Source: an uncultured Verrucomicrobiae bacterium | GTDB lineage: Bacteria > Verrucomicrobiota > Verrucomicrobiia > Chthoniobacterales > Terrimicrobiaceae | Assembly: GCA_963706955.1 (NCBI GenBank) | Contig: CAVPOC010000008.1 | Location: 96,001 to 160,000, forward strand | Direction of reading: 5' to 3' | DNA: 64,000 nucleotides | Shown here: piece after piece, positions 1 to 64,000 of the stretch | Layout of the letters: each line of letters starts with the position of its first letter | How positions within the stretch are numbered: position 1 is the first letter of the stretch | Position numbers and translations under genes: made by a program | Notes under the pieces: model-generated | Database searches by the model: none | Seen by the model: only the letters and a program-made list of their open reading frames with translations | Told to the model about the DNA's origin: nothing

Positions 1-2
1 AC

Positions 3-557
3 GACAATGCCAAAACAGCGAAGTTAAAGGCCGATCCAGACAACTCCATTCGGACCCTGGCCGGCATTGTCGCCGGCACGGGCACCACCTTCGCAACCGT
101 TACAGCGAGCAGCCTCGAGCTCAAAAAGGGAAACACGTCAACGGTCCAAATCACAAATGATGGCGTCATAAGAAGTCCGAAATGGAAGGTGACAGAGATA
201 TTCAAGAATAGACGCGCCGAGGCTACGGAACCCAACACGGTTTTCTTTACGAACAACAATCAATTCGAATCTGCCGGCGGCACCTTGCTGATTTTCGCGT
301 CTGGTTCCGGGACGGCAAAACAAATTCCGGCAGGTCAATCCGTCGTCATCGGCGTGCAACTGCTATTGGACGATGCCGGTATTGGCGAAGTCCAAAGCGT
401 CGTTAAGAACCAAGACCCCCAGCCATTTGTGACCACTTTCCTAACTGTCCGCAACGTGGCGTCAGGAATCCATAAGCTGACACTGAAAACTTTGGGAAAT
501 ACGACGGTGGGCGGAAATGACTTTTTCAACGCCACCATCCTTGAACTGCCTTTCTGA
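3..557 (+). CDS. 3' part of a tail-fibre-like protein running in from the left edge; C-terminal ELPF tip domain
   Basis: Frame is open from position 3 (DNAKTAKLKADPDNSIRTLAG...) to TGA at 555-557. Its C-terminal ~140 aa (SPKWKVTEIF, GGTLLIFASGSG, NDFFNATILELPF) align by eye with the C-terminus of 8156-9010. Confidence 0.75.
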   Translation, partial: DNAKTAKLKADPDNSIRTLAGIVAGTGTTFATVTASSLELKKGNTSTVQITNDGVIRSPKWKVTEIFKNRRAEATEPNTVFFTNNNQFESAGGTLLIFASGSGTAKQIPAGQSVVIGVQLLLDDAGIGEVQSVVKNQDPQPFVTTFLTVRNVASGIHKLTLKTLGNTTVGGNDFFNATILELPF

Positions 558-608
558 TTGTCCATTTTGAAGCTGAAGCATCACACATCATAAGATCGAA
601 GACAGCTT

Positions 609-2039
609 ATGCCAATCGATCAAACTTTGCGCGGGCTAGCCCTGGAGATAAATGCATCCATTGATCCAGGCCTAGAGAAGCACCCGCTTCTCGAATATCG
701 CTTCATTGATGGTGCCAGCACCCAAACGATTCTTGCGCGTGTCGAAGGGATACCGCAACCGGATGGTGGAGGCCAGTTGGCGTTTGAAACCAATGCGGGC
801 GGCGATAGCACAACCCTGCGGATGCTTATTGATCGCCAAGGAAACGTGGGCATCGGGACGGAGAATCCGGCGGCTAGGTTGGATGTCGACGGCGACGCGA
901 AGTTCCGCGGCCCGCTATCAATTGAAGGCGCTCTCACCGTAAGCGGTGTCGCGCAAATCGGTGGTGATCTGACCGTGGCGGGCAAGCTGACCGCCGCCAG
1001 CTTCGTGGGTAACGCCGAAGGATTGAGCAATATCACTCCGGCAGATAATTCGGTAACCAGCGCCAAATTAGCCCTCGATCCTGCCTCGCTTAGCAAAGTG
1101 TCAGGCGAAAGCATGGTCGCTCATGACGGCCAGATTGGAATTGGAATCCCGGCTCCTCGTTCCAAGCTGGAAGTTACAAGCGACTGGACTGGTGAACGCG
1201 GTGCGCTCGAATTGTCAGGTCACAAGCCAACGATACGACTTACAGGCGGATCGGACCTAGCAAATCGCTCCTGGATCATTCATCTTGGAGGCAATGGGCC
1301 CGGAGATTTGGAATTTTATAAGAAAAGCCCTTCAGATCGACAATGGATGTTCCGGATGGCACTCACAGAGAGTGGAATCACTAAAATTCCCAAGCTTCAA
1401 CTAGGCAATAAATGGCTTTTGTCGGGAGAGGGCGATGCGCACGCGAACGATGACTGGCTGCGTCTTTTTAGTATCCAGGGCACCGGTTATTTCGGCGGAT
1501 TTGCGGCAGAAAAGCTTTATAGCGGAACTACTACATTTACACAAAAGCTTCAATTAGGCAGTAAATGGCTTTTATCGGGAGCGGGCGATGCTCATGGGAA
1601 TGATGACTGGCTGCGTCTTTTTAATGTCCAGGGCGATGACTATTTCGGCGGATTTGCAGCAGCGAAGCTTTATAGCATAGGGGGTACCGTTCACGGATCA
1701 GACCTTCGCTTAAAGGCAGACGTCTCTTCGCTGGAGCGCATGGTCGATAAAATTCTCGCTTTGCGCGGTGTGCGTTTCAAGTGGCGCAATGCGAGAGACG
1801 AAGATTCTTATCGAATTGGTCTAATTGCACAGGAGGTTGAACGCGTGCTCCCGGAAGTAGTAGAAACAGGGCCAGACGGTATGAAAGGCATTAACGCAGC
1901 CGGACTTGTCGCTGCCATTATCACTGCCATTAAAGACCAGCAGGCCGAACTTAGCGCACTGCGGACCGAATTTGCTCTCTTCACCCTGCGTAAGAGGAAG
2001 GATCCGCGAACGACGTGCCGACCAGCCGATGCTTGTTGA
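609..2039 (+). CDS. Tail-fibre-like paralog 1: conserved N-terminus, shaft, tandem 51-aa repeat, Peptidase_S74 intramolecular chaperone
   Basis: MPIDQTLRGLALE N-terminus; GNVGIGT motif; C-terminal GSDLRLK...GVRFKW...IGLIAQEVERVLPEVV followed by a coiled coil. Confidence 0.85.
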   Translation: MPIDQTLRGLALEINASIDPGLEKHPLLEYRFIDGASTQTILARVEGIPQPDGGGQLAFETNAGGDSTTLRMLIDRQGNVGIGTENPAARLDVDGDAKFRGPLSIEGALTVSGVAQIGGDLTVAGKLTAASFVGNAEGLSNITPADNSVTSAKLALDPASLSKVSGESMVAHDGQIGIGIPAPRSKLEVTSDWTGERGALELSGHKPTIRLTGGSDLANRSWIIHLGGNGPGDLEFYKKSPSDRQWMFRMALTESGITKIPKLQLGNKWLLSGEGDAHANDDWLRLFSIQGTGYFGGFAAEKLYSGTTTFTQKLQLGSKWLLSGAGDAHGNDDWLRLFNVQGDDYFGGFAAAKLYSIGGTVHGSDLRLKADVSSLERMVDKILALRGVRFKWRNARDEDSYRIGLIAQEVERVLPEVVETGPDGMKGINAAGLVAAIITAIKDQQAELSALRTEFALFTLRKRKDPRTTCRPADAC

Positions 2040-2195
2040 CAATCACGGTAGAATCGTCATCGGATGGAGAGGAAATTGCCTCGTTGCATGTGGTCGTGGC
2101 ATTGAGTTCGTCAGGGATGCCGCCGTGGCAGCGGTGAGAAGCATGTGAGAACCGTACTCTCGCCATCAAAATCGACCTCAGACAGGAGATAGCTT

Positions 2196-3452
2196 ATGCC
2201 GATCGATCAGACCATACGTGGCCTTGCTTTAGAAATAGATGCATCCACCGATGCAGGACCGGAAACGCAGCCGCTCCTCGAATATCGCTTCATCGATAGT
2301 GCCAGCACCCAAACGATTCTCGCTCGCGTCATAGGTATACCGCAAGCCAATGGGGGAGGAAAGTTGGCCTTTGAAACTAACGCGGGAGCTGCTGCCACGA
2401 CCCAGCGGATGCTTATCGACAACAATGGCAATGTCGGCATCGGAACGGCCAGTCCCGGAGCCAGATTGGATGTCGCCGGTGACGCGAGGTTCAGCGGACC
2501 ATTGTCACTTCAAGGCGCTCTCAAAGTGGATGGCGTCGCGCAAATGGGTGGTGATTTTGAGGTGGCCGGCGACGGAAAGTTTAGCGGGACGCTCAGCGTC
2601 CAGGGAGCTTTCACGACAAGTGGCGCCGCGAGAATTGGTGGAGACTTGACAGTAACGGGCAGGCTGGCTGCAGCCACTCTCACCGGCGATGGTGCCGGAC
2701 TAAGCAACGTGACACCAGCAGACAATTCGATAACTAGCGCCAAACTAGCCCAGGATCCCGCTTCAATCTCCAAAATCACGGATGGAAAGATAGCCGTTAA
2801 CGCTGACAGATTGGATCTGACCGGCCACACGACCTTGAACGGTTCAATAAACATCCTCAGGGGGCTCACAGCCGGGTCTTTCGAGCAGAATCCCAACTCC
2901 CAAATTTACGGGAATCTGCACGTCCAGGGGAGGTTAACTGCCGGTGTAAAGACGTTCCGGATCGATCACCCACTTGACCCTGAGAACAAGTATTTATCTC
3001 ATTCCTCAGTCGAATCTCCGGACGTGATGAACATCTACAATGGCAACATCACCACGGATACGCAGGGCAATGCGACGGTAGTTTTGCCTGATTACTTCGA
3101 GGCTTTGAACCGAGACTTTCGTTACCAGTTGACGGTAATCGGCAAGCGTGCACAGGCAACTGTCGCTAGCGAAATCGAAAACAACCGCTTTACCATTAGC
3201 ACCGATCTGCCCTACGTGAAGGTCTCGTGGCAAGTGACGGGTGTTCGACAAGATGCTTCCGCTAGAGCTTTTCCGAATTCGGTGGAGGAAGAAAAGCCTG
3301 AGGCTGAGCGCGGTTTGTTCCTGCACCCGGACCATTATGGCTATCCCAGGGAGCGGGGAATCGCTTTCGCGCGGCATCCAGACCGTATGCACCACCCGCC
3401 CGCGGAGCGGCCAAACCTAGTGCCATGCCATAACGCCGCGGCCATCGAGTAA
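2196..3452 (+). CDS. Tail-fibre-like paralog 2 with C-terminal HPLDP domain
   Basis: Shared N-terminus; duplicated shaft unit (VAGDARFSGPLS / VAGDGKFSGTLS); C-terminal KTFRIDHPLDPENKYLSHSSVESPD...FRYQLTVIG...VSWQVTG. Confidence 0.85.
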   Translation: MPIDQTIRGLALEIDASTDAGPETQPLLEYRFIDSASTQTILARVIGIPQANGGGKLAFETNAGAAATTQRMLIDNNGNVGIGTASPGARLDVAGDARFSGPLSLQGALKVDGVAQMGGDFEVAGDGKFSGTLSVQGAFTTSGAARIGGDLTVTGRLAAATLTGDGAGLSNVTPADNSITSAKLAQDPASISKITDGKIAVNADRLDLTGHTTLNGSINILRGLTAGSFEQNPNSQIYGNLHVQGRLTAGVKTFRIDHPLDPENKYLSHSSVESPDVMNIYNGNITTDTQGNATVVLPDYFEALNRDFRYQLTVIGKRAQATVASEIENNRFTISTDLPYVKVSWQVTGVRQDASARAFPNSVEEEKPEAERGLFLHPDHYGYPRERGIAFARHPDRMHHPPAERPNLVPCHNAAAIE

Positions 3453-3490
3453 TTGACTTCTCTCCATGGTCTGAAGAAAAAAGAAAGCTT

Positions 3491-4354
3491 ATGCCCATCG
3501 ATCAAACCTTTCGTGGTCTTGCGCTGGAAATAGATGCGTCCTCTGATCCCGCGCCCGCAGCCCATCCGCTCCTCGAATACCGGTTCATTGATCTAGCCAG
3601 CACCCAAACGATACTTGCACGTATCATCGGAATACCGCAACCGAATGGTCGAGGCCAGTTGGCCTTCGAAACTAATGCGGGAGCTGCTGCCACGACCGAG
3701 CGAATGCTAATCGACAGCAATGGCAACGTGGGCATTGGAACTGAGAATCCCGGAGCCAGATTGGATGTCGCCGGTGACGCGAAGTTTAGCGGACCATTGT
3801 CAATTCAAGGTGCTCTCAGAGTGGAGGGTGTCGCACAAGTCGGTGGAGATCTAAGCGTGACGGGCAAGCTGACCGCCGGCAGCTTCGCCGGCGACGCCGC
3901 AGGATTGAGCAATGTCACACCGGCGAATGGCTCCGTAACCAGCGCCAAACTAGCGTTCGATGCTGCCTCGCTCAGCAAAGTCTCGGGCGGCAAGATGGTC
4001 GTCCAAGGAGATACTGTCGCCATACGCGGACAACTCGAGGTCAACGGAGCTGTCAAGTTTCAAGGGTCCGGGTCGACCACGCCCGGCTCCACCGACTGGC
4101 AGCCTTACCCCGGCAACATCGGCATCTACCTGGACGTGGACACCAGCGCCGGCCAGTTCACCACCACGCCCAAGTATTTTACGTCGCTCGGCGGCAACTC
4201 GCACCACTGGGCGACCACCGGCGTCACCTCTATCTACACGCCTTCGCCCACGGGCTTTCGGGTGTACGTGCGCTGGGCGGACGGCAGCGCCCTGACGCCA
4301 GAGTTTGCCAATTCCCTCCAATGGCACGTTAATTGGCTCGGAGTCGAAGCCTAG
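3491..4354 (+). CDS. Tail-fibre-like paralog 3 with short lectin-like (H-type-lectin-like) tip
   Basis: Shared N-terminus; ~95-aa Trp/Tyr-rich tip (GIYLDVDTS..FTTTPKYFTSLGG..HW..G..IY..GFRVYVRW). The lectin assignment is inference. Confidence 0.8.
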   Translation: MPIDQTFRGLALEIDASSDPAPAAHPLLEYRFIDLASTQTILARIIGIPQPNGRGQLAFETNAGAAATTERMLIDSNGNVGIGTENPGARLDVAGDAKFSGPLSIQGALRVEGVAQVGGDLSVTGKLTAGSFAGDAAGLSNVTPANGSVTSAKLAFDAASLSKVSGGKMVVQGDTVAIRGQLEVNGAVKFQGSGSTTPGSTDWQPYPGNIGIYLDVDTSAGQFTTTPKYFTSLGGNSHHWATTGVTSIYTPSPTGFRVYVRWADGSALTPEFANSLQWHVNWLGVEA

Positions 4355-4454
4355 CGGAACGGGTTATTGCGAGTCTATGTTCCAGGTGCGCTGCAGAAAC
4401 CAGGCAAGTTGTGTGGCCTTTGCGTTGAGCACGCGGAATCCGCAAGGGACCCGG

Positions 4455-4663
4455 ATCCGGCAAGATGTCTCAGCGAAGGCGTTTCCGAATTCGGTGGAGC
4501 AAGAGAAGCCTGAGGCCATGCGCGGTTTGTTCCTCCACCCGGAACATTATGGCTATCCGAGAAAGCGGGGCATCGATTTGACACGCCAGCCAGATCGTAT
4601 GCACGATCCCCGGCACCGCGGCCACGCCTTGTACCATGCCCTGGCGCTGCGTCCATCGAGTAA
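4455..4663 (+). pseudogene. Orphan 3' remnant of an HPLDP-type fibre gene
   Basis: IRQDVSAKAFPNSVEQEKPEAMRGLFLHPEHYGYP matches the end of paralog 2 (VRQDASARAFPNSVEEEKPEAERGLFLHPDHYGYP), through the ...CATCGAGTAA stop and into the following spacer. Confidence 0.85.
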
Positions 4664-4691
4664 CTAGTTTTCTCCATAGTCAAAAAAAATC

Positions 4692-6155
4692 ATGCCCATC
4701 GATCAAACCTTGCGCGGCCTTGCTCTGGAAATAGATGCATCGCTCGATCCCGTACCCGAAGCTCAGCCGCTCCTCGAGTACCGATTCATCGATCTTGCCA
4801 GCACTCAAACCATCCTTGCGCGAATCAAAGGGGTTCCGCAACCCAATGGTCGAGGCCAATTGGCCTTTGAAACTAACGCGGGAGCGACCGCCACCACCCA
4901 ACGAATGGTTATTGACCATAATGGCAACGTCGGCATTGGAACTGAGAATCCCGGAGCCAGATTGGATGTCGCCGGTGACGCGAAGTTTAGCGGACCATTG
5001 TCGGTGCAAGGTGCGCTCAGGGTGGAGGGCGTTGCGCAGGTCGCTGGTGATTTAAGCGTGACGGGCAAGTTGACCGCCGCCAGCTTTGCCGGTGATGGAG
5101 GAGAGTTGAGCAATGTCCGACCAAGGAACGATTCGGTCGGAGGTGCGCAACTGGCAAGCGACCCGGAATCTCTGAGCAAAGTGTCGGGCGGCAAGATCAT
5201 CGTTAAAGGGGACCGGGTTGGTGTGGGCATGCAAAATCCCGACGGCGATTGCGTCTTTGCCGTGGGAGCTCGTATGAAGGTCCACCAAGGAGACAGTAAC
5301 AGCGCTGGGATTTGGTTTGCTCAAAAAGGAGCAGACCTTCACGCTTCGGCTTTTGTTGGCATGGCAGATGACAACACAATAGGGTTCTACGGCCATGGAG
5401 TGGGATGGGGTCTGAAGATGAGAGGGGATGACGGCTCGGTTACCCTGGCTGGTGCGCTAAGTGTCGGAGGCAAAGTCAGTCTCGCTTCCCTGGGCGTCAG
5501 TGGAGAAATCCGCGTTGCCGGCCGGGATCCCGTCATTGGCGGAGAAGCTCTGCGTTCCACCTTTGGCCGGAGACGATCCGGTGGTTCCTTCGCTCTGAGG
5601 CAGACTTTTCACGATGTGGATATCAATGGCGAAGTCCATTGTAACAAAATTACCACTCCGGCCGGTAAGGGCTTTAAGATAGATCACCCTCTGGATCCCG
5701 AGAACCGGAATCTGTATCACTGGTGCGTCGAATCGCCCGACATAATGAACATCTACAATGGCAATGTGATTACCGACGTTCGTGGTAAAGCGACCGTGGT
5801 GTTGCCGGAGTACTTCGAGGCATTAAACGAGGATTTTCGCTATCAGTTAACCGTCATCGGCCAGACCTCAGTGGCCACGGTCGAACGTGAAATAGAAAAC
5901 AACACATTTACGATTCGAACCGACAAGCCGGAAGTGAAGGTATCCTGGCAGGTGACAGGTCGGCGGCAGGATCCCGCCATCCGCGCGAATCCTCTGCCTG
6001 TGGAGGAAGAGAAGCGCGGAACCGAGCGTGGGTTTGTTGCTTATCCGCAAAATAGAAAGCAGAACAAATTTTCCCTTACCGGTTTCGATAGCGGCCAGGT
6101 AATCGTCAAGACGGAGGAAGGCTGCGAGCATCCCCTGCCCGTGGCTTATTCTTAG
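4692..6155 (+). CDS. Tail-fibre-like paralog 4 with C-terminal HPLDP domain
   Basis: Shared N-terminus; unique middle module (SAGIWF..AFVGM..IGFYG..GWG); KGFKIDHPLDPENRNLYHWCVESPD. Confidence 0.85.
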   Translation: MPIDQTLRGLALEIDASLDPVPEAQPLLEYRFIDLASTQTILARIKGVPQPNGRGQLAFETNAGATATTQRMVIDHNGNVGIGTENPGARLDVAGDAKFSGPLSVQGALRVEGVAQVAGDLSVTGKLTAASFAGDGGELSNVRPRNDSVGGAQLASDPESLSKVSGGKIIVKGDRVGVGMQNPDGDCVFAVGARMKVHQGDSNSAGIWFAQKGADLHASAFVGMADDNTIGFYGHGVGWGLKMRGDDGSVTLAGALSVGGKVSLASLGVSGEIRVAGRDPVIGGEALRSTFGRRRSGGSFALRQTFHDVDINGEVHCNKITTPAGKGFKIDHPLDPENRNLYHWCVESPDIMNIYNGNVITDVRGKATVVLPEYFEALNEDFRYQLTVIGQTSVATVEREIENNTFTIRTDKPEVKVSWQVTGRRQDPAIRANPLPVEEEKRGTERGFVAYPQNRKQNKFSLTGFDSGQVIVKTEEGCEHPLPVAYS

Positions 6156-6346
6156 GCGAGATCTCGTAACACATGGGACCGAGACATCAGTTTGACAAGG
6201 ACCCGCGATCATGCCGACTTTTCATAAGTGTTTTAACATGCACGGCAATCGAATCGTCTCGGAAAGGCTCTAAGGGAAAGTGAGACTTTTCTCTCTGAGA
6301 CTTGTTTCGTAGTCGTTGGAATTCCTCCCGCAGAAAAAAGACAATT

Positions 6347-8086
6347 ATGCCCATCGATCAAACCTTGCGCGGCCTTGCTCTGGAAATAGATGCATCGCTC
6401 GATCCCGCACCCGAAGCTCAGCCGCTCCTCGAATACCGGTTTATTGATTTAGCCAGTACCCAAACGATACTTGCGCGTATCACCGGAATACCGCAACCCA
6501 ATGGTGGAGGCCAGTTGGCCTTTGAAACTAATGCCGGATCGACTGCCACGACCCAGCGGATGCTTATCGACAACAATGGCAATGTCGGCATCGGAACGGC
6601 AAGTCCCGGAGCTAGATTGGATGTGGCCGGTGACGCGAAGTTCAGCGGACCGCTATCCATTCAAGGTGCTCTGTCAGTAGAAGGGACCGCGCAAATTGGT
6701 GGTGATTTGAGCGTGACGGGCAAACTGAGCGCCGCCAGCTTTGCCGGCGATGCAGCCGGATTGAGCAATGTCATACCGGCAGACAACTCCGTAACCAACG
6801 CCAAATTGGCCTTGGATCCCGCCTCGCTCAGCAAAGTGTCGCACGAGGTGATGGTTGCTAGTGAAGCTAATATTGGAATTGGGGCATCCGCTCCGCGGTC
6901 CAAACTGGAAGTCACAAGCGACTGGACCGGTGAACGCGGTGCGCTCGAGGTGTCTGGTCACAAGCCAACGATACGATTTACCGGCGGATCGGATTTAGCA
7001 GAACGCTCCTGGATCATTCATCTTGGAGGCAATGGACCCGGAGATTTGGAATTCTATACAAAAACCCCTTCCGATGCAAATTGGGCTGCCCGCATGCTGC
7101 TGACGCAGCACGGGGTGAACGTCGTTGGATCACTTTCCGGAACGAGCAATAACCCAGGGCTTGCCGGCGTTCACGGTGTGCACACGGCCGGCCAAGCGGC
7201 CGTCATCGGAACGAGCGATGCGGGACGCGGTGTCCTTGGAATCAGCAAAACTGGACAGGGCGTCTGGGGGGCGAGCGAGTCGTCAGCAGGTGTGGTGGGA
7301 GTGAGCGTGAAAGGGGAAGCTTTCAGAGGGGAAGGAGTTTCCGGTGTCGTGGGAATAGGCAAGGGCTGGGTGGGGGTTTACGGGGAAACTAACGGAGCGC
7401 GAAACGTTGGCCCGGCCGGCGTGTGGGGCGAGGGAAAACAATCGGGAGACGGCGTCAAGGGAGTGACCAGCGCCGCCAACGCTGCGGGAGTTGCGGCATT
7501 TCACCTCACCAATCAGGGGCCAGGCATTTTCGCGCAAGGTGCCCCAGCCGGACTCTTCAACGGAGATGTGACTATCAACGGAAGGTTGCGTGCTTCTGTT
7601 AAATCATTCGTGATTGACCACCCGCTCGACCCAGCCAACAAGTACCTCTCTCATTCCTCGGTCGAATCTCCTGACTTGATGAACATCTACAGTGGCGAGG
7701 CTGTCACCGACAGCGAGGGTCACGCGACTATCACGTTGCCTGACTATTTTGGCGCCTTGAATCGTGATTTCCGTTATCAATTGACGGTAATCGGAAAGTT
7801 CGCGCAGGCGATCGTAGCCAGCGGAATCGAAAACAACCGCTTTTCTATCAAAACTGACCAGCCCGACGTGAAGGTCTCATGGCAAGTAACCGGCATCCGT
7901 CAGGACGCTTCCGCCCGGGCGCTTCCCACCCGCGTCGAAGAAGAGAAACCTGCAGCTGAGCGTGGTTTGTTCTTGCATCCCGAACATTACGGTCATCCCA
8001 GTGACCGCGGAATCGCTTCCAAACATTATACAGAGGCGACGCAAGAGCGGCCGACACTGCAGAACATCCCCAGTTTATCGCAATAG
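6347..8086 (+). CDS. Tail-fibre-like paralog 5 with Gly-Val repeat region and HPLDP domain
   Basis: Start placed at the MPIDQ ATG (6347); GV(W/Y/L)G repeats; KSFVIDHPLDPANKYLSHSSVESPD. Confidence 0.85.
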   Translation: MPIDQTLRGLALEIDASLDPAPEAQPLLEYRFIDLASTQTILARITGIPQPNGGGQLAFETNAGSTATTQRMLIDNNGNVGIGTASPGARLDVAGDAKFSGPLSIQGALSVEGTAQIGGDLSVTGKLSAASFAGDAAGLSNVIPADNSVTNAKLALDPASLSKVSHEVMVASEANIGIGASAPRSKLEVTSDWTGERGALEVSGHKPTIRFTGGSDLAERSWIIHLGGNGPGDLEFYTKTPSDANWAARMLLTQHGVNVVGSLSGTSNNPGLAGVHGVHTAGQAAVIGTSDAGRGVLGISKTGQGVWGASESSAGVVGVSVKGEAFRGEGVSGVVGIGKGWVGVYGETNGARNVGPAGVWGEGKQSGDGVKGVTSAANAAGVAAFHLTNQGPGIFAQGAPAGLFNGDVTINGRLRASVKSFVIDHPLDPANKYLSHSSVESPDLMNIYSGEAVTDSEGHATITLPDYFGALNRDFRYQLTVIGKFAQAIVASGIENNRFSIKTDQPDVKVSWQVTGIRQDASARALPTRVEEEKPAAERGLFLHPEHYGHPSDRGIASKHYTEATQERPTLQNIPSLSQ

Positions 8087-8155
8087 GGCCCTGGGCCGCT
8101 CCCATCGGGAACCCTGCAATCCTAAGACTACCTCGCTGAGAAAGCAGACAGCTCT

Positions 8156-9010
8156 ATGCCAATTGATCAAAGCTTGCGCGGACTTGCTCTGGAAATCGAC
8201 GCATCACTCGATCCCGCACCCGAAGCCCAGCCGCTCCTCGAATACCGGTTCATCGATCTTGCCAGCACCCAAACAATTCTTGCGCGTATCAAAGGAATAC
8301 CGCAACCCAACGGTGGAGGCGAGTTGGCCTTTGACACAAATGCGGGAGGCAATGCCACGAGCCAGCGGATGCTTATTGATAGTAAGGGCAATGTCGGCAT
8401 TGGAACGGAAAATCCGGCGGCCAGATTGGATGTCGCCGGTGACGCGAAGTTCAGCGGACCGTTGTCAGTTCGAGGTGCTCTCACCGTAGATGGTGACACG
8501 CAAATCGGCGGTGATTTGAGCGTAACGGGTTCGCTCACCATAGCCGGCACGAACCTCAGGTTGACAAAAGCGGATTCGGCACGAGCGGTCGAAATCACCG
8601 GTGAAGGCGCAGTGATCAGTCCGATGTGGACTGTGACCCAGGTGTATTTGAATGAGCAGGCGACATCCACACCGTTCCCTGTCCCAGGCCAGCCTATTTG
8701 TTCTCCGAAGCCATTCACAACCGGAGGTGGCACCTTGCTGATTCTGGCGTCGGGGTCGGGAGCCGCACTCTCAGGGGTGCCGGGACCCATAATTATTGGA
8801 ATGGACTTGTTGCTTGACGATCGTCACGTGGGTAGCGTCCTTAGCCGCGTCAATAACATGACCGAGGCCAAACCATTTATGACCAGCGGTCTGGTGGTTC
8901 GCGGAATCGCTTCGGGATCCCATACCCTTACGCTGAAGACCGCTCCGTCGACGGTCGTTGGCCGCAACGATTTCTTTAATGTGACAATCCTTGAATTGCC
9001 GTTTCAGTAA
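8156..9010 (+). CDS. Tail-fibre-like paralog 6 with ELPF tip domain
   Basis: Shared N-terminus; tip homologous to 3-557 (GGTLLILASGSG...NDFFNVTILELPF). Confidence 0.85.
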   Translation: MPIDQSLRGLALEIDASLDPAPEAQPLLEYRFIDLASTQTILARIKGIPQPNGGGELAFDTNAGGNATSQRMLIDSKGNVGIGTENPAARLDVAGDAKFSGPLSVRGALTVDGDTQIGGDLSVTGSLTIAGTNLRLTKADSARAVEITGEGAVISPMWTVTQVYLNEQATSTPFPVPGQPICSPKPFTTGGGTLLILASGSGAALSGVPGPIIIGMDLLLDDRHVGSVLSRVNNMTEAKPFMTSGLVVRGIASGSHTLTLKTAPSTVVGRNDFFNVTILELPFQ

Positions 9011-9067
9011 GCATCCAATCGCGACACCAGCAGCACCGATTAAACGACCTAAGGAAGGAGACAGCTT

Positions 9068-10495
9068 ATGCCAATCGACCAGACCTTACGGGGTCTTGCT
9101 CTGGAAATCGACGCATCCGTCGATCTCGCACCCGAAGCCCAGCCGCTCCTCGAATATCGGTTCATCGATCTTGCCAGCACCCAAACAATTCTCGCCCGCA
9201 TCAAAGGGGTCTCGGTCTCGACTGGCGGAGGCAAGTTGGCTTTTGAAACTAACGCGGGCACCGCTGCCACGACCCCGCGGATGCTTATTGACGATCAGGG
9301 CAACGTGGGCATTGGAACCGAGAACCCGGGAGCCAGACTGGATGTCGTCGGTGGCGCAAAGTTCAAGGGTCCGCTCGATATTCAGGGAGCTCTCACCGTG
9401 AGTGGCGTCGCGACGATTGGTGGGAATTTGACGGTCAGCGGAAAACTGACGGCAGGCAGCTTTGCGGGCGACGCTGCCGAATTGAGAAATGTCACACCAG
9501 CGGACGGCTCTGTGACCAACGCCAAACTCGCCCAGGATGCCGCTTCGCTTAGCAAAGTGACCGGCGGATCGATGGTCATGAGCGGCGGGAAGCTTGCCAT
9601 CGGAACCGAAAATCCGATCGCGAAGTTGCACATCCGGTCAGCCGCTGGTGACGTCCTCCCGCCACGCTTAGAGGCTTCGGACGCCGCAAGTTTCGCCGCT
9701 GGCTGGGACTTTTATCATGAGACCGCAGGGAAAGGTTACGTCGGGGTGCCAGGTTCCGCGACGGGGATCGCTCCGGGGGAGATGCTGCTCTTCGGGTCGG
9801 CGGGAACCAAGCTCTCGCTGTGGGCAGGAGGAAACAGAAGTCTCACCCTGGACACGAACGGCAACGTCGGCATCGGGACGACCGACCCGACTCACCGCTT
9901 TCACGTATCGGCGCCTGACGCCGTTGGGCTGTTTGAGTCCACCGGAAGCCAGGCCTATTTGCGACTGACCACCAGAGAAGGACTCGACAACCGAGTGGAA
10001 ATTACGAACCGACCCGGTGGACGATTAAGCCTATGGACGCCCGCGGGGGATGTATTAAACATCACCAGAGCGGGAATGGTCGGCATCGGCACCATCGCGC
10101 CGAGTTTCAACCTCGATGTCGCTGGCTTCGCTCATGCATCGAGCTTCCCGACCTCCTCGGACGCAAGATTCAAGACGAACGTCGCTCAAGTTCGCGGCGT
10201 TCTTGAGAAGCTGAAGCAGGTTCGTGCGGTTTTCTTCGAGTGGAACGAGCATTATCGAACACTCGGCCGTTCAACCGGAAAGCGGGAAATCGGCGTGGTT
10301 GCTCAGGAGATCGAAGCTGTCTTTCCCGAGTTGGTAACCGAGTGGGGTGATAAGAAATACAAGGCACTTGACTACGGCCGCCTGGCCGCAGTCCTACTCG
10401 AAGCGGTCAAGGAACTTGCGGCGCATAGTGAGATCTTGAGCCAACAGGTCCGAGACCTGCAAAAGGCAACCGCACGCAATATGCCAAACTGCTAG
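9068..10495 (+). CDS. Tail-fibre-like paralog 7 with Peptidase_S74 chaperone
   Basis: Shared N-terminus; several GNVGIGT/GMVGIGT motifs; SSDARFK...IGVVAQEIEAVFPELV...LDYGRL. Confidence 0.85.
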   Translation: MPIDQTLRGLALEIDASVDLAPEAQPLLEYRFIDLASTQTILARIKGVSVSTGGGKLAFETNAGTAATTPRMLIDDQGNVGIGTENPGARLDVVGGAKFKGPLDIQGALTVSGVATIGGNLTVSGKLTAGSFAGDAAELRNVTPADGSVTNAKLAQDAASLSKVTGGSMVMSGGKLAIGTENPIAKLHIRSAAGDVLPPRLEASDAASFAAGWDFYHETAGKGYVGVPGSATGIAPGEMLLFGSAGTKLSLWAGGNRSLTLDTNGNVGIGTTDPTHRFHVSAPDAVGLFESTGSQAYLRLTTREGLDNRVEITNRPGGRLSLWTPAGDVLNITRAGMVGIGTIAPSFNLDVAGFAHASSFPTSSDARFKTNVAQVRGVLEKLKQVRAVFFEWNEHYRTLGRSTGKREIGVVAQEIEAVFPELVTEWGDKKYKALDYGRLAAVLLEAVKELAAHSEILSQQVRDLQKATARNMPNC

Positions 10496-10600
10496 TAGTA
10501 ATTTCTCCAGTGTGATAATGCCCGACTGCTATTTTGATTCTCAATAGGACGATTATTGCCTCTACTGAGTAGCAGCTATCGGAATCGACTAAGGTACTTT

Positions 10601-12173
10601 ATGCCAATCGATCAAACCTTGCGCGGGCTTGCTCTGGAAATCGACGCATCCAATGACCCGGCCCCAGAAACGCAGCCGGTCCTTGAATATCGCTTCATCG
10701 ATCTTGCCAGCACGCAAACGATTCTCGCTCGCGTCAAAGCAATACCGCTAGCCAGCGGCGGAGGCGAATTGGCCTTTGAAACCAACGCAGGAACCGATAC
10801 CACGACCCCGCGGATGCTTATTGACGATCAAGGCAATGTCGGCATTGGAACGGAGGAACCAGCCGCCAGATTGGAAGTCGCCGGCGACGTCAGATTCAAC
10901 GGCCCGCTCGATATCCAAGGGGCCCTCACCGTAAGTGGCGTCGCCACAATCGGTGGCGATTTAAACGTCGCGGGAAAACTGAACGCAGGCTAGCTTTGCG
11001 GGTGATGCGGCCGAATTGCGCAATGTCACACCAGCAGACGGCTCTGTGACCAATGCGAAACTGGCCCAGGATGCCGCTTCGCTTAGCAGAGTGACCGGCG
11101 GATCGATGGTCGTCAGCGATGGCAGGCTCGGAATCGGAACCGAAAATCCGATCGCGAAGTTGCACATACGGTCAGCCGCTGGTGAAGTCCTCCCGCCACG
11201 CTTAGAGGCTTCGGACGCTACAAGTTTCGCCGCTGGCTGGGACTTTTATCATGAGACCGCAGCGAAAGGTTACGTCGGGGTCCCAAATTCCGCGACGGGG
11301 ATCGCTCCGGGGGAGATGCTGCTCTTCGGGTCGGCGGGAACCAAGCTCTCGCTGTGGGCAGGAGGAAACAGAAGTCTCACCCTGGACACAAACGGCAATG
11401 TCGGCATTGGAACGACTGATCCCGACCGACCTCTCGCTATAACGGCGGTCCGCACATCCCAGGAGTTGATTAGCTTCAAAGATCCGAGTGGTGTCACCAG
11501 ATGGCACATCAACCAAAACTTGGGCGGGTCGTTTGCGGGCTTGAACTTCGTGGAATCACGCGTGGCCGACGGCAGGCTGTTTCTTAAAGCCGGCGGGAAT
11601 GTGGGCATCGGAACAGTCAATCCGGAACGCAAGCTGCAGATTGGCGACGATGTTATTGGTTTGGGTTTCGACCCGGGAACCTCGCCCAATGCAGGTGTCC
11701 TCCGTTTCGGCGACAATACCGGATGGAAATTGCATTTCGGCCGTTCCCGCGAAGCGAGCGGGGGTGCGCTGAATCGCGGGACCGCTGGGTTACTGATGAC
11801 GATTCAGGATAACGGCAACGTCATTGTGAAGGGGTCGGTTCAGGCTCGTAGCTTTCCTACGACGTCCGATGCAAAGTATAAGACCGACATCGCACCTTTA
11901 ACTGGTGTCTTGGCAAAATTGGACAAGTTGCGCGCAATAGTATTTTCGTGGAATGGTCTGCCTGAGTCTCAAGATCACTGCGCGGACCGCAAAGAAATTG
12001 GAGTTATCGCCCAAGAGGTCGAAGCCGTCTTTCCTGAATTAGTGACAACATGGGAGGGGCGCTACAAAGCAGTTGAGTATGGTAGGTTCTCCGCCGTGCT
12101 CCTTGAGGCTGTTAAAGAGTTGAAGGCAAAGGTTGATGCCTTGGCGCAGAGAACTGCACCGTTAGGATCTTGA
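10601..12173 (+). pseudogene. Tail-fibre-like paralog 8 with Peptidase_S74 chaperone, split by a +1 insertion (real or assembly error)
   Basis: GCA GGC T AGC TTT at 10985-10997 versus GCA GGC AGC TTT in paralog 7. The extra T at 10991 creates TAG. The downstream frame continues to TSDAKYK...IGVIAQEVEAVFPELV. Confidence 0.8.
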
Positions 12174-12218
12174 GCAAAGGACGATTCGATAGATCCAGAG
12201 CCTCAGAACGAACAAATT

Positions 12219-12449
12219 ATGCAACAACAGATCCAATCCAGGATTGCGGTTTTAAAAAGTGAATTCGAGACCGGCCAAACAAAACTCCAGGAACTCGAAC
12301 TGCAACAGTCACGAATCCGCGAAACGCTCTTGCGCATCAGTGGCGCCATCCAGGTCCTCGAGGAGATGCTCGAGTCAAACAAAGCCGAGGAAGAACCGGC
12401 GCCGAACGACTCCGTTCCGGCCGAACCCTCCGCCGTTGGCAAGGGCTGA
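12219..12449 (+). CDS. Small coiled-coil protein closing the fibre array
   Basis: MQQQIQSRIAVLKSEFETGQTKLQELE...ETLLRISGAIQVLEEML; heptad pattern; I recall this motif next to tail-fibre genes, not verified by search. Confidence 0.75.
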   Translation: MQQQIQSRIAVLKSEFETGQTKLQELELQQSRIRETLLRISGAIQVLEEMLESNKAEEEPAPNDSVPAEPSAVGKG

Positions 12450-12766
12450 CGCTTTTCACCGAAGCCAAGGCACCATCCGCCGGGCGGTGGGCTCTACCTC
12501 GAAGCTGGACGAGGCGAACTCAAAGCATGCTCGTGCGTTCGAAAACGAACCGGCGACCCAAAGTCAGCGATGGGAAACCCATCTGCGCGCCCAAAGCTTC
12601 GACGTGTCGGTGCTTTGATTATCGTCACTCCTCTGAGTTCTCGGTGGTCAGGATAGCTGGGATCCAACCAAGTTTCTCATCCTCGCAAAGATCCGGCCGA
12701 GAGGACTCGAACTAAGGCCCGCCTCATCGAAACGGTTGGCGTGAGTTCGGCATCAATGAATCTGAG

Positions 12767-14008
12767 TCATGCAAAACGGTTTTTTGAGAGATATTTCGAC
12801 CACCCTGTCCTCTGATCAAAGGAGAGCTTCTCGTAGGTCTTCCTCACACTGTCGAAAGAGTAATTGGATGTTGGATACCAAAAGGCGAGGCCATGAGAAT
12901 TCTGAACTGCTGGGCCGAGAGCGGCCGAATGGATGCGACTATCGTCAAATGCGGCGATAATTTGATCGCAACTAGCCTTCACATCCTCTGCAGTTGCCGT
13001 GGATTTTAGTTTTTCGGCAAAATCGCGAATGTCAAAGGTATCGCGCCGCGCGAAAGACTGTGAATCAAGAACGGCTAACTTTAGCCACTTCATGCCTTCG
13101 GTAGCATGAGGACTAAGGACGTCCACCAGCCCTTTCATTGCATCCGTTAGTTGATTATCGGTCCGAAACGCAGCGAGGGTGCATGGAAATTGATCTGGTC
13201 GATTTTTGTAGCCAACTTCAAACCCTTCGACGGCTTGTCTGGCCCACTCGACTGCATCTGCCGGGGGCGAGTCGCTCATCAGACCAAACCACTCGTGGTA
13301 CTCCCACCCGTCTCCTGGTTCGAGATCCTCCGATCCGACGACCACCTCGGCGAATTCCTTGAACTGATCCAAAACCTCAATCATCCCATTTAGACAGGTA
13401 TCCGAAAAAATCAGATCAACCTTTTTTCCCTCCATTCCTGCCCTCGAGAAAGCCGCCTTGAGAACACCGTGAGCCTCATAATTGGTCAAAACGCCACCGT
13501 TTGTGTCATCATGCAGCATTGCGCGCAGCTCGGGCTCAGCCGCGAGCTTCGAAGGGGAGACGAACAGCTGTCGCGCCGGCACAGAACGACTGCGACGATG
13601 GCGCGGAACAGCCCTCAACCGACGTTCCAGATACGTCTCATTCGGATCGTGCTCATCGAAGACACCGCTTCCGTGATCCCAAAACCCGATCGCCTTGTGA
13701 GGCACTTTCTTCGTTGTCACCAAACTTCGCGCGAGAAAGCTGGCCAACGTTTCGGGATCGCCGGTATCAATCTCTCCGAGCGATTCGACAACATGAAGGC
13801 CCGCGCTCGGGGTGAGAGCCATGACTTTGGCCTCGCCATCTTCGAAGTCTGAAAGGGCGATGACTGCGAAGGGACCCCTGTTGCCTGCAGCCATTTCTTG
13901 AAGGTCTTCGATGACATATGCATTCAGGTTATTGTCGCCACCGAAGATCTCGATGACTACGTGGGTTACATTCGAAAGATCAATGGGAATGGGTATGGGC
14001 GTTGCCAT
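12767..14008 (-). CDS. Clostripain-family (C11) cysteine peptidase
   Basis: GGDNNL, WDHGSG (catalytic His), FSDTCLNG (catalytic Cys), GSEDLEPGDGW. Confidence 0.85.
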   Translation of the reverse strand: MATPIPIPIDLSNVTHVVIEIFGGDNNLNAYVIEDLQEMAAGNRGPFAVIALSDFEDGEAKVMALTPSAGLHVVESLGEIDTGDPETLASFLARSLVTTKKVPHKAIGFWDHGSGVFDEHDPNETYLERRLRAVPRHRRSRSVPARQLFVSPSKLAAEPELRAMLHDDTNGGVLTNYEAHGVLKAAFSRAGMEGKKVDLIFSDTCLNGMIEVLDQFKEFAEVVVGSEDLEPGDGWEYHEWFGLMSDSPPADAVEWARQAVEGFEVGYKNRPDQFPCTLAAFRTDNQLTDAMKGLVDVLSPHATEGMKWLKLAVLDSQSFARRDTFDIRDFAEKLKSTATAEDVKASCDQIIAAFDDSRIHSAALGPAVQNSHGLAFWYPTSNYSFDSVRKTYEKLSFDQRTGWSKYLSKNRFA

Positions 14009-14757
14009 AAATTTGTTTGAAGAATTTCCTGTTAGTTTAGTTTCGATTTGGTGCGCGGTTCAAGCCGCAGGATGCGGATGCGTGGTCTCACGAAGCGAGA
14101 ACAAAATTGGATTATTCACTCACTGAAATTTTTAATTCGGCTCGTGGGAGCAACGACCGGCTGTTTGAGTTCCTCGACTTCGAGAACCGCCAAAGCCTTC
14201 CGTTGCGTTCCGCCACCGGACCATGATGATCTTGTTCTGCAGCAGATCGTTTCCGTGAAGTTCATTGAGAAAACTTATCCGTTCAAGCATGTACAAAGGC
14301 ATTTAGGGCGCAGAGTTTCACTATTAGCTCAGAAATCGACGACCATTCACGGCGAGACAAGGGGCGCGAATAACGCCTACACTCGCTGGCCTCGAGTCAA
14401 CGTCGACGCAACTAGCAATTCGATCCAAGGCGAGTTCAGATTTGGCTGGGCAAATTGCCGTGAACCGATGAAGAGCATGTTAATCTTTCGAAAAACGATC
14501 CGCCACCCACCTGCACCGAAAAGTCGGGCAATGGTCTTGAATTATCGTCGACCTCTGTGTTCTCGGTGTCCTTGGCGGTTAGGAGGGTTGGATGGATGAG
14601 AGTTGAGCGGATCAAGCAAGCCTCTCGTCCGGTCGCAAGAAATCGGGCCGACACGATTATCCCCCTCGAGTCAACCTCGCCCCCCATGTCCACTCGCCCC
14701 AGCTAGGTCGTTTCGACTAACTCTTCCTCTGTGTTCTCGGGTCCTCTGTGGTTAGGT

Positions 14758-14778
14758 GTCGGGGCGACAGGATTTGAA
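14758..14778 (-). repeat. 21-bp copy of the tRNA-Pro 3' end (att-like site)
   Basis: GTCGGGGCGACAGGATTTGAA is identical to 21441-21461, in the same orientation. Confidence 0.85.
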
Positions 14779-14816
14779 ATCGAAGCCCGTTCCTTACAAT
14801 CAGGCGCTTATAACGA

Positions 14817-14840
14817 GAGACTCACAAGGAGACTCACAAG
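14817..14840. repeat. Perfect 12-bp tandem repeat near the att-like site
   Basis: GAGACTCACAAG x2. Confidence 0.8.
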
Positions 14841-15184
14841 CCTCAAGGGTGATGCTGATTCGGACCTGCAGAGGGTCATTAAGGCATGGCGCAACTTGCC
14901 TACAAACTTAAAGGCTGCGATCGTGTCGATCGCTTGCCCCGATTGTTACTGACAGAAGTAAATCAACGGATCTTTTCAGGGTTACACCTTTGGGTCACGG
15001 GAGTTGCATAATTTTTTCCGCCGCATTCCCGTAGCACGTCCATCTGATACGTATGACCCTCGAGTATTCCAGAATTCGCGATGTTATGAGGGAGGCTCGG
15101 TGACCCAGGAACAACTCGCATGACCCTGCCGTGAGTCGTCTCGCAACTGTTGAGTGCGTCTGGCCACCGTGTTAGACTCCACTC

Positions 15185-15409
15185 ATGGATCCGATCATCA
15201 ACCTCGAGGAAACACCCGGCAAGACGGTCGGGCGGAGACGAGTCGCTGACGGATTCCGCTTTGGTATGGGACTTCAGAAGGCAGGCGCCTCGTTTCGGCA
15301 AGCGCTCGGCGTTCCCAAAGGAGTTTATCGGTTTCACTCACATGAGGAGGCAAACGATTGGCTGATGACGAAGATCGCCGAAGCGGCAGCGAGGAAGAAT
15401 CGGAATTAG
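15185..15409 (+). CDS. Small protein, putative partner/antitoxin of the downstream nucleotidyltransferase
   Basis: 74 aa with PKGVYRFHSHEEANDW motif; overlaps the next ORF. Confidence 0.6.
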   Translation: MDPIINLEETPGKTVGRRRVADGFRFGMGLQKAGASFRQALGVPKGVYRFHSHEEANDWLMTKIAEAAARKNRN

Positions 15410-15891
15410 TCCCGAGACCGCCGGTTGAAGAGGATCTCGTCGCGCTCTGCCGGATCCTAAACAAACTCGGCGCACGCTACCTGGTGATCGGCGGTTACGC
15501 AATCATCCATGCCGGATATCCGAGATTCACCGGGGACCTTGATATCCTCATGGACACCGCGCCTGAGAACGAAGCGAAGATCTATATGGCGCTTCGGAGC
15601 CTCCCCGACCGTGCGGCGGACGAACTCGACCCCGGGGACGTCTCCAAATACACCGTTGTTCGCGTGGCGGATGAGATTGTAGTCGACCTGATGAAATCCG
15701 CTTCCGGGATCGGTTATGAGGAAGCATCCAAAGATATCATCGTCCGAAAAATCGGCGATGTTGAAATTCCGTTCGCCTCGCCTCGCCTCCTTTGGCGCAT
15801 GAAGAAGAACACTCGCCGAGAGAAGGATGCTGGAGATTTGTTCTTCTTGCGAAAGTGGTTCGAAGCTCGCGGCGAATCTCCCCCGGAATAG
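15358..15891 (+). CDS. Pol-beta-superfamily nucleotidyltransferase (DUF6036/AbiEii-like)
   Basis: YLVIGGYA...PRFTGDLDIL...MK..RREKD.GD motifs. Confidence 0.8.
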   Translation: MADDEDRRSGSEEESELVPRPPVEEDLVALCRILNKLGARYLVIGGYAIIHAGYPRFTGDLDILMDTAPENEAKIYMALRSLPDRAADELDPGDVSKYTVVRVADEIVVDLMKSASGIGYEEASKDIIVRKIGDVEIPFASPRLLWRMKKNTRREKDAGDLFFLRKWFEARGESPPE

Positions 15892-16013
15892 TTCAGGTCG
15901 TGCCTCAGGCGCTCCTAAAAATGGAATTTGCGCACGCTAGCAGTCGTAGGAGGGTTATCGCAGCCGGTCCGAAGCGCGCCACCCTTCGCAAAGCACTCTG
16001 ACCGTTTAAAAAG

Positions 16014-16281
16014 CTACGCGCCGATGATCTCGTTCAATGCCTCAATCACTTGATCCGGTTCCTCAACCAAAATGCGCCCAAGTTTCTTGCCGAGCCGCTT
16101 TGCTGAAAGTGTCCTCAGGTGGCTGATTTCACCCACGAACGCTTTGGCAGGTTCGCCCCGGTCAGTTCCAGCGTGAGCGGAAAGCCAGCTCGTGGTTCCT
16201 GGGTTGTGAGCTTGCAGGCAACTACCGTCCCGGACCCTCGTTAAAAACATCGTGACTAAAAACAATAACCGGACGCCGGCC
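16014..16281 (-). pseudogene. Degenerate PemK/MazF-family toxin
   Basis: Across frameshifts reads GRRPVIVFSHDVFNE / GTVVA..TTQEPRAGFPLTLEL..LPKRSWVK / SHLRTLS..RLGKKLG..IEALNEIIGA; 5' end missing. Confidence 0.75.
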
Positions 16282-16561
16282 GTTGCGGGCACCTGTGGCA
16301 ATCCGGCGATCCTTGCCTACTCGAACAAGCTTATTCCCACCGACCGGCCAAACATCGGCGACGCCATGATCTTTCCAGGCGTGACCATCGTGAGATCCTC
16401 TTCGTGGACATCGTCCCGGCGTTTTCCTTTCTCTCGCTCTCCCGACGATTTCGAAGCACGAGATCGCGGGCCTCGAGAAAATGCCGCCCTGTCTTCGTCA
16501 TACGCACCACTTTCATGTAAGCGTCTCGTTGGCAAGGCATGACATTTGGGCCCAGCGCGGT

Positions 16562-17065
16562 CTACCGGTCGGCGTACCGCTTGGCCGCCGCGAGGTCTCT
16601 TCGTAGCTCCTCCGCCGTGCGACGTGGGCCGTAGCCGGGTGTATCGCGCTGGATACGCCACCCTTCCTTCAGCGGCCCAGCGTCGACCGTGTCGAAGCCG
16701 AACTGGTCGAGCAGATCCTTCACCGCAGCCTTGGCGTCAAGGTCGTCGCCCGCGATGACGAGCGCGCGGCGGTTCTTCGAACCCGCCGGCTGCCCGTCGG
16801 TAGTGAGTTGCGCGGCGTAGATATGGTTGAACGCCTTGACGACCTTCGACGTCGGCAGGTGCGCTTGCAGGAGCTCGGACGTCGTTGTCGACTCGTTGTC
16901 GAGCTCAGGAATGTGACCGTCCCGCTGGGGGTAATAGTTGTTGGTGTCGATTACGATTTTCCCCGCCAGTGGCTCAATCGGCACCTCCCGGTAGTTCTTG
17001 AGCGGCAGGGTGACCACGATGATCTCTCCGACCTTTGCGGCGTCCAAGGCGGTTGCCGCGCGCGC
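16562..17065 (-). pseudogene. 5'-truncated NADPH-dependent F420 reductase-family oxidoreductase
   Basis: GKIVIDTNNYYPQRDG, VVKAFNHI motifs present; N-terminal Rossmann GxGxxG absent. Confidence 0.8.
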
Positions 17066-17143
17066 CAATAAGCTGCGCATACGCGATGGCCGTCGGCAAA
17101 GCCCGCTGCTGGTGTATGCGGTTTCGCCGCACGCAGTGCGCCG

Positions 17144-17460
17144 GTGCTCGCGAAGATCGGCAACGCCAGCCTGCTGCTGTTCTTCGTCCTGCTCATCGCG
17201 CTCAATGTCCGCTTGCTGCTCGGCGTCCTCGGCAGCGGCGCGATCCTCGTCGCGGTGCTCTACTTCGCCGGCCTCTTCATCATCGGCTGGCTGCTCGGCG
17301 GATCAAAACCGGAGGTGCGCGGTGTCCTGGGTCTCGCCACCGCCGGGCGCAATTTCGGCGCCGCGCTCGTTCCCGCCACGAGCAGCTTCAACGATCCGAA
17401 AGTCACCATCATGATCGTCGTCGGCGCCGTCGTCTGCCCCATCATTTTGCTCCCTCGCCG
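17144..17460 (+). pseudogene. C-terminal fragment of a bile acid:sodium symporter-family membrane protein
   Basis: Hydrophobic helices with GWLLGG...VLGLATAGRNFGAAL; happens to be in frame with the downstream SDR. Confidence 0.6.
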
Positions 17461-17566
17461 CCGGCTGGGTGCGGCGCCGGACGGGGTCCGTCCCGGCCTG
17501 AATGCCCTTCTCACCTCGCCAACCACAAACCACCGCCCTCAACGTCACTTCACTCACCAATCCCCT

Positions 17567-18391
17567 ATGAAACTCCAAGACAAAGTCGCCCTCATCACTG
17601 GAGGCGCGCAGGGCCTCGGAAAATCCATCGCCCTCGCCATGGCCCGCGAGGGGGCGGATATCGTCATGTGCGACATCAACCCCGACACGCTCCCCGCCGC
17701 CGCGGCGGAGATCGAAGCGCTCGGTAGAGCGTGCCTCGCCGTCCGCTGCGATGTTTCCTCAAGCGCCAGCGTGCGGGAGATGTTCGCCCAGATCGCGGAC
17801 CGCTTCGGCACCCTGCACATTCTCGTGAACAACGCCGCGCTCGTGCAGAAAGGCGAAGCCAATGAGGCGGCACGTTCCCGCTTCTATGAGATGGTGACGA
17901 CGCCGATCCCGAAGCGATCGCTCGGCGTGACGAAGGATTTCACCGACGAGGAATGGCACAAATACTGGGGCGTCAATGTCCACGGCGTCTTCTACTGCAC
18001 GCGTGAGGCGCTCAAGCTGATGGAGCCGCAGAAGGCCGGGAAGATCATCAACATCGCGTCGGTCGCCGGCATTGGCGGCTTCAGTGCGTTTCATCCCTCC
18101 TACTGCGCGACCAAGGGCGCGGTGCTCGCCTTCACCCGCTCGGTCGCCGTCGAGGTTGCCGGGGCCAATGTCTTCGTGAATGCCATCGCCGCGGGCGGCA
18201 TCCTCACACCTCCGATGGAGGCTTATCTTTCCAAGTGCTCGGAGGAAGAGCGAAACCGCGTGCATCAGCTCGTCCCGCTCGGTCGTCTCGGCAAGCCGGA
18301 GGAATATGCCTCGCTCGCGGTCTATCTGGCGTCCGATGAGCACTATCTCGTCGGACAGACCATCAGTCCTAATGGCGGGATGGTTCTTTGA
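17567..18391 (+). CDS. Short-chain dehydrogenase/reductase
   Basis: MKLQDKVALITGGAQGLG, LVNNA, YCATK motif; start set at ATG 17567. Confidence 0.92.
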   Translation: MKLQDKVALITGGAQGLGKSIALAMAREGADIVMCDINPDTLPAAAAEIEALGRACLAVRCDVSSSASVREMFAQIADRFGTLHILVNNAALVQKGEANEAARSRFYEMVTTPIPKRSLGVTKDFTDEEWHKYWGVNVHGVFYCTREALKLMEPQKAGKIINIASVAGIGGFSAFHPSYCATKGAVLAFTRSVAVEVAGANVFVNAIAAGGILTPPMEAYLSKCSEEERNRVHQLVPLGRLGKPEEYASLAVYLASDEHYLVGQTISPNGGMVL

Positions 18392-18724
18392 GCACGCCTA
18401 TGACTCTCCCCACTCAAGATCGTCGCCAGAGACCCAGCTTTTCAAGGAATGCCTTGGAATAGACGCCCGCGGGGACGGTCTTGTGTCCGCCAATGCAAGT
18501 CGCTTGATCTCAGGTTGAGCCAGGTCTTGCGCAGTCAGCGTGGTGATGGCGCTATCTTTGGAGCGAGGCTTATTCCCAACTCCGGGAGAATGCGGTCGCC
18601 GAGGTCCACCACGACGACTCGGACCATGTCCTCTTTGAGGCGATGGGAAGGGGTGCGAGGACGAGGCTTTCGGCCGCTGCCGATGCGATTCCCGGGTATA
18701 ATTCTCCGGCGTCGTCGAGGCTCT

Positions 18725-19717
18725 TCAAGAAATGCTGAGGATAGATTCTTTTTTCTGTTTCGCCAGTTGCTTGTCGAAGCGCTTGGCAACATTGGCGTAA
18801 AACGGATAGCGGCCAGTTTGATCGCCCCCCGGACGGAAGCGCCAATGTTTGTAGGCCCAAAGCCAGCATTCGGGTTGTTCAAGGATGGAAGGTTCGAGCA
18901 CATTCCAGCAGCGCTGGGTGATTTCCGCCGCGGTCGCTCCAGGAGGAAACACAACCGGCTTGTTATAGATAATGCGATACGTGCCGTCCGGCTCGGGACG
19001 GCACTCCGCCGGAACGATTTTGGCTCCGGTCCGAAGAGCGAGCACCGCCTGCATCGGCGTCACGCACATTTTTAGTCCTCCGAAGGTATCAATGACAACG
19101 CCCGCCTCCCTGGGATCGAGGGTGAGGTCGCAAGTCATCCTAAATCTTCCTCCGCTTTTCAGCAGCTTGAGCATCCGAATCATCGCGCGCTCCTGGGGGA
19201 TCACACTGTGTCCCGTACTGGAGCGCAAACGGTCGAAAATGCGGCCAAAGAGCGGATTTTTGAATCGCTGTGCGACGACCGGACCATTGCCGATCGAATA
19301 GGCGCTGAGCTGGCTCAGCCATTCGAAGTTCGAGTAATGCAGACAGAGATAGACAACGGCTTGACGCCGATCTTTGTGGCAGGAATCCTCGATCCCCTCG
19401 AAGTGCGCAATACTCTGCGTCACGGATTCGCTCAGGTTGGGTGACCAGAAAAGCTCCAACATGGTCCGCGCAAACGTCCGATAGCTGCCCACGGCGATCC
19501 GACGCTTTTCGGCTGGTGTCCGCGAATTCCCGAAGGCCGACTCCAAGTTGGCCAAGGCAACCTCCTGCCCGCGTTTGTCAAAAAGGAAGACGACGGATCC
19601 CAGCGCGTTCCCGATGTGCCGAAGCCAGCGGTACGGCAAACGCTCTATCAGCGAGATAAAACCGGAAAACCCCAGGAATTCCAGCCTTTGACGGAGAGTC
19701 GGAATGAAGTCAGGCAC
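18725..19717 (-). CDS. Lipid A late acyltransferase family (LpxL/HtrB-like)
   Basis: HYSNFEW and PECWLWAYKHWR motifs. Confidence 0.85.
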   Translation of the reverse strand: MPDFIPTLRQRLEFLGFSGFISLIERLPYRWLRHIGNALGSVVFLFDKRGQEVALANLESAFGNSRTPAEKRRIAVGSYRTFARTMLELFWSPNLSESVTQSIAHFEGIEDSCHKDRRQAVVYLCLHYSNFEWLSQLSAYSIGNGPVVAQRFKNPLFGRIFDRLRSSTGHSVIPQERAMIRMLKLLKSGGRFRMTCDLTLDPREAGVVIDTFGGLKMCVTPMQAVLALRTGAKIVPAECRPEPDGTYRIIYNKPVVFPPGATAAEITQRCWNVLEPSILEQPECWLWAYKHWRFRPGGDQTGRYPFYANVAKRFDKQLAKQKKESILSIS

Positions 19718-20134
19718 CTACAATTGTACTCTGCTAAACAGTGTTCCGCTTCTTTGTCGCTTGGCGCTAATCCTACAGGGCGTCAGAGAGATCTCTCTCT
19801 GCGGTCGCACACTTGTGTGATCGTGTCAGCCTGAACAGTGAAAGCGTGACACATCAACCCCATTCTGATGCGTGAGGTAGCAAGGTCTATCCCAATTGCG
19901 TAGGCGAGCACGCCACGCATCGAGAGATCATGCCATACTTTTCCTTAATTGCAAAAAGCCCGCTACCTTTCCAGGTTGGCTCCACAATTTGGAACCTGGA
20001 TGGGTTTGCACAGCACTCCTCTCCTGAAACCGACACCTTGCCCTAGTCGTTGAGCTCCGCATTCTACGATTTCACGCCGGCCGATCAGTTCGACGTGAAA
20101 GGCACGTATGTTTCGAATCGCTCGCGCAAGGAAG

Positions 20135-20419
20135 GCGTGCGCAGCGATTCGGCAGGGTGATTGGAAATTGATCTGGAACACCCTGCTGCCGGCAAGCGTG
20201 GAACTCTATAATATCGCGCAAGACCCGTCGGAGCAGCACGACCTCGCGGCGGCCAATCCCGAAAAGGTCGCCGTCTTCCAGCAGCGCCTCAACGCGCTGG
20301 CGAAGGAAAGCGCCAAGCCCTTGTTCCTCGTGGACCAGTTCAAGGTCATCAAGAAGAACATGAAAGGCGAACCGATCCTGCCCACGGACGAGGAATACGC
20401 CGAGTTCGAAGCGCCCTGA
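20135..20419 (+). pseudogene. C-terminal fragment of an arylsulfatase
   Basis: AAIRQGDWKL...ELYNIAQDPSEQHDLAAANPEKV; no catalytic N-terminus. Confidence 0.8.
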
Positions 20420-20774
20420 GTTCCAAGGATCAAACGCATAACGATGAAAGCCACACGCGCAAGAGGTCAATTGATGAACGGAGGATGTCTTTTATGAACG
20501 ACGGTAAAAATCTAGTCATTCACTTCAACAACGGCGCGGAGATGGGAAGTGTCGTTCCCCACGCAGATCAAGAATTCACTTGGCGCCATCGTGGAAGCCG
20601 CCAAGAGCATCCTTGAAATTACGAGAACAGAATTATTGAAACCCACTAGCGGGGCATCGCCCGGAAGAACGGTCATTCGGGCGGAATCAATTAACAAGCA
20701 ACGTTCCACCTCACATCGATCAATCTCGCCCAAAATTCAAATATTCGGCCACCATTGGACCTAAGAAGTAGCAG

Positions 20775-20993
20775 CCCGGCATCCCATACCACGTCATCGG
20801 CGGCGACCGTGGAAAGGCTGGAAATAGGGACCGCACCAAACCCGTGTGCTCCGACGGCATCGTGCCGTATTGGAGCAGCCACCTCGACGGCGCGCAGAGC
20901 GAACTCGTCGTGCCATCGAGCCACAACGCGGATCAGAATCCACAGGCCATCGCCGAAGTGAAGCGCATCCTCAAATTACACGCTCAGCGATGA
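20775..20993 (+). pseudogene. C-terminal fragment of an alpha/beta-hydrolase (lipase/esterase-like)
   Basis: Manual translation: PGIPYHVIGGDRGK...SDGIVPYWSSHLDGAQSELVVPSSH...AIAEVKRIL. Confidence 0.75.
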
Positions 20994-21034
20994 AACAAAC
21001 GTTGCGAAGTGGGCCTTGGTGGGTGTGTGTTCAT

Positions 21035-21265
21035 CGGAAGTTCTCGGCGAACGACGCGAAGGAGCGTGGCTTTTGGGATAAGTACATGGAGACCTATGAG
21101 AGACGATCCGCGAGACGGCAACGGAGGATTCGCCGTGGTAGGTGGTGGCGGCGGACAACAGATGGTTTACGTGTGTGATTCGTCGCGGCGGCGGAGATCG
21201 ACGCTCTTGCCTCTTTGGACCTTCAGTACCCCAAGGTCGGCCCTGCTAAGCAAGAGGAGTTGTCG
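21035..21265 (+). pseudogene. Degenerate C-terminal fragment of polyphosphate kinase 2
   Basis: KFSANDAKERGFWDKYMETYE / TIRETATEDSPW*VVAADNRWF / IDALASLDLQYPKV, with frameshifts and a stop. Confidence 0.75.
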
Positions 21266-21438
21266 ACGGAGAGGACGTCGCCGTCAAAAACCCCGTAAAT
21301 CTGTTCGTCAGACTCTATTTCACTGCAGTGTCCTTCACCGTCAAAGAGATCGCAAACCTAATCGAATCACGCTACTGATATACAGCAACATACGGATGAC
21401 ATTCCCGGGTCTGTCACGGCCACTCAAGAAACGTCGAA

Positions 21439-21515
21439 TGGTCGGGGCGACAGGATTTGAACCTGCGACCTCGTGGTCCCAAACCACGCGCTCTACCAAG
21501 CTAAGCTACGCCCCG
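21439..21515 (-). tRNA. tRNA-Pro(TGG)
   Basis: CGGGGCGTAGCTTAGCTTGGTAGAGCGCGTGGTTTGGGACCACGAGGTCGCAGGTTCAAATCCTGTCGCCCCGACCA; cloverleaf, TTC T-loop, encoded CCA. Confidence 0.97.
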
Positions 21516-21889
21516 ATTGTCCTACTCGCAGTTGCGGAAGGCAAATTCGGCTGTCTGACAGAACCCGGTTGCGGCGGCTAGCCGCAGCCCTGGCTGCTAG
21601 ATGTGGAGTTCACTATGCCGTTTTCAAGCGCGAGGGCAAATATTTCCTCTTCCCACTGAACGCGATCTGAGGATTCGGACCGAGCGGCCAAACCGTGCGC
21701 GGGATGCCGGTTAGAACGAGGCGCCTTCAAATACGTTTCACCTTCTCGGCTGGCGTTCTTTCGCGGACCCGTCCTCGCGATTCGACGCTGGTCGATGGAC
21801 TTTTACCCATGACCAGGGGCGAACGGGCGACGCCTCGCCTACCTTAACCAAAAAACTTTAAACACTGAAGCCCTCCATGAGCCGGCGGC

Positions 21890-22222
21890 CTAATTTACGG
21901 GGGGAACTTGTGCTGCATCGACGCTTTTGATCTGCACGCCGATGTTGTTAGCACCAGCATCTCTTAAAGTGACGACCAAATGTACATCCTTGTCCGGCTT
22001 GGCCTGCTGTAAGTAGTTGGATGGCGTGGCAACTCCCCCAACCATCAACTTAGCCTCGACTCTTATCAGGAAGGGGTAAGAGGCAGGTTCAACGCTTACT
22101 GTTTTGCCCGTCGCTAACGTGGACTCCGTCGCTGTTTTCCCTTGTGGGCCTGCACCAACCTTGAGAACAAACCCATTAGAATTGCCCGCTTTCGTCCGGT
22201 TATAGATATATATTTTTGGCAT
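21890..22222 (-). CDS. Hypothetical small beta-rich protein
   Basis: 110 aa; N-terminus MPKIYIYNRTK resembles the neighbour's MPKIRIHNRTK. Confidence 0.65.
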   Translation of the reverse strand: MPKIYIYNRTKAGNSNGFVLKVGAGPQGKTATESTLATGKTVSVEPASYPFLIRVEAKLMVGGVATPSNYLQQAKPDKDVHLVVTLRDAGANNIGVQIKSVDAAQVPPVN

Positions 22223-22240
22223 AACTTGGATAGGACATTG

Positions 22241-22282
22241 CTTTTGACCCTCCGGAGCATCGGCCCGGAGTTTGCAGCCGAA
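22241..22282 (-). promoter_or_regulatory. Conserved upstream hairpin motif, copy 1
   Basis: 34/42 identical to 23326-23366; stem CTCCGG...CCGGAG. Confidence 0.55.
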
Positions 22283-22334
22283 AGCCTCAGTTTACATTAG
22301 CTCCAAGAGAAAAGCGTCCTGGCGCAGCGACAAG

Positions 22335-22655
22335 CTAGCCGCTTGGCTTGTCAAGGATGATCTCCAGATGATCTTTATTTGATGCGACGATGTAGACATC
22401 GGCATCCTTTGTCACCGAACCTTTCTTCGGAAAGTAGTTGGCAGCCTTCATTGTCTTGTCTTTGGGCTCGGCCGTAATCCTGAAGGAGTAGGAGGATGAA
22501 ACATCATAATCGACAAACTTGCCGACCTGGACCTCTAATTGTTTGGGGGCCTCGAATACCCCTTGACTATCTGTTACCCCCGCTCGAACCACGATTACTG
22601 TACCATTAGGCAGCGCAGTTCCTTTCGTCCGGTTATGAATGCGTATTTTCGGCAT
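22335..22655 (-). CDS. Hypothetical small beta-rich protein, paralog of 21890-22222
   Basis: 106 aa; shared PKIxIxNRTK, Y.F.I..E.K, NY and DV..V motifs. Confidence 0.65.
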   Translation of the reverse strand: MPKIRIHNRTKGTALPNGTVIVVRAGVTDSQGVFEAPKQLEVQVGKFVDYDVSSSYSFRITAEPKDKTMKAANYFPKKGSVTKDADVYIVASNKDHLEIILDKPSG

Positions 22656-22870
22656 GACAACTGTTAGGATATATTAGCCGGCCTCGCGGCGCTCGCGGCT
22701 CCCTCACGCTCCCAATTGCGCCTGTCCATAGGGCTGCTGATGATGTTTGATCAAATTTCAAATCGAACGATGCACACTTCCAGTTGCACTAGGCTCCCCT
22801 TTTGGACCTTTTTCTAGTGCGCGCAACAGGTTGGCTTTATCGGTGTTTCTGGAGGGGAGACTGGACGCGG

Positions 22871-23293
22871 TTAGGCAAATTTAACAGATGCAATGCTCCA
22901 GGGGGCCTGCTCCGTTGTCTTATCCGGCTTCTCCCGAGCTATATACAGCACAACGTCGCAACTATTTTTAACATTCTGGAGTGCCTTCACCAGTTTATCT
23001 TTATCTGCTTGGGCGTTGTGTGCGTCGAACTGTATCGTAAATGTGAGTGGTGGGGGAGGCGTCTTGGGAGCCGAGGCCGGGTCAGTCGTTCCGCCGCTGC
23101 GTCCACGTTGTTTTTTGAGGTCGTCGATCCACGTCTTGACTGGTCCGAACGGCGGATTGAAACCTGAAAGGCTATCTGCCTTTAGAATCCTCGGCACGCC
23201 ATCCTTAGTATATGGCTTAAGCTCCGTGTACCTTGCAATCCACTCGTTAAAGACCGCAGTTTTGTTGGTCAGTTTATCCTCTGTAAGAGACAT
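22871..23293 (-). CDS. Hypothetical protein
   Basis: 140-aa ORF with upstream GGAG; co-oriented with the two small ORFs. Confidence 0.55.
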   Translation of the reverse strand: MSLTEDKLTNKTAVFNEWIARYTELKPYTKDGVPRILKADSLSGFNPPFGPVKTWIDDLKKQRGRSGGTTDPASAPKTPPPPLTFTIQFDAHNAQADKDKLVKALQNVKNSCDVVLYIAREKPDKTTEQAPWSIASVKFA

Positions 23294-23325
23294 CTAATGG
23301 GCTCCGTTCTAACTGATAAAAATTA

Positions 23326-23366
23326 CTTTTGCCCTCCGGGGCACTCGCCCGGAGTCTGAGGCCGAA
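23326..23366 (-). promoter_or_regulatory. Conserved upstream hairpin motif, copy 2
   Basis: Same stem as 22241-22282, different loop. Confidence 0.55.
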
Positions 23367-23708
23367 GGGGGAATATTTCTATAGCGCAGAGAGCCAGAAG
23401 GGGGTATGGAAGTCAAACACTTTTCCGTTTGAAAGCCTACAAAGCCGCCGACTGGGCTGGAGCAACCGCTGAAGAAGTTGGCGAGCCGGGGCCACCATGC
23501 GGTTGTCGCTTGGTCCGACCAATCGGCGTCTTGGGGGTCACTTCAGTCGACCCGAGGCGCCCGAGTTCCTGGGGTCGTTCGCCTCGCGCGATCTCCATAA
23601 ACTCGCCAGGCCGAAACACCGACTCCGCCAGGCCGGCGCGCACGTCTTGAAAAGTGGCATTTGCCGAACGACCTTAAAAGATGCGGAGGTCATGCCGGTG
23701 ACTGGCTG

Positions 23709-24653
23709 ATGCCTATGGAAAGCAGACCAAAGCCGACCGACGGTATGACGCCATTTCTAAACGCCCTTGACGTCATTCGCGCAATCCCGACCGCGAAGCG
23801 GTTTGAGATCGGAGAAATGCTCTTTGCTCAGTTCGACTGCCCCGTCCAGGACGAACCGCTCAAGATCTGGTCTCAAACGGATCACCTCGTACATGTGGTC
23901 AGTGCACGCTCGACGTGGAAGACCTCCATGGGATCGTGTTCGGCGCAGGCGGGCGAAAGCGTATTCTTCCGGAAGGGAGCTCATATTTCACCGCCGCATC
24001 TAGAGCGAGATCTTTGTCTCTTGATTTTCTTTATTCCGGACGCCTTCGTGCGTGAGGTGATTCGGGAATTGGCCGCAAATCTTCAATCGCTATCGCGGCC
24101 GTCCGATTCGAACGACGTGGTCATCCGATTGAACAATGACACGGCCTTGTCGGCGTTTTTCCATTCGATGCTTGTTTATTTTGCCAGCGAGGAATATCCG
24201 GCCGAGGCGTTGCTGAAATTGAAGCTTAAGGAGCTGCTCACAAGTCTTCTCATCAGCCCGAGCAACCCTTCATTGTCTGCCTATCTCCGTTCGCTGGCAA
24301 CGTGCGACGCGCCGCCACTCCCGCCGATCATGGAGGCCAACTTTTGTCACAGCCTGCCGTTGGATGCTTTCGCGAAGATGTGCCATCGCAGCCTTTCCTC
24401 GTTCAAACGCGAGTTTCACCGATGCTACGGAACCACGCCGGCCAGATGGCTGATCAAACGGCGTCTTGAATGCGCCGCCCAGATGCTACGAACAACCGAC
24501 CTGAGCATCATGGAGATCGCCCTCGAATGTGGATTCGAAGAGCCATCGCATTTCAGTCGCACATTTCGGTCGAGATTTGGTCACTCCCCAACTGATTATC
24601 GAGAAAAGGTAACGAGTCGCGCAGACCCTGCTCAGCTAGTTTCTTCGAGGTAG
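23709..24653 (+). CDS. AraC-family transcriptional regulator (start uncertain)
   Basis: C-terminal double HTH: SLSSFKREF..YGTTPARW..RRLE.A..IALECGFEEPSHFSRTF. Confidence 0.92.
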   Translation: MPMESRPKPTDGMTPFLNALDVIRAIPTAKRFEIGEMLFAQFDCPVQDEPLKIWSQTDHLVHVVSARSTWKTSMGSCSAQAGESVFFRKGAHISPPHLERDLCLLIFFIPDAFVREVIRELAANLQSLSRPSDSNDVVIRLNNDTALSAFFHSMLVYFASEEYPAEALLKLKLKELLTSLLISPSNPSLSAYLRSLATCDAPPLPPIMEANFCHSLPLDAFAKMCHRSLSSFKREFHRCYGTTPARWLIKRRLECAAQMLRTTDLSIMEIALECGFEEPSHFSRTFRSRFGHSPTDYREKVTSRADPAQLVSSR

Positions 24654-24753
24654 CGCCGGACGCTGACGCAAAACGGCCGGGGTGGACGTTTCAGGCCAGC
24701 GATTGAACCTCTCATGCAAACGTCGAAGCACGGTGCTGTGGTATGGAGTGGGC

Positions 24754-25902
24754 ATGAACGATGAACTACGTGCCGCGCGCGCCCTGCGGAGCACGATTCG
24801 CGCGACGCGCCAGCAGACTGAAGAAGGTCGTCGCCTGGCCCCGCAGATCGTTGAAGGACTGATTGCCGGCGGGCTCTTTCGCCTGGCTGTGCCAACTAGC
24901 CTCGGTGGGCCCGAGACCCAGCCGGGAGTAGCCCTCCAAATCTGCGAGGAGTTGGCGTGGGCGGACGCTTCCGTAGCCTGGATCGTTTGGAACAATCAAT
25001 TCGTCGGTCTGGCCAGTCGCTATTCGTCTGAAGCAGTCAGAAACGAGATTTTCAGCGACAATCGCGGAATTTATGCAAACTCCACGCGTCCATCAGGACG
25101 AGCTGTGGTGGTCGACGGCGGCTTCAATGTTTCGGGACGTTGGTCGCTGGTCTCCGGTTGCGAGCTGGCCGATTGGATTCCGGCGATGTGCGTTGTCCAT
25201 AACGCAGATCAACCGCAGACACTCGCAGATGGCGAGCCCGAGACGAGGATGGTTTATCTGTCGAAGGGCTCGTACCGCATTCTGGATACTTGGCACGTCG
25301 GGGGACTTCGCGGGACGGGCAGCCACGATATTGTCGCGGATGACGTCTTCGTTCCGATGGAGCGAACCTTTTCATTCAGTGACGCTGCTCAGGACGACCG
25401 ACCGCTTACTCGAATGCCCTTTTTTGCAACAGTGTGTGCCGGTTGCGCCGCACTCTGTCTGGGAGTTGCGCAGGCGGCACGCGACACGCTGCTGGAGCTC
25501 GCGTCATCAAAGGTCCAGGTCGATCCGGTTCCCGCCACGCGTGATCGGCCGTGGGTGCAAACGTTGGTCGCTTCCTCGGGCGCGAAGCTGGCTTCCGCCC
25601 GGCTGCTGCTCTACTCCGCACTGGCAGACGTATGGGCCACCTGCACCCAGAGAGTAACAGTAACCGACACCCAACGAGCGCAGCTATGGGAGAGCGGTCA
25701 TCATGCCGCGCAGGTTTCCAGGGAGATCGTGAGATCCATGTATGACCTGGCGGGTGCCTCCGCCCTCTATATTGAGTGTCCTCTCGAGCGAGCCCACCGC
25801 GATATCCACGCAGTGTTGCAGCACATCGTCTTCGCACCATTTTGGATGGAGGCCGCCGGTCAGGTCAGACTCGGCCTCACACCCCGAAATCCGATTTTCT
25901 AA
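24754..25902 (+). CDS. Acyl-CoA dehydrogenase-fold flavin-dependent monooxygenase (HsaA/C2-like)
   Basis: SGRWSLVSGC, DTWHVGGLRGTGSHD, LERAHRDIHA. Confidence 0.88.
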   Translation: MNDELRAARALRSTIRATRQQTEEGRRLAPQIVEGLIAGGLFRLAVPTSLGGPETQPGVALQICEELAWADASVAWIVWNNQFVGLASRYSSEAVRNEIFSDNRGIYANSTRPSGRAVVVDGGFNVSGRWSLVSGCELADWIPAMCVVHNADQPQTLADGEPETRMVYLSKGSYRILDTWHVGGLRGTGSHDIVADDVFVPMERTFSFSDAAQDDRPLTRMPFFATVCAGCAALCLGVAQAARDTLLELASSKVQVDPVPATRDRPWVQTLVASSGAKLASARLLLYSALADVWATCTQRVTVTDTQRAQLWESGHHAAQVSREIVRSMYDLAGASALYIECPLERAHRDIHAVLQHIVFAPFWMEAAGQVRLGLTPRNPIF

Positions 25903-26378
25903 TGCGGAAGAGACCTGGCTTGAGAAGAGAGGAGCGCAGAAGAATGACTAAAAACAAAGGCCGATTCAGACCGTTTACCTTCAGGCTTTCGAGCGCCGAT
26001 TGGAGCGGCATCTTTGGGCAGTGCGCGAATTGGCTCACGGAGTCAACCGCGCTCATCGATAACCAAAGACTAAAGCGCTATTTTGCAGCGTATTGGGCCC
26101 TTTCGTCACCTGTTTTAGAAATTGCCTGGTCCCCAGACCGACTCCCGGTCGAAATTCAAACCGAGCTCCAAGTCCAGAAAAGACCCCGAGGGCAGCTCGA
26201 CGTGCGTGAAAATTGTCCATCAATGTCCCGACCGACCGATCGTGAGTCGCCACTGCACGCGTGATCAGATTCGGCATTGGTCACAGGAGCAATGCGCCGG
26301 ACCATTAAGGTTTGTGCGGGGCGTACCGTTATTCTCGGCACCGCCCAACTGGTGGGCCACTTTCCGCGCGCGATGGCT

Positions 26379-26762
26379 TCACTGGACGATTAGTTTTCCA
26401 GCCATCGGCGGATGCATGAGACAAGCGTAGGTTAGAGTCCCTCGCTCCGATGGACGAACCGTTACGGTTACGGTTTGACCCGAGTCGATGCTCGGGACTT
26501 TGACATCGAGTCCACTAATGGAAAAGCAGTGCAGGACGCGGTTGGGATCTTCGTTGCGGAGCACCAGTTCAGTCACCTCCCCTCGTTTAAGAGTTATGGG
26601 TGGATTCCGGAGGTCGGGTTGACCCTCGAGATGGAAGGCCTGATCTTTGGCGACGATGGTGATGCGAACCTTCGTCGTCTCCGAGATATTCGCGTCGCCG
26701 CAGCCGACAAGACTGGCCGCGGCGCAAAGGAGTAACGCAAGCTTGTAAACAAGGATTTTCAT
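26379..26762 (-). CDS. Cupredoxin-domain lipoprotein
   Basis: Lipobox-like SLVGC; H...YACLMHPPM type-1 Cu ligands. Confidence 0.8.
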   Translation of the reverse strand: MKILVYKLALLLCAAASLVGCGDANISETTKVRITIVAKDQAFHLEGQPDLRNPPITLKRGEVTELVLRNEDPNRVLHCFSISGLDVKVPSIDSGQTVTVTVRPSERGTLTYACLMHPPMAGKLIVQ

Positions 26763-26775
26763 AAGTCAGTTTTCG

Positions 26776-27972
26776 TTAAGTCGCGACAAACAGCGCCGTG
26801 ACCCACATCACGATCATGCCGAGCAGAAATCCTGCCGCATTGCCCAACCGGAAAAAATTGCCCTCTTCCGTCTTCATCATTTGCATCCCGATCGCGCAGA
26901 CGACTTGGAATACTGCGCCGGCGCCGATCCCGAGGAATAGGGCGAGCGCGATATCGGAGTATGTAAAGCCTCCCATCCAGCAACCAAGAACCGTCGGCGC
27001 TCCGCCAATGAGACCAAGCACGATCAGATGAAGCATTTTTGGTTTGGAGCGAGCCAGGGGGGAAACAATCGCCAGACCCTCCGTCGTGTTATGGAGCGTG
27101 AAACCCACCAGCAAAAGCGCTCCGAGCGCAACTTCACCCGAGGCGTAGGCGCTCCCGATAGCCAGACCCTCGCCCAAATTGTGAATGCCGATGCCGAAGG
27201 CGATCATGTAAGCCAGAATCAATGAGGATCCGGATCCATGCGCATCGCTCCGGCCGCGGAAAAACCGGTCGAGGGCTGTGATGAGAAGGAAGGCGAGCAT
27301 GAAACCGAGTGCCAGCAGTCCAACCCCTGAGAATACGCCAGGGAGTTGCCCGGCAACCTCCAAACCCTCGTGCAACGCGTCGACGCCGAGAAAAACCAGG
27401 AGGCCGACCGTGAAGCTGAGAAAGAAGTTGATCCAGCTCTTTCCTAGTCGCCGCAAGAACGGCAACCACAAGATCCCGAAGGCTACGGGAAGAATTCCGA
27501 CATAAAGTCCCATCGCGCCGAAAACAAAGAACATTCGCGCTGACGGCCTGGGAGTTTCAATGGCGACCGGAATCTCCTTCTCGAATGACAACCCATTAGC
27601 CGTGAAGAGTTCGATCTTATACGGGTCGCCGGCAACCCAATCGAACGGAATGCGAACGATCGCTTCCGCCAACCTTTCCAGATGGCGGCTTGGGCTAAAC
27701 CCGGCTTTCCAAATCGCCTCGTCGACCGTGACCAATGTCATGTCGACGGGCATCGGGCCCGTATTGCGAATCGTCAGTTTGAATTCACCCGGCTTCAACT
27801 CGACTCGGCGAATGCTGATTTGTTCGATCGGCGGAACCGGGCGGTCAATCAGCTCACTGCCTCCATGGAAGAACCACCAGATCAGTCCCGCGAGCAGCAA
27901 GAGCGGGGCAATCGCGCTGAGGAATACAAACGCCGGGAATGGCCTCGGGGTGATCGGAGTTGCGGCATCCAT
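26776..27972 (-). CDS. ZIP-family metal transporter with N-terminal extracytoplasmic domain
   Basis: GIGIHNLGEGLAIG and LHNTTEGLAI motifs. Confidence 0.9.
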   Translation of the reverse strand: MDAATPITPRPFPAFVFLSAIAPLLLLAGLIWWFFHGGSELIDRPVPPIEQISIRRVELKPGEFKLTIRNTGPMPVDMTLVTVDEAIWKAGFSPSRHLERLAEAIVRIPFDWVAGDPYKIELFTANGLSFEKEIPVAIETPRPSARMFFVFGAMGLYVGILPVAFGILWLPFLRRLGKSWINFFLSFTVGLLVFLGVDALHEGLEVAGQLPGVFSGVGLLALGFMLAFLLITALDRFFRGRSDAHGSGSSLILAYMIAFGIGIHNLGEGLAIGSAYASGEVALGALLLVGFTLHNTTEGLAIVSPLARSKPKMLHLIVLGLIGGAPTVLGCWMGGFTYSDIALALFLGIGAGAVFQVVCAIGMQMMKTEEGNFFRLGNAAGFLLGMIVMWVTALFVAT

Positions 27973-27975
27973 CGC

Positions 27976-29061
27976 TTAACCTTTCACATCGAAGAAGCCC
28001 ATCCAGCCCAGCTCGGCAAACTCCGAAGTATGTGCGTGAAACATATACATGCCGGGATATTTGTAGCTGAATTCCAAGATGCCGCGTTGACCTTGGCAAA
28101 GGTTGATCGTGTCAGTCAGTTCCGCCGCCTCAAGCGAAGTGCCATTCGGATAGTACTCGAACATGTTAGCGTGAAGGTGAAAATTGTTGACGAGGTCAAA
28201 CTCCGTCATGTTCGAGAGATAGACGCGCACCTTCTCCCCGACCTTCAGTCCGATCGGATGCTCGGCGTAGTAGTTTGCCACCCCGTTGACCGCATAAAAT
28301 TCGTTCTCCATATCGAGGTCCACGTCCAGTCCGTGCATCACCATGATCATCTCGGTGGCCGGCGGACGCGCGGCTGCGGGATCGACAATCAAGGTGCCAT
28401 AGAGCCCGCGCGCAATGTGCTTTCGCAACGGCATCATATGGCAATGGTAGGGAAAGATTCCGAACGGCTCGGCCGTAAAATCGTAGGTAAAACTCTTGCC
28501 CTCTGGCACGACCTCGAAGACGCCATCCATATTCGCGGGGTGAATCCCATGAAAATGCATGGTGTGTGGCTTGCTCCCGCGATTCTCAAAATGGATGACC
28601 AGGCGATCGCCAACGGTTGCCCGAAGTGTCGGCCCAGGCATAAATCCGTTGTAGACCCAAGCGGGAAACTTTACCCCTTCGGCCACTTCGATCTCTTTGT
28701 CCTCCGCCACGACCAGGTATTCCCGCTCCGAGGTTCCATCCGCTCGTCGTGTGGTCTCCCCATAGTCAAAGGTCGTCAGAAACTTCATTGGGTCCATCTC
28801 GCCGCCGGGCGTGCCCGGAAGCGTTCCCCTAGACAGCGAAGGGCCCGTCGAACCGATTGGGATCACCTCGTCGCCAACGACGGTCGTCTTGCCAATCGGA
28901 TACTTGCCCTCGAGCTTCTCGGTCAGGCACTCCATGCAGGCCCGCGCCCGGCTAACGGTAAATGACAATCCAGCCGCTCCCGCGGCCGTCAGCGCGCTAG
29001 CCTGCAAAAACCTTCTCCGCGGAAAACCCGGCCTCTCAGGATTGTCCCAGGAACCCTTCAT
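27976..29061 (-). CDS. Tat-exported two-domain multicopper oxidase
   Basis: RRRFLQ signal; HTMHFHG, YHCH...HIARGL, FHLHAN, MFHAH. Confidence 0.9.
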   Translation of the reverse strand: MKGSWDNPERPGFPRRRFLQASALTAAGAAGLSFTVSRARACMECLTEKLEGKYPIGKTTVVGDEVIPIGSTGPSLSRGTLPGTPGGEMDPMKFLTTFDYGETTRRADGTSEREYLVVAEDKEIEVAEGVKFPAWVYNGFMPGPTLRATVGDRLVIHFENRGSKPHTMHFHGIHPANMDGVFEVVPEGKSFTYDFTAEPFGIFPYHCHMMPLRKHIARGLYGTLIVDPAAARPPATEMIMVMHGLDVDLDMENEFYAVNGVANYYAEHPIGLKVGEKVRVYLSNMTEFDLVNNFHLHANMFEYYPNGTSLEAAELTDTINLCQGQRGILEFSYKYPGMYMFHAHTSEFAELGWMGFFDVKG

Positions 29062-29094
29062 CTCTTCCCCATGTCGGTGGTGCTTGTTTCACAA

Positions 29095-29130
29095 TGTAGT
29101 AATAGCTACACTTTGCGTTAATAACTACGC
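29095..29130. promoter_or_regulatory. Two adjacent imperfect palindromes; candidate metalloregulator operator
   Basis: TGTAG-TAATAG-CTACA (29095-29110) and GCGT-TAATAACT-ACGC (29115-29130) just upstream of the oxidase. Confidence 0.35.
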
Positions 29131-29722
29131 GAAGTATCCGGTGAATGTCAATGATTCTCTTGGTCTGAGATTTTCAAGAGTTTCCCTATCGGCGAGTCGG
29201 AGCGTCGAAAACCACGATCAATCGTCCACGAACGCAAGACACGGGGAGCTCCGGCGTCCGGCGAGTTTGGATCGGGCGACGGCGAAAAGTCCGCTCCGCG
29301 TCCTTGGCGTTCAAGCGCTGACCGTCATCTTGCCTGTGGTTAAACTTTGCCGGGACTGGAGGAAAATCTCCTGAATTCTCGCGCTCTCCTTAAGCATGCT
29401 CAGGCTGCGTTCTTTTCTTTCGGGTCATGCTCTTCTTGATGGCGATGCGTATGCTTTCATTTGAGTAGTCGGTCCGGCAGACCGAACCTGAAAATGGTTG
29501 ACTACCCTTGGCCTTCACCTCATACAAATAAGAGGGTTGGCGGCGGAGTCGCCCAGGTTGTTGAACGAGGTTATTCCCTATGGCCGCCGAAAACGACACA
29601 CCCTTCTGCAGCCGGTTCTTGCATCTCATCGCCTGCCACCGGCGGCGTCCTCTTCAGGTGAGATGCGGGAAGTATCACGCCAGCGCGGCGCTTCGGCGAC
29701 ACCAGCAACCAGTGGCATAGCG

Positions 29723-30589
29723 ATGACCGCGAAGAATCCCTATCGACACTTCGTGGACGGCTTTGTCCGCTTGCTGACCGAAAACCGGACGTTGAGCGCG
29801 ACAGATCTGTTGCGGCCCGACCGGGCAGTGGTGGCAACCGGGACGCCCAAGGCTCTCATCTTTGCGCCGCATCCGGACGACGAGGTGATCATTGGCGGGC
29901 TGGCGTTGCGTTTGCTTCGTGAATTGAAGATGAACGTCCTGAATGTCGCGGTGACCCTCGGTAGTCGCGCCGATCGCCAGGCCGAACGCTGGCAGGAACT
30001 TAAGAACTGCTGCGACTACATCGGTTTTGGACTGGTTTCCACGGGAGAGCGAGGACTGGAGGGAATCAACCCGGCCGCGAAAAAGAAGGACCCTCGTCGG
30101 TGGGCGTCGTCGGTCGAGGTGATCGCCAGGCTTTTGTCAGAGCACCAGCCTTCGATCATTTTCTTCCCGCACGACGATGACTGGAACCAGACTCACCTCG
30201 GAGTTCATCATCTGCTCGTCGAGGCGTTGGGCGTGTCTCGTTTGACCTGCCTGACAGTGGAGACGGAGTTTTGGGGCGCGATGGACACACCGAACTTGAT
30301 GGTGGAGTCGAGCGCCGCAGATGTGGCCGATCTGGTCGCCGCGCTCTCCCTGCACGTCGGCGAAGTCGCACGAAACGCCTACCACCTGCGTCTGCCCGCC
30401 TGGATGATCGATAACGTGCGCCGCGGGGCGGAGCTGGTCGGTGGTCAAGGGGGAGCAGCGCCGGAGTTTGCCTTCGCAACTCTCTACCGACTGCGCCGGT
30501 GGGAGAACGGCGAATTTCACAATCTCTTCGCGGACGGCCAAGTGCTCGCCAGCCAGGACGACCTGCGCAAACTGTTTCAACCAGTCTAG
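29723..30589 (+). CDS. PIG-L/LmbE-family N-acetylhexosamine deacetylase
   Basis: APHPDDE motif, PH..D...TH; start set at MTAKNPY. Confidence 0.88.
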   Translation: MTAKNPYRHFVDGFVRLLTENRTLSATDLLRPDRAVVATGTPKALIFAPHPDDEVIIGGLALRLLRELKMNVLNVAVTLGSRADRQAERWQELKNCCDYIGFGLVSTGERGLEGINPAAKKKDPRRWASSVEVIARLLSEHQPSIIFFPHDDDWNQTHLGVHHLLVEALGVSRLTCLTVETEFWGAMDTPNLMVESSAADVADLVAALSLHVGEVARNAYHLRLPAWMIDNVRRGAELVGGQGGAAPEFAFATLYRLRRWENGEFHNLFADGQVLASQDDLRKLFQPV

Positions 30590-30597
30590 ATAAACTT

Positions 30598-31389
30598 ATG
30601 GAGGTTATCATTCGAACGGACCCTGACGCAGTGGCGGAACTCACCTGTCGGTTGATTACCGGGCGGTTAAACGCAAAACCGGATTTGGTTCTTGGATTGG
30701 CGACCGGTCGGACGATGGAACGAGTTTATGAACGCCTCGTTGCCAGGCACAAGAGCGATGGCTTGGACTTCTCGCGCTGCCACACGTTCAATCTGGACGA
30801 ATACATTGGCGTTCCTCCCGAGGATGAACACTCCTATCGCTTCTACATGAACCATCACCTTTTCAGCCGGGTAAATATCGATCTCGCCAACACCCATGTG
30901 CCTGACGGTATGGCAACGGATCTGCGCGCGGGAGCAGCGCATTACGAACAACTCATTCGAATGGCGGGAGGAATTGACGTGCAACTCCTGGGAATCGGGG
31001 AAGCAGGGCATATCGGGTTCAATGAACCTCTCTCCGCCTTTATGTCGCGCACCCGCGATAAGGCTTTGACTCCGCTCACGCGGAAGCAAAATGCCGAAAT
31101 GTTCGGAGGCGACCCCGACAAGGTGCCGAAGCGAGCCCTCACCATGGGCGTCGGCACGATCCTCGATGCAAGGGAATTGTTGCTTCTGGCCACCGGCAAG
31201 GCCAAGGCATCAATCCTTGCCAAGGCAGTTGAAGGGCCGATTACCGCCATGATCAGCGCCTCGGCCATTCAATTGCACCCGAATTGCAAGGTGATCGTTG
31301 ACGAAGACGCAGCTGGTCAACTCGAAGAGCGGGAATATTACGACTGGATCTTTGCCAACGAACCCGAGTGGCAGGAATTCCAATCATAG
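30598..31389 (+). CDS. nagB: Glucosamine-6-phosphate deaminase
   Basis: VLGLATGRT, TFNLDEY, LGIGEAGHIGFNEP, ALTMGVGTI. Confidence 0.96.
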   Translation: MEVIIRTDPDAVAELTCRLITGRLNAKPDLVLGLATGRTMERVYERLVARHKSDGLDFSRCHTFNLDEYIGVPPEDEHSYRFYMNHHLFSRVNIDLANTHVPDGMATDLRAGAAHYEQLIRMAGGIDVQLLGIGEAGHIGFNEPLSAFMSRTRDKALTPLTRKQNAEMFGGDPDKVPKRALTMGVGTILDARELLLLATGKAKASILAKAVEGPITAMISASAIQLHPNCKVIVDEDAAGQLEEREYYDWIFANEPEWQEFQS

Positions 31390-31447
31390 ACTCGCTCGCG
31401 TGGGTTGCGTCCCGTGCCGACTTGGACCCTTTTAGCGGCACTTCACA

Positions 31448-32421
31448 ATGAAGCCGTTTGCATCAGCATCCCTCGCCGAAGCCGGCGTCTTCGCGATCCG
31501 TCAAACTTTGCGACGCATTATTCGAGAGTTCGAAGACGATCCCAACACCGCAGTGAGGCAAACCATCGATGCCGAAACGAAAAAGAGGGCCATCGATGTT
31601 GACCTCATCGCCGATCGGGAGTTTGCCACTCAGTTCCGCCACTATGACGGCGGCAGATATGCATGGGTAGTCGTCACTGGGGAGGAGCGGCCGGGCGACA
31701 GCGACTCTCTTGACGGACCGTTTGGCACATATGTTCTCCTCGATGCATTGGACGGGAGCGATTTGGCGGAGCGAGGACTAGCCAACTGGTGTTCCGCCGT
31801 GGTCTTCTTTGAAGTCGCTCGTTCCACCGCAAAGATTCGTGCCGCAGTAGTTGGCATGCCGCCGAACCACGTCTATTTCGCCACCGACGACGATCCCCGC
31901 GTCCGTGTCTACCGCAATCTTCCTGACCTCGAAGGTCAGTTCTTGGCTAACTTGGCTCTCGAGGCTGAAGAGGTGACCGGCTTGCCTCCAGAGCGAGCAC
32001 TCTCGACGCGTCACTCTATTTTTACGGCCAAAAAGTCGCTCGTCTCTTCGAAATCGCACGACGGCCTCTCTTGGCGGAAGTGGGCAACAAGAATTCGGAA
32101 ATCTTCGTATCTACAATCTCGGCGGGATTCCGATGCTGGTCCGCATGTGCGACCATCAAGTGAAGCGGGCGCGCGGGCGTGGATGCGGTATTCGAGCTGA
32201 GCGGCCAGAGGCCTTACGATGTGGTCCCTGGGCTCTTCTTCGCTCTTAAGCTGGGCGCAACTGTTCTCGATCTGTCCTCTCCCAGCCGACACCCATCGGA
32301 CATCGCCGATCTCGAGCAGGCTTTGTCACACCCGCAAGGAGTTCAGTTGCGATACTTGGCTGCGGCGCACGAGCGATTGGCGAACGAGCTATTCCCGATC
32401 CTTCGGCGTCCAGAGCGGTAA
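31448..32421 (+). pseudogene. Inositol monophosphatase/FBPase-superfamily protein, frameshifted
   Basis: VTGEE, LLDALDGS; later frames give RIYNLGGIPML and VDAVFELSGQRPYDVVPG; at least two shifts. Confidence 0.6.
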
Positions 32422-32670
32422 GTTACTTTCGACGGCCGGTTGGGATCGAAGAACAAAAGTGTTAGCGCGTGACAAGGGGAGCACATCCGTCCCGGGTGTG
32501 GTGCTCGGCGTCCTCGCCGAACACGATCGGTGGTTGGCTCAAAATAAATGGAGAAAGCCGATTCCAATCGTCGCCAATGTCATCAGCCTTGTCGCTAAAG
32601 GCTTGTCCGGCGGGGACGCCGGACAATCACACCCGGGACGGGTGTGCTCCCCAGACAAACCCTGATCTGG

Positions 32671-34449
32671 TTACTTGGAAACCGCGCTCAAGTTCAGCTT
32701 GATCGCGGCGGCAATGGCGGCAGCGCGTTCACCCGCGATAACATGCCAGACGTTGTCCGATGCCTTCATGACACTGCCGGCACCGGCGCTCTGCAATGCT
32801 TCCTGGTCGGCCTTGCCCGTGTCGCGAAGCACGAACCGTAGCCGCGTCACCGCGACATGTTCGCCCTTTTGGACATTGGCAGGTCCGCCGAGCGCCCGCA
32901 CCAATCGCTGAGCGATCTCGGTGTCTTCAGCGCCCGCCCCAACCGGCTGATCAGAGATCGACCGAGGGCCGGGCTCTGCGGCGACGGCCGGCATTGCAGC
33001 GGCCGGCGCGAGCGCCTCATATTGTCCGCCCGCCATCGCTTCCCGAATCTCGCCGGCAAGGATTTCAGCTTGAGGGCCGATTACCACCTGCAAGGCATTG
33101 CGACCCGGCCGCACTATGCCGCGCGCGCCCAAGCTTCGGAGCGCCGGCTCGTTGACCAAAGCATCGTCCACCACTTCGAGTCGCAGGCGCGTCGTACAGG
33201 CGTCCACGAGTTTAAGATTTCGATTGCCACCCAGCGCTCTCACATAGCCGACCGGGCCGGTCAGAGCAGCCGTCGCACCCGCCGCGGCTGCGGCTCCGGC
33301 AGGCAGTGGGGCACCTTCGGCAGAAGGCTCTACGACAGCATCTGCGCGCCCCGGCGTCGCAATGTTGAACTTTCGAATCGCGAAGCTGAAGAGAAAGTAA
33401 TAAATGATGAAGTAGGCGAATCCGACCGGTATCAACATCCAGCCTCTCGTTCCAAGTTTGTAGCTGATGATGTAGTCGAAGGCCCCGGCAGAGAATGTGA
33501 ACCCCAGCCTGACGCCGAGAAGATTCATCAACGCCATGGAAATGCCGGTCAGGATTGCATGGATGACGTAAAGGATCGGCGCGAGAAACATGAAAGTGAA
33601 TTCCACGGGCTCGGTTACCCCCGTCAGAAACGCCGTCAGCGCCATCGATAATAACATGCCCCCAACCAGCTTGCGATTTTCCGGCTTGGCAGCGTGATAC
33701 ATGGCTAGACAGGCCGCTGGGAGACCGAACATCATGACCGGAAAGAAGCCGGTCATAAACGCGCCAGCTGTCGGATCGCCGGCGAAGAAGCGATGGAGAT
33801 CGCCGGTGACCGCTTTGCCCTCCGGGCCCGGATAGCTGCCGAAGACAAACCAGACGAGACTGTTGAGGATGTGATGCAAACCAGTGACCAGGAGGACTCG
33901 GTTGAGCACACCGTAGATGAAGAGCCCCAGGCTACCCGCCCCGATAAGCGCGTGACCTAGCCAGTCGATGCCCGTCTGCACCACCGGCCAGATAAACCCG
34001 CACAATAACCCGAGAATCACGCACGCCAGACCGGTGATGATCGGGACAAATCGTTTCCCTCCGAAGAAAGCGAGATACTCGGGCATCTTGATGTCGTAGA
34101 AACGATTATACAAATTGCCGGCGACAATGCCGCAGAGGATGCCGGCAAGCACTCCCATATCGAGCTTATCATTGATCGACTTCAAGACCGCAGTCAGAAT
34201 GAGGTAACCGATACCGCCGGCCAGAGCGGCTGCACCGTGGTTCTCCTTCGCAAAGCCGACCGCGACTCCGATCGAGAAAATCAGCGGAAGGTTGGTAAAG
34301 ACCGCTCCTCCGGCGTCTGCAATCCATTTGATGTTGAGGAGGTCGGGCTGTCCCAAACGCAACAAGAGTCCGGCGACCGGAAGCACCGCAATCGGCAGCA
34401 TCAACGCCCGACCAAGTTTTTGAAATTTAGCAAACGCAGCTGCACTCAT
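32671..34449 (-). CDS. nagE: PTS N-acetylglucosamine-specific EIICB with a second EIIB-like domain
   Basis: QKLGRALMLPIAVLP, GLHHILN, FLTGVTEP, VDACTTRLR; near nagB. Confidence 0.92.
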   Translation of the reverse strand: MSAAAFAKFQKLGRALMLPIAVLPVAGLLLRLGQPDLLNIKWIADAGGAVFTNLPLIFSIGVAVGFAKENHGAAALAGGIGYLILTAVLKSINDKLDMGVLAGILCGIVAGNLYNRFYDIKMPEYLAFFGGKRFVPIITGLACVILGLLCGFIWPVVQTGIDWLGHALIGAGSLGLFIYGVLNRVLLVTGLHHILNSLVWFVFGSYPGPEGKAVTGDLHRFFAGDPTAGAFMTGFFPVMMFGLPAACLAMYHAAKPENRKLVGGMLLSMALTAFLTGVTEPVEFTFMFLAPILYVIHAILTGISMALMNLLGVRLGFTFSAGAFDYIISYKLGTRGWMLIPVGFAYFIIYYFLFSFAIRKFNIATPGRADAVVEPSAEGAPLPAGAAAAAGATAALTGPVGYVRALGGNRNLKLVDACTTRLRLEVVDDALVNEPALRSLGARGIVRPGRNALQVVIGPQAEILAGEIREAMAGGQYEALAPAAAMPAVAAEPGPRSISDQPVGAGAEDTEIAQRLVRALGGPANVQKGEHVAVTRLRFVLRDTGKADQEALQSAGAGSVMKASDNVWHVIAGERAAAIAAAIKLNLSAVSK

Positions 34450-34853
34450 AATCGTTCAGAATCGTTCTACTTATTTCGTCGTCATCCCGCCACTCCCGGC
34501 GAGCGGTCCAAAATCGTTGCACCACAGCCGACCTTCGGCATGTCCACGCCACACCGCTCTTCGGCATCGATCGAGGAGCAATCGGAGCAGGGACTTCGCC
34601 AAATCACCGGCACCGGATCCCTTCGGGGAACAACATGTGAGATCCACTGGCTTATAAGTTTGCCTATCAGCTCTGTCGGCTCAATGGAAAAGGCGTCTGC
34701 CTGCTAAAATAAGTGTCCCGCCGAAGCTGCCTCAAACCTCGCAAGGCAAAAAGCCAAGTTTCCGCGTTCGTGATCGTCCCTGGATGGGCGTTCTAATCTG
34801 CGGCCATCCGCAAATCTGTGGATGAACCTCATAGCTCGGAATTTGCGTCCGTC

Positions 34854-36630
34854 TCAATTCTTCGCCAATTGTCCGCGCATCTCAGCGGCGTATTGATCCG
34901 CATTGAGGCCAGTCAACAAGATGGATGACGTGATCCGGAAGTTTTACAATCGCCTCAACGCCCGCCGCCCTTAGAGCCGCCTCGTCGAGTGCGCCGTTAG
35001 TGGTCACGACACGCAAACGCGTCTCGGCGCAGGCATCCACGCGCTGGATGTTTGCCTTACCTCCGAGCGCTTTGATCAGAGCGCTCGCCTTCTCGGCGGC
35101 AAGCGGATCGCGCAGCTTCGGCTGGATGCCCGCCTGGGCGGGCGCTTTCACCGGCGACGGCGCCTCCACTTCGTCAGCCTCAGGGCCCGCAACCTTCAAG
35201 TACTCGCCAATCTCAGTCTTCAAGACATCGGAGCGAGTGCCAAAGATCGCTTGCACGCCGTCGCCCACCATCACGACACCAGCAGCCCCCATCGCTTTTA
35301 GCTTGTTCGCGTTGACCTTACTTGGATCTTTGAGCTTCACGCGCAGGCGCGTGATGCAGGCGTCGAGATCCACGATGTTGCTTCGCCCGCCAAGCGCGCG
35401 CACGATCTGCAGCGAGAACTCATCACCGCCGGCCGAATGTGTCACCTCGGCTTCCTCGACAGCTTCGCGGCCCGGCGTCTTCAGGTCAAACCTCCGGATA
35501 ATCAAGCTGAAGATGAGAAAATAGACCGCGGCCCAGATCGGTCCGAGAACGAAGAGCCAGAGCGCATTGGTCGATTTGGGAAAGAGCACGACATAGTCGA
35601 TCAAGCCGTGCGAGAAGGTGAAGCCATGCCTGATGCCAAGCAGGATGCAGATGAGATACGCGGCGCCGGCCAATAGCGCGTGAATCATGTAGAGGAATGG
35701 CGCGACGAAGAGAAAGGCAAACTCGATCGGCTCGGTGATGCCGGTAAGGAATGCCGTCAGCGCGGCCGAAATCATAACGCCTCCGATCTTGGCGCGATTT
35801 TCCGGACGAGCTGCCAGCGTGATGGCGGCAGCCGCGGCGGGAAGACCCCACATCTTGAACAGATAGCCGCCCGTCATGTTTCCGGCCGTCGGGTCGCCCG
35901 CGATGAAGCGCGCAATTTCGCCATGCACTTCTTTTCCGGTGCTCGGATCCACGAAGTCGCCTGCCTGAAAGAAGAACGGCACGTTCCAAACGTGGTGCAA
36001 TCCAAAGGGGATGAGCGAGCGCTCCACGATGCCGTAGATGGTAAATGCGAGAGCGGGTTGCCCGTGCACCGCCCAATGGGAAAACGCATTGATGGCGCTG
36101 CCAATGGGCGGCCAGATAAAACTCAGAATCACCGCGGCAACGATAACCGCAAAGGCCGTGATGATCGGCACCGAGCGCTTTCCAGCAAAAAATCCGAGAT
36201 AGGAGGGTAATTGGACCTTATAAAAGCGGTTGAAAGCCCAGGCGGCGATAAGACCCACAATAATGCCCCCGAAGACGCCGGTCTCGATAGTGGGGATTCC
36301 CATGGCCGTCGCCGTTTCAATCCCGCGTATTTTCGCAAGGACGCCCATGGCAGCGAGGAAGACCGCAAACCCGACCGTGCTTGCCAGCGCGGCCACGCCG
36401 TCATTGTTGGTCAGCCCGATGGCCACGCCGATGGCAAAAAGCAGAGGCAGGTTGGAGAAAATCGCCCCGCCGGATTGCGCCATGACTTGCGAGACGACCT
36501 GCGGCAGCCAGGAAAAGTTGGCACTGCCAACTCCGAGCAAGATGCCGGCGACCGGCAGGACCGAGACCGGCAGCATCATGCACTTGCCGATCTTTTGGAG
36601 ATAGGAAAAGGCGTTCGAGAAAAAGGCCAT
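34854..36630 (-). CDS. ptsG: PTS glucose-specific EIICB with a second EIIB domain; apparent +1 frameshift near the 3' end
   Basis: [47 protein letters not shown]; shifted frame gives [20 protein letters not shown] ending at 34854. Confidence 0.88.
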
Positions 36631-36642
36631 AGCTTTGAAGAT

Positions 36643-39177
36643 TTAGTGGTTGGTTTCCGGAAGGAGGGCGCGAACTTCGGCGCCCGTGCTGCAATTGAGA
36701 GCGCGTCGCGCGAGTTCCTGGCAGTCTGCGTGAGAAAGGCGGCGCACCTGGGCTTTGATTGTCGGGATCGCCGGCACGCTCACGCTCAGCTCGTCCACGC
36801 CGAGTCCGATCAGGATGGGCACGGCCTGGGCATCGCCGGCGATACCGCCGCACACGCCGGTGAACCGGCCATGCTTGCGAGCGCCTTCGACAGTCTGAGC
36901 GATCAGGCGAAGCAATCCGGGATTCAAGGCATCAACCTTGGGTGCGAGCTTGGGATGCCCGCGATCCATGGCGAGCGTGTATTGGGTGAGATCGTTGGTT
37001 CCGATGGAAAAGAAATCTGCCTCCTTGGCGAAGATTTCCGCCATCACAGCGACGGCGGGAATTTCCACCATGATGCCGCACGGCATCGGTGCGATTCCCA
37101 ATGAATCCGCTTCTTCGGCGAGGATTGCCTTTGTATCGCGCAGCTCTGCAATTGTGGCGATCATCGGGAACATGATCCAGACCTTGCCGAATTCCGATGC
37201 GCGGAGGAGGGCGCGCAGTTGCGTGCGAAGGATTTCAGGCCGGTCGAGTCCGACGCGAATTCCCCGCTCGCCGAGGAACGGATTGTCCTCCTTCGGAATT
37301 GGCAGATAGGCGAGCGGCTTATCGCCGCCGACATCCAGGGTGCGGATGATGAGAGTTTGTTCCCGGCCGACCACCTGTGCGATCGCCTTGTACTCCTCGA
37401 ATTGCTCGTCTTCGCTTGGGGCGGCCACACGCTCCATGAAGAGAAATTCGGAGCGCAGCAAACCGACGCCATCGCCGCCCAGCTGCGCCACTTCGCCGGC
37501 GTCCTTGAGTCCTCCAATATTGGCGGCGACCTCGATGTGGCGGCCGTCGCTTGTTGTGGCGGGCTCGAGCGCGTGCGAGAGATCTTCCTTGCGCTGTTTT
37601 TCATGGCGGATCTGGGCTTCGCGAAGGTTTGTCATTTCCTCCCTGGAAGGATTCAACCGAAGGGTGCCCTTACTGCCATCCAGGATCACTGGCGTGCCAT
37701 TGGCGAGCTCCAGAGCGCGCGCCTCGACGCCGGCGAGGGCGGGAATTCCCAGCGAGCGTGCCAGGATCGCCACGTGCGAGGTGGCGCCACCACGCACCGT
37801 CGCAAAGCCCATCACCTTGCCACGCTCCATCGCGGCGGTGTCCGATGGCGTCAAATCCTCAGCGATGAGAACCGCGTTGGCCGGGTAGGAAGGAGCTTTC
37901 CGTTTGATTCCGGTGAGGAATTCCAGCACGCGCTCGCCCACGTCCCGAAGGTCGTTGGCGCGCTGTGCGAGCAGTTGGTTGCGCAGACTGGCGAGCCGGT
38001 CAGCGTGGGTCTTGACGGCGCTTTTCCAGGCGAAGGCAGCGCTCTTGCCCTTGGCAATAGCGGAGGTGGCGATCTCGATCAGATCAGGGTCCTCGAGGAG
38101 CTCGGAGTGGGCCGCGAAAATGGCGGCTTTCGCTTGCTCTTTGTGGCCATGCAACTGAGCGCGCAGGCCTTCGAGCTGTCCGGCGGCCTTATCCAGGGCG
38201 TCGTCGAGCAAGCGCCGCTCCTGGTCGGGCCTGCCCCCCTCTTCCTTCACTTGGATATCCACATGGCGGACCTGGTAAACTTCCCCTACCGCCAAACCCG
38301 AGGACGCCGCCACGCCGACGAGCAGATTCGGATCACCCTCCTTCTGTGGCGCCGGTGCAGAGATAAGCGCTGCATTCATCGCCGCCAGCGCGGTTGCTGG
38401 GACGCAGCCCTCATCTCCAAGTCCTTCGGCGATCATCGGCGTGAGTTTGTCCAAGGCCTCCCTGGCGTCGGGTCCCTTCGCCACCAACACGACCTTGTCG
38501 CCCAGCGCTGTCTCCAGAGCCAGCAACGACGTGACGCTGCGGGCGTTCGCAGAACGATCGCCGAGCTGGAGGCGGACATCGCTCTTAAACGTCTTGGCGA
38601 CACTGCTCAATACAGCCGCGGGCCGAGCATGCAAGCCATTGGGATTTGGCAGAATGATTGCCTCCGAAGTGACCGTCGGACCTGTTTGGGCCTCCGCTGT
38701 CGCGGCTGCGCCATTCAAGGTCAAGGTCAATACCGAGGTCTTGCCGACGACAGCCGTGCCGGTTCCATAGACAGTGTTGGTGACCCGCTCGCCGTTCGAG
38801 ATGATCACTTCCGTGAGCAGGCTCTTGGCGTTCGTCGCGACGTAGTCGAGATCGAATTCGATCAGCGCCGCGCCCGTATCGACCTTGTCCCCGATCTTTA
38901 CTCGCGGCGTAAATCCCTTTCCCTTCAAGGTCACGGTGTCGATTCCGACATGCATGAGCACCTCGATACCGTCGGCTGTCTTCAGGGTGACCGCGTGACC
39001 GGCAGCGTGCTGCTGCACGATCTCGCCGGGACACGGCGCTCTTAAAATGTTGTCTGTCGGGTCAATCGAAATGCCGTCGCCGGCGAGCTTTTGCGAAAAG
39101 ACCGGGTCGGGCACGCGTTCGAGGGGATAGATCACGCCGGAGACCGGCGCAAGGAGGGTAAGTTGGCCGTTGCTCAT
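36643..39177 (-). CDS. ptsP: Multiphosphoryl transfer protein, EIIA(Glc)-HPr-EI fusion
   Basis: DPVFS..GDG and MHVGIDTV (EIIA); GLHARPA (HPr); GGATSH, RTLDVGGDK, FSIGTNDLTQY (EI). Confidence 0.95.
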   Translation of the reverse strand: MSNGQLTLLAPVSGVIYPLERVPDPVFSQKLAGDGISIDPTDNILRAPCPGEIVQQHAAGHAVTLKTADGIEVLMHVGIDTVTLKGKGFTPRVKIGDKVDTGAALIEFDLDYVATNAKSLLTEVIISNGERVTNTVYGTGTAVVGKTSVLTLTLNGAAATAEAQTGPTVTSEAIILPNPNGLHARPAAVLSSVAKTFKSDVRLQLGDRSANARSVTSLLALETALGDKVVLVAKGPDAREALDKLTPMIAEGLGDEGCVPATALAAMNAALISAPAPQKEGDPNLLVGVAASSGLAVGEVYQVRHVDIQVKEEGGRPDQERRLLDDALDKAAGQLEGLRAQLHGHKEQAKAAIFAAHSELLEDPDLIEIATSAIAKGKSAAFAWKSAVKTHADRLASLRNQLLAQRANDLRDVGERVLEFLTGIKRKAPSYPANAVLIAEDLTPSDTAAMERGKVMGFATVRGGATSHVAILARSLGIPALAGVEARALELANGTPVILDGSKGTLRLNPSREEMTNLREAQIRHEKQRKEDLSHALEPATTSDGRHIEVAANIGGLKDAGEVAQLGGDGVGLLRSEFLFMERVAAPSEDEQFEEYKAIAQVVGREQTLIIRTLDVGGDKPLAYLPIPKEDNPFLGERGIRVGLDRPEILRTQLRALLRASEFGKVWIMFPMIATIAELRDTKAILAEEADSLGIAPMPCGIMVEIPAVAVMAEIFAKEADFFSIGTNDLTQYTLAMDRGHPKLAPKVDALNPGLLRLIAQTVEGARKHGRFTGVCGGIAGDAQAVPILIGLGVDELSVSVPAIPTIKAQVRRLSHADCQELARRALNCSTGAEVRALLPETNH

Positions 39178-39355
39178 AGGGATTAAGATGGCTTAGGGAG
39201 AGACCGTCCCCAGTATCAAGCTGACTTTTGAGCACCTCGTGTTCAAAAATCTCGCGCTCCGGCTGCAGCGGCCTCTGCCGGCCATCAAGAGCACAAACCA
39301 GTCGCCGCCGTGTCAACCCCAATCGCGCATGAGCAGGCTCACAGACGAAGAGCTT

Positions 39356-39521
39356 TGTAGCGACGATGTCCCCATCGTCGTCGTGTTCTTTCGTATCGGC
39401 AATGCCACCCCGCAGGCGCTAAGCGCCAGCGTTGCGGAGCCGTCCCTATCGTCGTTGGCGGCTGAACGGACCGAATCCTCACGGTCGAGGGTGTTTCGGC
39501 GGTGCGGACACCGCCGCGACA
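39356..39521. repeat. Inverted pair of GTAG-type REP-like hairpins
   Basis: TGTAG-CGACGATG-TCCC-CATCGTCG at 39356; reverse-strand TGTCG-CGGCGGTG-TCCG-CACCGCCG at 39497-39521. Confidence 0.75.
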
Positions 39522-39553
39522 GCAAACGCGCGCGAACCGAATACTGAAGGGAG

Positions 39554-39709
39554 CTATCTCGGTCTTCTGATGAACGAGATGATCGCCAAAATCAGAAAGA
39601 CAACAAAAAGGACTTTCGCGATCCAGGCGGCGGTTCCGGCAATCCCACCAAAGCCGAGGAAGGCAGCAATCAGGGCGATGACCAGGAAAACAAGGGCGTA
39701 GTAGAGCAT
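39554..39709 (-). CDS. DUF1328 (UPF0391) small membrane protein
   Basis: [35 protein letters not shown]. Confidence 0.92.
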
Positions 39710-39806
39710 ATGGGTTGGTTCTGAGTTGAGAGTTGAGGTAATAGCTAAGCGTTCACAGAATTGAAAGCTAGAACGCTTAGGCAATACAAAGCGGACGTGA
39801 ACATAT

Positions 39807-39887
39807 CTCCTCCTCGTTCTCGTCCCTCGTCCTCGAAACACCCCCGTCGATTCGAGGACGAGCACGAGGAGGAAGGACGAGGACGAA
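39807..39887. repeat. CTCGTC/GACGAG hexamer-based imperfect palindrome
   Basis: CTCCTCCTCGTTCTCGTCCCTCGTCCTCGAA ... TTCGAGGACGAGCACGAGGAGGAAGGACGAGGACGA. Confidence 0.7.
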
Positions 39888-39962
39888 CGCTGCTGCTACG
39901 TGAGATGCCTCCCCAGCAGGTATTTGGCCGGAGCAAAGCAGGTGAGGCAAGCCCCTACCCTT

Positions 39963-41222
39963 TCAGGTGCTGCTCAGAATTGAACGCCCACTATCGCGAG
40001 GGCTGCTCAGGACTTCGCCGAAATAGTTCCTCAAGGCATAGACCAGGAAAACAAGCGCACCTAAAGGCTGGAGGGAGAGCACGTAAACGTTCTCGTAACG
40101 GGGAAAAAAGGCGACGCGAAGGATCGCCGCGAGTTGAAAAAGGAATGCTGCAACAACTAGCCAACGCGAAACCGCGTCTCTCCGTCTGGAAAACGTTGCC
40201 ACGATTTCAAAGGCGACGGCTGGAGCGACTAGAAGGTAGGTGTACAATTCGCTGGCGGGTCCCAGCAAGGTCATCCAGGCGGAGACCAGCGAAAACGCGC
40301 CCGCCAGGAGTCGCTCACTCGGCAGATTGTTGATTCTTCCCCACAAGCAATATCCCGCGATGGCGAGGCCCACGGCAGCTTGAATCGCCCGATAGACGGT
40401 CTGACTGATGGGTAGGCCGGCAGCCTGAACGAGGACGAACCAGAGGTCCCTTGGAGCAATAGCGAGCGAGTACGCGAGCCGGTTGTCTGCCGTGCGGGTG
40501 TCATACCAAAGCTGATACTGGTCGATCACGTAGGGGGCGCTTTGGAAGAGAAACGGGATCAATCCGGTGATGACCACCGCCAACACGAAACGCCAACTGA
40601 AGCTGCGCGGAAATAGAAGCACGAGGAGCATGCCTGCCACCACCGGATAAACTTTCCAATGGATCGCCACCGCCAGGGCGATGGCTGCAATCGTCCATCG
40701 TTCCGAACACGCCGCGGCGAAGGCGATCATGATCAGGCCGGCCAGAAACGCATTCGCCTGAGCGCTATCGAAATTTCCAAGGGCCAGCGGCAAGACCAGC
40801 AGAAAAGCCAGTCCGCGACGTCGCGGTGGAAGATTCGAAAATGGACCCGAGGTCATCATGGCCCACATTCCGCCGAGCAGGAGCGCGGCCGAAAGAAGGC
40901 ACCAGAGTATCCGCGGCCAGACACCCGGCAGGTAAGAGGCCAGGGCGTAACAAACCGCCGAAAATGGCCCGTAAACAAATCCCTTGTTCGGCGTGTAGAT
41001 ATAGAGCGGTGATCCCTCGATCCACTCTCGGCCAGCCCGCAGGAAACGATTGACGTTCGTCACCCGATCGGGCGAGGCGAAAATCTTCCCAATGATCGCC
41101 GACAGGGCGATCGTCCACGCCAGGATTGCTACCGGATTCCAGAGTCGGTCTAGCCATTGAAAGACGCTCGGTTTCGCGGTGGTCACCGGATCCTTCGAGG
41201 CGAAAGGCGCGGGAAAACTCAT
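39963..41222 (-). CDS. GT87/DUF2029-like polytopic membrane glycosyltransferase
   Basis: LY....FVYGP, AQAN, KVYP motifs with multiple transmembrane segments. Confidence 0.8.
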   Translation of the reverse strand: MSFPAPFASKDPVTTAKPSVFQWLDRLWNPVAILAWTIALSAIIGKIFASPDRVTNVNRFLRAGREWIEGSPLYIYTPNKGFVYGPFSAVCYALASYLPGVWPRILWCLLSAALLLGGMWAMMTSGPFSNLPPRRRGLAFLLVLPLALGNFDSAQANAFLAGLIMIAFAAACSERWTIAAIALAVAIHWKVYPVVAGMLLVLLFPRSFSWRFVLAVVITGLIPFLFQSAPYVIDQYQLWYDTRTADNRLAYSLAIAPRDLWFVLVQAAGLPISQTVYRAIQAAVGLAIAGYCLWGRINNLPSERLLAGAFSLVSAWMTLLGPASELYTYLLVAPAVAFEIVATFSRRRDAVSRWLVVAAFLFQLAAILRVAFFPRYENVYVLSLQPLGALVFLVYALRNYFGEVLSSPRDSGRSILSST

Positions 41223-41411
41223 CGGCTGCCGGTCTGCCGCTACCTTAACGAGGGCCGATACGCCGACGAAGCGCTGCTCGGATTTTTGCGACCAGCGGAA
41301 GATTGATAGGGTGGCATAGGAGAATCGCGATGGCCTCTCGGGCCGGGAGTTCGACAGGAGAAATAGCTTTCAACTATTCACAATCGCCCCAAACATCAAG
41401 CAGCTCTCCAA

Positions 41412-42680
41412 ATGGGTCTTCCTCTGCGTGTCTCAGTTCTTCAAAAGGCCGATCGCGTCGTCTTTGTTCCGGTCTGCTTCCTTCTCACGCGGCTCCGCAA
41501 ACTGTTGCCCGAGCTTCCAGCAGATCAGCCGCCGAAGCCCAAGCGGATTGTCATCGTCAAGCTGGCCGAACAGGGCTCAACCGTGCTGGCCAATAATGCG
41601 ATCCGGCGAGCCGTCGAAATGGTCGGACGCGAAAACGTTTACTTCGCGGCCTTCGAGGAAAATCGGTTCATCGTCGACGTCCTCGATCTGATTCCGAGAG
41701 GCAATGTGCTGACCGTCCCGACGACGTCTGTCGCGGCGATGTTTTTCGGGACAATCCGGATGCTCTTGCGCATGCGTTTGCTTCGCATCGATGCGGCCGT
41801 CGATCTGGAATTCCTCGCCCGTTTCTCTGCGGCCATCGCCTATCTCAGCGGCGCCCGCATTCGCGTGGGGATGCATTGCTACTTCGAGGAAGGCCCCTAT
41901 CGCGGCGACCTGATGACCCATCGCGTGCTTTTTAATCCGCAGCTCCACACGAGTGAAATGTTTCAGGTCATGATCGAAGCGCTCGCGTTTGCTCCGAAGG
42001 ATTTCCCCGCTTTCAATCTGAAGCTCAAGACCGTGGCTGCCGAGGAACCGGTCTTCAGCCCGCGGCCCGAAGAAATCAAGGGTGTCGAGCAGATGGTTCT
42101 TTCGCTTACGGGCGGCGTGCAAATCCCTCCGCTGATTCTCTTGAATCCAAACGCGAGCGATTTTCTTCCTCTACGACGGTGGCCGCTGGAATCCTACCGC
42201 GAGTTGGCCAAGGGATTGTTGGCGCGGTTCCCGGAAGTTCATATCGCCTTCACCGGCTTGGCCTCCGAGGCTGGGCCGAGCGCCGAGCTCGTCAAAGAGA
42301 TCGGCAGCGCGCGCTGCTTTTCCATGGCAGGGAGGACCACCCTGCGCCAGCTCCTTGTGCTTTACACCCTCGCCCGCGTGCTGGTGACCAACGACAGCGG
42401 CCCGGCGCATTTCGCGACGCTCACGCCGATCCAGGTCGTGTCCCTTTTTGGTCCGGAAAGTCCCAAGCTTTTTGCCGCACGTTCCCCACGGACGCGGGTG
42501 GTCTATGCGGGCATCGCCTGCAGTCCTTGCATCAACGCGCTCAATAACCGGCAGTCTGCCTGCCGCAATAACCTCTGCATGCAAACTATCGGCGTTCCAG
42601 AAGTGCTTGCGGAGGTCTCCGCAGCCTATCGAAAATCGTCCGAACGCTTTTCGATGCGAGATATTCGAGCCTCGGCATGA
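41412..42680 (+). CDS. GT9-family (heptosyltransferase-like) glycosyltransferase
   Basis: LNPNAS...RRWP, LVTNDSGPAHFA, SLFGP, CSPC. Confidence 0.9.
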   Translation: MGLPLRVSVLQKADRVVFVPVCFLLTRLRKLLPELPADQPPKPKRIVIVKLAEQGSTVLANNAIRRAVEMVGRENVYFAAFEENRFIVDVLDLIPRGNVLTVPTTSVAAMFFGTIRMLLRMRLLRIDAAVDLEFLARFSAAIAYLSGARIRVGMHCYFEEGPYRGDLMTHRVLFNPQLHTSEMFQVMIEALAFAPKDFPAFNLKLKTVAAEEPVFSPRPEEIKGVEQMVLSLTGGVQIPPLILLNPNASDFLPLRRWPLESYRELAKGLLARFPEVHIAFTGLASEAGPSAELVKEIGSARCFSMAGRTTLRQLLVLYTLARVLVTNDSGPAHFATLTPIQVVSLFGPESPKLFAARSPRTRVVYAGIACSPCINALNNRQSACRNNLCMQTIGVPEVLAEVSAAYRKSSERFSMRDIRASA

Positions 42681-42761
42681 GCGTAATTCTCCGGAAGAAG
42701 CGCGATTCATATTAGCCCGACCGCTGCCCGGCAGCCGCCAGACCGGACGCGTATTCGGCTC

Positions 42762-42823
42762 TGTAGCGACGATGTCCCCATCGTCGAGGGCTGTTCCCCG
42801 GCGGCGGGGACGCCGCCGCTACA
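42762..42823. repeat. Inverted pair of GTAG-type REP-like hairpins
   Basis: 25-mer identical to 39356-39380, plus reverse-strand TGTAG-CGGCGGCG-TCCC-CGCCGCCG at 42799-42823. Confidence 0.8.
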
Positions 42824-43014
42824 ACAATGAATCGCCCCAAAAGCGCGCTTCATATCAGCCTCGGGCATCGCCCGAGGACGGCATACAAGTGCACCCGCCG
42901 AGCGCTGAAAGCGCGATTCAACGCCGGAATCGCTCCCACACACAGCGCTCGTGCCATTCACCATTTGCACAGGAGGCTAGTGTCGCGCGAGATCAGAAAC
43001 ATGAGTCCGCTCGA

Positions 43015-44301
43015 TTAATCAGGTCGAGCGTCGAGCATCCTGCCAGTCAACTCTTCAGTCGTTGAGAGCACCGCCTCCCGAAGATTCAACCAAGCCTTTA
43101 AATACATTTGGGAATCTTCCCACGACCCTTTCTTGAGTTCAACACGTTGCAAGAGCTCCCAGTCAGTAGCGTCTAATGAGAACGAAGACTTTAGTCTGCC
43201 TATTCTTTCAGATCGAAAAGCGTCGCTCCAGGTGTCGGACAGTGCGTACACCTCTATTACTGCTTCCGAAAGAGTCTTCCAATCGGCCGCTATCTGCGGA
43301 TCCGGAAAGTAGCTACGGAGTTGCGTCCCAAGAGTTGCTTGCTTAAGCTGGAAATCCTTGAACGCACGATCGTATTCGGCTTGATCGATCGCATTTTGCT
43401 CGGCGAACTGGACGGCCGAGAGGAACTTTACGACAGATTCTGTTACTTCGCTTGCCAGGCGCGTGCGAGTCTCAACTGTCGGAGTTGCTGGCTCGGTCGA
43501 ACGCGGAGTCGATTTCGCCTCCTGCACATCCGGCTGCCGTCCGACTGCTGGCGCAGAATCCTGTTTCGCCTTATGAATGAGATAGGCTGCGAGCGTTATC
43601 GCGGCGAGCACAGTTAGTCCCACGAAAGCCGCCTTCCTCCACCTCGATTTCCGGACTTTCACTAATACCTGCGGCAACGAGAAGGGCGATCGGTTCTCGG
43701 GGGCAGATCCGCCCTTAGAATCGCCTTTCCCCCCCACACCAAGAGGATTCGTCGTATCTCTCAGGTCGCCCGTTGCGCTGTCAGGCTCCACGATTCCCGA
43801 AATCGTATTCTCTCTACTGGGCTGTTCTTCCCTCACTAAGCGCAAGGCTTGCTCCAACGCGGCGATAAGCCGTTCGCAATCATCGTTGAAACGACTATGC
43901 CTGATTTCAAATGCATTGCGGCGGGACAATGGTTTGAGGTCTTCAGGAAGGTCGACGGCCTTTGGCATTGAGGCATCCTCTACCAAGACCGGGATCACTA
44001 TTACGTTACGCTTAAGCGCCGCAGCTATTTCTATGCGAACGAAATCTTCCGGGTTGTCGAGTCGACGTCGACCTTTCTCATCAGACGAAACCAGCCAGTC
44101 TCTTCCAATAACCGCGATCAGCGCGTCACACGAACTTACGCTCTTTTCAATTGCGTCAACAAAGTCGACACCCGGGGCAAGGTTGGCGACATCCATGAAA
44201 ATGCGATTTGAAGCAAAATGGCTATGTAGCCGATCATATAGTCGACCGGCCGACGCTTGACTGTCATCGATACGATAGCTAATGAAAATTTGGCCGCCCA
44301 T
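43015..44301 (-). CDS. TIR-domain protein with one transmembrane helix
   Basis: IFISYR, IFMDV..PGVDF, EDFVRIEIAAAL, VIPVLV; TM AAFVGLTVLAAITLAAYLI. Confidence 0.88.
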   Translation of the reverse strand: MGGQIFISYRIDDSQASAGRLYDRLHSHFASNRIFMDVANLAPGVDFVDAIEKSVSSCDALIAVIGRDWLVSSDEKGRRRLDNPEDFVRIEIAAALKRNVIVIPVLVEDASMPKAVDLPEDLKPLSRRNAFEIRHSRFNDDCERLIAALEQALRLVREEQPSRENTISGIVEPDSATGDLRDTTNPLGVGGKGDSKGGSAPENRSPFSLPQVLVKVRKSRWRKAAFVGLTVLAAITLAAYLIHKAKQDSAPAVGRQPDVQEAKSTPRSTEPATPTVETRTRLASEVTESVVKFLSAVQFAEQNAIDQAEYDRAFKDFQLKQATLGTQLRSYFPDPQIAADWKTLSEAVIEVYALSDTWSDAFRSERIGRLKSSFSLDATDWELLQRVELKKGSWEDSQMYLKAWLNLREAVLSTTEELTGRMLDARPD

Positions 44302-44822
44302 CTCTTGCCTTAGCCATTGGCTATCCAAAACTGCCAAACGTGGGTGCCTTGGCCACGTGAGAGGCCGTGTTCACGTAAGCACTTATATCCGAACAGGGCC
44401 GGAAAGGTCAAGTCCAGCAACGGATACGAATTTGGTTTGCGCGCTGTCGCGGATGGTCAACACAGGTTTTCATCCGGTCGGCGAAATAAGGTAAGCGTCG
44501 GTGAAGAGCTCTCAATTTTAAGGTCAGCGCGGTCACTGAGATTAGCAACAAACTGAGCGAGGCGCTGGGGCGCTTTGCCCATCGCTAGCTCGAGAGCGGA
44601 GTATTATCCCTATCTGATCCTGAGTCTAACCCGAAAGAGATACATTACAAAAGAGGATGGCCTATCCTTACAAGAGGGAATGCCAAGAGGAAGACCAGTA
44701 GCAGCAATTGTTCTGAGCCCTGCAATTACATCGCCCAGAGCTGAAGGCGCGATTCAAACGGCGCAATTGTTCAAATCCTAGACATCACGCTCGTGACATC
44801 GCTACAGCTTGCCTCGGCCAAG

Positions 44823-45551
44823 CTAGAACAACTCGTGCGCAAGAACGCTCAGACAGTAGAGCGCAGCCGTCTCCGCGCGGAGAATGATCGGCCCCAGCGT
44901 AACCGGCCGGCATCCCATGCTCTTGGCGAGGGCGAGCTCCGCCGGCGTGAAGTCTCCCTCCGGTCCGACGAAGACGCAGACGCTCCGCGGGTTCGGGTAA
45001 TCTGCCAGGACGCTCTTGATCCGGCGCGCGTCCGGCTGCAACGAGGCGATCAACATCAACTCGGAAGGCTCCTGTTTTTGAAAGAATGCCTTTGGACTTC
45101 GTGGAACCGCAATTTCCGGAAGTCTGTTTTGTCCGGATTGCTTGCATGCCTCGATGGCAATCTCACGCCACTTATCCCGCTTCTTCTCGGCATCCCTCAC
45201 GTCCAGCTGCACAATCGTGCGGTCGGAAAATAGCGGCGCGATCCGTGCCGCCCCGAGCTCGGTCGCTTTCTGAACAATGAAGTCCATGTGCTTCCCCTTG
45301 GGAATGGCCTGCGCAAGCGTGATCGCACAATCGAGCGGTTGCGAGCCGAGCTTTGGACCAATTCGCAAGATCACCTTCCCTCCCTCGAGACCTACGATAT
45401 TTCCCCGCGCTTCGCTCCCCTCGCCATCAAACACCGTCACGTGGTCTCCCACGCCGAAACGAAGCACGTTAAGAACGTGATGCGACTCGCCCTCGTCAAG
45501 AACAGGTGAAGGGGCATTCCACTCGTTGGGCGGAAGATAAAAGCGATGCAT
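44823..45551 (-). CDS. rsmE: 16S rRNA m3U1498 methyltransferase
   Basis: HVLNVLR, QKATELG, EACKQSG, VGPEGDF, LGPIILRAETA. Confidence 0.96.
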   Translation of the reverse strand: MHRFYLPPNEWNAPSPVLDEGESHHVLNVLRFGVGDHVTVFDGEGSEARGNIVGLEGGKVILRIGPKLGSQPLDCAITLAQAIPKGKHMDFIVQKATELGAARIAPLFSDRTIVQLDVRDAEKKRDKWREIAIEACKQSGQNRLPEIAVPRSPKAFFQKQEPSELMLIASLQPDARRIKSVLADYPNPRSVCVFVGPEGDFTPAELALAKSMGCRPVTLGPIILRAETAALYCLSVLAHELF

Positions 45552-45793
45552 CTGGTCAAGTTGAAAGTTGAGGGTTGAAAGTTGAGAGGAAAGACAAATC
45601 CAGTGATTGCACAGATTTACACAAAGGGCTTCGGGCAACCGCCGATCGCCAGTTAGGACTCGTTCACCTATGGGGTCTTCTGCGATTCTCCGCACCCGAA
45701 GAACATTGCAAAGCTTTGCACGTTTCCCACCCTTCCCGGCCACCCTAGTCGGTGTAGCTCGGTGCAAACTGTGAACGATCAACTAACTTCCAC

Positions 45794-45879
45794 CCTGTCC
45801 GCTGAAGCCTTCGCAGGCGGCCCTGTCCACTGAAGCCTTCGCAGGCGGACCTGTCCGCCGAAGGCTTGGCGTAGGCGGA
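45794..45879. repeat. Three tandem ~28-bp palindromic units
   Basis: CCTGTCCGCTGAAGCCTTCGCAGGCGG-like unit repeated three times downstream of rfbD. Confidence 0.8.
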
Positions 45880-46756
45880 TCAACTCTCAACCATCAACTT
45901 CTTCCCCAGATACTCCTCCACTGCTTCCTGCCAGCGCCGCGGCACCATCCCTGTCACCGCGGTGAACTTGGCCGTGCTCACCATCGGTATGTGGCGGACG
46001 CGGCGCAACGAACGCCTTGAGGTCGGAGAGCGAGATCGGCTCCGCCTTGCGCGCCTTCAGCGGCAGTCCCGCGCGCGCGGCGAAGTCCAACGCGAATTGG
46101 CCATATTCGTGCCACGAACATCCTCCGGCATTGCACATGTGGTAGACCCCACCTGGCAAATCGCCATCGAGGAATGGACGCAGCCAGCGCGAGACATCCT
46201 CGGTGAACGTCATGCACGACGTCTTGTTGGCAATAGCTTCGACACGGTCGTTCGCGAGCGCCCGCTCGATGATCTGGTCCACAAAGCTCGGCTTGTCCGG
46301 ACCGAACACCCAGGCGACGCGGACGGCCATGTGCCGCGGAGACGGCGCCAGCGCTGCCCGCTCGCCTTGGAGCTTCGTCCGGCCGTAATGGCTGAGCGGA
46401 CGCGCCTCGTCCTCTTCGGTGTAGGGCGTCGTCTTGGCGCCATCGAAAACGTAGTCGGTGCTGAAATGGATGAACCGCGCCTGTTTTGCGGCGGCATCTT
46501 CGGCCATCACGCCCGGCGCGCGCGCATTGACGATCTCGGCCTCCTCGCGGTCCCTCTCGCAACGATCCACATTCGTCAGCCCGGTGCAGTTCACCAGCAC
46601 ATCGTAAGACTCGGACTCCAGAAGCTTTCCTAATGCCGGCAGGTCGGCCACATCGAGCTCCGGACGCGCCAGCGCCCGAACTTCATAATCCGGCGCCCAC
46701 ATCCGCGCCAACGCACCGCCCAGCCGCCCCTTGCTGCCCAACACCAGCACCTTCAT
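45880..46756 (-). CDS. rfbD: dTDP-4-dehydrorhamnose reductase; apparent +1 frameshift near the 3' end
   Basis: VLGSKGRLG, HFSTDYVFDG, YGRTK; shifted frame restores STAKF...RRWQEAVEEYL. Confidence 0.92.
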
Positions 46757-46770
46757 AACAGCGACGCACC

Positions 46771-46795
46771 TGTAGCGCCGGTGTCCCCACCGGCG
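46771..46795 (+). repeat. GTAG-type REP-like hairpin
   Basis: TGTAG-CGCCGGTG-TCCC-CACCGGCG. Confidence 0.75.
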
Positions 46796-47014
46796 ACGTT
46801 ATACGCGAACGCTGCAAGCGAATCCCCACCGGCGACGCGAAAAATGCCACGCCCGCAGGCGCTACGCGCCAGCGTTGCGGGCGGGTCCCCAGCGCCGACA
46901 CGACCGCTCTCATCACTGTGGAAAACGCTCGCACCGCCGCGCCCCAAAAAACCTCGCCCAAAGCACCCCGATGAAGACGATCCTTCGCCTCACTCTTCTT
47001 GACATCCGCTCCCC

Positions 47015-48010
47015 TCATCCCGCGACTTCGACCGGCTTGGCCAGCAGCGGTTCCCACCATTCGCGATTGTCGAGATACCACTGGACCGTCTGGCGAATCC
47101 CCTCGCGCGGATTATGCAGCGGCTTCCAGCTTAGCTCGGACTGGATCTTGCTTGAATCGATCGCGTAGCGTCTGTCGTGCCCCAGCCGGTCGGTCACGTA
47201 GCTGATCAACTCGCGCGGCTTGCCAAGCGTCTCGAGGATCAACTCGACCACGGCGATGTTCTCCATCTCGCCGTCCCCGCCGATATTGTAAACCTCGCCC
47301 GGCCTGCCTTCGAGAAGCACCGCCATGATGCCGCGGCAATGATCTTCCACGTGGATCCAGTCGCGCACGTTCAAGCCGTCCCCATAGACCGGCAGCTTCT
47401 TGTCCGCGAGCGCGTTCGTGATCATCAGCGGGATCAGCTTTTCCGGGAATTGATATGGACCGTAGTTATTCGAGCAGCGCGTGATGACGACCTCCTGGTC
47501 GAACGTCTTGAACGCCGCCAGCGCGAGCAAATCAGCCGACGCCTTGCTCGCCGAATACGGCGAACTCGGATCCAGCGGCGAGGACTCCGTGAACTTCCCC
47601 GTCGGCCCGAGCGAACCATAGACTTCGTCCGTCGAGATCTGGACGAAGCGCTTCACGCCATGCTTGCGCGCCGCTTCGAGGAGCACTTCGGTGCCGATCA
47701 CGTTCGTGTGAATGAAATTCCCCGGATCCGTAATGCTGCGGTCGACATGCGATTCGGCGGCAAAATTCACGATCGCGTAGAACTTGTGCTGGGAGAGGAT
47801 CGCCTCCATCGCCTCGCGGTCCGCGATGTCGGTCTGGAAGAACTCGTACCGATCCGCATGCTCTTCCGCCACGCCGGCCAGGTTCTCCGGGTTTCCCGCA
47901 TAGCTGAGCACGTCGACGTTCGTGACGAACTCCGGCTGGTAGTGCTCGAGCACGAAGCGCACAAAATTGCTCCCAATAAACCCACACCCGCCTGTAACCA
48001 GAAGACGCAT
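47015..48010 (-). CDS. rfbB: dTDP-glucose 4,6-dehydratase
   Basis: LVTGGCGFIGSNF, FAAESHVDRSI, ISTDEVYG, YSASK, NNYGPYQFPEKLIP. Confidence 0.97.
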   Translation of the reverse strand: MRLLVTGGCGFIGSNFVRFVLEHYQPEFVTNVDVLSYAGNPENLAGVAEEHADRYEFFQTDIADREAMEAILSQHKFYAIVNFAAESHVDRSITDPGNFIHTNVIGTEVLLEAARKHGVKRFVQISTDEVYGSLGPTGKFTESSPLDPSSPYSASKASADLLALAAFKTFDQEVVITRCSNNYGPYQFPEKLIPLMITNALADKKLPVYGDGLNVRDWIHVEDHCRGIMAVLLEGRPGEVYNIGGDGEMENIAVVELILETLGKPRELISYVTDRLGHDRRYAIDSSKIQSELSWKPLHNPREGIRQTVQWYLDNREWWEPLLAKPVEVAG

Positions 48011-48160
48011 CGCCGGCAGCATCTATCAGACCGCAAAGTCATGCGGCAATGCGCAAAATACAAGGCGAGCAGCCGACGCCAACCGGTACACGACGCTGAA
48101 GCGAGCCATAAGAAGCAATAATGCCCACATGGATATAAATCGAGTTCATTCTGCTCATTT

Positions 48161-48887
48161 ATGTTTGCTTGGTATGAAAAAAATCTGGCCAGATTCAAAA
48201 TGACGATGCTAGAAGCGCCGGGTGTCTTCGCCTCTCTATGCCGAAATACCTACTGCCAGCTCCCCTTACCTTCTATCCTGATTAGCGTCCTTTTGACCGT
48301 GAGCCCGGCAAGGAGCGAAATACCTAATCAAGCGCTTAACCAGTTTTTGGCTGGCCAAATTGCACCAGACCGCCACGAGTTCGGTGAAATTCAGATGACG
48401 AGAGCCGACATTTCGCAGTGGCTCCAGAAGCTTCGCACGGCCAAGCACCCGCAGGAGCGAGGCACCGCAGTCGCGAATCTTCAAAATTGCGCCTGGGTGC
48501 TTTTGGAAACTCCGGCGACAACACCTGCGGCGCTAGAACTGCTTAACCAATGGGTGGTGCCCAATGTCACCCTTCTGCGAAGCAAGCCGCGAACAAGCGC
48601 TTGCTCTTGGGAGAATGTCGTCCAAGGCGCTTATGCCTGCTACAAGAAGGCTGGCGATGCGCATGGTCAAAGGCGCGTTCTCGAGTTGCTTTCGACACAA
48701 GCGCGCGACCCCGACCTTCGCGATTTGGCCACGATTCGCCTGGCAGGATTAAAAGCTTCTCAAGGCAGCCTCAAGGAAGCGGTCGATGTCGTCCGCAAGA
48801 CTGACCCTAATGGCAAACTCGCCCAACCTCGCGCCAAATTGCTGCAAGACTGGCAGCAACAGCTCCAACCCAAAAAGTCCGCAATGA
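48161..48887 (+). CDS. Hypothetical helical exported protein; probably separate from the ORF starting at 48884
   Basis: Hydrophobic signal-like stretch, then a helical region. A second signal-like start sits at ATG 48884 in an ATGA context. The boundary is inferred. Confidence 0.45.
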
Positions 48888-51051
48888 GAACTGCGCATCT
48901 GATAGCTTGTGTGATAGTCGGCGTAACTTTTCATGCGTCAACTTCGCTCCTGCTTGGACAAGATGTGCAGGAACTCATTTACGACGTTACCGAGATGGCC
49001 AATGGTTCGGTTGAACAGGCACGCCTCGAGGCGCAGCGGCAAGCGGAAGGAATCGGGCCCTCCTATAGAAGTTATCAGAAAAATGAGCGCAAATCCTTCT
49101 CCGGAGAATATACTCCACCCGAGTTGCCCGAAGATAAAAAGGGCCGATTCGTCTACGGGCTTGCGCTATTCGCGGATGACGGTTGTAACGTGACCGTAGA
49201 AGGAAGTCAGATTCACTCACACTTGCAACAGCCTCAGCACCTGCCTGAATCTTGAAAAGTCATTTCACGTGCTTCCGGTCGCGGTCGGGCCGGGACAACC
49301 GATTAACATAACGGTAGATTATTCGAACACGATCTACAACGAGGACGCCCGAGGGCCCGGGATATCCCGACGTCGACGGATGTGCGTTGTTTCTTTACTT
49401 GATCCCCGTAGAACTTGCTGTCGACGCAAATAGCGACGGACAGATCCAACTCGGCAGGGCTAGGGATAGAACAGACCCAAATGAGCCCTTTCGTTTCTGG
49501 TGCAATGATGACAACGATGGAACCGGCAATGGGGCAGAAGTTTATAGGCGGAGCCGCAGGACTCGTCGGATACGGAAATCGCAGAGCAAACGCGACCTTG
49601 GAAGACTTTGCCCGACTGTGGCTGCGTATCGGTGGACTCCATAAGGAAATCGCGTGCTGGCACAATCAAGATTGGCCTGAAATGGCGGAATAGCACGAAT
49701 CCAAGCATCAAACTGTATCAGGCCGCTGAGGCCAATGGAAGGACACGATATCTCGAGCGCAATGGCCCAGCAACTTCGCAAATCAGCGGCGATTACAGGA
49801 CGGCCAAGGCGACGGTGACTGGCATAGCCGCCGGCAATCCTTCCAACGAGTGTCTTTTCAACCTTTACGCGAGCAAAGGCCTAACACCTACTTCTTATTC
49901 GAAGGTGTATCGGAAGGTAAAGGGCAGCTCGTTGTTACCCTCCATAATGCTAACGGAACCGAGACCGCCGAAGGTCCCGGCGTGTGGCTAGACTTGATGA
50001 ACATTAAAGAGCATGTACGCACGCGCTTCGGCAACACCAGACACTCTAGTCAAACCCTACGAATCCGATAGCTCCGACATTTGACGATTCCGATTTCAAC
50101 TTTACCGCCGACGCTTACACAACTCCAACGAATGAAGAGAAGAAGGCGTTGGTTTTCGTGCATGGGTGGAACATGAGCGATGAAAGCTATTTCAGTTTCA
50201 GTGAGACTATGTTTAAGCGCATGTGGCACCAGGGCTTTAGTGGGCGATTTTGTGCCTTTCGGTGGGCAACCCTGACGAGCTTGGATTCATACAATACGAG
50301 CGAGTATCGGGCGTGGAAATATGGACGATCACTCCACAACTATGTGGCAAGTTTGCCTGGCGATTACCTCAAGAGCGTGGTCGCGCATAGCATGGGCAAT
50401 GTAGTGACCGGTTCTGCGTTGCAACGTGGCATGTCAATCGATCGCTACTTTCTCATGGAAGCAGCTGTGCCAGGTGGCTGCTACAACGATGCTGTAAATA
50501 ATTACGAACGCTTTACGGTCGAAGAGGAGATTCGCCCAACACCCCACAGCATTCTCGACTTGGGCTATCAGCTTTACCTACAATCTGTTTACACGAACGT
50601 TGCGAGCGTAGTTAACTTCTACAATGTGAATGACTTTGCGCTTGCGACCGGTACGTATCCACTAATTGGCAGTACTAACTGGGAACAGAATCAAATATCC
50701 TACAAACCCGATGCCAATGCGACTTTGCATGGCAATAAGGTTTATGCCTACGATTCCGGACCTGCAAACGAACCTTATCCTGTTGGACAACGCTGTTTTT
50801 TAAGAAGTGTCCACCCTCCGTTTGATCAACGGCAGGTCAGCGACATGCATGAATCGATGGCCTATGTAGCGCGCCCTCGATCCAAGGCTCTGGGAGCGGA
50901 ACCAAACAGCACGACTATCTTTCCAAACTCCCTCGATTTAGCAGCACGGTATGGATTTGGCGGTGGACGATCGGATCATAGTGGTCAGTTTGACCGACGT
51001 ATTCAGCAGGTACACGAGCTGTATAATGCAATCTCGGACGAGCTTAAGTGA
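48884..51051 (+). CDS. Large secreted protein with C-terminal alpha/beta-hydrolase domain, broken by several frameshifts
   Basis: Pieces in changing frames: LAVDANSDGQI, PFRFWCNDDND, LEDFARLWL, FLFEGVSEGKGQL, VFVHGWN, FRW, AHSMGN (nucleophile elbow), terminal DHS. Confidence 0.7.
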
Positions 51052-52109
51052 CTTTGATGTCGAAAAGTATAGTCATAGCAGCATTCACCGCACTCGTTTT
51101 GATAGCGACCGCCGTCCTCTGGTGGCGCAGTCGCCCTTCGGCGACGGAATCTTCGCTAAACCATGTCAAAGCGACAGCTACACCGGTCCCAAAGGAGCCT
51201 CAGGTGCTTCTTGATGAATATCCGCAGTTGTCTTTGCGAGATCGCCCTCGACAAGAGGTAATCAAGGCATTCAACGAAAACACAAAACGTGACCCGCGTT
51301 ACGAATGGAAGATCCCAATCCGTTTCTTTGGGAAGGTTGTCGATCAAGATGACAATGCTGTTGCCGACGCCTTGGTTCATTTTCAGTGGGTCAACCTCCA
51401 AGGGAATGAAGGAGTGGAGGAAGCCGAAGCAACAACTGACCAACAAGGCCGGTTTTCCCTCGAGGGCAAGAGAGGAAAACGGTTAAGCGTAAGAATATCG
51501 AAGAAGGGCTATTACGATGTGACACGAGACGAAAACCAGCTTGACTTTGAGTATGCCAATCCTGCTGAGCATGTCTTCTACGAGCCCGACGCGAGTAATC
51601 CAGTGATCCTTCGAATACGAAAAAAGGGAAAAATGGAAGAGCTAATTGCTAATGAAGTACTGCTTGACTTGCGTGGCCAAGGCGCGACGGCAACGGTTGA
51701 CTTAGTTACAGGCAACGTGTCGCCATCGAACGGTCAACTTCAAGTGGCGGTTTGGAAACCGGGTATCACGGCCGAACAGATCAACACGGGCAAGGTCTTT
51801 CCTTACGAGTGGCGCGTTCAGCTTAAGATCAATGGCGGCGGTTTAGCTGAATACACGGATGTCGATCCGTTCGAAGCTCCGAAATCAGGCTATACTAGTC
51901 AGTATGATGCCCTTCTGCAGCCGACCCACGGAGCCAGCGCTGATGTTACGGTGGACAAGCAGTTTTACTTTTACTTTGGCCAACCGCCTAAGTACGGACG
52001 ATTCCAGCTACGGACAAATGGAGATCGCGCCTCCGTTTTCATTAAATCTTGGCTGAACCCCTCCGGTTCTCGCAATTTGGAGTATGACGCCCCCGAAGAG
52101 GACCCTTAA
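51048..52109 (+). CDS. Membrane-anchored protein with carboxypeptidase-regulatory-like (Ig/transthyretin-fold) domain
   Basis: N-terminal TM; FFGKVVDQDDNAVADALV...TTDQQGRFSL...ISKKGYY; GTGA overlap with the hydrolase stop. Confidence 0.75.
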   Translation: MTLMSKSIVIAAFTALVLIATAVLWWRSRPSATESSLNHVKATATPVPKEPQVLLDEYPQLSLRDRPRQEVIKAFNENTKRDPRYEWKIPIRFFGKVVDQDDNAVADALVHFQWVNLQGNEGVEEAEATTDQQGRFSLEGKRGKRLSVRISKKGYYDVTRDENQLDFEYANPAEHVFYEPDASNPVILRIRKKGKMEELIANEVLLDLRGQGATATVDLVTGNVSPSNGQLQVAVWKPGITAEQINTGKVFPYEWRVQLKINGGGLAEYTDVDPFEAPKSGYTSQYDALLQPTHGASADVTVDKQFYFYFGQPPKYGRFQLRTNGDRASVFIKSWLNPSGSRNLEYDAPEEDP

Positions 52110-52303
52110 CACTTCTCGTCACATGAAGAAGGAGAATAGAAGAAAAAGTGGAGATTCAGCGAAGTCGTAGAGCTGTCACTGGTGCGCCCTTGTTAAACAG
52201 ATAATTGGTCCCTAGCTCGCGATTTCCGGATCATTGTCAACACCATAAATAATAGTAATAGGTAATAGGATCGTGTGCCATGAGCGGGCGCTAGATGGTG
52301 GTG

Positions 52304-52656
52304 ATGGCGAGGAGCTTGCGGAGTGTGTATGCGGGCGCCTATTACCATGTGATCGCGCGAGGAAACCGTCGTGAGGAGATATTTTTGGATGAGGAGGACC
52401 GGTGCTTTTTCTAAACGCTGTGTCGGAGGTGTGCGCTCAGACCGTTTGGATGGTGCACGCGTGGATGATCATGGGCGATCAGACCGTGGCGTCTTGCGGA
52501 TGGCTGGCGGCAAGCCTGAAAATGCGGAGCACGGCGAACGTGAGTCAGACGTTGAGAAGAACCGAATGGAAGAGCCTCTTAAAGAGGCCGCCCCGAACGC
52601 TCGCCGAGTATATCGCGAAGGAAAGAAGCTGAATCAATTTGCACACTGAACCCCAA
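52304..52656 (+). mobile_element. Internally deleted Y1/REP-associated tyrosine transposase (RAYT-like) relic
   Basis: MARSLRSVYAGAYYHVIARGNRREEIFLDEEDR / FLNAVSEVC..W.VHAWMIMGD, then a jump to a C-terminal HTH-like piece; HUH motif lost; ends at CACTGAACCCCA. Confidence 0.8.
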
Positions 52657-52681
52657 TGCGGACCCCCGCTCGATGGAGAGG

Positions 52682-53170
52682 TTAGGCAGCCCTTTCGGGT
52701 GGCGCTCCGCGGTAGATGACCTCGAAACGCTCGCAGACGATTGGCATTCTCGGACTTGGCACTCTTCTAATACGTTTGCATACTCTTCCGAAGTACGCCC
52801 AATGGACTTCGCGCCAATAGCGCAATGATCCATCGCCTTCGCCTTCGATAGCGGCAAACTCCTCACTGACTTCCTCGAAGGGAACAGTCGCCACCGCCTT
52901 GGTTTCGATGACACACAGCGGCTCACCTTGCCAGTTGGTCACGACGCTAAGGTCGCTGGGCTTGGGAGGTGGCCTGTTTTCCGCTTCGAAGGACCAGGCC
53001 AACCCAGCAGTCGCTCGCTTCGTTCCGACAAGAACGAGCCGTCCGAGCTCATTTGCAGCTGGTTCGTTGTCGTCGAAGTGGAAGGCCTCGTAGAAGCGGG
53101 CTTGAACATCACCTCCGACGATGGCTTGAAACTCGAGCCAGAAGGGCTGAATGGAGTGGGGGATGGTCAT
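52682..53170 (-). CDS. ASCH-domain protein
   Basis: LVLVGTKRATA, CVIET, FAAIEGEGDGSLRYWREVHWAYF. Confidence 0.9.
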   Translation of the reverse strand: MTIPHSIQPFWLEFQAIVGGDVQARFYEAFHFDDNEPAANELGRLVLVGTKRATAGLAWSFEAENRPPPKPSDLSVVTNWQGEPLCVIETKAVATVPFEEVSEEFAAIEGEGDGSLRYWREVHWAYFGRVCKRIRRVPSPRMPIVCERFEVIYRGAPPERAA

Positions 53171-53933
53171 TAGGCTCTCGGTTGCAGCGCGTGGCTGAGC
53201 AGCAGTGTCAGCCCAGGCATTGTGTTCCTCGCACCAGTGGCGCAAGAATATGATTTGCGCAAGCTGGACGCCCTCGAGCGACGCTAGCTAGAAAAGGCAT
53301 TTACGAGCATGCTCGTGATAATTCCCGCGATCATGACAACGTTGTGGCCCCAAATCAGGACGTTGAGTGCGGCTAGGAAAACAACTAGAGTGTTCATAGA
53401 GTGTTTATTGGGTAGAACGGTTTTTGCGGGCTGGGGTTTCCGGTTATTTCGGAGATCGCCTCGAACGCAGAGACCCGCCTCGGACATGCAGAATCCATTG
53501 ACCTTCATGGCTGCACTGATTAGCTCGTGCGCCCCGTGGAACAACGTCGCCCCTTCCGACGCCAGCCAACCGATCACAATTTCGGCTCGTCCTTGATGCT
53601 CGCCGTTACGGCCTCAGAACCAGCTAGTTCCACGTTTTACTACAAGCGCGGTGTTGGCCTGGCGGGCTCGGACGCCCGTCCTCGGCATTAAAGAGGTCCG
53701 CGAGAAGTCCGAGGGCGAGAAAGCCTGCGGTCAAGGATTTGATCGACCACTTCTCGCAGCAGGCCTTAGAGGCATATTCCGACCGCACGAGAAAGGATGT
53801 CTTGGCGTTTCCTCACAAGTCCCCAACATTAATAGGATAGCGGCAAAAATTCTGGCCAGAAATCCCGAAACTGCGCGTGAGTAAGGATTCGCTTTTAGAG
53901 CGCCACCGAAAGAGCTAAGAGCATCGTAATCCT

Positions 53934-54470
53934 GTGCGAACCTCGAGAGTGTTGGTCTTTGTGGATGAATCCAACGTCGTCAGCTCAGTGCGGCCACTCG
54001 GTCGAAAACTAGACTGGCTAAAGCTCCGCGATCACCTCGCGAGTGCCGATCGGGGACGGGAATTAATCGAGATGGTCATCTACGCTGGGTTACCTCCTCC
54101 AATACCCGACTGGCAAACTGAACGAGATAAGAAGAACAAGTTCCTGCATTGGCTTCGCTCCAACGGATTCCTCGTAGTGGCGAAAGATGGCTCGCCCGGA
54201 GATGGCAAACATTACAAGGCAAACGTCGACGTCTTGATGGCGATCGATGCAGTCGAGCTTTCCGTCGAGATGCGTCCCGACGTCGTCGTTCTGGTGACGG
54301 GCGATGCTGATTTTGCACACCTAGCTTTGCAGCTCCGGCGGCGTGGGATTCGAGTGGAAGTGGCTGCGACCGCTCAGACGCTGGGCACTGGATTGAAGGG
54401 CGCAGCAAATGAGGTGATCGACCTGGTTCCTCTGTTTGAAACATTTGAGCCAATGACACCCGCCGATTAG
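53934..54470 (+). CDS. NYN-domain (LabA/DUF88, PIN-like) protein
   Basis: VFVDESNV, KANVDVLMAID, LVTGDADF, GIRVEV. Confidence 0.9.
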   Translation: MRTSRVLVFVDESNVVSSVRPLGRKLDWLKLRDHLASADRGRELIEMVIYAGLPPPIPDWQTERDKKNKFLHWLRSNGFLVVAKDGSPGDGKHYKANVDVLMAIDAVELSVEMRPDVVVLVTGDADFAHLALQLRRRGIRVEVAATAQTLGTGLKGAANEVIDLVPLFETFEPMTPAD

Positions 54471-54557
54471 GCGAGCGTTTCAAGAACTCGCTCGACGTTG
54501 TGAAGGTCCAGGAAACTCGGCATTGTGCCAGCTTTACCCGGAACTCTGCGAGCAGAT

Positions 54558-54756
54558 GGGGTCGGTCCTATAATTTAAACATGCGGCACGGCTTAGCCTG
54601 CATGCTCTTTAACTTTTCAGGACAGCGGTGGGAATCGATCGTCTTCGTCACAATCGCTCCTGCAAACCTGCCGACGCCAAATTCGGCTTCGCAGCGATCT
54701 CTCGGGTAGCCAACTACTGCCATCTGTATAAGGATGTGTATTATAGGACTGACCCC
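54558..54756. mobile_element. MITE-like element with 17-bp terminal inverted repeats
   Basis: GGGGTCGGTCCTATAAT ... ATTATAGGACTGACCCC (16/17 complementary). Confidence 0.7.
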
Positions 54757-55009
54757 GCACCGCCACATATCTTGTTCTATCATCGGAGCAGTCACGACTC
54801 CGGCACCTCAAACACTTCACTCGGCGAGACTGTTTGCCTAAAACCGTTTGTGGATGTGAATCCTCCTGGCGCGGGAATTACGCCCCGGTGTGCCGGGCTT
54901 TGCAGAGATGCTTTCAAATTTAGGGAGACACCAAAAGCATGAGCGGCTCTTCTGGCCGGTCATCCAAGACTTTCGGAAGACTTAGCCTGACACGTTAATT
55001 CTCAAGGAC

Positions 55010-56422
55010 CTACCAAGAACCAAAATCTCCCTTGAACTTTGCGGGTATTGCCTTCCTAACTTCGACTGCAAGCGCCTTTCGGACTTCCTTGCGAGCCATT
55101 GTCGTTCCGTCTTCGCCTCTTTGGGTATCCTCTTGTTGGTTGTGCTTTATCGCTTCGTCCTGCGGAGCTGCTGTTTTCGGCTTCTGGCTATGAATAACGC
55201 CACTGACTTGAGGCGTAGAGGTATGATCCGAATTTGAACTATCCGGAGATTCGTGCGCCTTGATGCTGGACTTGATCGAAGTGTTTGCCCTCTTCTCCGC
55301 TTTTTCTCTGTCGATTCTGGCTGTCTTGCTCACAAGCGCCTTTCGGATTTCCATGCCATCCATTGTCGTTCCGTCTTTGCCTCTTTGGGTATCCTCTTGT
55401 TGGTTGTGTTTTATCGCTTCGTCCGGCGGAGTTGCTGCTGTTTTCTGGCTTTGAATAGTGTCACTGACTTGAGGCGTAGAGGTATGATCCGAAATTGAAC
55501 TATCCGGGGAATCGTGCGCCTTGATGCTGGACTGGCTCAAAGTGTTTGCCCTGTTCTCCGCTTTTTCTCCGTCGATTCTGGCTGTCGCGCTCACAGGCGC
55601 CTTTCGGACTTCCCTGCCATCCATTGTCGTTCCGTCTTTGCCTCTTTGGGTATCCTCTTGTTGGTGGTGTTTTATCGTTTCGTCCTGCGGAGTTGCTGCT
55701 GGCTTCTGGCTTTGAATAATGCCAGTCACTTGAGGCGTAGAGGTATGATCCGGATTTGAACTATCCGGGGAGTCGTCGGCCTTGATGCTGGACTTGCTCA
55801 AAGTGTTTGCCCTGTTCTCCGCTTTTTCTCTGTCGATTCTGGCTGTCGCGCTCACAGGCGAAAAGACAAGAAACAACGCATAGGCCGCAACTAGCAGTAC
55901 CACCGAACCAAGAAGAAGCAATGCAGCCTTCTTCCGGGGCGAAGATTTGATCACCTCGGGAGAGGGCGTAGAGGTCTTTATGCCCGAGTGAGCCTCCGCC
56001 CCAGCATGGATGCTTTGCCACCATTGAGCGTCATGATTGCTGATGCGTTCAAAGGCGGCCAGCTGCTCGATCATCGATTCCCTGCCTACGATTGTCTCCA
56101 CCAAGTCGCCTGCCAGATTCTCAAGTGCTTGGTCGCTGTGCTGCTCTGCTAGGAGAAGAACGCGATGAGCTTTCCTGTACATAACCCTGGATCCACACGA
56201 AAGATTCGCGTCAGCGAGCGCGGTCTGTGGATAATTCCTGCAAAAGTAGACGTTGAGTCTCCTAACGTGGCGCGCTCGTCTTTGCTGTGGATCCTCTCCA
56301 TTGGCGATCGCTTCGAGCAGTTCGAAGCCAAATTGCGAGACGTCCGGTTCGTTCATTTGCTTGCCCAGCGCAATCCCTGCACGAGCTAATTCTTCGTCTG
56401 ATTGTGTACCGTTCATTTTCAT
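55010..56422 (-). CDS. Membrane-anchored protein with three ~87-aa tandem low-complexity repeats
   Basis: One TM, then (VSATARIDREKAENRANT...EDTQRGKDGTTMDGREVRKA)x3; ~261-bp DNA period. Confidence 0.8.
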   Translation of the reverse strand: MKMNGTQSDEELARAGIALGKQMNEPDVSQFGFELLEAIANGEDPQQRRARHVRRLNVYFCRNYPQTALADANLSCGSRVMYRKAHRVLLLAEQHSDQALENLAGDLVETIVGRESMIEQLAAFERISNHDAQWWQSIHAGAEAHSGIKTSTPSPEVIKSSPRKKAALLLLGSVVLLVAAYALFLVFSPVSATARIDREKAENRANTLSKSSIKADDSPDSSNPDHTSTPQVTGIIQSQKPAATPQDETIKHHQQEDTQRGKDGTTMDGREVRKAPVSATARIDGEKAENRANTLSQSSIKAHDSPDSSISDHTSTPQVSDTIQSQKTAATPPDEAIKHNQQEDTQRGKDGTTMDGMEIRKALVSKTARIDREKAEKRANTSIKSSIKAHESPDSSNSDHTSTPQVSGVIHSQKPKTAAPQDEAIKHNQQEDTQRGEDGTTMARKEVRKALAVEVRKAIPAKFKGDFGSW

Positions 56423-56639
56423 GCGGTGCGTTGCGGAGCTTACTTATCCCACCCCGTAGAAGCAAAGGCGTGACCAGAAGCTGCTTCATGTTGCCTTATG
56501 GAACCCCTCTGTCCAGATCATTCCCATACTCAAGAGCAGGAGCCGTACCTGGTGGGGCTCCCGGAAACACGCGCTTGCCTTCAGCCAGCCCGGTAGGACT
56601 GGAGCAATTGGGCAGCAGATGCGCTCGGTTCGAGCAGAT

Positions 56640-56889
56640 GGGGTCGGTCCTATAATTTACATGTTGCCGCGCAGATTGGCTTGCATGCTTCCCTTAGCTC
56701 ACCCACGGGAAAAGCGATTAAGCGCTCGACTGCTTTTGTTGCCGATCGCTCCTGCAAGCGCCAGGCTCCATGTCGGCTACCGTTTTCCCATTTCCTGTAA
56801 CCCTTAGTTCGGCCGCTCCGGCAAACTCTCGCCGCAATTTCCTAACAACACATGCTGGCTTGAGAGATGTATTTTATAGGACTGACGCC
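56640..56889. mobile_element. Second MITE-like element of the same family
   Basis: Left end shares 29 identical nt with copy 1 (CGAGCAGATGGGGTCGGTCCTATAATTTA); right end TTATAGGACTGACGCC; internal ATCGCTCCTGCAA shared. Confidence 0.7.
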
Positions 56890-57021
56890 GTCCATTTGGT
56901 TCAATCTTCAAGTCCTGACCCCTATAGTCGACGCGCGTGACGGGGCAATGCGGTCACTGCTCTGCCAGGAAAATGGTCAATCACTCTGGCTTAACTCTGG
57001 TTTGCATATCCTGAGCCTTTA

Positions 57022-57309
57022 TTACTCGTGAATGCGCAGCAGATGCTCCCAGGCGCGGAAGTCTCCATTGAAACCCAGGCTCTGCGCGATCTGGTAGCTT
57101 GAGAGGACCTCCCGCTCGATAGCCTTGTTTCCCTTGTTGGGGCGCTCGCAGACTTGCCGATACTGCTTTCTTGCCTGGTAGAGATGCGCCACGAACTTGT
57201 CAGCTTCACTTGATTCCAGCAGCGCCATCAACTTGGCAAGCGTCTCCTGTGTGGCCTTCGCCAGCGAACTTCGATGCCGCGAACCTCTCAATCGCGAGCG
57301 GGCTTCCAC
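57022..57309 (-). CDS. Hypothetical protein
   Basis: 95-aa helical ORF ending SYQIAQSLGFNGDFRAWEHLLR. Confidence 0.45.
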   Translation of the reverse strand: MEARSRLRGSRHRSSLAKATQETLAKLMALLESSEADKFVAHLYQARKQYRQVCERPNKGNKAIEREVLSSYQIAQSLGFNGDFRAWEHLLRIHE

Positions 57310-57654
57310 TCACTCAAGTATTCGGGGCTGGTGCCCGCTATCCAATTCTAGCTAAATTTGCCGGGCTGGACTCGGTTTCCACGGCCCTCGCGAAGCATGG
57401 CCCCATGAAATTCCCAATCTGTCTCAACGCCTTGTGAAACCCTTACGGGGTCGTCGCATGCCCCATTTGCCGCAACCGTAGTTTAGCTAACGATGGCAAA
57501 CTTGGGTTGCGAATAGTCTAATGCTCTTAACGAGATGCGCCATTAAACCACTTAGTAACAAAACTAATGTAAAAAGCATTTTCAACAAGTTTACTACTTA
57601 TCGCTTGATTCCGCTAAGCTTCGTGGTAGCGATTGCGCCTCAAAACCGACAATT

Positions 57655-57996
57655 GTGGCTTCAAAACTCCCAGTCTTAGTGTTTGCGCTCGCTTTGGCGC
57701 AGGCAAGCATTGCTCAATCACAGATCTCGTTCGAATGGGTGACCATCGGCGATCCTGGTAACCACAATGATCCGCTAACCGATGTTCCAACCGGCGGTGT
57801 GACGCCACCTCCGCGCGGTGCGGTCCCATACGTCTACAGCATTTCGAAGTATGAAACCAGAATTGGCCAATACACCGCTTTTCTTAATGCCGTGGCAAAA
57901 TCCGATCCCCATGGCCTGTATCATCCGGACTTGGGCAAACTGGAGCAGATCAGGGGCGTACAACTTCCTTTCGGCACATCCTCAAGAAACACTTAG
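57655..57996 (+). pseudogene. N-terminal fragment of an exported FGE-sulfatase/SUMF1-domain protein
   Basis: Signal peptide then WVTIGDPGN..D, GAVPYVYSISKYE..GQYTAFLNAV; truncated. Confidence 0.7.
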
Positions 57997-57998
57997 AC

Positions 57999-60785
57999 AT
58001 GAAAAAGCGACAAGCTTTACAAACGGCCCAGCGTAACGTCCGACTCGGAAAGGCGATTTGCGTAGCCGTCGCCGTTCTCCTTGTAGGTGGTGTAGCCAAC
58101 TTCGCGGCCTTCGGCATAATACGTTTTGAATATGACTTCACGTCGGAGACCGGAAGAGTCTTTTCTCAGGATCCTATCCCAGAGGGCATTACCTTTTCGG
58201 GCCTTACGTTGAACAACGTTGTCAAGCTCGGGCCATCCCCAATTCCCGGCATAGGAGGTACTTTATTTGGACCATGGGACCCCCCAATAGATCACTATAT
58301 ATCGTTTACAATTTTCGCGCCATCCGGATACCAGTTGCACGTGACAAGCTATGATGCGTTTGTGACAATTGGGGCTATTGCCCAGCTTGAATTGTCTGGT
58401 CCTGGCACCTCGGAAGAGGTCAAGATGCGCATCTTCAAAGGCGCTGGTATTCAAGATCCGCGTCCACTTTCTACTTTAAGGGGAGAGCTCAGTCTGATCT
58501 CCACTTACATGTTGGAAGTTGGATCCGGCAGCGGGGACGGTGCCTATGCGACAGGCACGATGGTCACAGTGATCGCCGACCCGCCGCCGACAGGCCAGCA
58601 TTTTGCAGGCTGGTCGGGTGACATTGCCATCCTTTCCAATCCGTTCCTGGCCACCACGACGGCGATAGTACCCTCCATGAATGTGAAGATTTTCGCGATG
58701 TACTCGGAGCTGCCAACATATACTGTAACAGTGACAAACGGGAGCGGCGACGGAAACTATCTCGCCGGAGCGCAAGTTGCGATCTCCGCGGACGCGGCGC
58801 CCCCGGGCCAGCAATTCGCGGGCTGGACCGGGGAGGTGACCTTCGGCGATGCCTCGTCGCCAACGACCACCTTCACGATGCCGTCTTCTGCAGTTGAGGT
58901 CACGGCGACCTACTCTGATTCCACTGGCACCGGTACGGGCCTGCGCGGGCAGTACTACAACGACAGCAGTAGTGCGTCGTATCCGCCGGCCAATCCGTTC
59001 GCGGGTTCCCCGGTTCTCACCGGCACGGACGCCACGGTGGATTTTAGCTGGGCCGGTGGTTCGCCCGGTTCTCCGGTCACCTCAAATTTCTTCTCGGCAA
59101 AGTGGACCGGCCAGGTGAAGGCGCCTATGACGGGAAGCTACACCTTCACGGTCACCGGCGATGATGGAGTGCGCCTGTTCCTCAATGGCGTCAAGGTCAT
59201 CGATGGATGGAGAGATCAGGGTGCCACGCCTTACACCTACACCACGACGCTAACTGCGGGCACATTGTATAACATCGAGCTGCACTACTACGAGCATGAG
59301 GGTGACGCCGCGTGCCGGCTGCAATGGAGCTATCCCGGACAGACAACTCAGGCTATACCGCAGAGCCAGCTCTATCCGACCATGGAGGAAACGCCGGGCA
59401 CAGGTCTGCGCGGGCAGTACTACAATGACGGCAGTAATACGACGTATCCGCCGGCCAATCCGTTCGCGGGTTCCCCTGTGCTTACACGCACGGATGCCAC
59501 GGTGGATTTCACCTGGGACACCAGTTCGCCAGGTTCCCCGGTTACCTCCAATTTCTTCTCAGCGAAGTGGACCGGCCAGGTGAAAGCGCCCGTGACGGGA
59601 AGTTACACCTTCACGGTCACTGGCGATGATGGAGTGCGCCTGTTCCTCAATGGCGTCAAGGCCATTGATGCATGGAAAGATCAGGGTGCCACGCCTTACT
59701 CCTACACCACCGCGTTAACGGCCGGCACATTGTATAACATCGAGCTTCACTACTATGAGCATGAGGGTGACGCCGCGTGCCGGCTGCAATGGAGCTATCC
59801 CGGACAGACGACCCAGGCTATCCCGCAGAGCCAACTCTATCCCACTGTTGAGGCAACACCGGGCGCAGGCCTGCGCGGGCAATACTACAACGACAACAGC
59901 AGTACGCCGTATCCACTGGCCAATCCATTCGGCGTTTCTCCGGTGCTTACACGCACGGACGCCACGGTGGATTTCAACTGGGGCGGTGATTCGCCAGGGT
60001 CCCCGGTAACCTCAAATTTCTTCTCGGCGAAGTGGACCGGCCAGGTCAAGGCGCCTGTGACGGGAACCTACACCTTCACGGTTACCGGCGATGACGGAGT
60101 GCGCCTGTTCCTCAATGGCGCCAAGGTCATTGATGCATGGAGAGATCAGGGCGCCACTCCTTACTCATACACCACGACGTTAACGGCCGGCGCACTGTAT
60201 GACATCGAGCTGCACTATTATGAACATGAGGGTAACGCCGCTTGCAGCCTGCAATGGAGCTATCCAGGAAAGGCAACCCAGGCTATCCCCCAAAGCCAGC
60301 TCTATTCGAATGAATCGACCCAGGGTCATGAATTAGATCAAGAGAATGTGCCGATTGGTGGATCAGGAGGACTTGAGATAACCAGAAATCAAACTGTGGC
60401 TCAATCGTTTTCTATATCAAAGCCTGGGAAGTTGTCGAGAGTCGATATTATAGATATTAGGCATCACAGATGCCCTCCAAAAGAGAGCTTATATATATCG
60501 CTTATCGATATGTCAGGCGACCAGTTGGGACAGAACACATACTATACGAGAGAGGTCTACCCACACGAAGTTAATGGAACAATCTCGTTGGAATTCGGTA
60601 ATTACGCGCCAACTGTATCTAAGGGCGACAAATACGCCATTTATTTGAAGACAGATGCAGAGCCAAGTGGATGTACATATGCATGGGGCGGTGGGATTGA
60701 AACTTACGATGGCGGGGACACATTTATCAATGAGAGGAAAAACATCAGGGACATGAAGTTTAGGTCATACGTCACAGACAAATAG
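57999..60785 (+). CDS. Exported protein with two InlB-B-repeat-like domains, three PA14 domains and a distinct C-terminal domain
   Basis: GSGDG.Y..G..V...AD....GQ.FAGW x2; GLRGQYYN...FSAKWTGQVKAP..G.YTFTVTGDDGVRLFLNG...ELHYYEHEG x3. Confidence 0.9.
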   Translation: MKKRQALQTAQRNVRLGKAICVAVAVLLVGGVANFAAFGIIRFEYDFTSETGRVFSQDPIPEGITFSGLTLNNVVKLGPSPIPGIGGTLFGPWDPPIDHYISFTIFAPSGYQLHVTSYDAFVTIGAIAQLELSGPGTSEEVKMRIFKGAGIQDPRPLSTLRGELSLISTYMLEVGSGSGDGAYATGTMVTVIADPPPTGQHFAGWSGDIAILSNPFLATTTAIVPSMNVKIFAMYSELPTYTVTVTNGSGDGNYLAGAQVAISADAAPPGQQFAGWTGEVTFGDASSPTTTFTMPSSAVEVTATYSDSTGTGTGLRGQYYNDSSSASYPPANPFAGSPVLTGTDATVDFSWAGGSPGSPVTSNFFSAKWTGQVKAPMTGSYTFTVTGDDGVRLFLNGVKVIDGWRDQGATPYTYTTTLTAGTLYNIELHYYEHEGDAACRLQWSYPGQTTQAIPQSQLYPTMEETPGTGLRGQYYNDGSNTTYPPANPFAGSPVLTRTDATVDFTWDTSSPGSPVTSNFFSAKWTGQVKAPVTGSYTFTVTGDDGVRLFLNGVKAIDAWKDQGATPYSYTTALTAGTLYNIELHYYEHEGDAACRLQWSYPGQTTQAIPQSQLYPTVEATPGAGLRGQYYNDNSSTPYPLANPFGVSPVLTRTDATVDFNWGGDSPGSPVTSNFFSAKWTGQVKAPVTGTYTFTVTGDDGVRLFLNGAKVIDAWRDQGATPYSYTTTLTAGALYDIELHYYEHEGNAACSLQWSYPGKATQAIPQSQLYSNESTQGHELDQENVPIGGSGGLEITRNQTVAQSFSISKPGKLSRVDIIDIRHHRCPPKESLYISLIDMSGDQLGQNTYYTREVYPHEVNGTISLEFGNYAPTVSKGDKYAIYLKTDAEPSGCTYAWGGGIETYDGGDTFINERKNIRDMKFRSYVTDK

Positions 60786-61000
60786 GGGTTCTCTCAACAG
60801 TCGGGGGGTCACGATGGGGTCAGATCTTTGACTTATGACATTTGCGCGATCTCCTTCTGCAGAATCCTGAACGCGCGGTCCAGACCGGCATTTTCTGGAA
60901 TCCTCCTTGTCAGGCGGCGCACAGCTTGGGCCACCGCCGAGTCATCGATCCCGCCGGCCCATTCGGCGAGTTCTCGGTAAAGAAGGGGTCATCGGTAAGA

Positions 61001-61245
61001 AGGGGTCAGGACTTGAATCTTGCGCAGACGACAGGGGACAAATTCATCCGTTTCTTTTTCTCGTTGCTATTCCTCCTATATCCCACATGTGGGTCAGCTC
61101 GGATAGTCGTGCTCACTCTAGAAAAGCGCCACGTATTTGACAGAGCTGACCCCATGCCCCCTCTGTGATACTCCAAGCGCGACTGCCGTGGCATCCTGCT
61201 CCTGACAACGGCTGCAGAATACTCAATGTTCAAGTCCTGACCCCT
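61001..61245. mobile_element. MITE-like element with perfect 17-bp terminal inverted repeats
   Basis: AGGGGTCAGGACTTGAA (61001-61017) / TTCAAGTCCTGACCCCT (61229-61245); a lone identical end at 56907-56923. Confidence 0.72.
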
Positions 61246-61719
61246 TTCGTCGTGCACGGCGACATTGTGGTCATCGACTCTCACGAATCGATCAACACAG
61301 CTTTCTGGGGCGAGAACATGACGATGTCGGCGCTCAATCGAGGTGTGGTTGCCGCAGTGATTGATGGTGCGTGTCGGGATGTCGAGGAAATCCGGAGGAT
61401 GAGGTTTCCCGTGATTTGCAAGGGAGTTGTTCCCAACGTAGGCGCAATCGCAGGCTATGGGCACGTGAACGTGGCGATTCAGTGCGCTGGAGTGTCGGTT
61501 TTGCCAGGGGACATCATTGTTATCGATGGCAACGGCGTGGTTGTCGTGCCAATGGAAGAGGCTGCTGCGATTCTGCAGGGGGCGCAGCGCCTACTGGATA
61601 CGGAGCGTCTCCTTCAGGAGAAAATCAAAGCTGGCGCGACAATCGGCGAGCTTGTTAACGTCGACGAGATCTTTCGGACAGCGTTCTCGTATCAGAATAA
61701 GGCGCTGGAACACGGGTGA
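61246..61719 (+). pseudogene. 5'-truncated RraA/HMG-aldolase-family protein
   Basis: GDIVVID..AFWGE..VIDGACRDV..V.PGDIIVIDGNGVVVVP; homology begins right after the inverted repeat. Confidence 0.8.
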
Positions 61720-62003
61720 TATCCCAAGGCACTTACGCAACAGTTATTCTTGGCCCAAGCCCCCGGGACAATGCCTACGTGTTGATGGCGGACTTCGGGG
61801 GGCCCGCTCCCACCAAGGTAACGCCTGCCCATTTCGCAACAGCCTCTTTAGTTTAGTTAGGGTATTCGCTGCCAAGCGGGAATGACTGCCATTTCTCCTC
61901 GCCACTAGCGAAGATGGCACCGAGGCGGTGCGTTGTTTGCTCTTCGAGTCGGGCCGAATCGGCCAGCCAAATATCGATCATCTTTTGCGTCCAACCCCAC
62001 GGG

Positions 62004-62390
62004 TTAACACAGATGACGCACACGCCACCCGCCACATACCTGCACCGGGAGTGAGGGATATTTCCCGTCGATCCGCCAGCTATAGAGCCGACCAATGAGG
62101 GTGGTGGTTTTTACCATCCCCTGATGCTGGATACCGTTCCGGTAAATGTTCCAAAACCGCTTGAAGAAGGTGTGATTCACGCCGAGGAACTCCGCCGCTT
62201 TGTTTTGAAACGGGGCACCGTCTTGTACGTCTTGGGTGCCAGTCATTGAGCGGAAATACCGCTCGCAGAGGAAGAGGCCGATGGACATGGCTACGAATGC
62301 GCCACCGCCGCCCTCGACGGATTTGATAGCCTCAAAAGGCTCGATATACCACCGCGTGAATTTCTCACGGGAAGTTGTAGGGACGCCCAT
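62004..62390 (-). CDS. Hypothetical protein (possibly frameshifted at the 3' end)
   Basis: 128-aa ORF with LCERY and FWNIYRNGIQHQG (RxxxxH-like) motifs. Confidence 0.5.
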   Translation of the reverse strand: MGVPTTSREKFTRWYIEPFEAIKSVEGGGGAFVAMSIGLFLCERYFRSMTGTQDVQDGAPFQNKAAEFLGVNHTFFKRFWNIYRNGIQHQGMVKTTTLIGRLYSWRIDGKYPSLPVQVCGGWRVRHLC

Positions 62391-62872
62391 TATTTCCTGC
62401 GCGGTGGGGTGGGTTTCGGGAGTTCGAGGTCCTTCCTTGCCTTCTCTTGCAAAGCCAGAAGCCGCCTTTGCAGGTCAAATGCCTGCTTGTAGAAATCATC
62501 CGTTTTGTTGTAATAGCGGTTAAAGTTTCGAGCGCAGTGGAGCTGATCGGCAAGCGACTGCTTGCCCCATTGGTCAAGGGGGTTTTTCTTGGGCATGGTA
62601 TATCGCTGCCAAAGAGCCCGCAGCCTGTCGAGGCTATCTAAGCCTCTGAGCATTGGTTTCACGCCCCGCCACTGCATTAGAATGAGCATTCTCGTCGACC
62701 ATCCCTCCGGCGAGTTCAAGGTCATGGGGGCGCAAAGGACAGATGTGGCGCTGACCAGCAAAAGAGCCATCAGCGTTGCAAGCACTATCCACTCGTGAGC
62801 GACTAGACCTGCCCGAATTTCTCTCGTCGGTCTCTAAAGGGGACAACGCCGAGTCGCCAAAGTTAAAACCGC

Positions 62873-63280
62873 TCAGACTAGTCCGAGCTGTTTATCCAAT
62901 CCCTTTCGGTCAAAATACACTTCTTCTGAGCGAATCTTGTCTCCCTCCAGGTGAAATATGGAAGCTCCGCGAAGTGTGACTGAGCGTCCAGAGGGAGGTT
63001 TGTCATCGGCTCCCGGACCGGAGTTCGTGCCACGCACTATCCACTCGTGAGCGACTACACCTGCCCGAATTTCGCCGGCCTCGATAACCTCTACAGACAA
63101 GTCGGGAAAGGCCGTCCACACTCCTTTAACGAAGGCGGCAAACTCCTGTCCGCTGACACCCTCCGGCGGAGTATCCGGACTGCGGTATGTGCCGCCTTCA
63201 ATGAATGCTCCTACAAGCGCGTCAGCGTCTCGTCTGTTCCACGAATCATGGTAGCGTTGGGTTACGTCTTCAGCTTTCAT
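62873..63280 (-). CDS. SnoaL-like/ester cyclase (NTF2-fold) protein
   Basis: YHDSWNRRD, AFPDL, EWIVRGTNSG, PPSGRSV..G....GDKI..VYFD. Confidence 0.9.
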   Translation of the reverse strand: MKAEDVTQRYHDSWNRRDADALVGAFIEGGTYRSPDTPPEGVSGQEFAAFVKGVWTAFPDLSVEVIEAGEIRAGVVAHEWIVRGTNSGPGADDKPPSGRSVTLRGASIFHLEGDKIRSEEVYFDRKGLDKQLGLV

Positions 63281-63664
63281 GTGGGGCGAATCAAGCCAGT
63301 GACGGTCGAATTAAAACCAGCCAACTTTTTCCTTTAAACCCGTTGAAGGTGTTTTGGCAAGGGGTCATTTGAGATTCTTTGAGGCATGGCGGAATCTCCA
63401 TACGGAACTCGGATTCACGTAGTTTTGCCTTCCGTATCACCAAACCAGAAGATCCCCGTTGCCTGTGAGAATGTCATTGCGGAGTCGATGTTGCACCGAG
63501 CACCGACGACAACCTCTTGACTTTGTTGACGATGACCCAAACACGTGCTGCCAGATCACGCCAGCGATCGGCGTGCCAGCCATGAATCCCAAGACGACGA
63601 TTTTTTCTTTCTCATTTCATCGCCCGGCGGCTGCGTTACGCCATGCCGCTCATAAATCAGCGCT

Positions 63665-64000
63665 TCATTTCGGTTCGAGTTGAAATACGATCAGGCGCGG
63701 GTTCCTGAGCAGGCAACGGGAGCGGCTTTGCAGCTCTTCAAAGAGACGCGGGTAGATTTCCAGCCACCAGAAGGCCGAAAACAGGAAAATCAAGTATCTG
63801 ACGCCCTGGCGTTGCAGCCGCTCCAACTCCTGGAGCGCGGCTTCGTCGTTGACAGGAGCGCCCCAGTCCACGCCGTTGCGCTCGACGAAAAAGAACCGCC
63901 GATAGGCGGAGAGTTCCGCGTCCGTCCAGCGGTTTTCGGGGTCAACGAAAGCGACTGGTTCCCCTGGCGGTATCAGAGCCCTGACCTCTTCGATAGATTG
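63665..64000 (-). CDS. 3' end of a gene running in from the right edge; domain often found C-terminal on glycosyltransferases
   Basis: Frame open to 64000: IPPGEPVAFVD...ERNGVDWGAPVNDEAALQELERLQRQG..FWWLEIYP. Confidence 0.6.
   Translation of the reverse strand, partial: QSIEEVRALIPPGEPVAFVDPENRWTDAELSAYRRFFFVERNGVDWGAPVNDEAALQELERLQRQGVRYLIFLFSAFWWLEIYPRLFEELQSRSRCLLRNPRLIVFQLEPK

Follow-up and report, generated by a model that had tools for sequence, protein, structure and literature searches.

For most particles of extracellular contractile injection systems (eCIS) the target has yet to be established, and it is through the baseplate anchor that fibres enter the current eCIS catalogue (Nachmias et al. 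2026, PMC12923769). Of the loci catalogued there, 23.4% carry several fibre genes, with a maximum of five per locus. Binding of the eBAP3 fibre shoulder to the baseplate protein Tail_P2_I is described there from models, and eBAP1/2 loci are said to be without Tail_P2_I (PMC12923769). Branched or segmented fibres are known from phages and were not found for eCIS in the literature searched. The locus described below straddles the left end of a 64,000-nucleotide stretch of DNA (the window) from an uncultured Verrucomicrobiae bacterium of a soil lineage (genome G000). Its order is baseplate genes, one (primary) fibre with an eBAP3-like anchor, eight fibres without a recognisable eCIS anchor and a 76-aa coiled coil.

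Architecture and assembly of the fibre array

A preliminary description made from the window had listed eight tandem, co-oriented fibre-like genes, each with its own start and together ending in four kinds of C-terminus, all of which was borne out. MPIDQ begins each of the eight ORFs (Table 1), most of which are preceded by an A/G-rich stretch resembling a ribosome-binding site, and the intergenic gaps in the array span 38-337 nt. The four tip classes are a C-terminal Peptidase_S74 domain with SDxxxK (three of the eight, genes 1, 7 and 8), an IDHP domain outside named families (genes 2, 4 and 5), the small tip of gene 3 and the C1q-like head of gene 6. Other points had to be revised. The supposed ninth, partial gene with a related tip encodes a different kind of protein, the primary fibre, which has no MPIDQ start, and gene 8 is split in the present assembly into 10601-10993 and 11016-12173, in different frames. 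The base at 10991 is absent from contigs of two independent studies, and the gene 8 orthologue is intact in relatives.

Table 1. Features of the eCIS locus and fibre array (window positions unless a contig is named)
Feature	Position	Strand	Description
eCIS operon, left of window	CAVPOC010000008.1 79303-95472		AAA ATPase, Pvc16_N, sheath, tube, two unnamed genes, CIS_tube-LysM, VgrG, PAAR, gp25, Baseplate_J, wedge, Tail_P2_I-like
Primary fibre gene, 3' part	1..557	+	Whole gene 342 aa, CAVPOC010000008.1 95529-96557; start 472 nt left of window
Secondary fibre 1	609..2039	+	476 aa; module aa 1-45 = 609-743, shaft, Peptidase_S74 chaperone with SDxxxK
Secondary fibre 2	2196..3452	+	418 aa; IDHP-type C-terminal domain
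Secondary fibre 3	3491..4354	+	287 aa; small tip without family assignment
Remnant, 3' end of lost IDHP-type fibre gene	4419..4604	+	66% over 68 aa to gene 2 tip
Secondary fibre 4	4692..6155	+	487 aa; IDHP-type end
Secondary fibre 5	6347..8086	+	579 aa; Gly-rich repeat shaft, IDHP-type end
Secondary fibre 6	8156..9010	+	284 aa; C1q-like head, paralogue of primary-fibre head (47% identity)
Secondary fibre 7	9068..10495	+	475 aa; several GNVGIGT repeats, Peptidase_S74
Secondary fibre 8	10601..12173	+	Peptidase_S74; frameshift near 10991 in assembly, intact in relatives
76-aa protein	12219..12449	+	Coiled-coil-like

The paralogues differ at 31-62% of synonymous sites, independent contigs bridge seven of the nine array junctions among the contig pieces listed (junctions 4-5 and 6-7 not being among those), and the array recurs in six other genomes. 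Mis-assembly from strain variants, raised earlier as a means of refutation and checked in contigs and relatives, is therefore out. Contigs that join one module to the body of another gene, or that skip gene 6, were seen in two sequencing runs, each as a single contig and possibly as an assembly join at a 35-nt repeat.

Inverted repeats of at least 25 nt were absent from positions 1-12600, and no recombinase or reverse transcriptase family was detected among the ORFs scanned (sets of 13, 19 and 33, part of those in the window). Both results agree with the earlier statements that no invertase, recombinase or reverse transcriptase lies nearby and that diversity is stored as whole genes instead of a shufflon or DGR. 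Promoter and terminator scans gave results at or below chance.

The array adjoins an eCIS operon

Inspection of the contig to the left of the window, where sheath, tube and baseplate genes had been proposed as a check, revealed a co-oriented operon that ends in the array. Sheath, tube, CIS_tube/LysM, VgrG, PAAR, gp25 and Baseplate_J are encoded in this one operon with scores over the Pfam cut-offs (the LysM partner at 26.2 versus 20.9); the Tail_P2_I-like protein matches Pfam (E 0.005) and TIGR02242 (E 7.5e-11) below both cut-offs. Genes for an AAA ATPase, Pvc16_N and DUF4157 (eCIS_core) are present as well, with five eCIS_core matches upstream on the opposite strand, and neither capsid nor T6SS membrane-complex genes were found among the part of the locus ORFs that was scanned. 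Judged from its genes, the locus is a complete eCIS (Afp/PVC-like) operon, the only one of its kind in the genome, which holds no further copy of the module. Baseplate_J (1179 aa) and the Tail_P2_I-like protein contain extra inserted domains, which in the latter are missing from L038, a distant metagenome contig of 61% GC.

The primary fibre gene occupies the eBAP3-type position, after the Tail_P2_I-like gene. Its product was modelled (pLDDT 83.7; a prediction without alignment gave pLDDT 30 and was discarded) with an eBAP3-like shoulder, a short shaft and a C1q/TNF jelly-roll head. The head aligned to TNF/C1q folds at a Z of about 10, and the N-terminal part gave a middling match to 7B5H_AA (Z 7.7, rmsd 4.2, 162 aligned). 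CIS13_fam was matched at E 2e-13, below its cut-off, and DUF6519 was not matched. According to the structure model and fold matches, the protein is short and has no obvious extra branching domain like those of branched phage RBPs; a T4 gp10-like docking domain is not among its listed fold matches, which the head dominates. The same head class occurs in 30 of 41 primary-fibre homologues, all the closest included (26 by pattern, 4 by eye), and the 7 of 101 genomes with this primary-fibre type are the same 7 that have strong module matches.

Elsewhere, too, the gene for the 76-aa protein comes after tail-fibre genes, both in CIS loci and in phage tails. In single-fibre CIS loci it adjoins the primary fibre gene; here the array sits between the two. 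No plasmid match was obtained for it. As a generic fibre companion at loci elsewhere it was rejected as an array-specific hub, and its role may be chaperone-like.

The N-terminal module, shafts and tips

The shared N-terminus has about the length first given (130-165 residues then, about 130-170 now) but is not near-identical: identity to gene 1 is 75-84% over the first 64 aa and 63-79% over 130-195 aligned aa. Only residues 1-45 are distinctive, the remainder being generic fibre shaft that starts by residue 55 in genes 1-8; the novel part measures about 45 residues. That it falls outside named families held in family, structure-sequence and ESM Atlas searches, the last giving a best value of 0.94 to unnamed clusters. 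Genes 1-8 lack an eBAP3/4/5 shoulder at the N-terminus (no CIS13 or DUF6519 match), and the module profile matched neither the primary fibre nor the anchored fibres of L048 and L038. Bearing on whether the module could be an eBAP1/2 helical bundle of about 50 aa, its profile scored nothing below E 0.4 among sequences of solved structures. A simple hydropathy scan of the first 40 aa gave 11-residue maxima of 0.63-1.13, with no signal-peptide-like stretch. The shared segment of 45 or so residues is the presumed docking piece.

The matches of the shafts are to phage fibres and to trimeric fibres of solved structure. Residues 51-98 match the MAT structures 8OML, 8ON4 and 8OND, and similarity to MATs is confined to the shaft. 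PHROG matches of the S74 region are to "long tail fiber protein distal subunit", and from what is known of the family the S74 chaperones of the three secondary fibres would self-cleave. The IDHP domain also occurs in phage tail and virion proteins; searches returned no solved relative, and its best ESM Atlas value (0.96) carries an automatic name without Pfam support. The gene 3 tip, which may be lectin-like, had no significant match among PDB sequences, and the distal part of this gene is 87% identical to a copy in genome G004. No secondary tip matched beta-helix depolymerases.

Distribution and evolution of the module

Six of 18 other same-genus genomes have the same layout, with at least 1 to 6 extra fibres each, and in L038 the order recurs with two genes that carry the module. 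The L038 module is homologous, but the primary fibre there ends in another kind of tip. The array lies within the fibre segment of the operon in L038 and in all seven genomes. This conserved linkage answers the earlier call for a survey of gene neighbourhoods and disposes of the concern that homologues might never lie near tail or secretion genes; together with the adjoining operon it supports both eCIS, the first-named option for the particle, and a multi-specificity receptor-binding set for one particle. In G001 and G004 together, four genes that carry the module are located elsewhere than at the operon, and remnants of lost fibre genes are visible in array loci. Three same-genus genomes (G002, G003 and G012) have a sole CIS_tube match of another type and no module match. 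Of five metagenome loci with a module match, three are close MPIDQ types, one is the distant L038 and one (L042) was rejected as a false match. The distant type was not confirmed in genome or viral contigs, the MPIDQ type was not found in viral contigs, and none of 400 further Verrucomicrobiota genomes gave a match to the profile.

In the module tree the copies from G015 and from G004 cluster by genome, whereas the tip trees group by type across genomes. Module identity of the present genome is 41% to G015 and 32% to G004, against 56-87% for distal parts, and among the eight genes the module has pN 0.11 versus pS 0.49 (pS 0.09 in G015). This pattern of clustering indicates concerted evolution, in which gene conversion and purifying selection would keep the modules of one genome alike. 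In G015 the head of gene-6 type is still 71% like that of the present genome although the module has changed.

The primary fibre comes closest, among the CIS genes compared, to the G015-G004 affinity of the module. Spearman correlations with module identity were 0.95 for the primary-fibre head, 0.61 for the shoulder and 0.24-0.75 for five other proteins, from 10 non-independent pairs in five related genomes that represent about one replacement event. The head adjoins the first module on the DNA, and linkage could explain their co-variation. The baseplate proteins are without the divergence pattern of the module, those of G015 being closer to those of MPIDQ genomes.

Proposed docking of the secondary fibres

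We lean towards the eight genes encoding secondary (distal) trimeric fibres of the eCIS. These would attach to the particle, with the primary fibre as the likeliest site, and so provide multi-target recognition. The baseplate would bind one primary fibre through the eBAP3-like shoulder, a step for which gene content and fold were observed here. Each secondary fibre would fold as a homotrimer and attach via the first 45 or so residues, much as secondary RBPs do in phage fibres of branched or segmented design. Given the likeness of the eight modules, one site should accept each of them, so that tips would be mixed on a particle and several cell surfaces recognised. Duplication, loss and recombination by way of the shared 5' DNA would account for the turnover of the repertoire, of which the pattern is visible. 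More tentative, and in our view somewhat doubtful, is a plug-and-socket eCIS in which the short primary fibre is a universal socket for eight interchangeable distal fibres that plug in by the 45-residue module, the module being held uniform by gene conversion and, in some lineages, replaced wholesale along with its socket.

The complex of primary-fibre residues 196-342 and gene 3 residues 1-130, three copies each, was modelled at 0.69 (best control 0.00), a level that 116 of 157 solved complexes and 2 of 215 mismatched pairs attain, with runs agreeing in 100% of contacts and partner pLDDT of at least 90. It was nevertheless rejected as docking evidence, because all its confident contacts join the artificial C-terminal cut of the module fragment (126-130) and the artificial N-terminal cut of the primary fibre (196-201, 210); these ends are internal in the real proteins, and the model rebuilds a continuous fibre like gene 6. 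The prediction of homotrimers and complexes proposed earlier thus yielded confident three-copy modelling of both fragments and is neutral on docking by residues 1-45.

Variation of the secondary tips beside a primary head class shared by most homologues counts for docking on the primary fibre, as do the co-variation of that head with the module and the occurrence of both in the same seven genomes. Against it we counted the short primary fibre lacking an obvious extra branching domain, the derivation of the head-module co-variation from five related genomes with possible DNA linkage, the G015 gene-6-type head conserved at 71% despite its changed module, and the four off-operon module genes; the differing L038 primary tip counts against the head as universal socket. 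The last point, that module homologues occur with primary fibres of different tips, would suit a module that itself anchors the fibres directly, as a sixth class of eBAP-like domain bound to baseplate, cap or sheath; the secondary fibres would then stand next to the primary fibre, with no branching. The inserted domains in Baseplate_J and the Tail_P2_I-like protein would also suit it, as does the existence of multi-fibre eCIS loci (PMC12923769), and the outcome, a multi-tip eCIS, would be the same. We consider direct anchoring unlikely, given baseplate proteins that do not follow the divergence of the module and, in G015, are nearer those of MPIDQ genomes, and inserted P2I-like domains that L038 lacks.

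Free or cell-bound trimeric adhesins, MAT-like, made together with the eCIS and released by lysis, might instead tether, aggregate or sensitise target cells. The shaft matches to MAT structures and the orphan module-bearing copies fit such a role, and MATs too combine a constant N-domain with S74 or non-S74 tips (PMC10769870). A signal peptide, present in all 21 MATs (PMC10769870), is missing by our hydropathy scan, however, and the strict place of the genes in the fibre segment of the operon makes this account improbable. Least credible, and in our judgement very improbable, is a reservoir of tip cassettes recombining into one expressed fibre as in antigenic variation. The module-swapping and gene-6-skipping contigs (single contigs, possibly joins at the 35-nt repeat) and the remnants of lost genes speak for it. 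Speaking against it are the separate start of each gene, purifying selection on the modules, a primary-fibre head class that is constant among close homologues, and the lack of any recombinase family among the ORFs scanned.

Should the module dock on the primary fibre, the eCIS would have a phage-type branched or segmented design. Were the plug-and-socket arrangement true, the target ranges of particles from one clonal cell would be combinatorial, and anchor-based catalogues would overlook an entire class of receptor-binding proteins of eCIS. The array is a testable handle on interactions of uncultured soil Verrucomicrobiota with their neighbours, and a short natural docking module, if such it is, would be of general interest to structural biologists.

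Comparison with known systems

eCIS loci with an eBAP3 fibre and a Tail_P2_I baseplate (PMC12923769) have the same operon inventory, a fibre directly after the Tail_P2_I-like gene and, as here, S74 and C1q modules on fibres. Every fibre counted in the accessible part of that catalogue is eBAP-anchored, whereas this locus has one fibre with an eBAP3-like anchor and eight without a recognisable one that share a short module. An anchor-based catalogue would miss those eight, and nine fibre genes exceed its maximum of five.

Branched phage RBPs (phiKp24, and G7C and CBA120 as cited with it, PMC9700779; LtfA/LtfB of DT57C, PMC10713586) likewise pair an anchored primary with secondaries of short N-terminus and varied tips. 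Genes 1-8 resemble these secondaries in lacking a particle anchor, and binding to the primary would be a further likeness. The phage systems are virions, however, and docking in phiKp24, G7C and CBA120 relies on T4 gp10-like domains located in the long N-terminal part of the primary fibre (PMC9700779), which are not evident in the 342-aa primary. The T4 long tail fibre, gp34-gp35-gp36-gp37, is likewise a chain of separate trimers joined at their ends, with gp36 bound to gp37 in the N-terminal region of the latter, and its general fibre chaperone gp57A (79 aa) is comparable to the 76-aa protein in size (PMC3004832). T4 has one distal subunit per genome; here there are eight secondary fibres.

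Bdellovibrio MATs (Caulton et al. 2024, PMC10769870) are paralogous trimeric fibres with homologous shaft repeats, a constant N-terminus and S74 or non-S74 tips. They carry a signal peptide and a conserved 130-aa beta-rich N-domain and sit on the cell surface (PMC10769870), whereas genes 1-8 have neither feature and lie inside an eCIS operon. Tailocin clusters may hold multiple tail-fibre genes, proposed to widen target range; R-tailocins carry no cargo, and anchorless fibres with a shared module are not described in the sections of that source at hand (PMC10598620). Set beside these systems, the array would give an eCIS presumed swappable fibres and, probably, many target-binding tips on one particle type.

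The eCIS operon and its primary fiber

Inspection of the contig to the left of the window, proposed earlier as a place to look for sheath, tube or baseplate genes, revealed a complete eCIS operon directly upstream of the fiber array and on the same strand. The operon encodes an AAA ATPase, Pvc16_N, sheath, T4-gp19 tube, two unnamed genes and CIS_tube-LysM, followed by VgrG, PAAR, gp25, Baseplate_J, a second wedge protein and a Tail_P2_I-like gene. By gene content the locus is an eCIS, and this is the only such operon in the source genome (G000), in which the window spans C8:96001-160000. An eCIS is already known from the soil Verrucomicrobia member Ca. Udaeobacter copiosus, listed as "No afp13 in operon" in the available text of PMC8213781. 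Five eCIS_core (DUF4157) matches lie further left on the opposite strand, where several of the clustered genes are apparently fragmented, and four copies are scattered elsewhere (C8:163361, C8:1009431, C13 and C14); the DUF4157 genes of G000 are likely cargo or cargo-associated. Extra domains are inserted in both Baseplate_J (1179 aa) and the Tail_P2_I-like protein; the insert of the latter is doubled in the relatives G009, G015 and G004 and missing in L038, a metagenome locus. A Clostripain-family peptidase gene (Peptidase_C11, E 2.6e-27) converges on the operon end and was not seen at the equivalent place in the relatives' loci.

What the preliminary description took for a ninth, partial gene of the tip-fiber set is a 342-aa primary fiber with a shoulder-like N-terminal domain and a head. 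Its N-terminal domain matched CIS13_fam weakly (E 2e-13, below the cut-off), and the structure model (46 sequences, pLDDT 83.7) aligned with one 7B5H chain of the Anabaena CIS baseplate (Z 7.7, rmsd 4.2, 162 aligned); the head is predicted to be a C1q/TNF jelly-roll (Z about 10). Given these matches, its place behind Tail_P2_I and the lack of a DUF6519 match, the modeled protein most plausibly represents an eBAP3-type anchored fiber in the scheme of PMC12923769, the available text of which describes eBAP3 anchoring on Tail_P2_I from models.

The array of eight fiber genes

Across their first 64 residues, genes 2-8 share 75-84% identity with gene 1, and across 130-195 aligned residues 63-79%, so that the sharing of N-termini noted initially stands but their near-identity does not. 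The four kinds of C-terminus were borne out: Peptidase_S74 with SDxxxK (genes 1, 7 and 8); an unnamed domain, here labeled IDHP, that is also present in phage tail and virion proteins (genes 2, 4 and 5); a small gene 3 tip of no assigned class, putatively lectin-like; and a gene 6 tip with 47% identity to the primary-fiber head. Fibers of such families are trimeric. S74 domains self-cleave, according to the portion of PMC10769870 available. The phage-like shafts hint at bacteria as candidate targets; the C1q head would suit glycans or proteins.

Gene 8 is split across two frames in the present assembly. The base at 10991 is absent from contigs of two of four independent runs, the two that cover the site, and intact orthologs occur in G001, G010, G015 and G004; either faulty assembly or a private mutation therefore explains the frameshift. 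Mis-assembly of the array itself was ruled out by synonymous divergence of 0.31-0.62 between copies and by independent contigs that, among the pieces listed, span 7 of the 9 junctions.

Homologs of the 76-aa protein encoded after gene 8 were found behind fiber genes in single-fiber CIS loci (L048-L050); phage-like contigs carry others in their tail regions (L051-L053, near 10001; 39-55% identity). The protein is a general fiber companion from an unnamed fiber-associated family common to phages and CIS, perhaps a putative chaperone by analogy with T4 gp57A (PMC3004832, available text). In L048 and L049 its gene adjoins the anchored fiber, so that in G000 the eight genes lie as an insert within the fiber segment of the operon.

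Coordinates of features (window positions unless a locus or contig is named)
Feature	Position	Strand
Genes 1-8, MPIDQ-starting ORFs, same orientation	starts 609, 2196, 3491, 4692, 6347, 8156, 9068, 10601	+
Remnant of a further IDHP tip	4419-4604	
76-aa gene	12219-12449	+
Peptidase_C11 gene	12767-14008	-
74-aa + 177-aa gene pair, no Pfam match; presumably an antitoxin + nucleotidyltransferase-like pair	15185-15891	+
440-aa TIR_2 protein	43015-44337	-
928-aa protein, three PA14 domains and InlB-B-like repeats	57999-60785	+
DUF4157 cluster	G000:C8:69367-78681	opposite to operon
Baseplate_J and Tail_P2_I-like genes with inserts	L001 13746-17285, 18315-19472	
Orphan module-bearing genes	L022 9272-10513; L029 15867-17066; L031 15097-16665; L033 13736-14815	
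Arrays from metagenomes, with a fifth kind of tip and, between intact genes, larger remnants of lost IDHP genes	L041 627-2321; L040 1371-2105	

A distinctive N-terminal module

Residues 55-95 of genes 1-8 are generic fiber shaft, their profile matching internal repeats of these and other fibers; solved Bdellovibrio MAT fibers align with residues 51-98. Profile matches to residues 1-45 were confined to N-termini, and these residues are termed the module. As first supposed, it belongs to no recognized named family in Pfam, PHROG, NCBIfam, PDB or the named Atlas families; it contains no signal-peptide-like stretch. A word search returned 149 close homologs, and the 120 of these listed end, by pattern, in IDHP (44), S74 (30), C1q-like (17), gene-3-type (16), what we label a G2-like chaperone (3) or other/truncated forms (10). 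When 1.84 billion representatives were searched by profile, 32 matches emerged, about ten of them distant. Named records bearing the module carry the titles uncultured Verrucomicrobiae or Terrimicrobiaceae, and the DNA occurs mostly in soil and rhizosphere metagenomes, which together suggest the lineage.

Strong module matches were present in 7 of 101 genomes searched, namely G000 and 6 of 18 others of its genus; six more gave weak matches to generic shaft only, 400 other genomes of the phylum gave nothing, and no further copy was found in G000 outside the array. The primary-fiber type occurs in exactly the same seven genomes. Since these genomes are related to one another, and several of them incomplete, the pattern is no statistical test. 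Module genes sit behind the primary fiber in all six relatives (six each in G001 and G010, two in G009, five in G015, four in G004, the first frameshifted, and at least one in G016, at a contig end), and the 76-aa gene ends the array in all five that are complete (G001, G010, G009, G015 and G004). G002, G003 and G012 have a CIS_tube of a different type and no module match; this second type, seen at G002:C109, G003:C25, G010:C4, G012:C15 and G001:C26, has no module matches nearby. In L038 (61% GC), baseplate, P2I and an anchored fiber precede two distant-module genes, indicating that the layout is not confined to the genus of G000. G001 and G004 also contain four single module-bearing genes at a great distance from the eCIS operon; one of these sits directly behind a 980-aa DUF4157 gene.

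Concerted evolution of the module

In G015, all five copies start with one different N-terminus, which is 99% identical between them and has 41% identity to that of G000. The seven G004 copies all begin with yet another, at 75% identity to one another and 32% to G000. The distal parts, in contrast, keep 56-87% identity to the corresponding type in G000. In the module tree these 12 copies split with full support from 24 MPIDQ copies, with poor resolution inside the MPIDQ group; S74 and IDHP trees grouped by type across genomes. Gene order and number vary between genomes, and remnants of lost genes are present. The eight G000 modules gave pN 0.11 and pS 0.49, and G015 modules pS 0.09, values suggesting purifying selection along with recent gene conversion. 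Because it is swapped in all paralogs at once while tips persist, the module behaves like a piece obliged to fit one common partner.

A candidate docking partner

Gene content, domain anatomy, layout conservation and concerted evolution are established parts of the proposed mechanism. The eight proteins would be secondary fibers of the particle, attaching via residues 1-45, probably onto the primary fiber, a reading that we favor by a modest degree. A sliding-window comparison of 13 CIS proteins from five genomes showed that the primary fiber from residue 61 on shares the module's pattern, with G015 nearer to G004 than to the MPIDQ genomes, whereas baseplate proteins do not; in sheath windows G015 also grouped with G001. 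Spearman correlation of identity matrices with the module was 0.95 for the primary-fiber head, above the shoulder (0.61) and wedge, P2I, VgrG, Baseplate_J and sheath (0.24-0.75), although the matrices cover ten pairs among five related genomes and about a single event, and head and module are physically linked on the DNA. Of 41 primary-fiber homologs, 30, all the closest included, retain the head class, but the L038 anchored fiber has a different tip and the G015 gene-6-type head is unchanged.

Attachment via residues 1-45 directly to another particle site is a rather unlikely reading. That the eight are free or surface adhesins is less likely, indeed improbable: module genes follow the primary fiber in every relative, the four orphan genes notwithstanding. 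Recombination cassettes are less likely too, and very improbable; single contigs in two runs fuse one module to another gene's body, possibly through assembly joins. A model of primary-fiber residues 196-342 with gene 3 residues 1-130, three copies each, scored 0.69 (best control 0.00; between-run agreement of contacts 100%; pLDDT of the partner >= 90) against a mark that was attained by 116 of the 157 solved complexes and by 2 of the 215 mismatched pairs. It was discarded as docking evidence, the contacts joining two artificial cut ends only.

Comparison with known systems

Genes 1-8 fell outside the eBAP3/4/5 anchor types and outside MAT membership. Several fibers, up to five, occur in 23.4% of 2585 eCIS loci, and an eBAP domain is what defines each of them (PMC12923769); the available text uses neither "branched" nor "orphan". 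No description of anchorless secondary fibers on an eCIS was found in the literature searched, mostly papers outside subscription. The proposed working of genes 1-8 would resemble that of the secondary RBPs of branched phage fibers (PMC9700779, which also cites G7C and CBA120, and PMC10713586, available portions) and of the distal subunit of T4 fibers, as far as described in the accessible part of PMC3004832.
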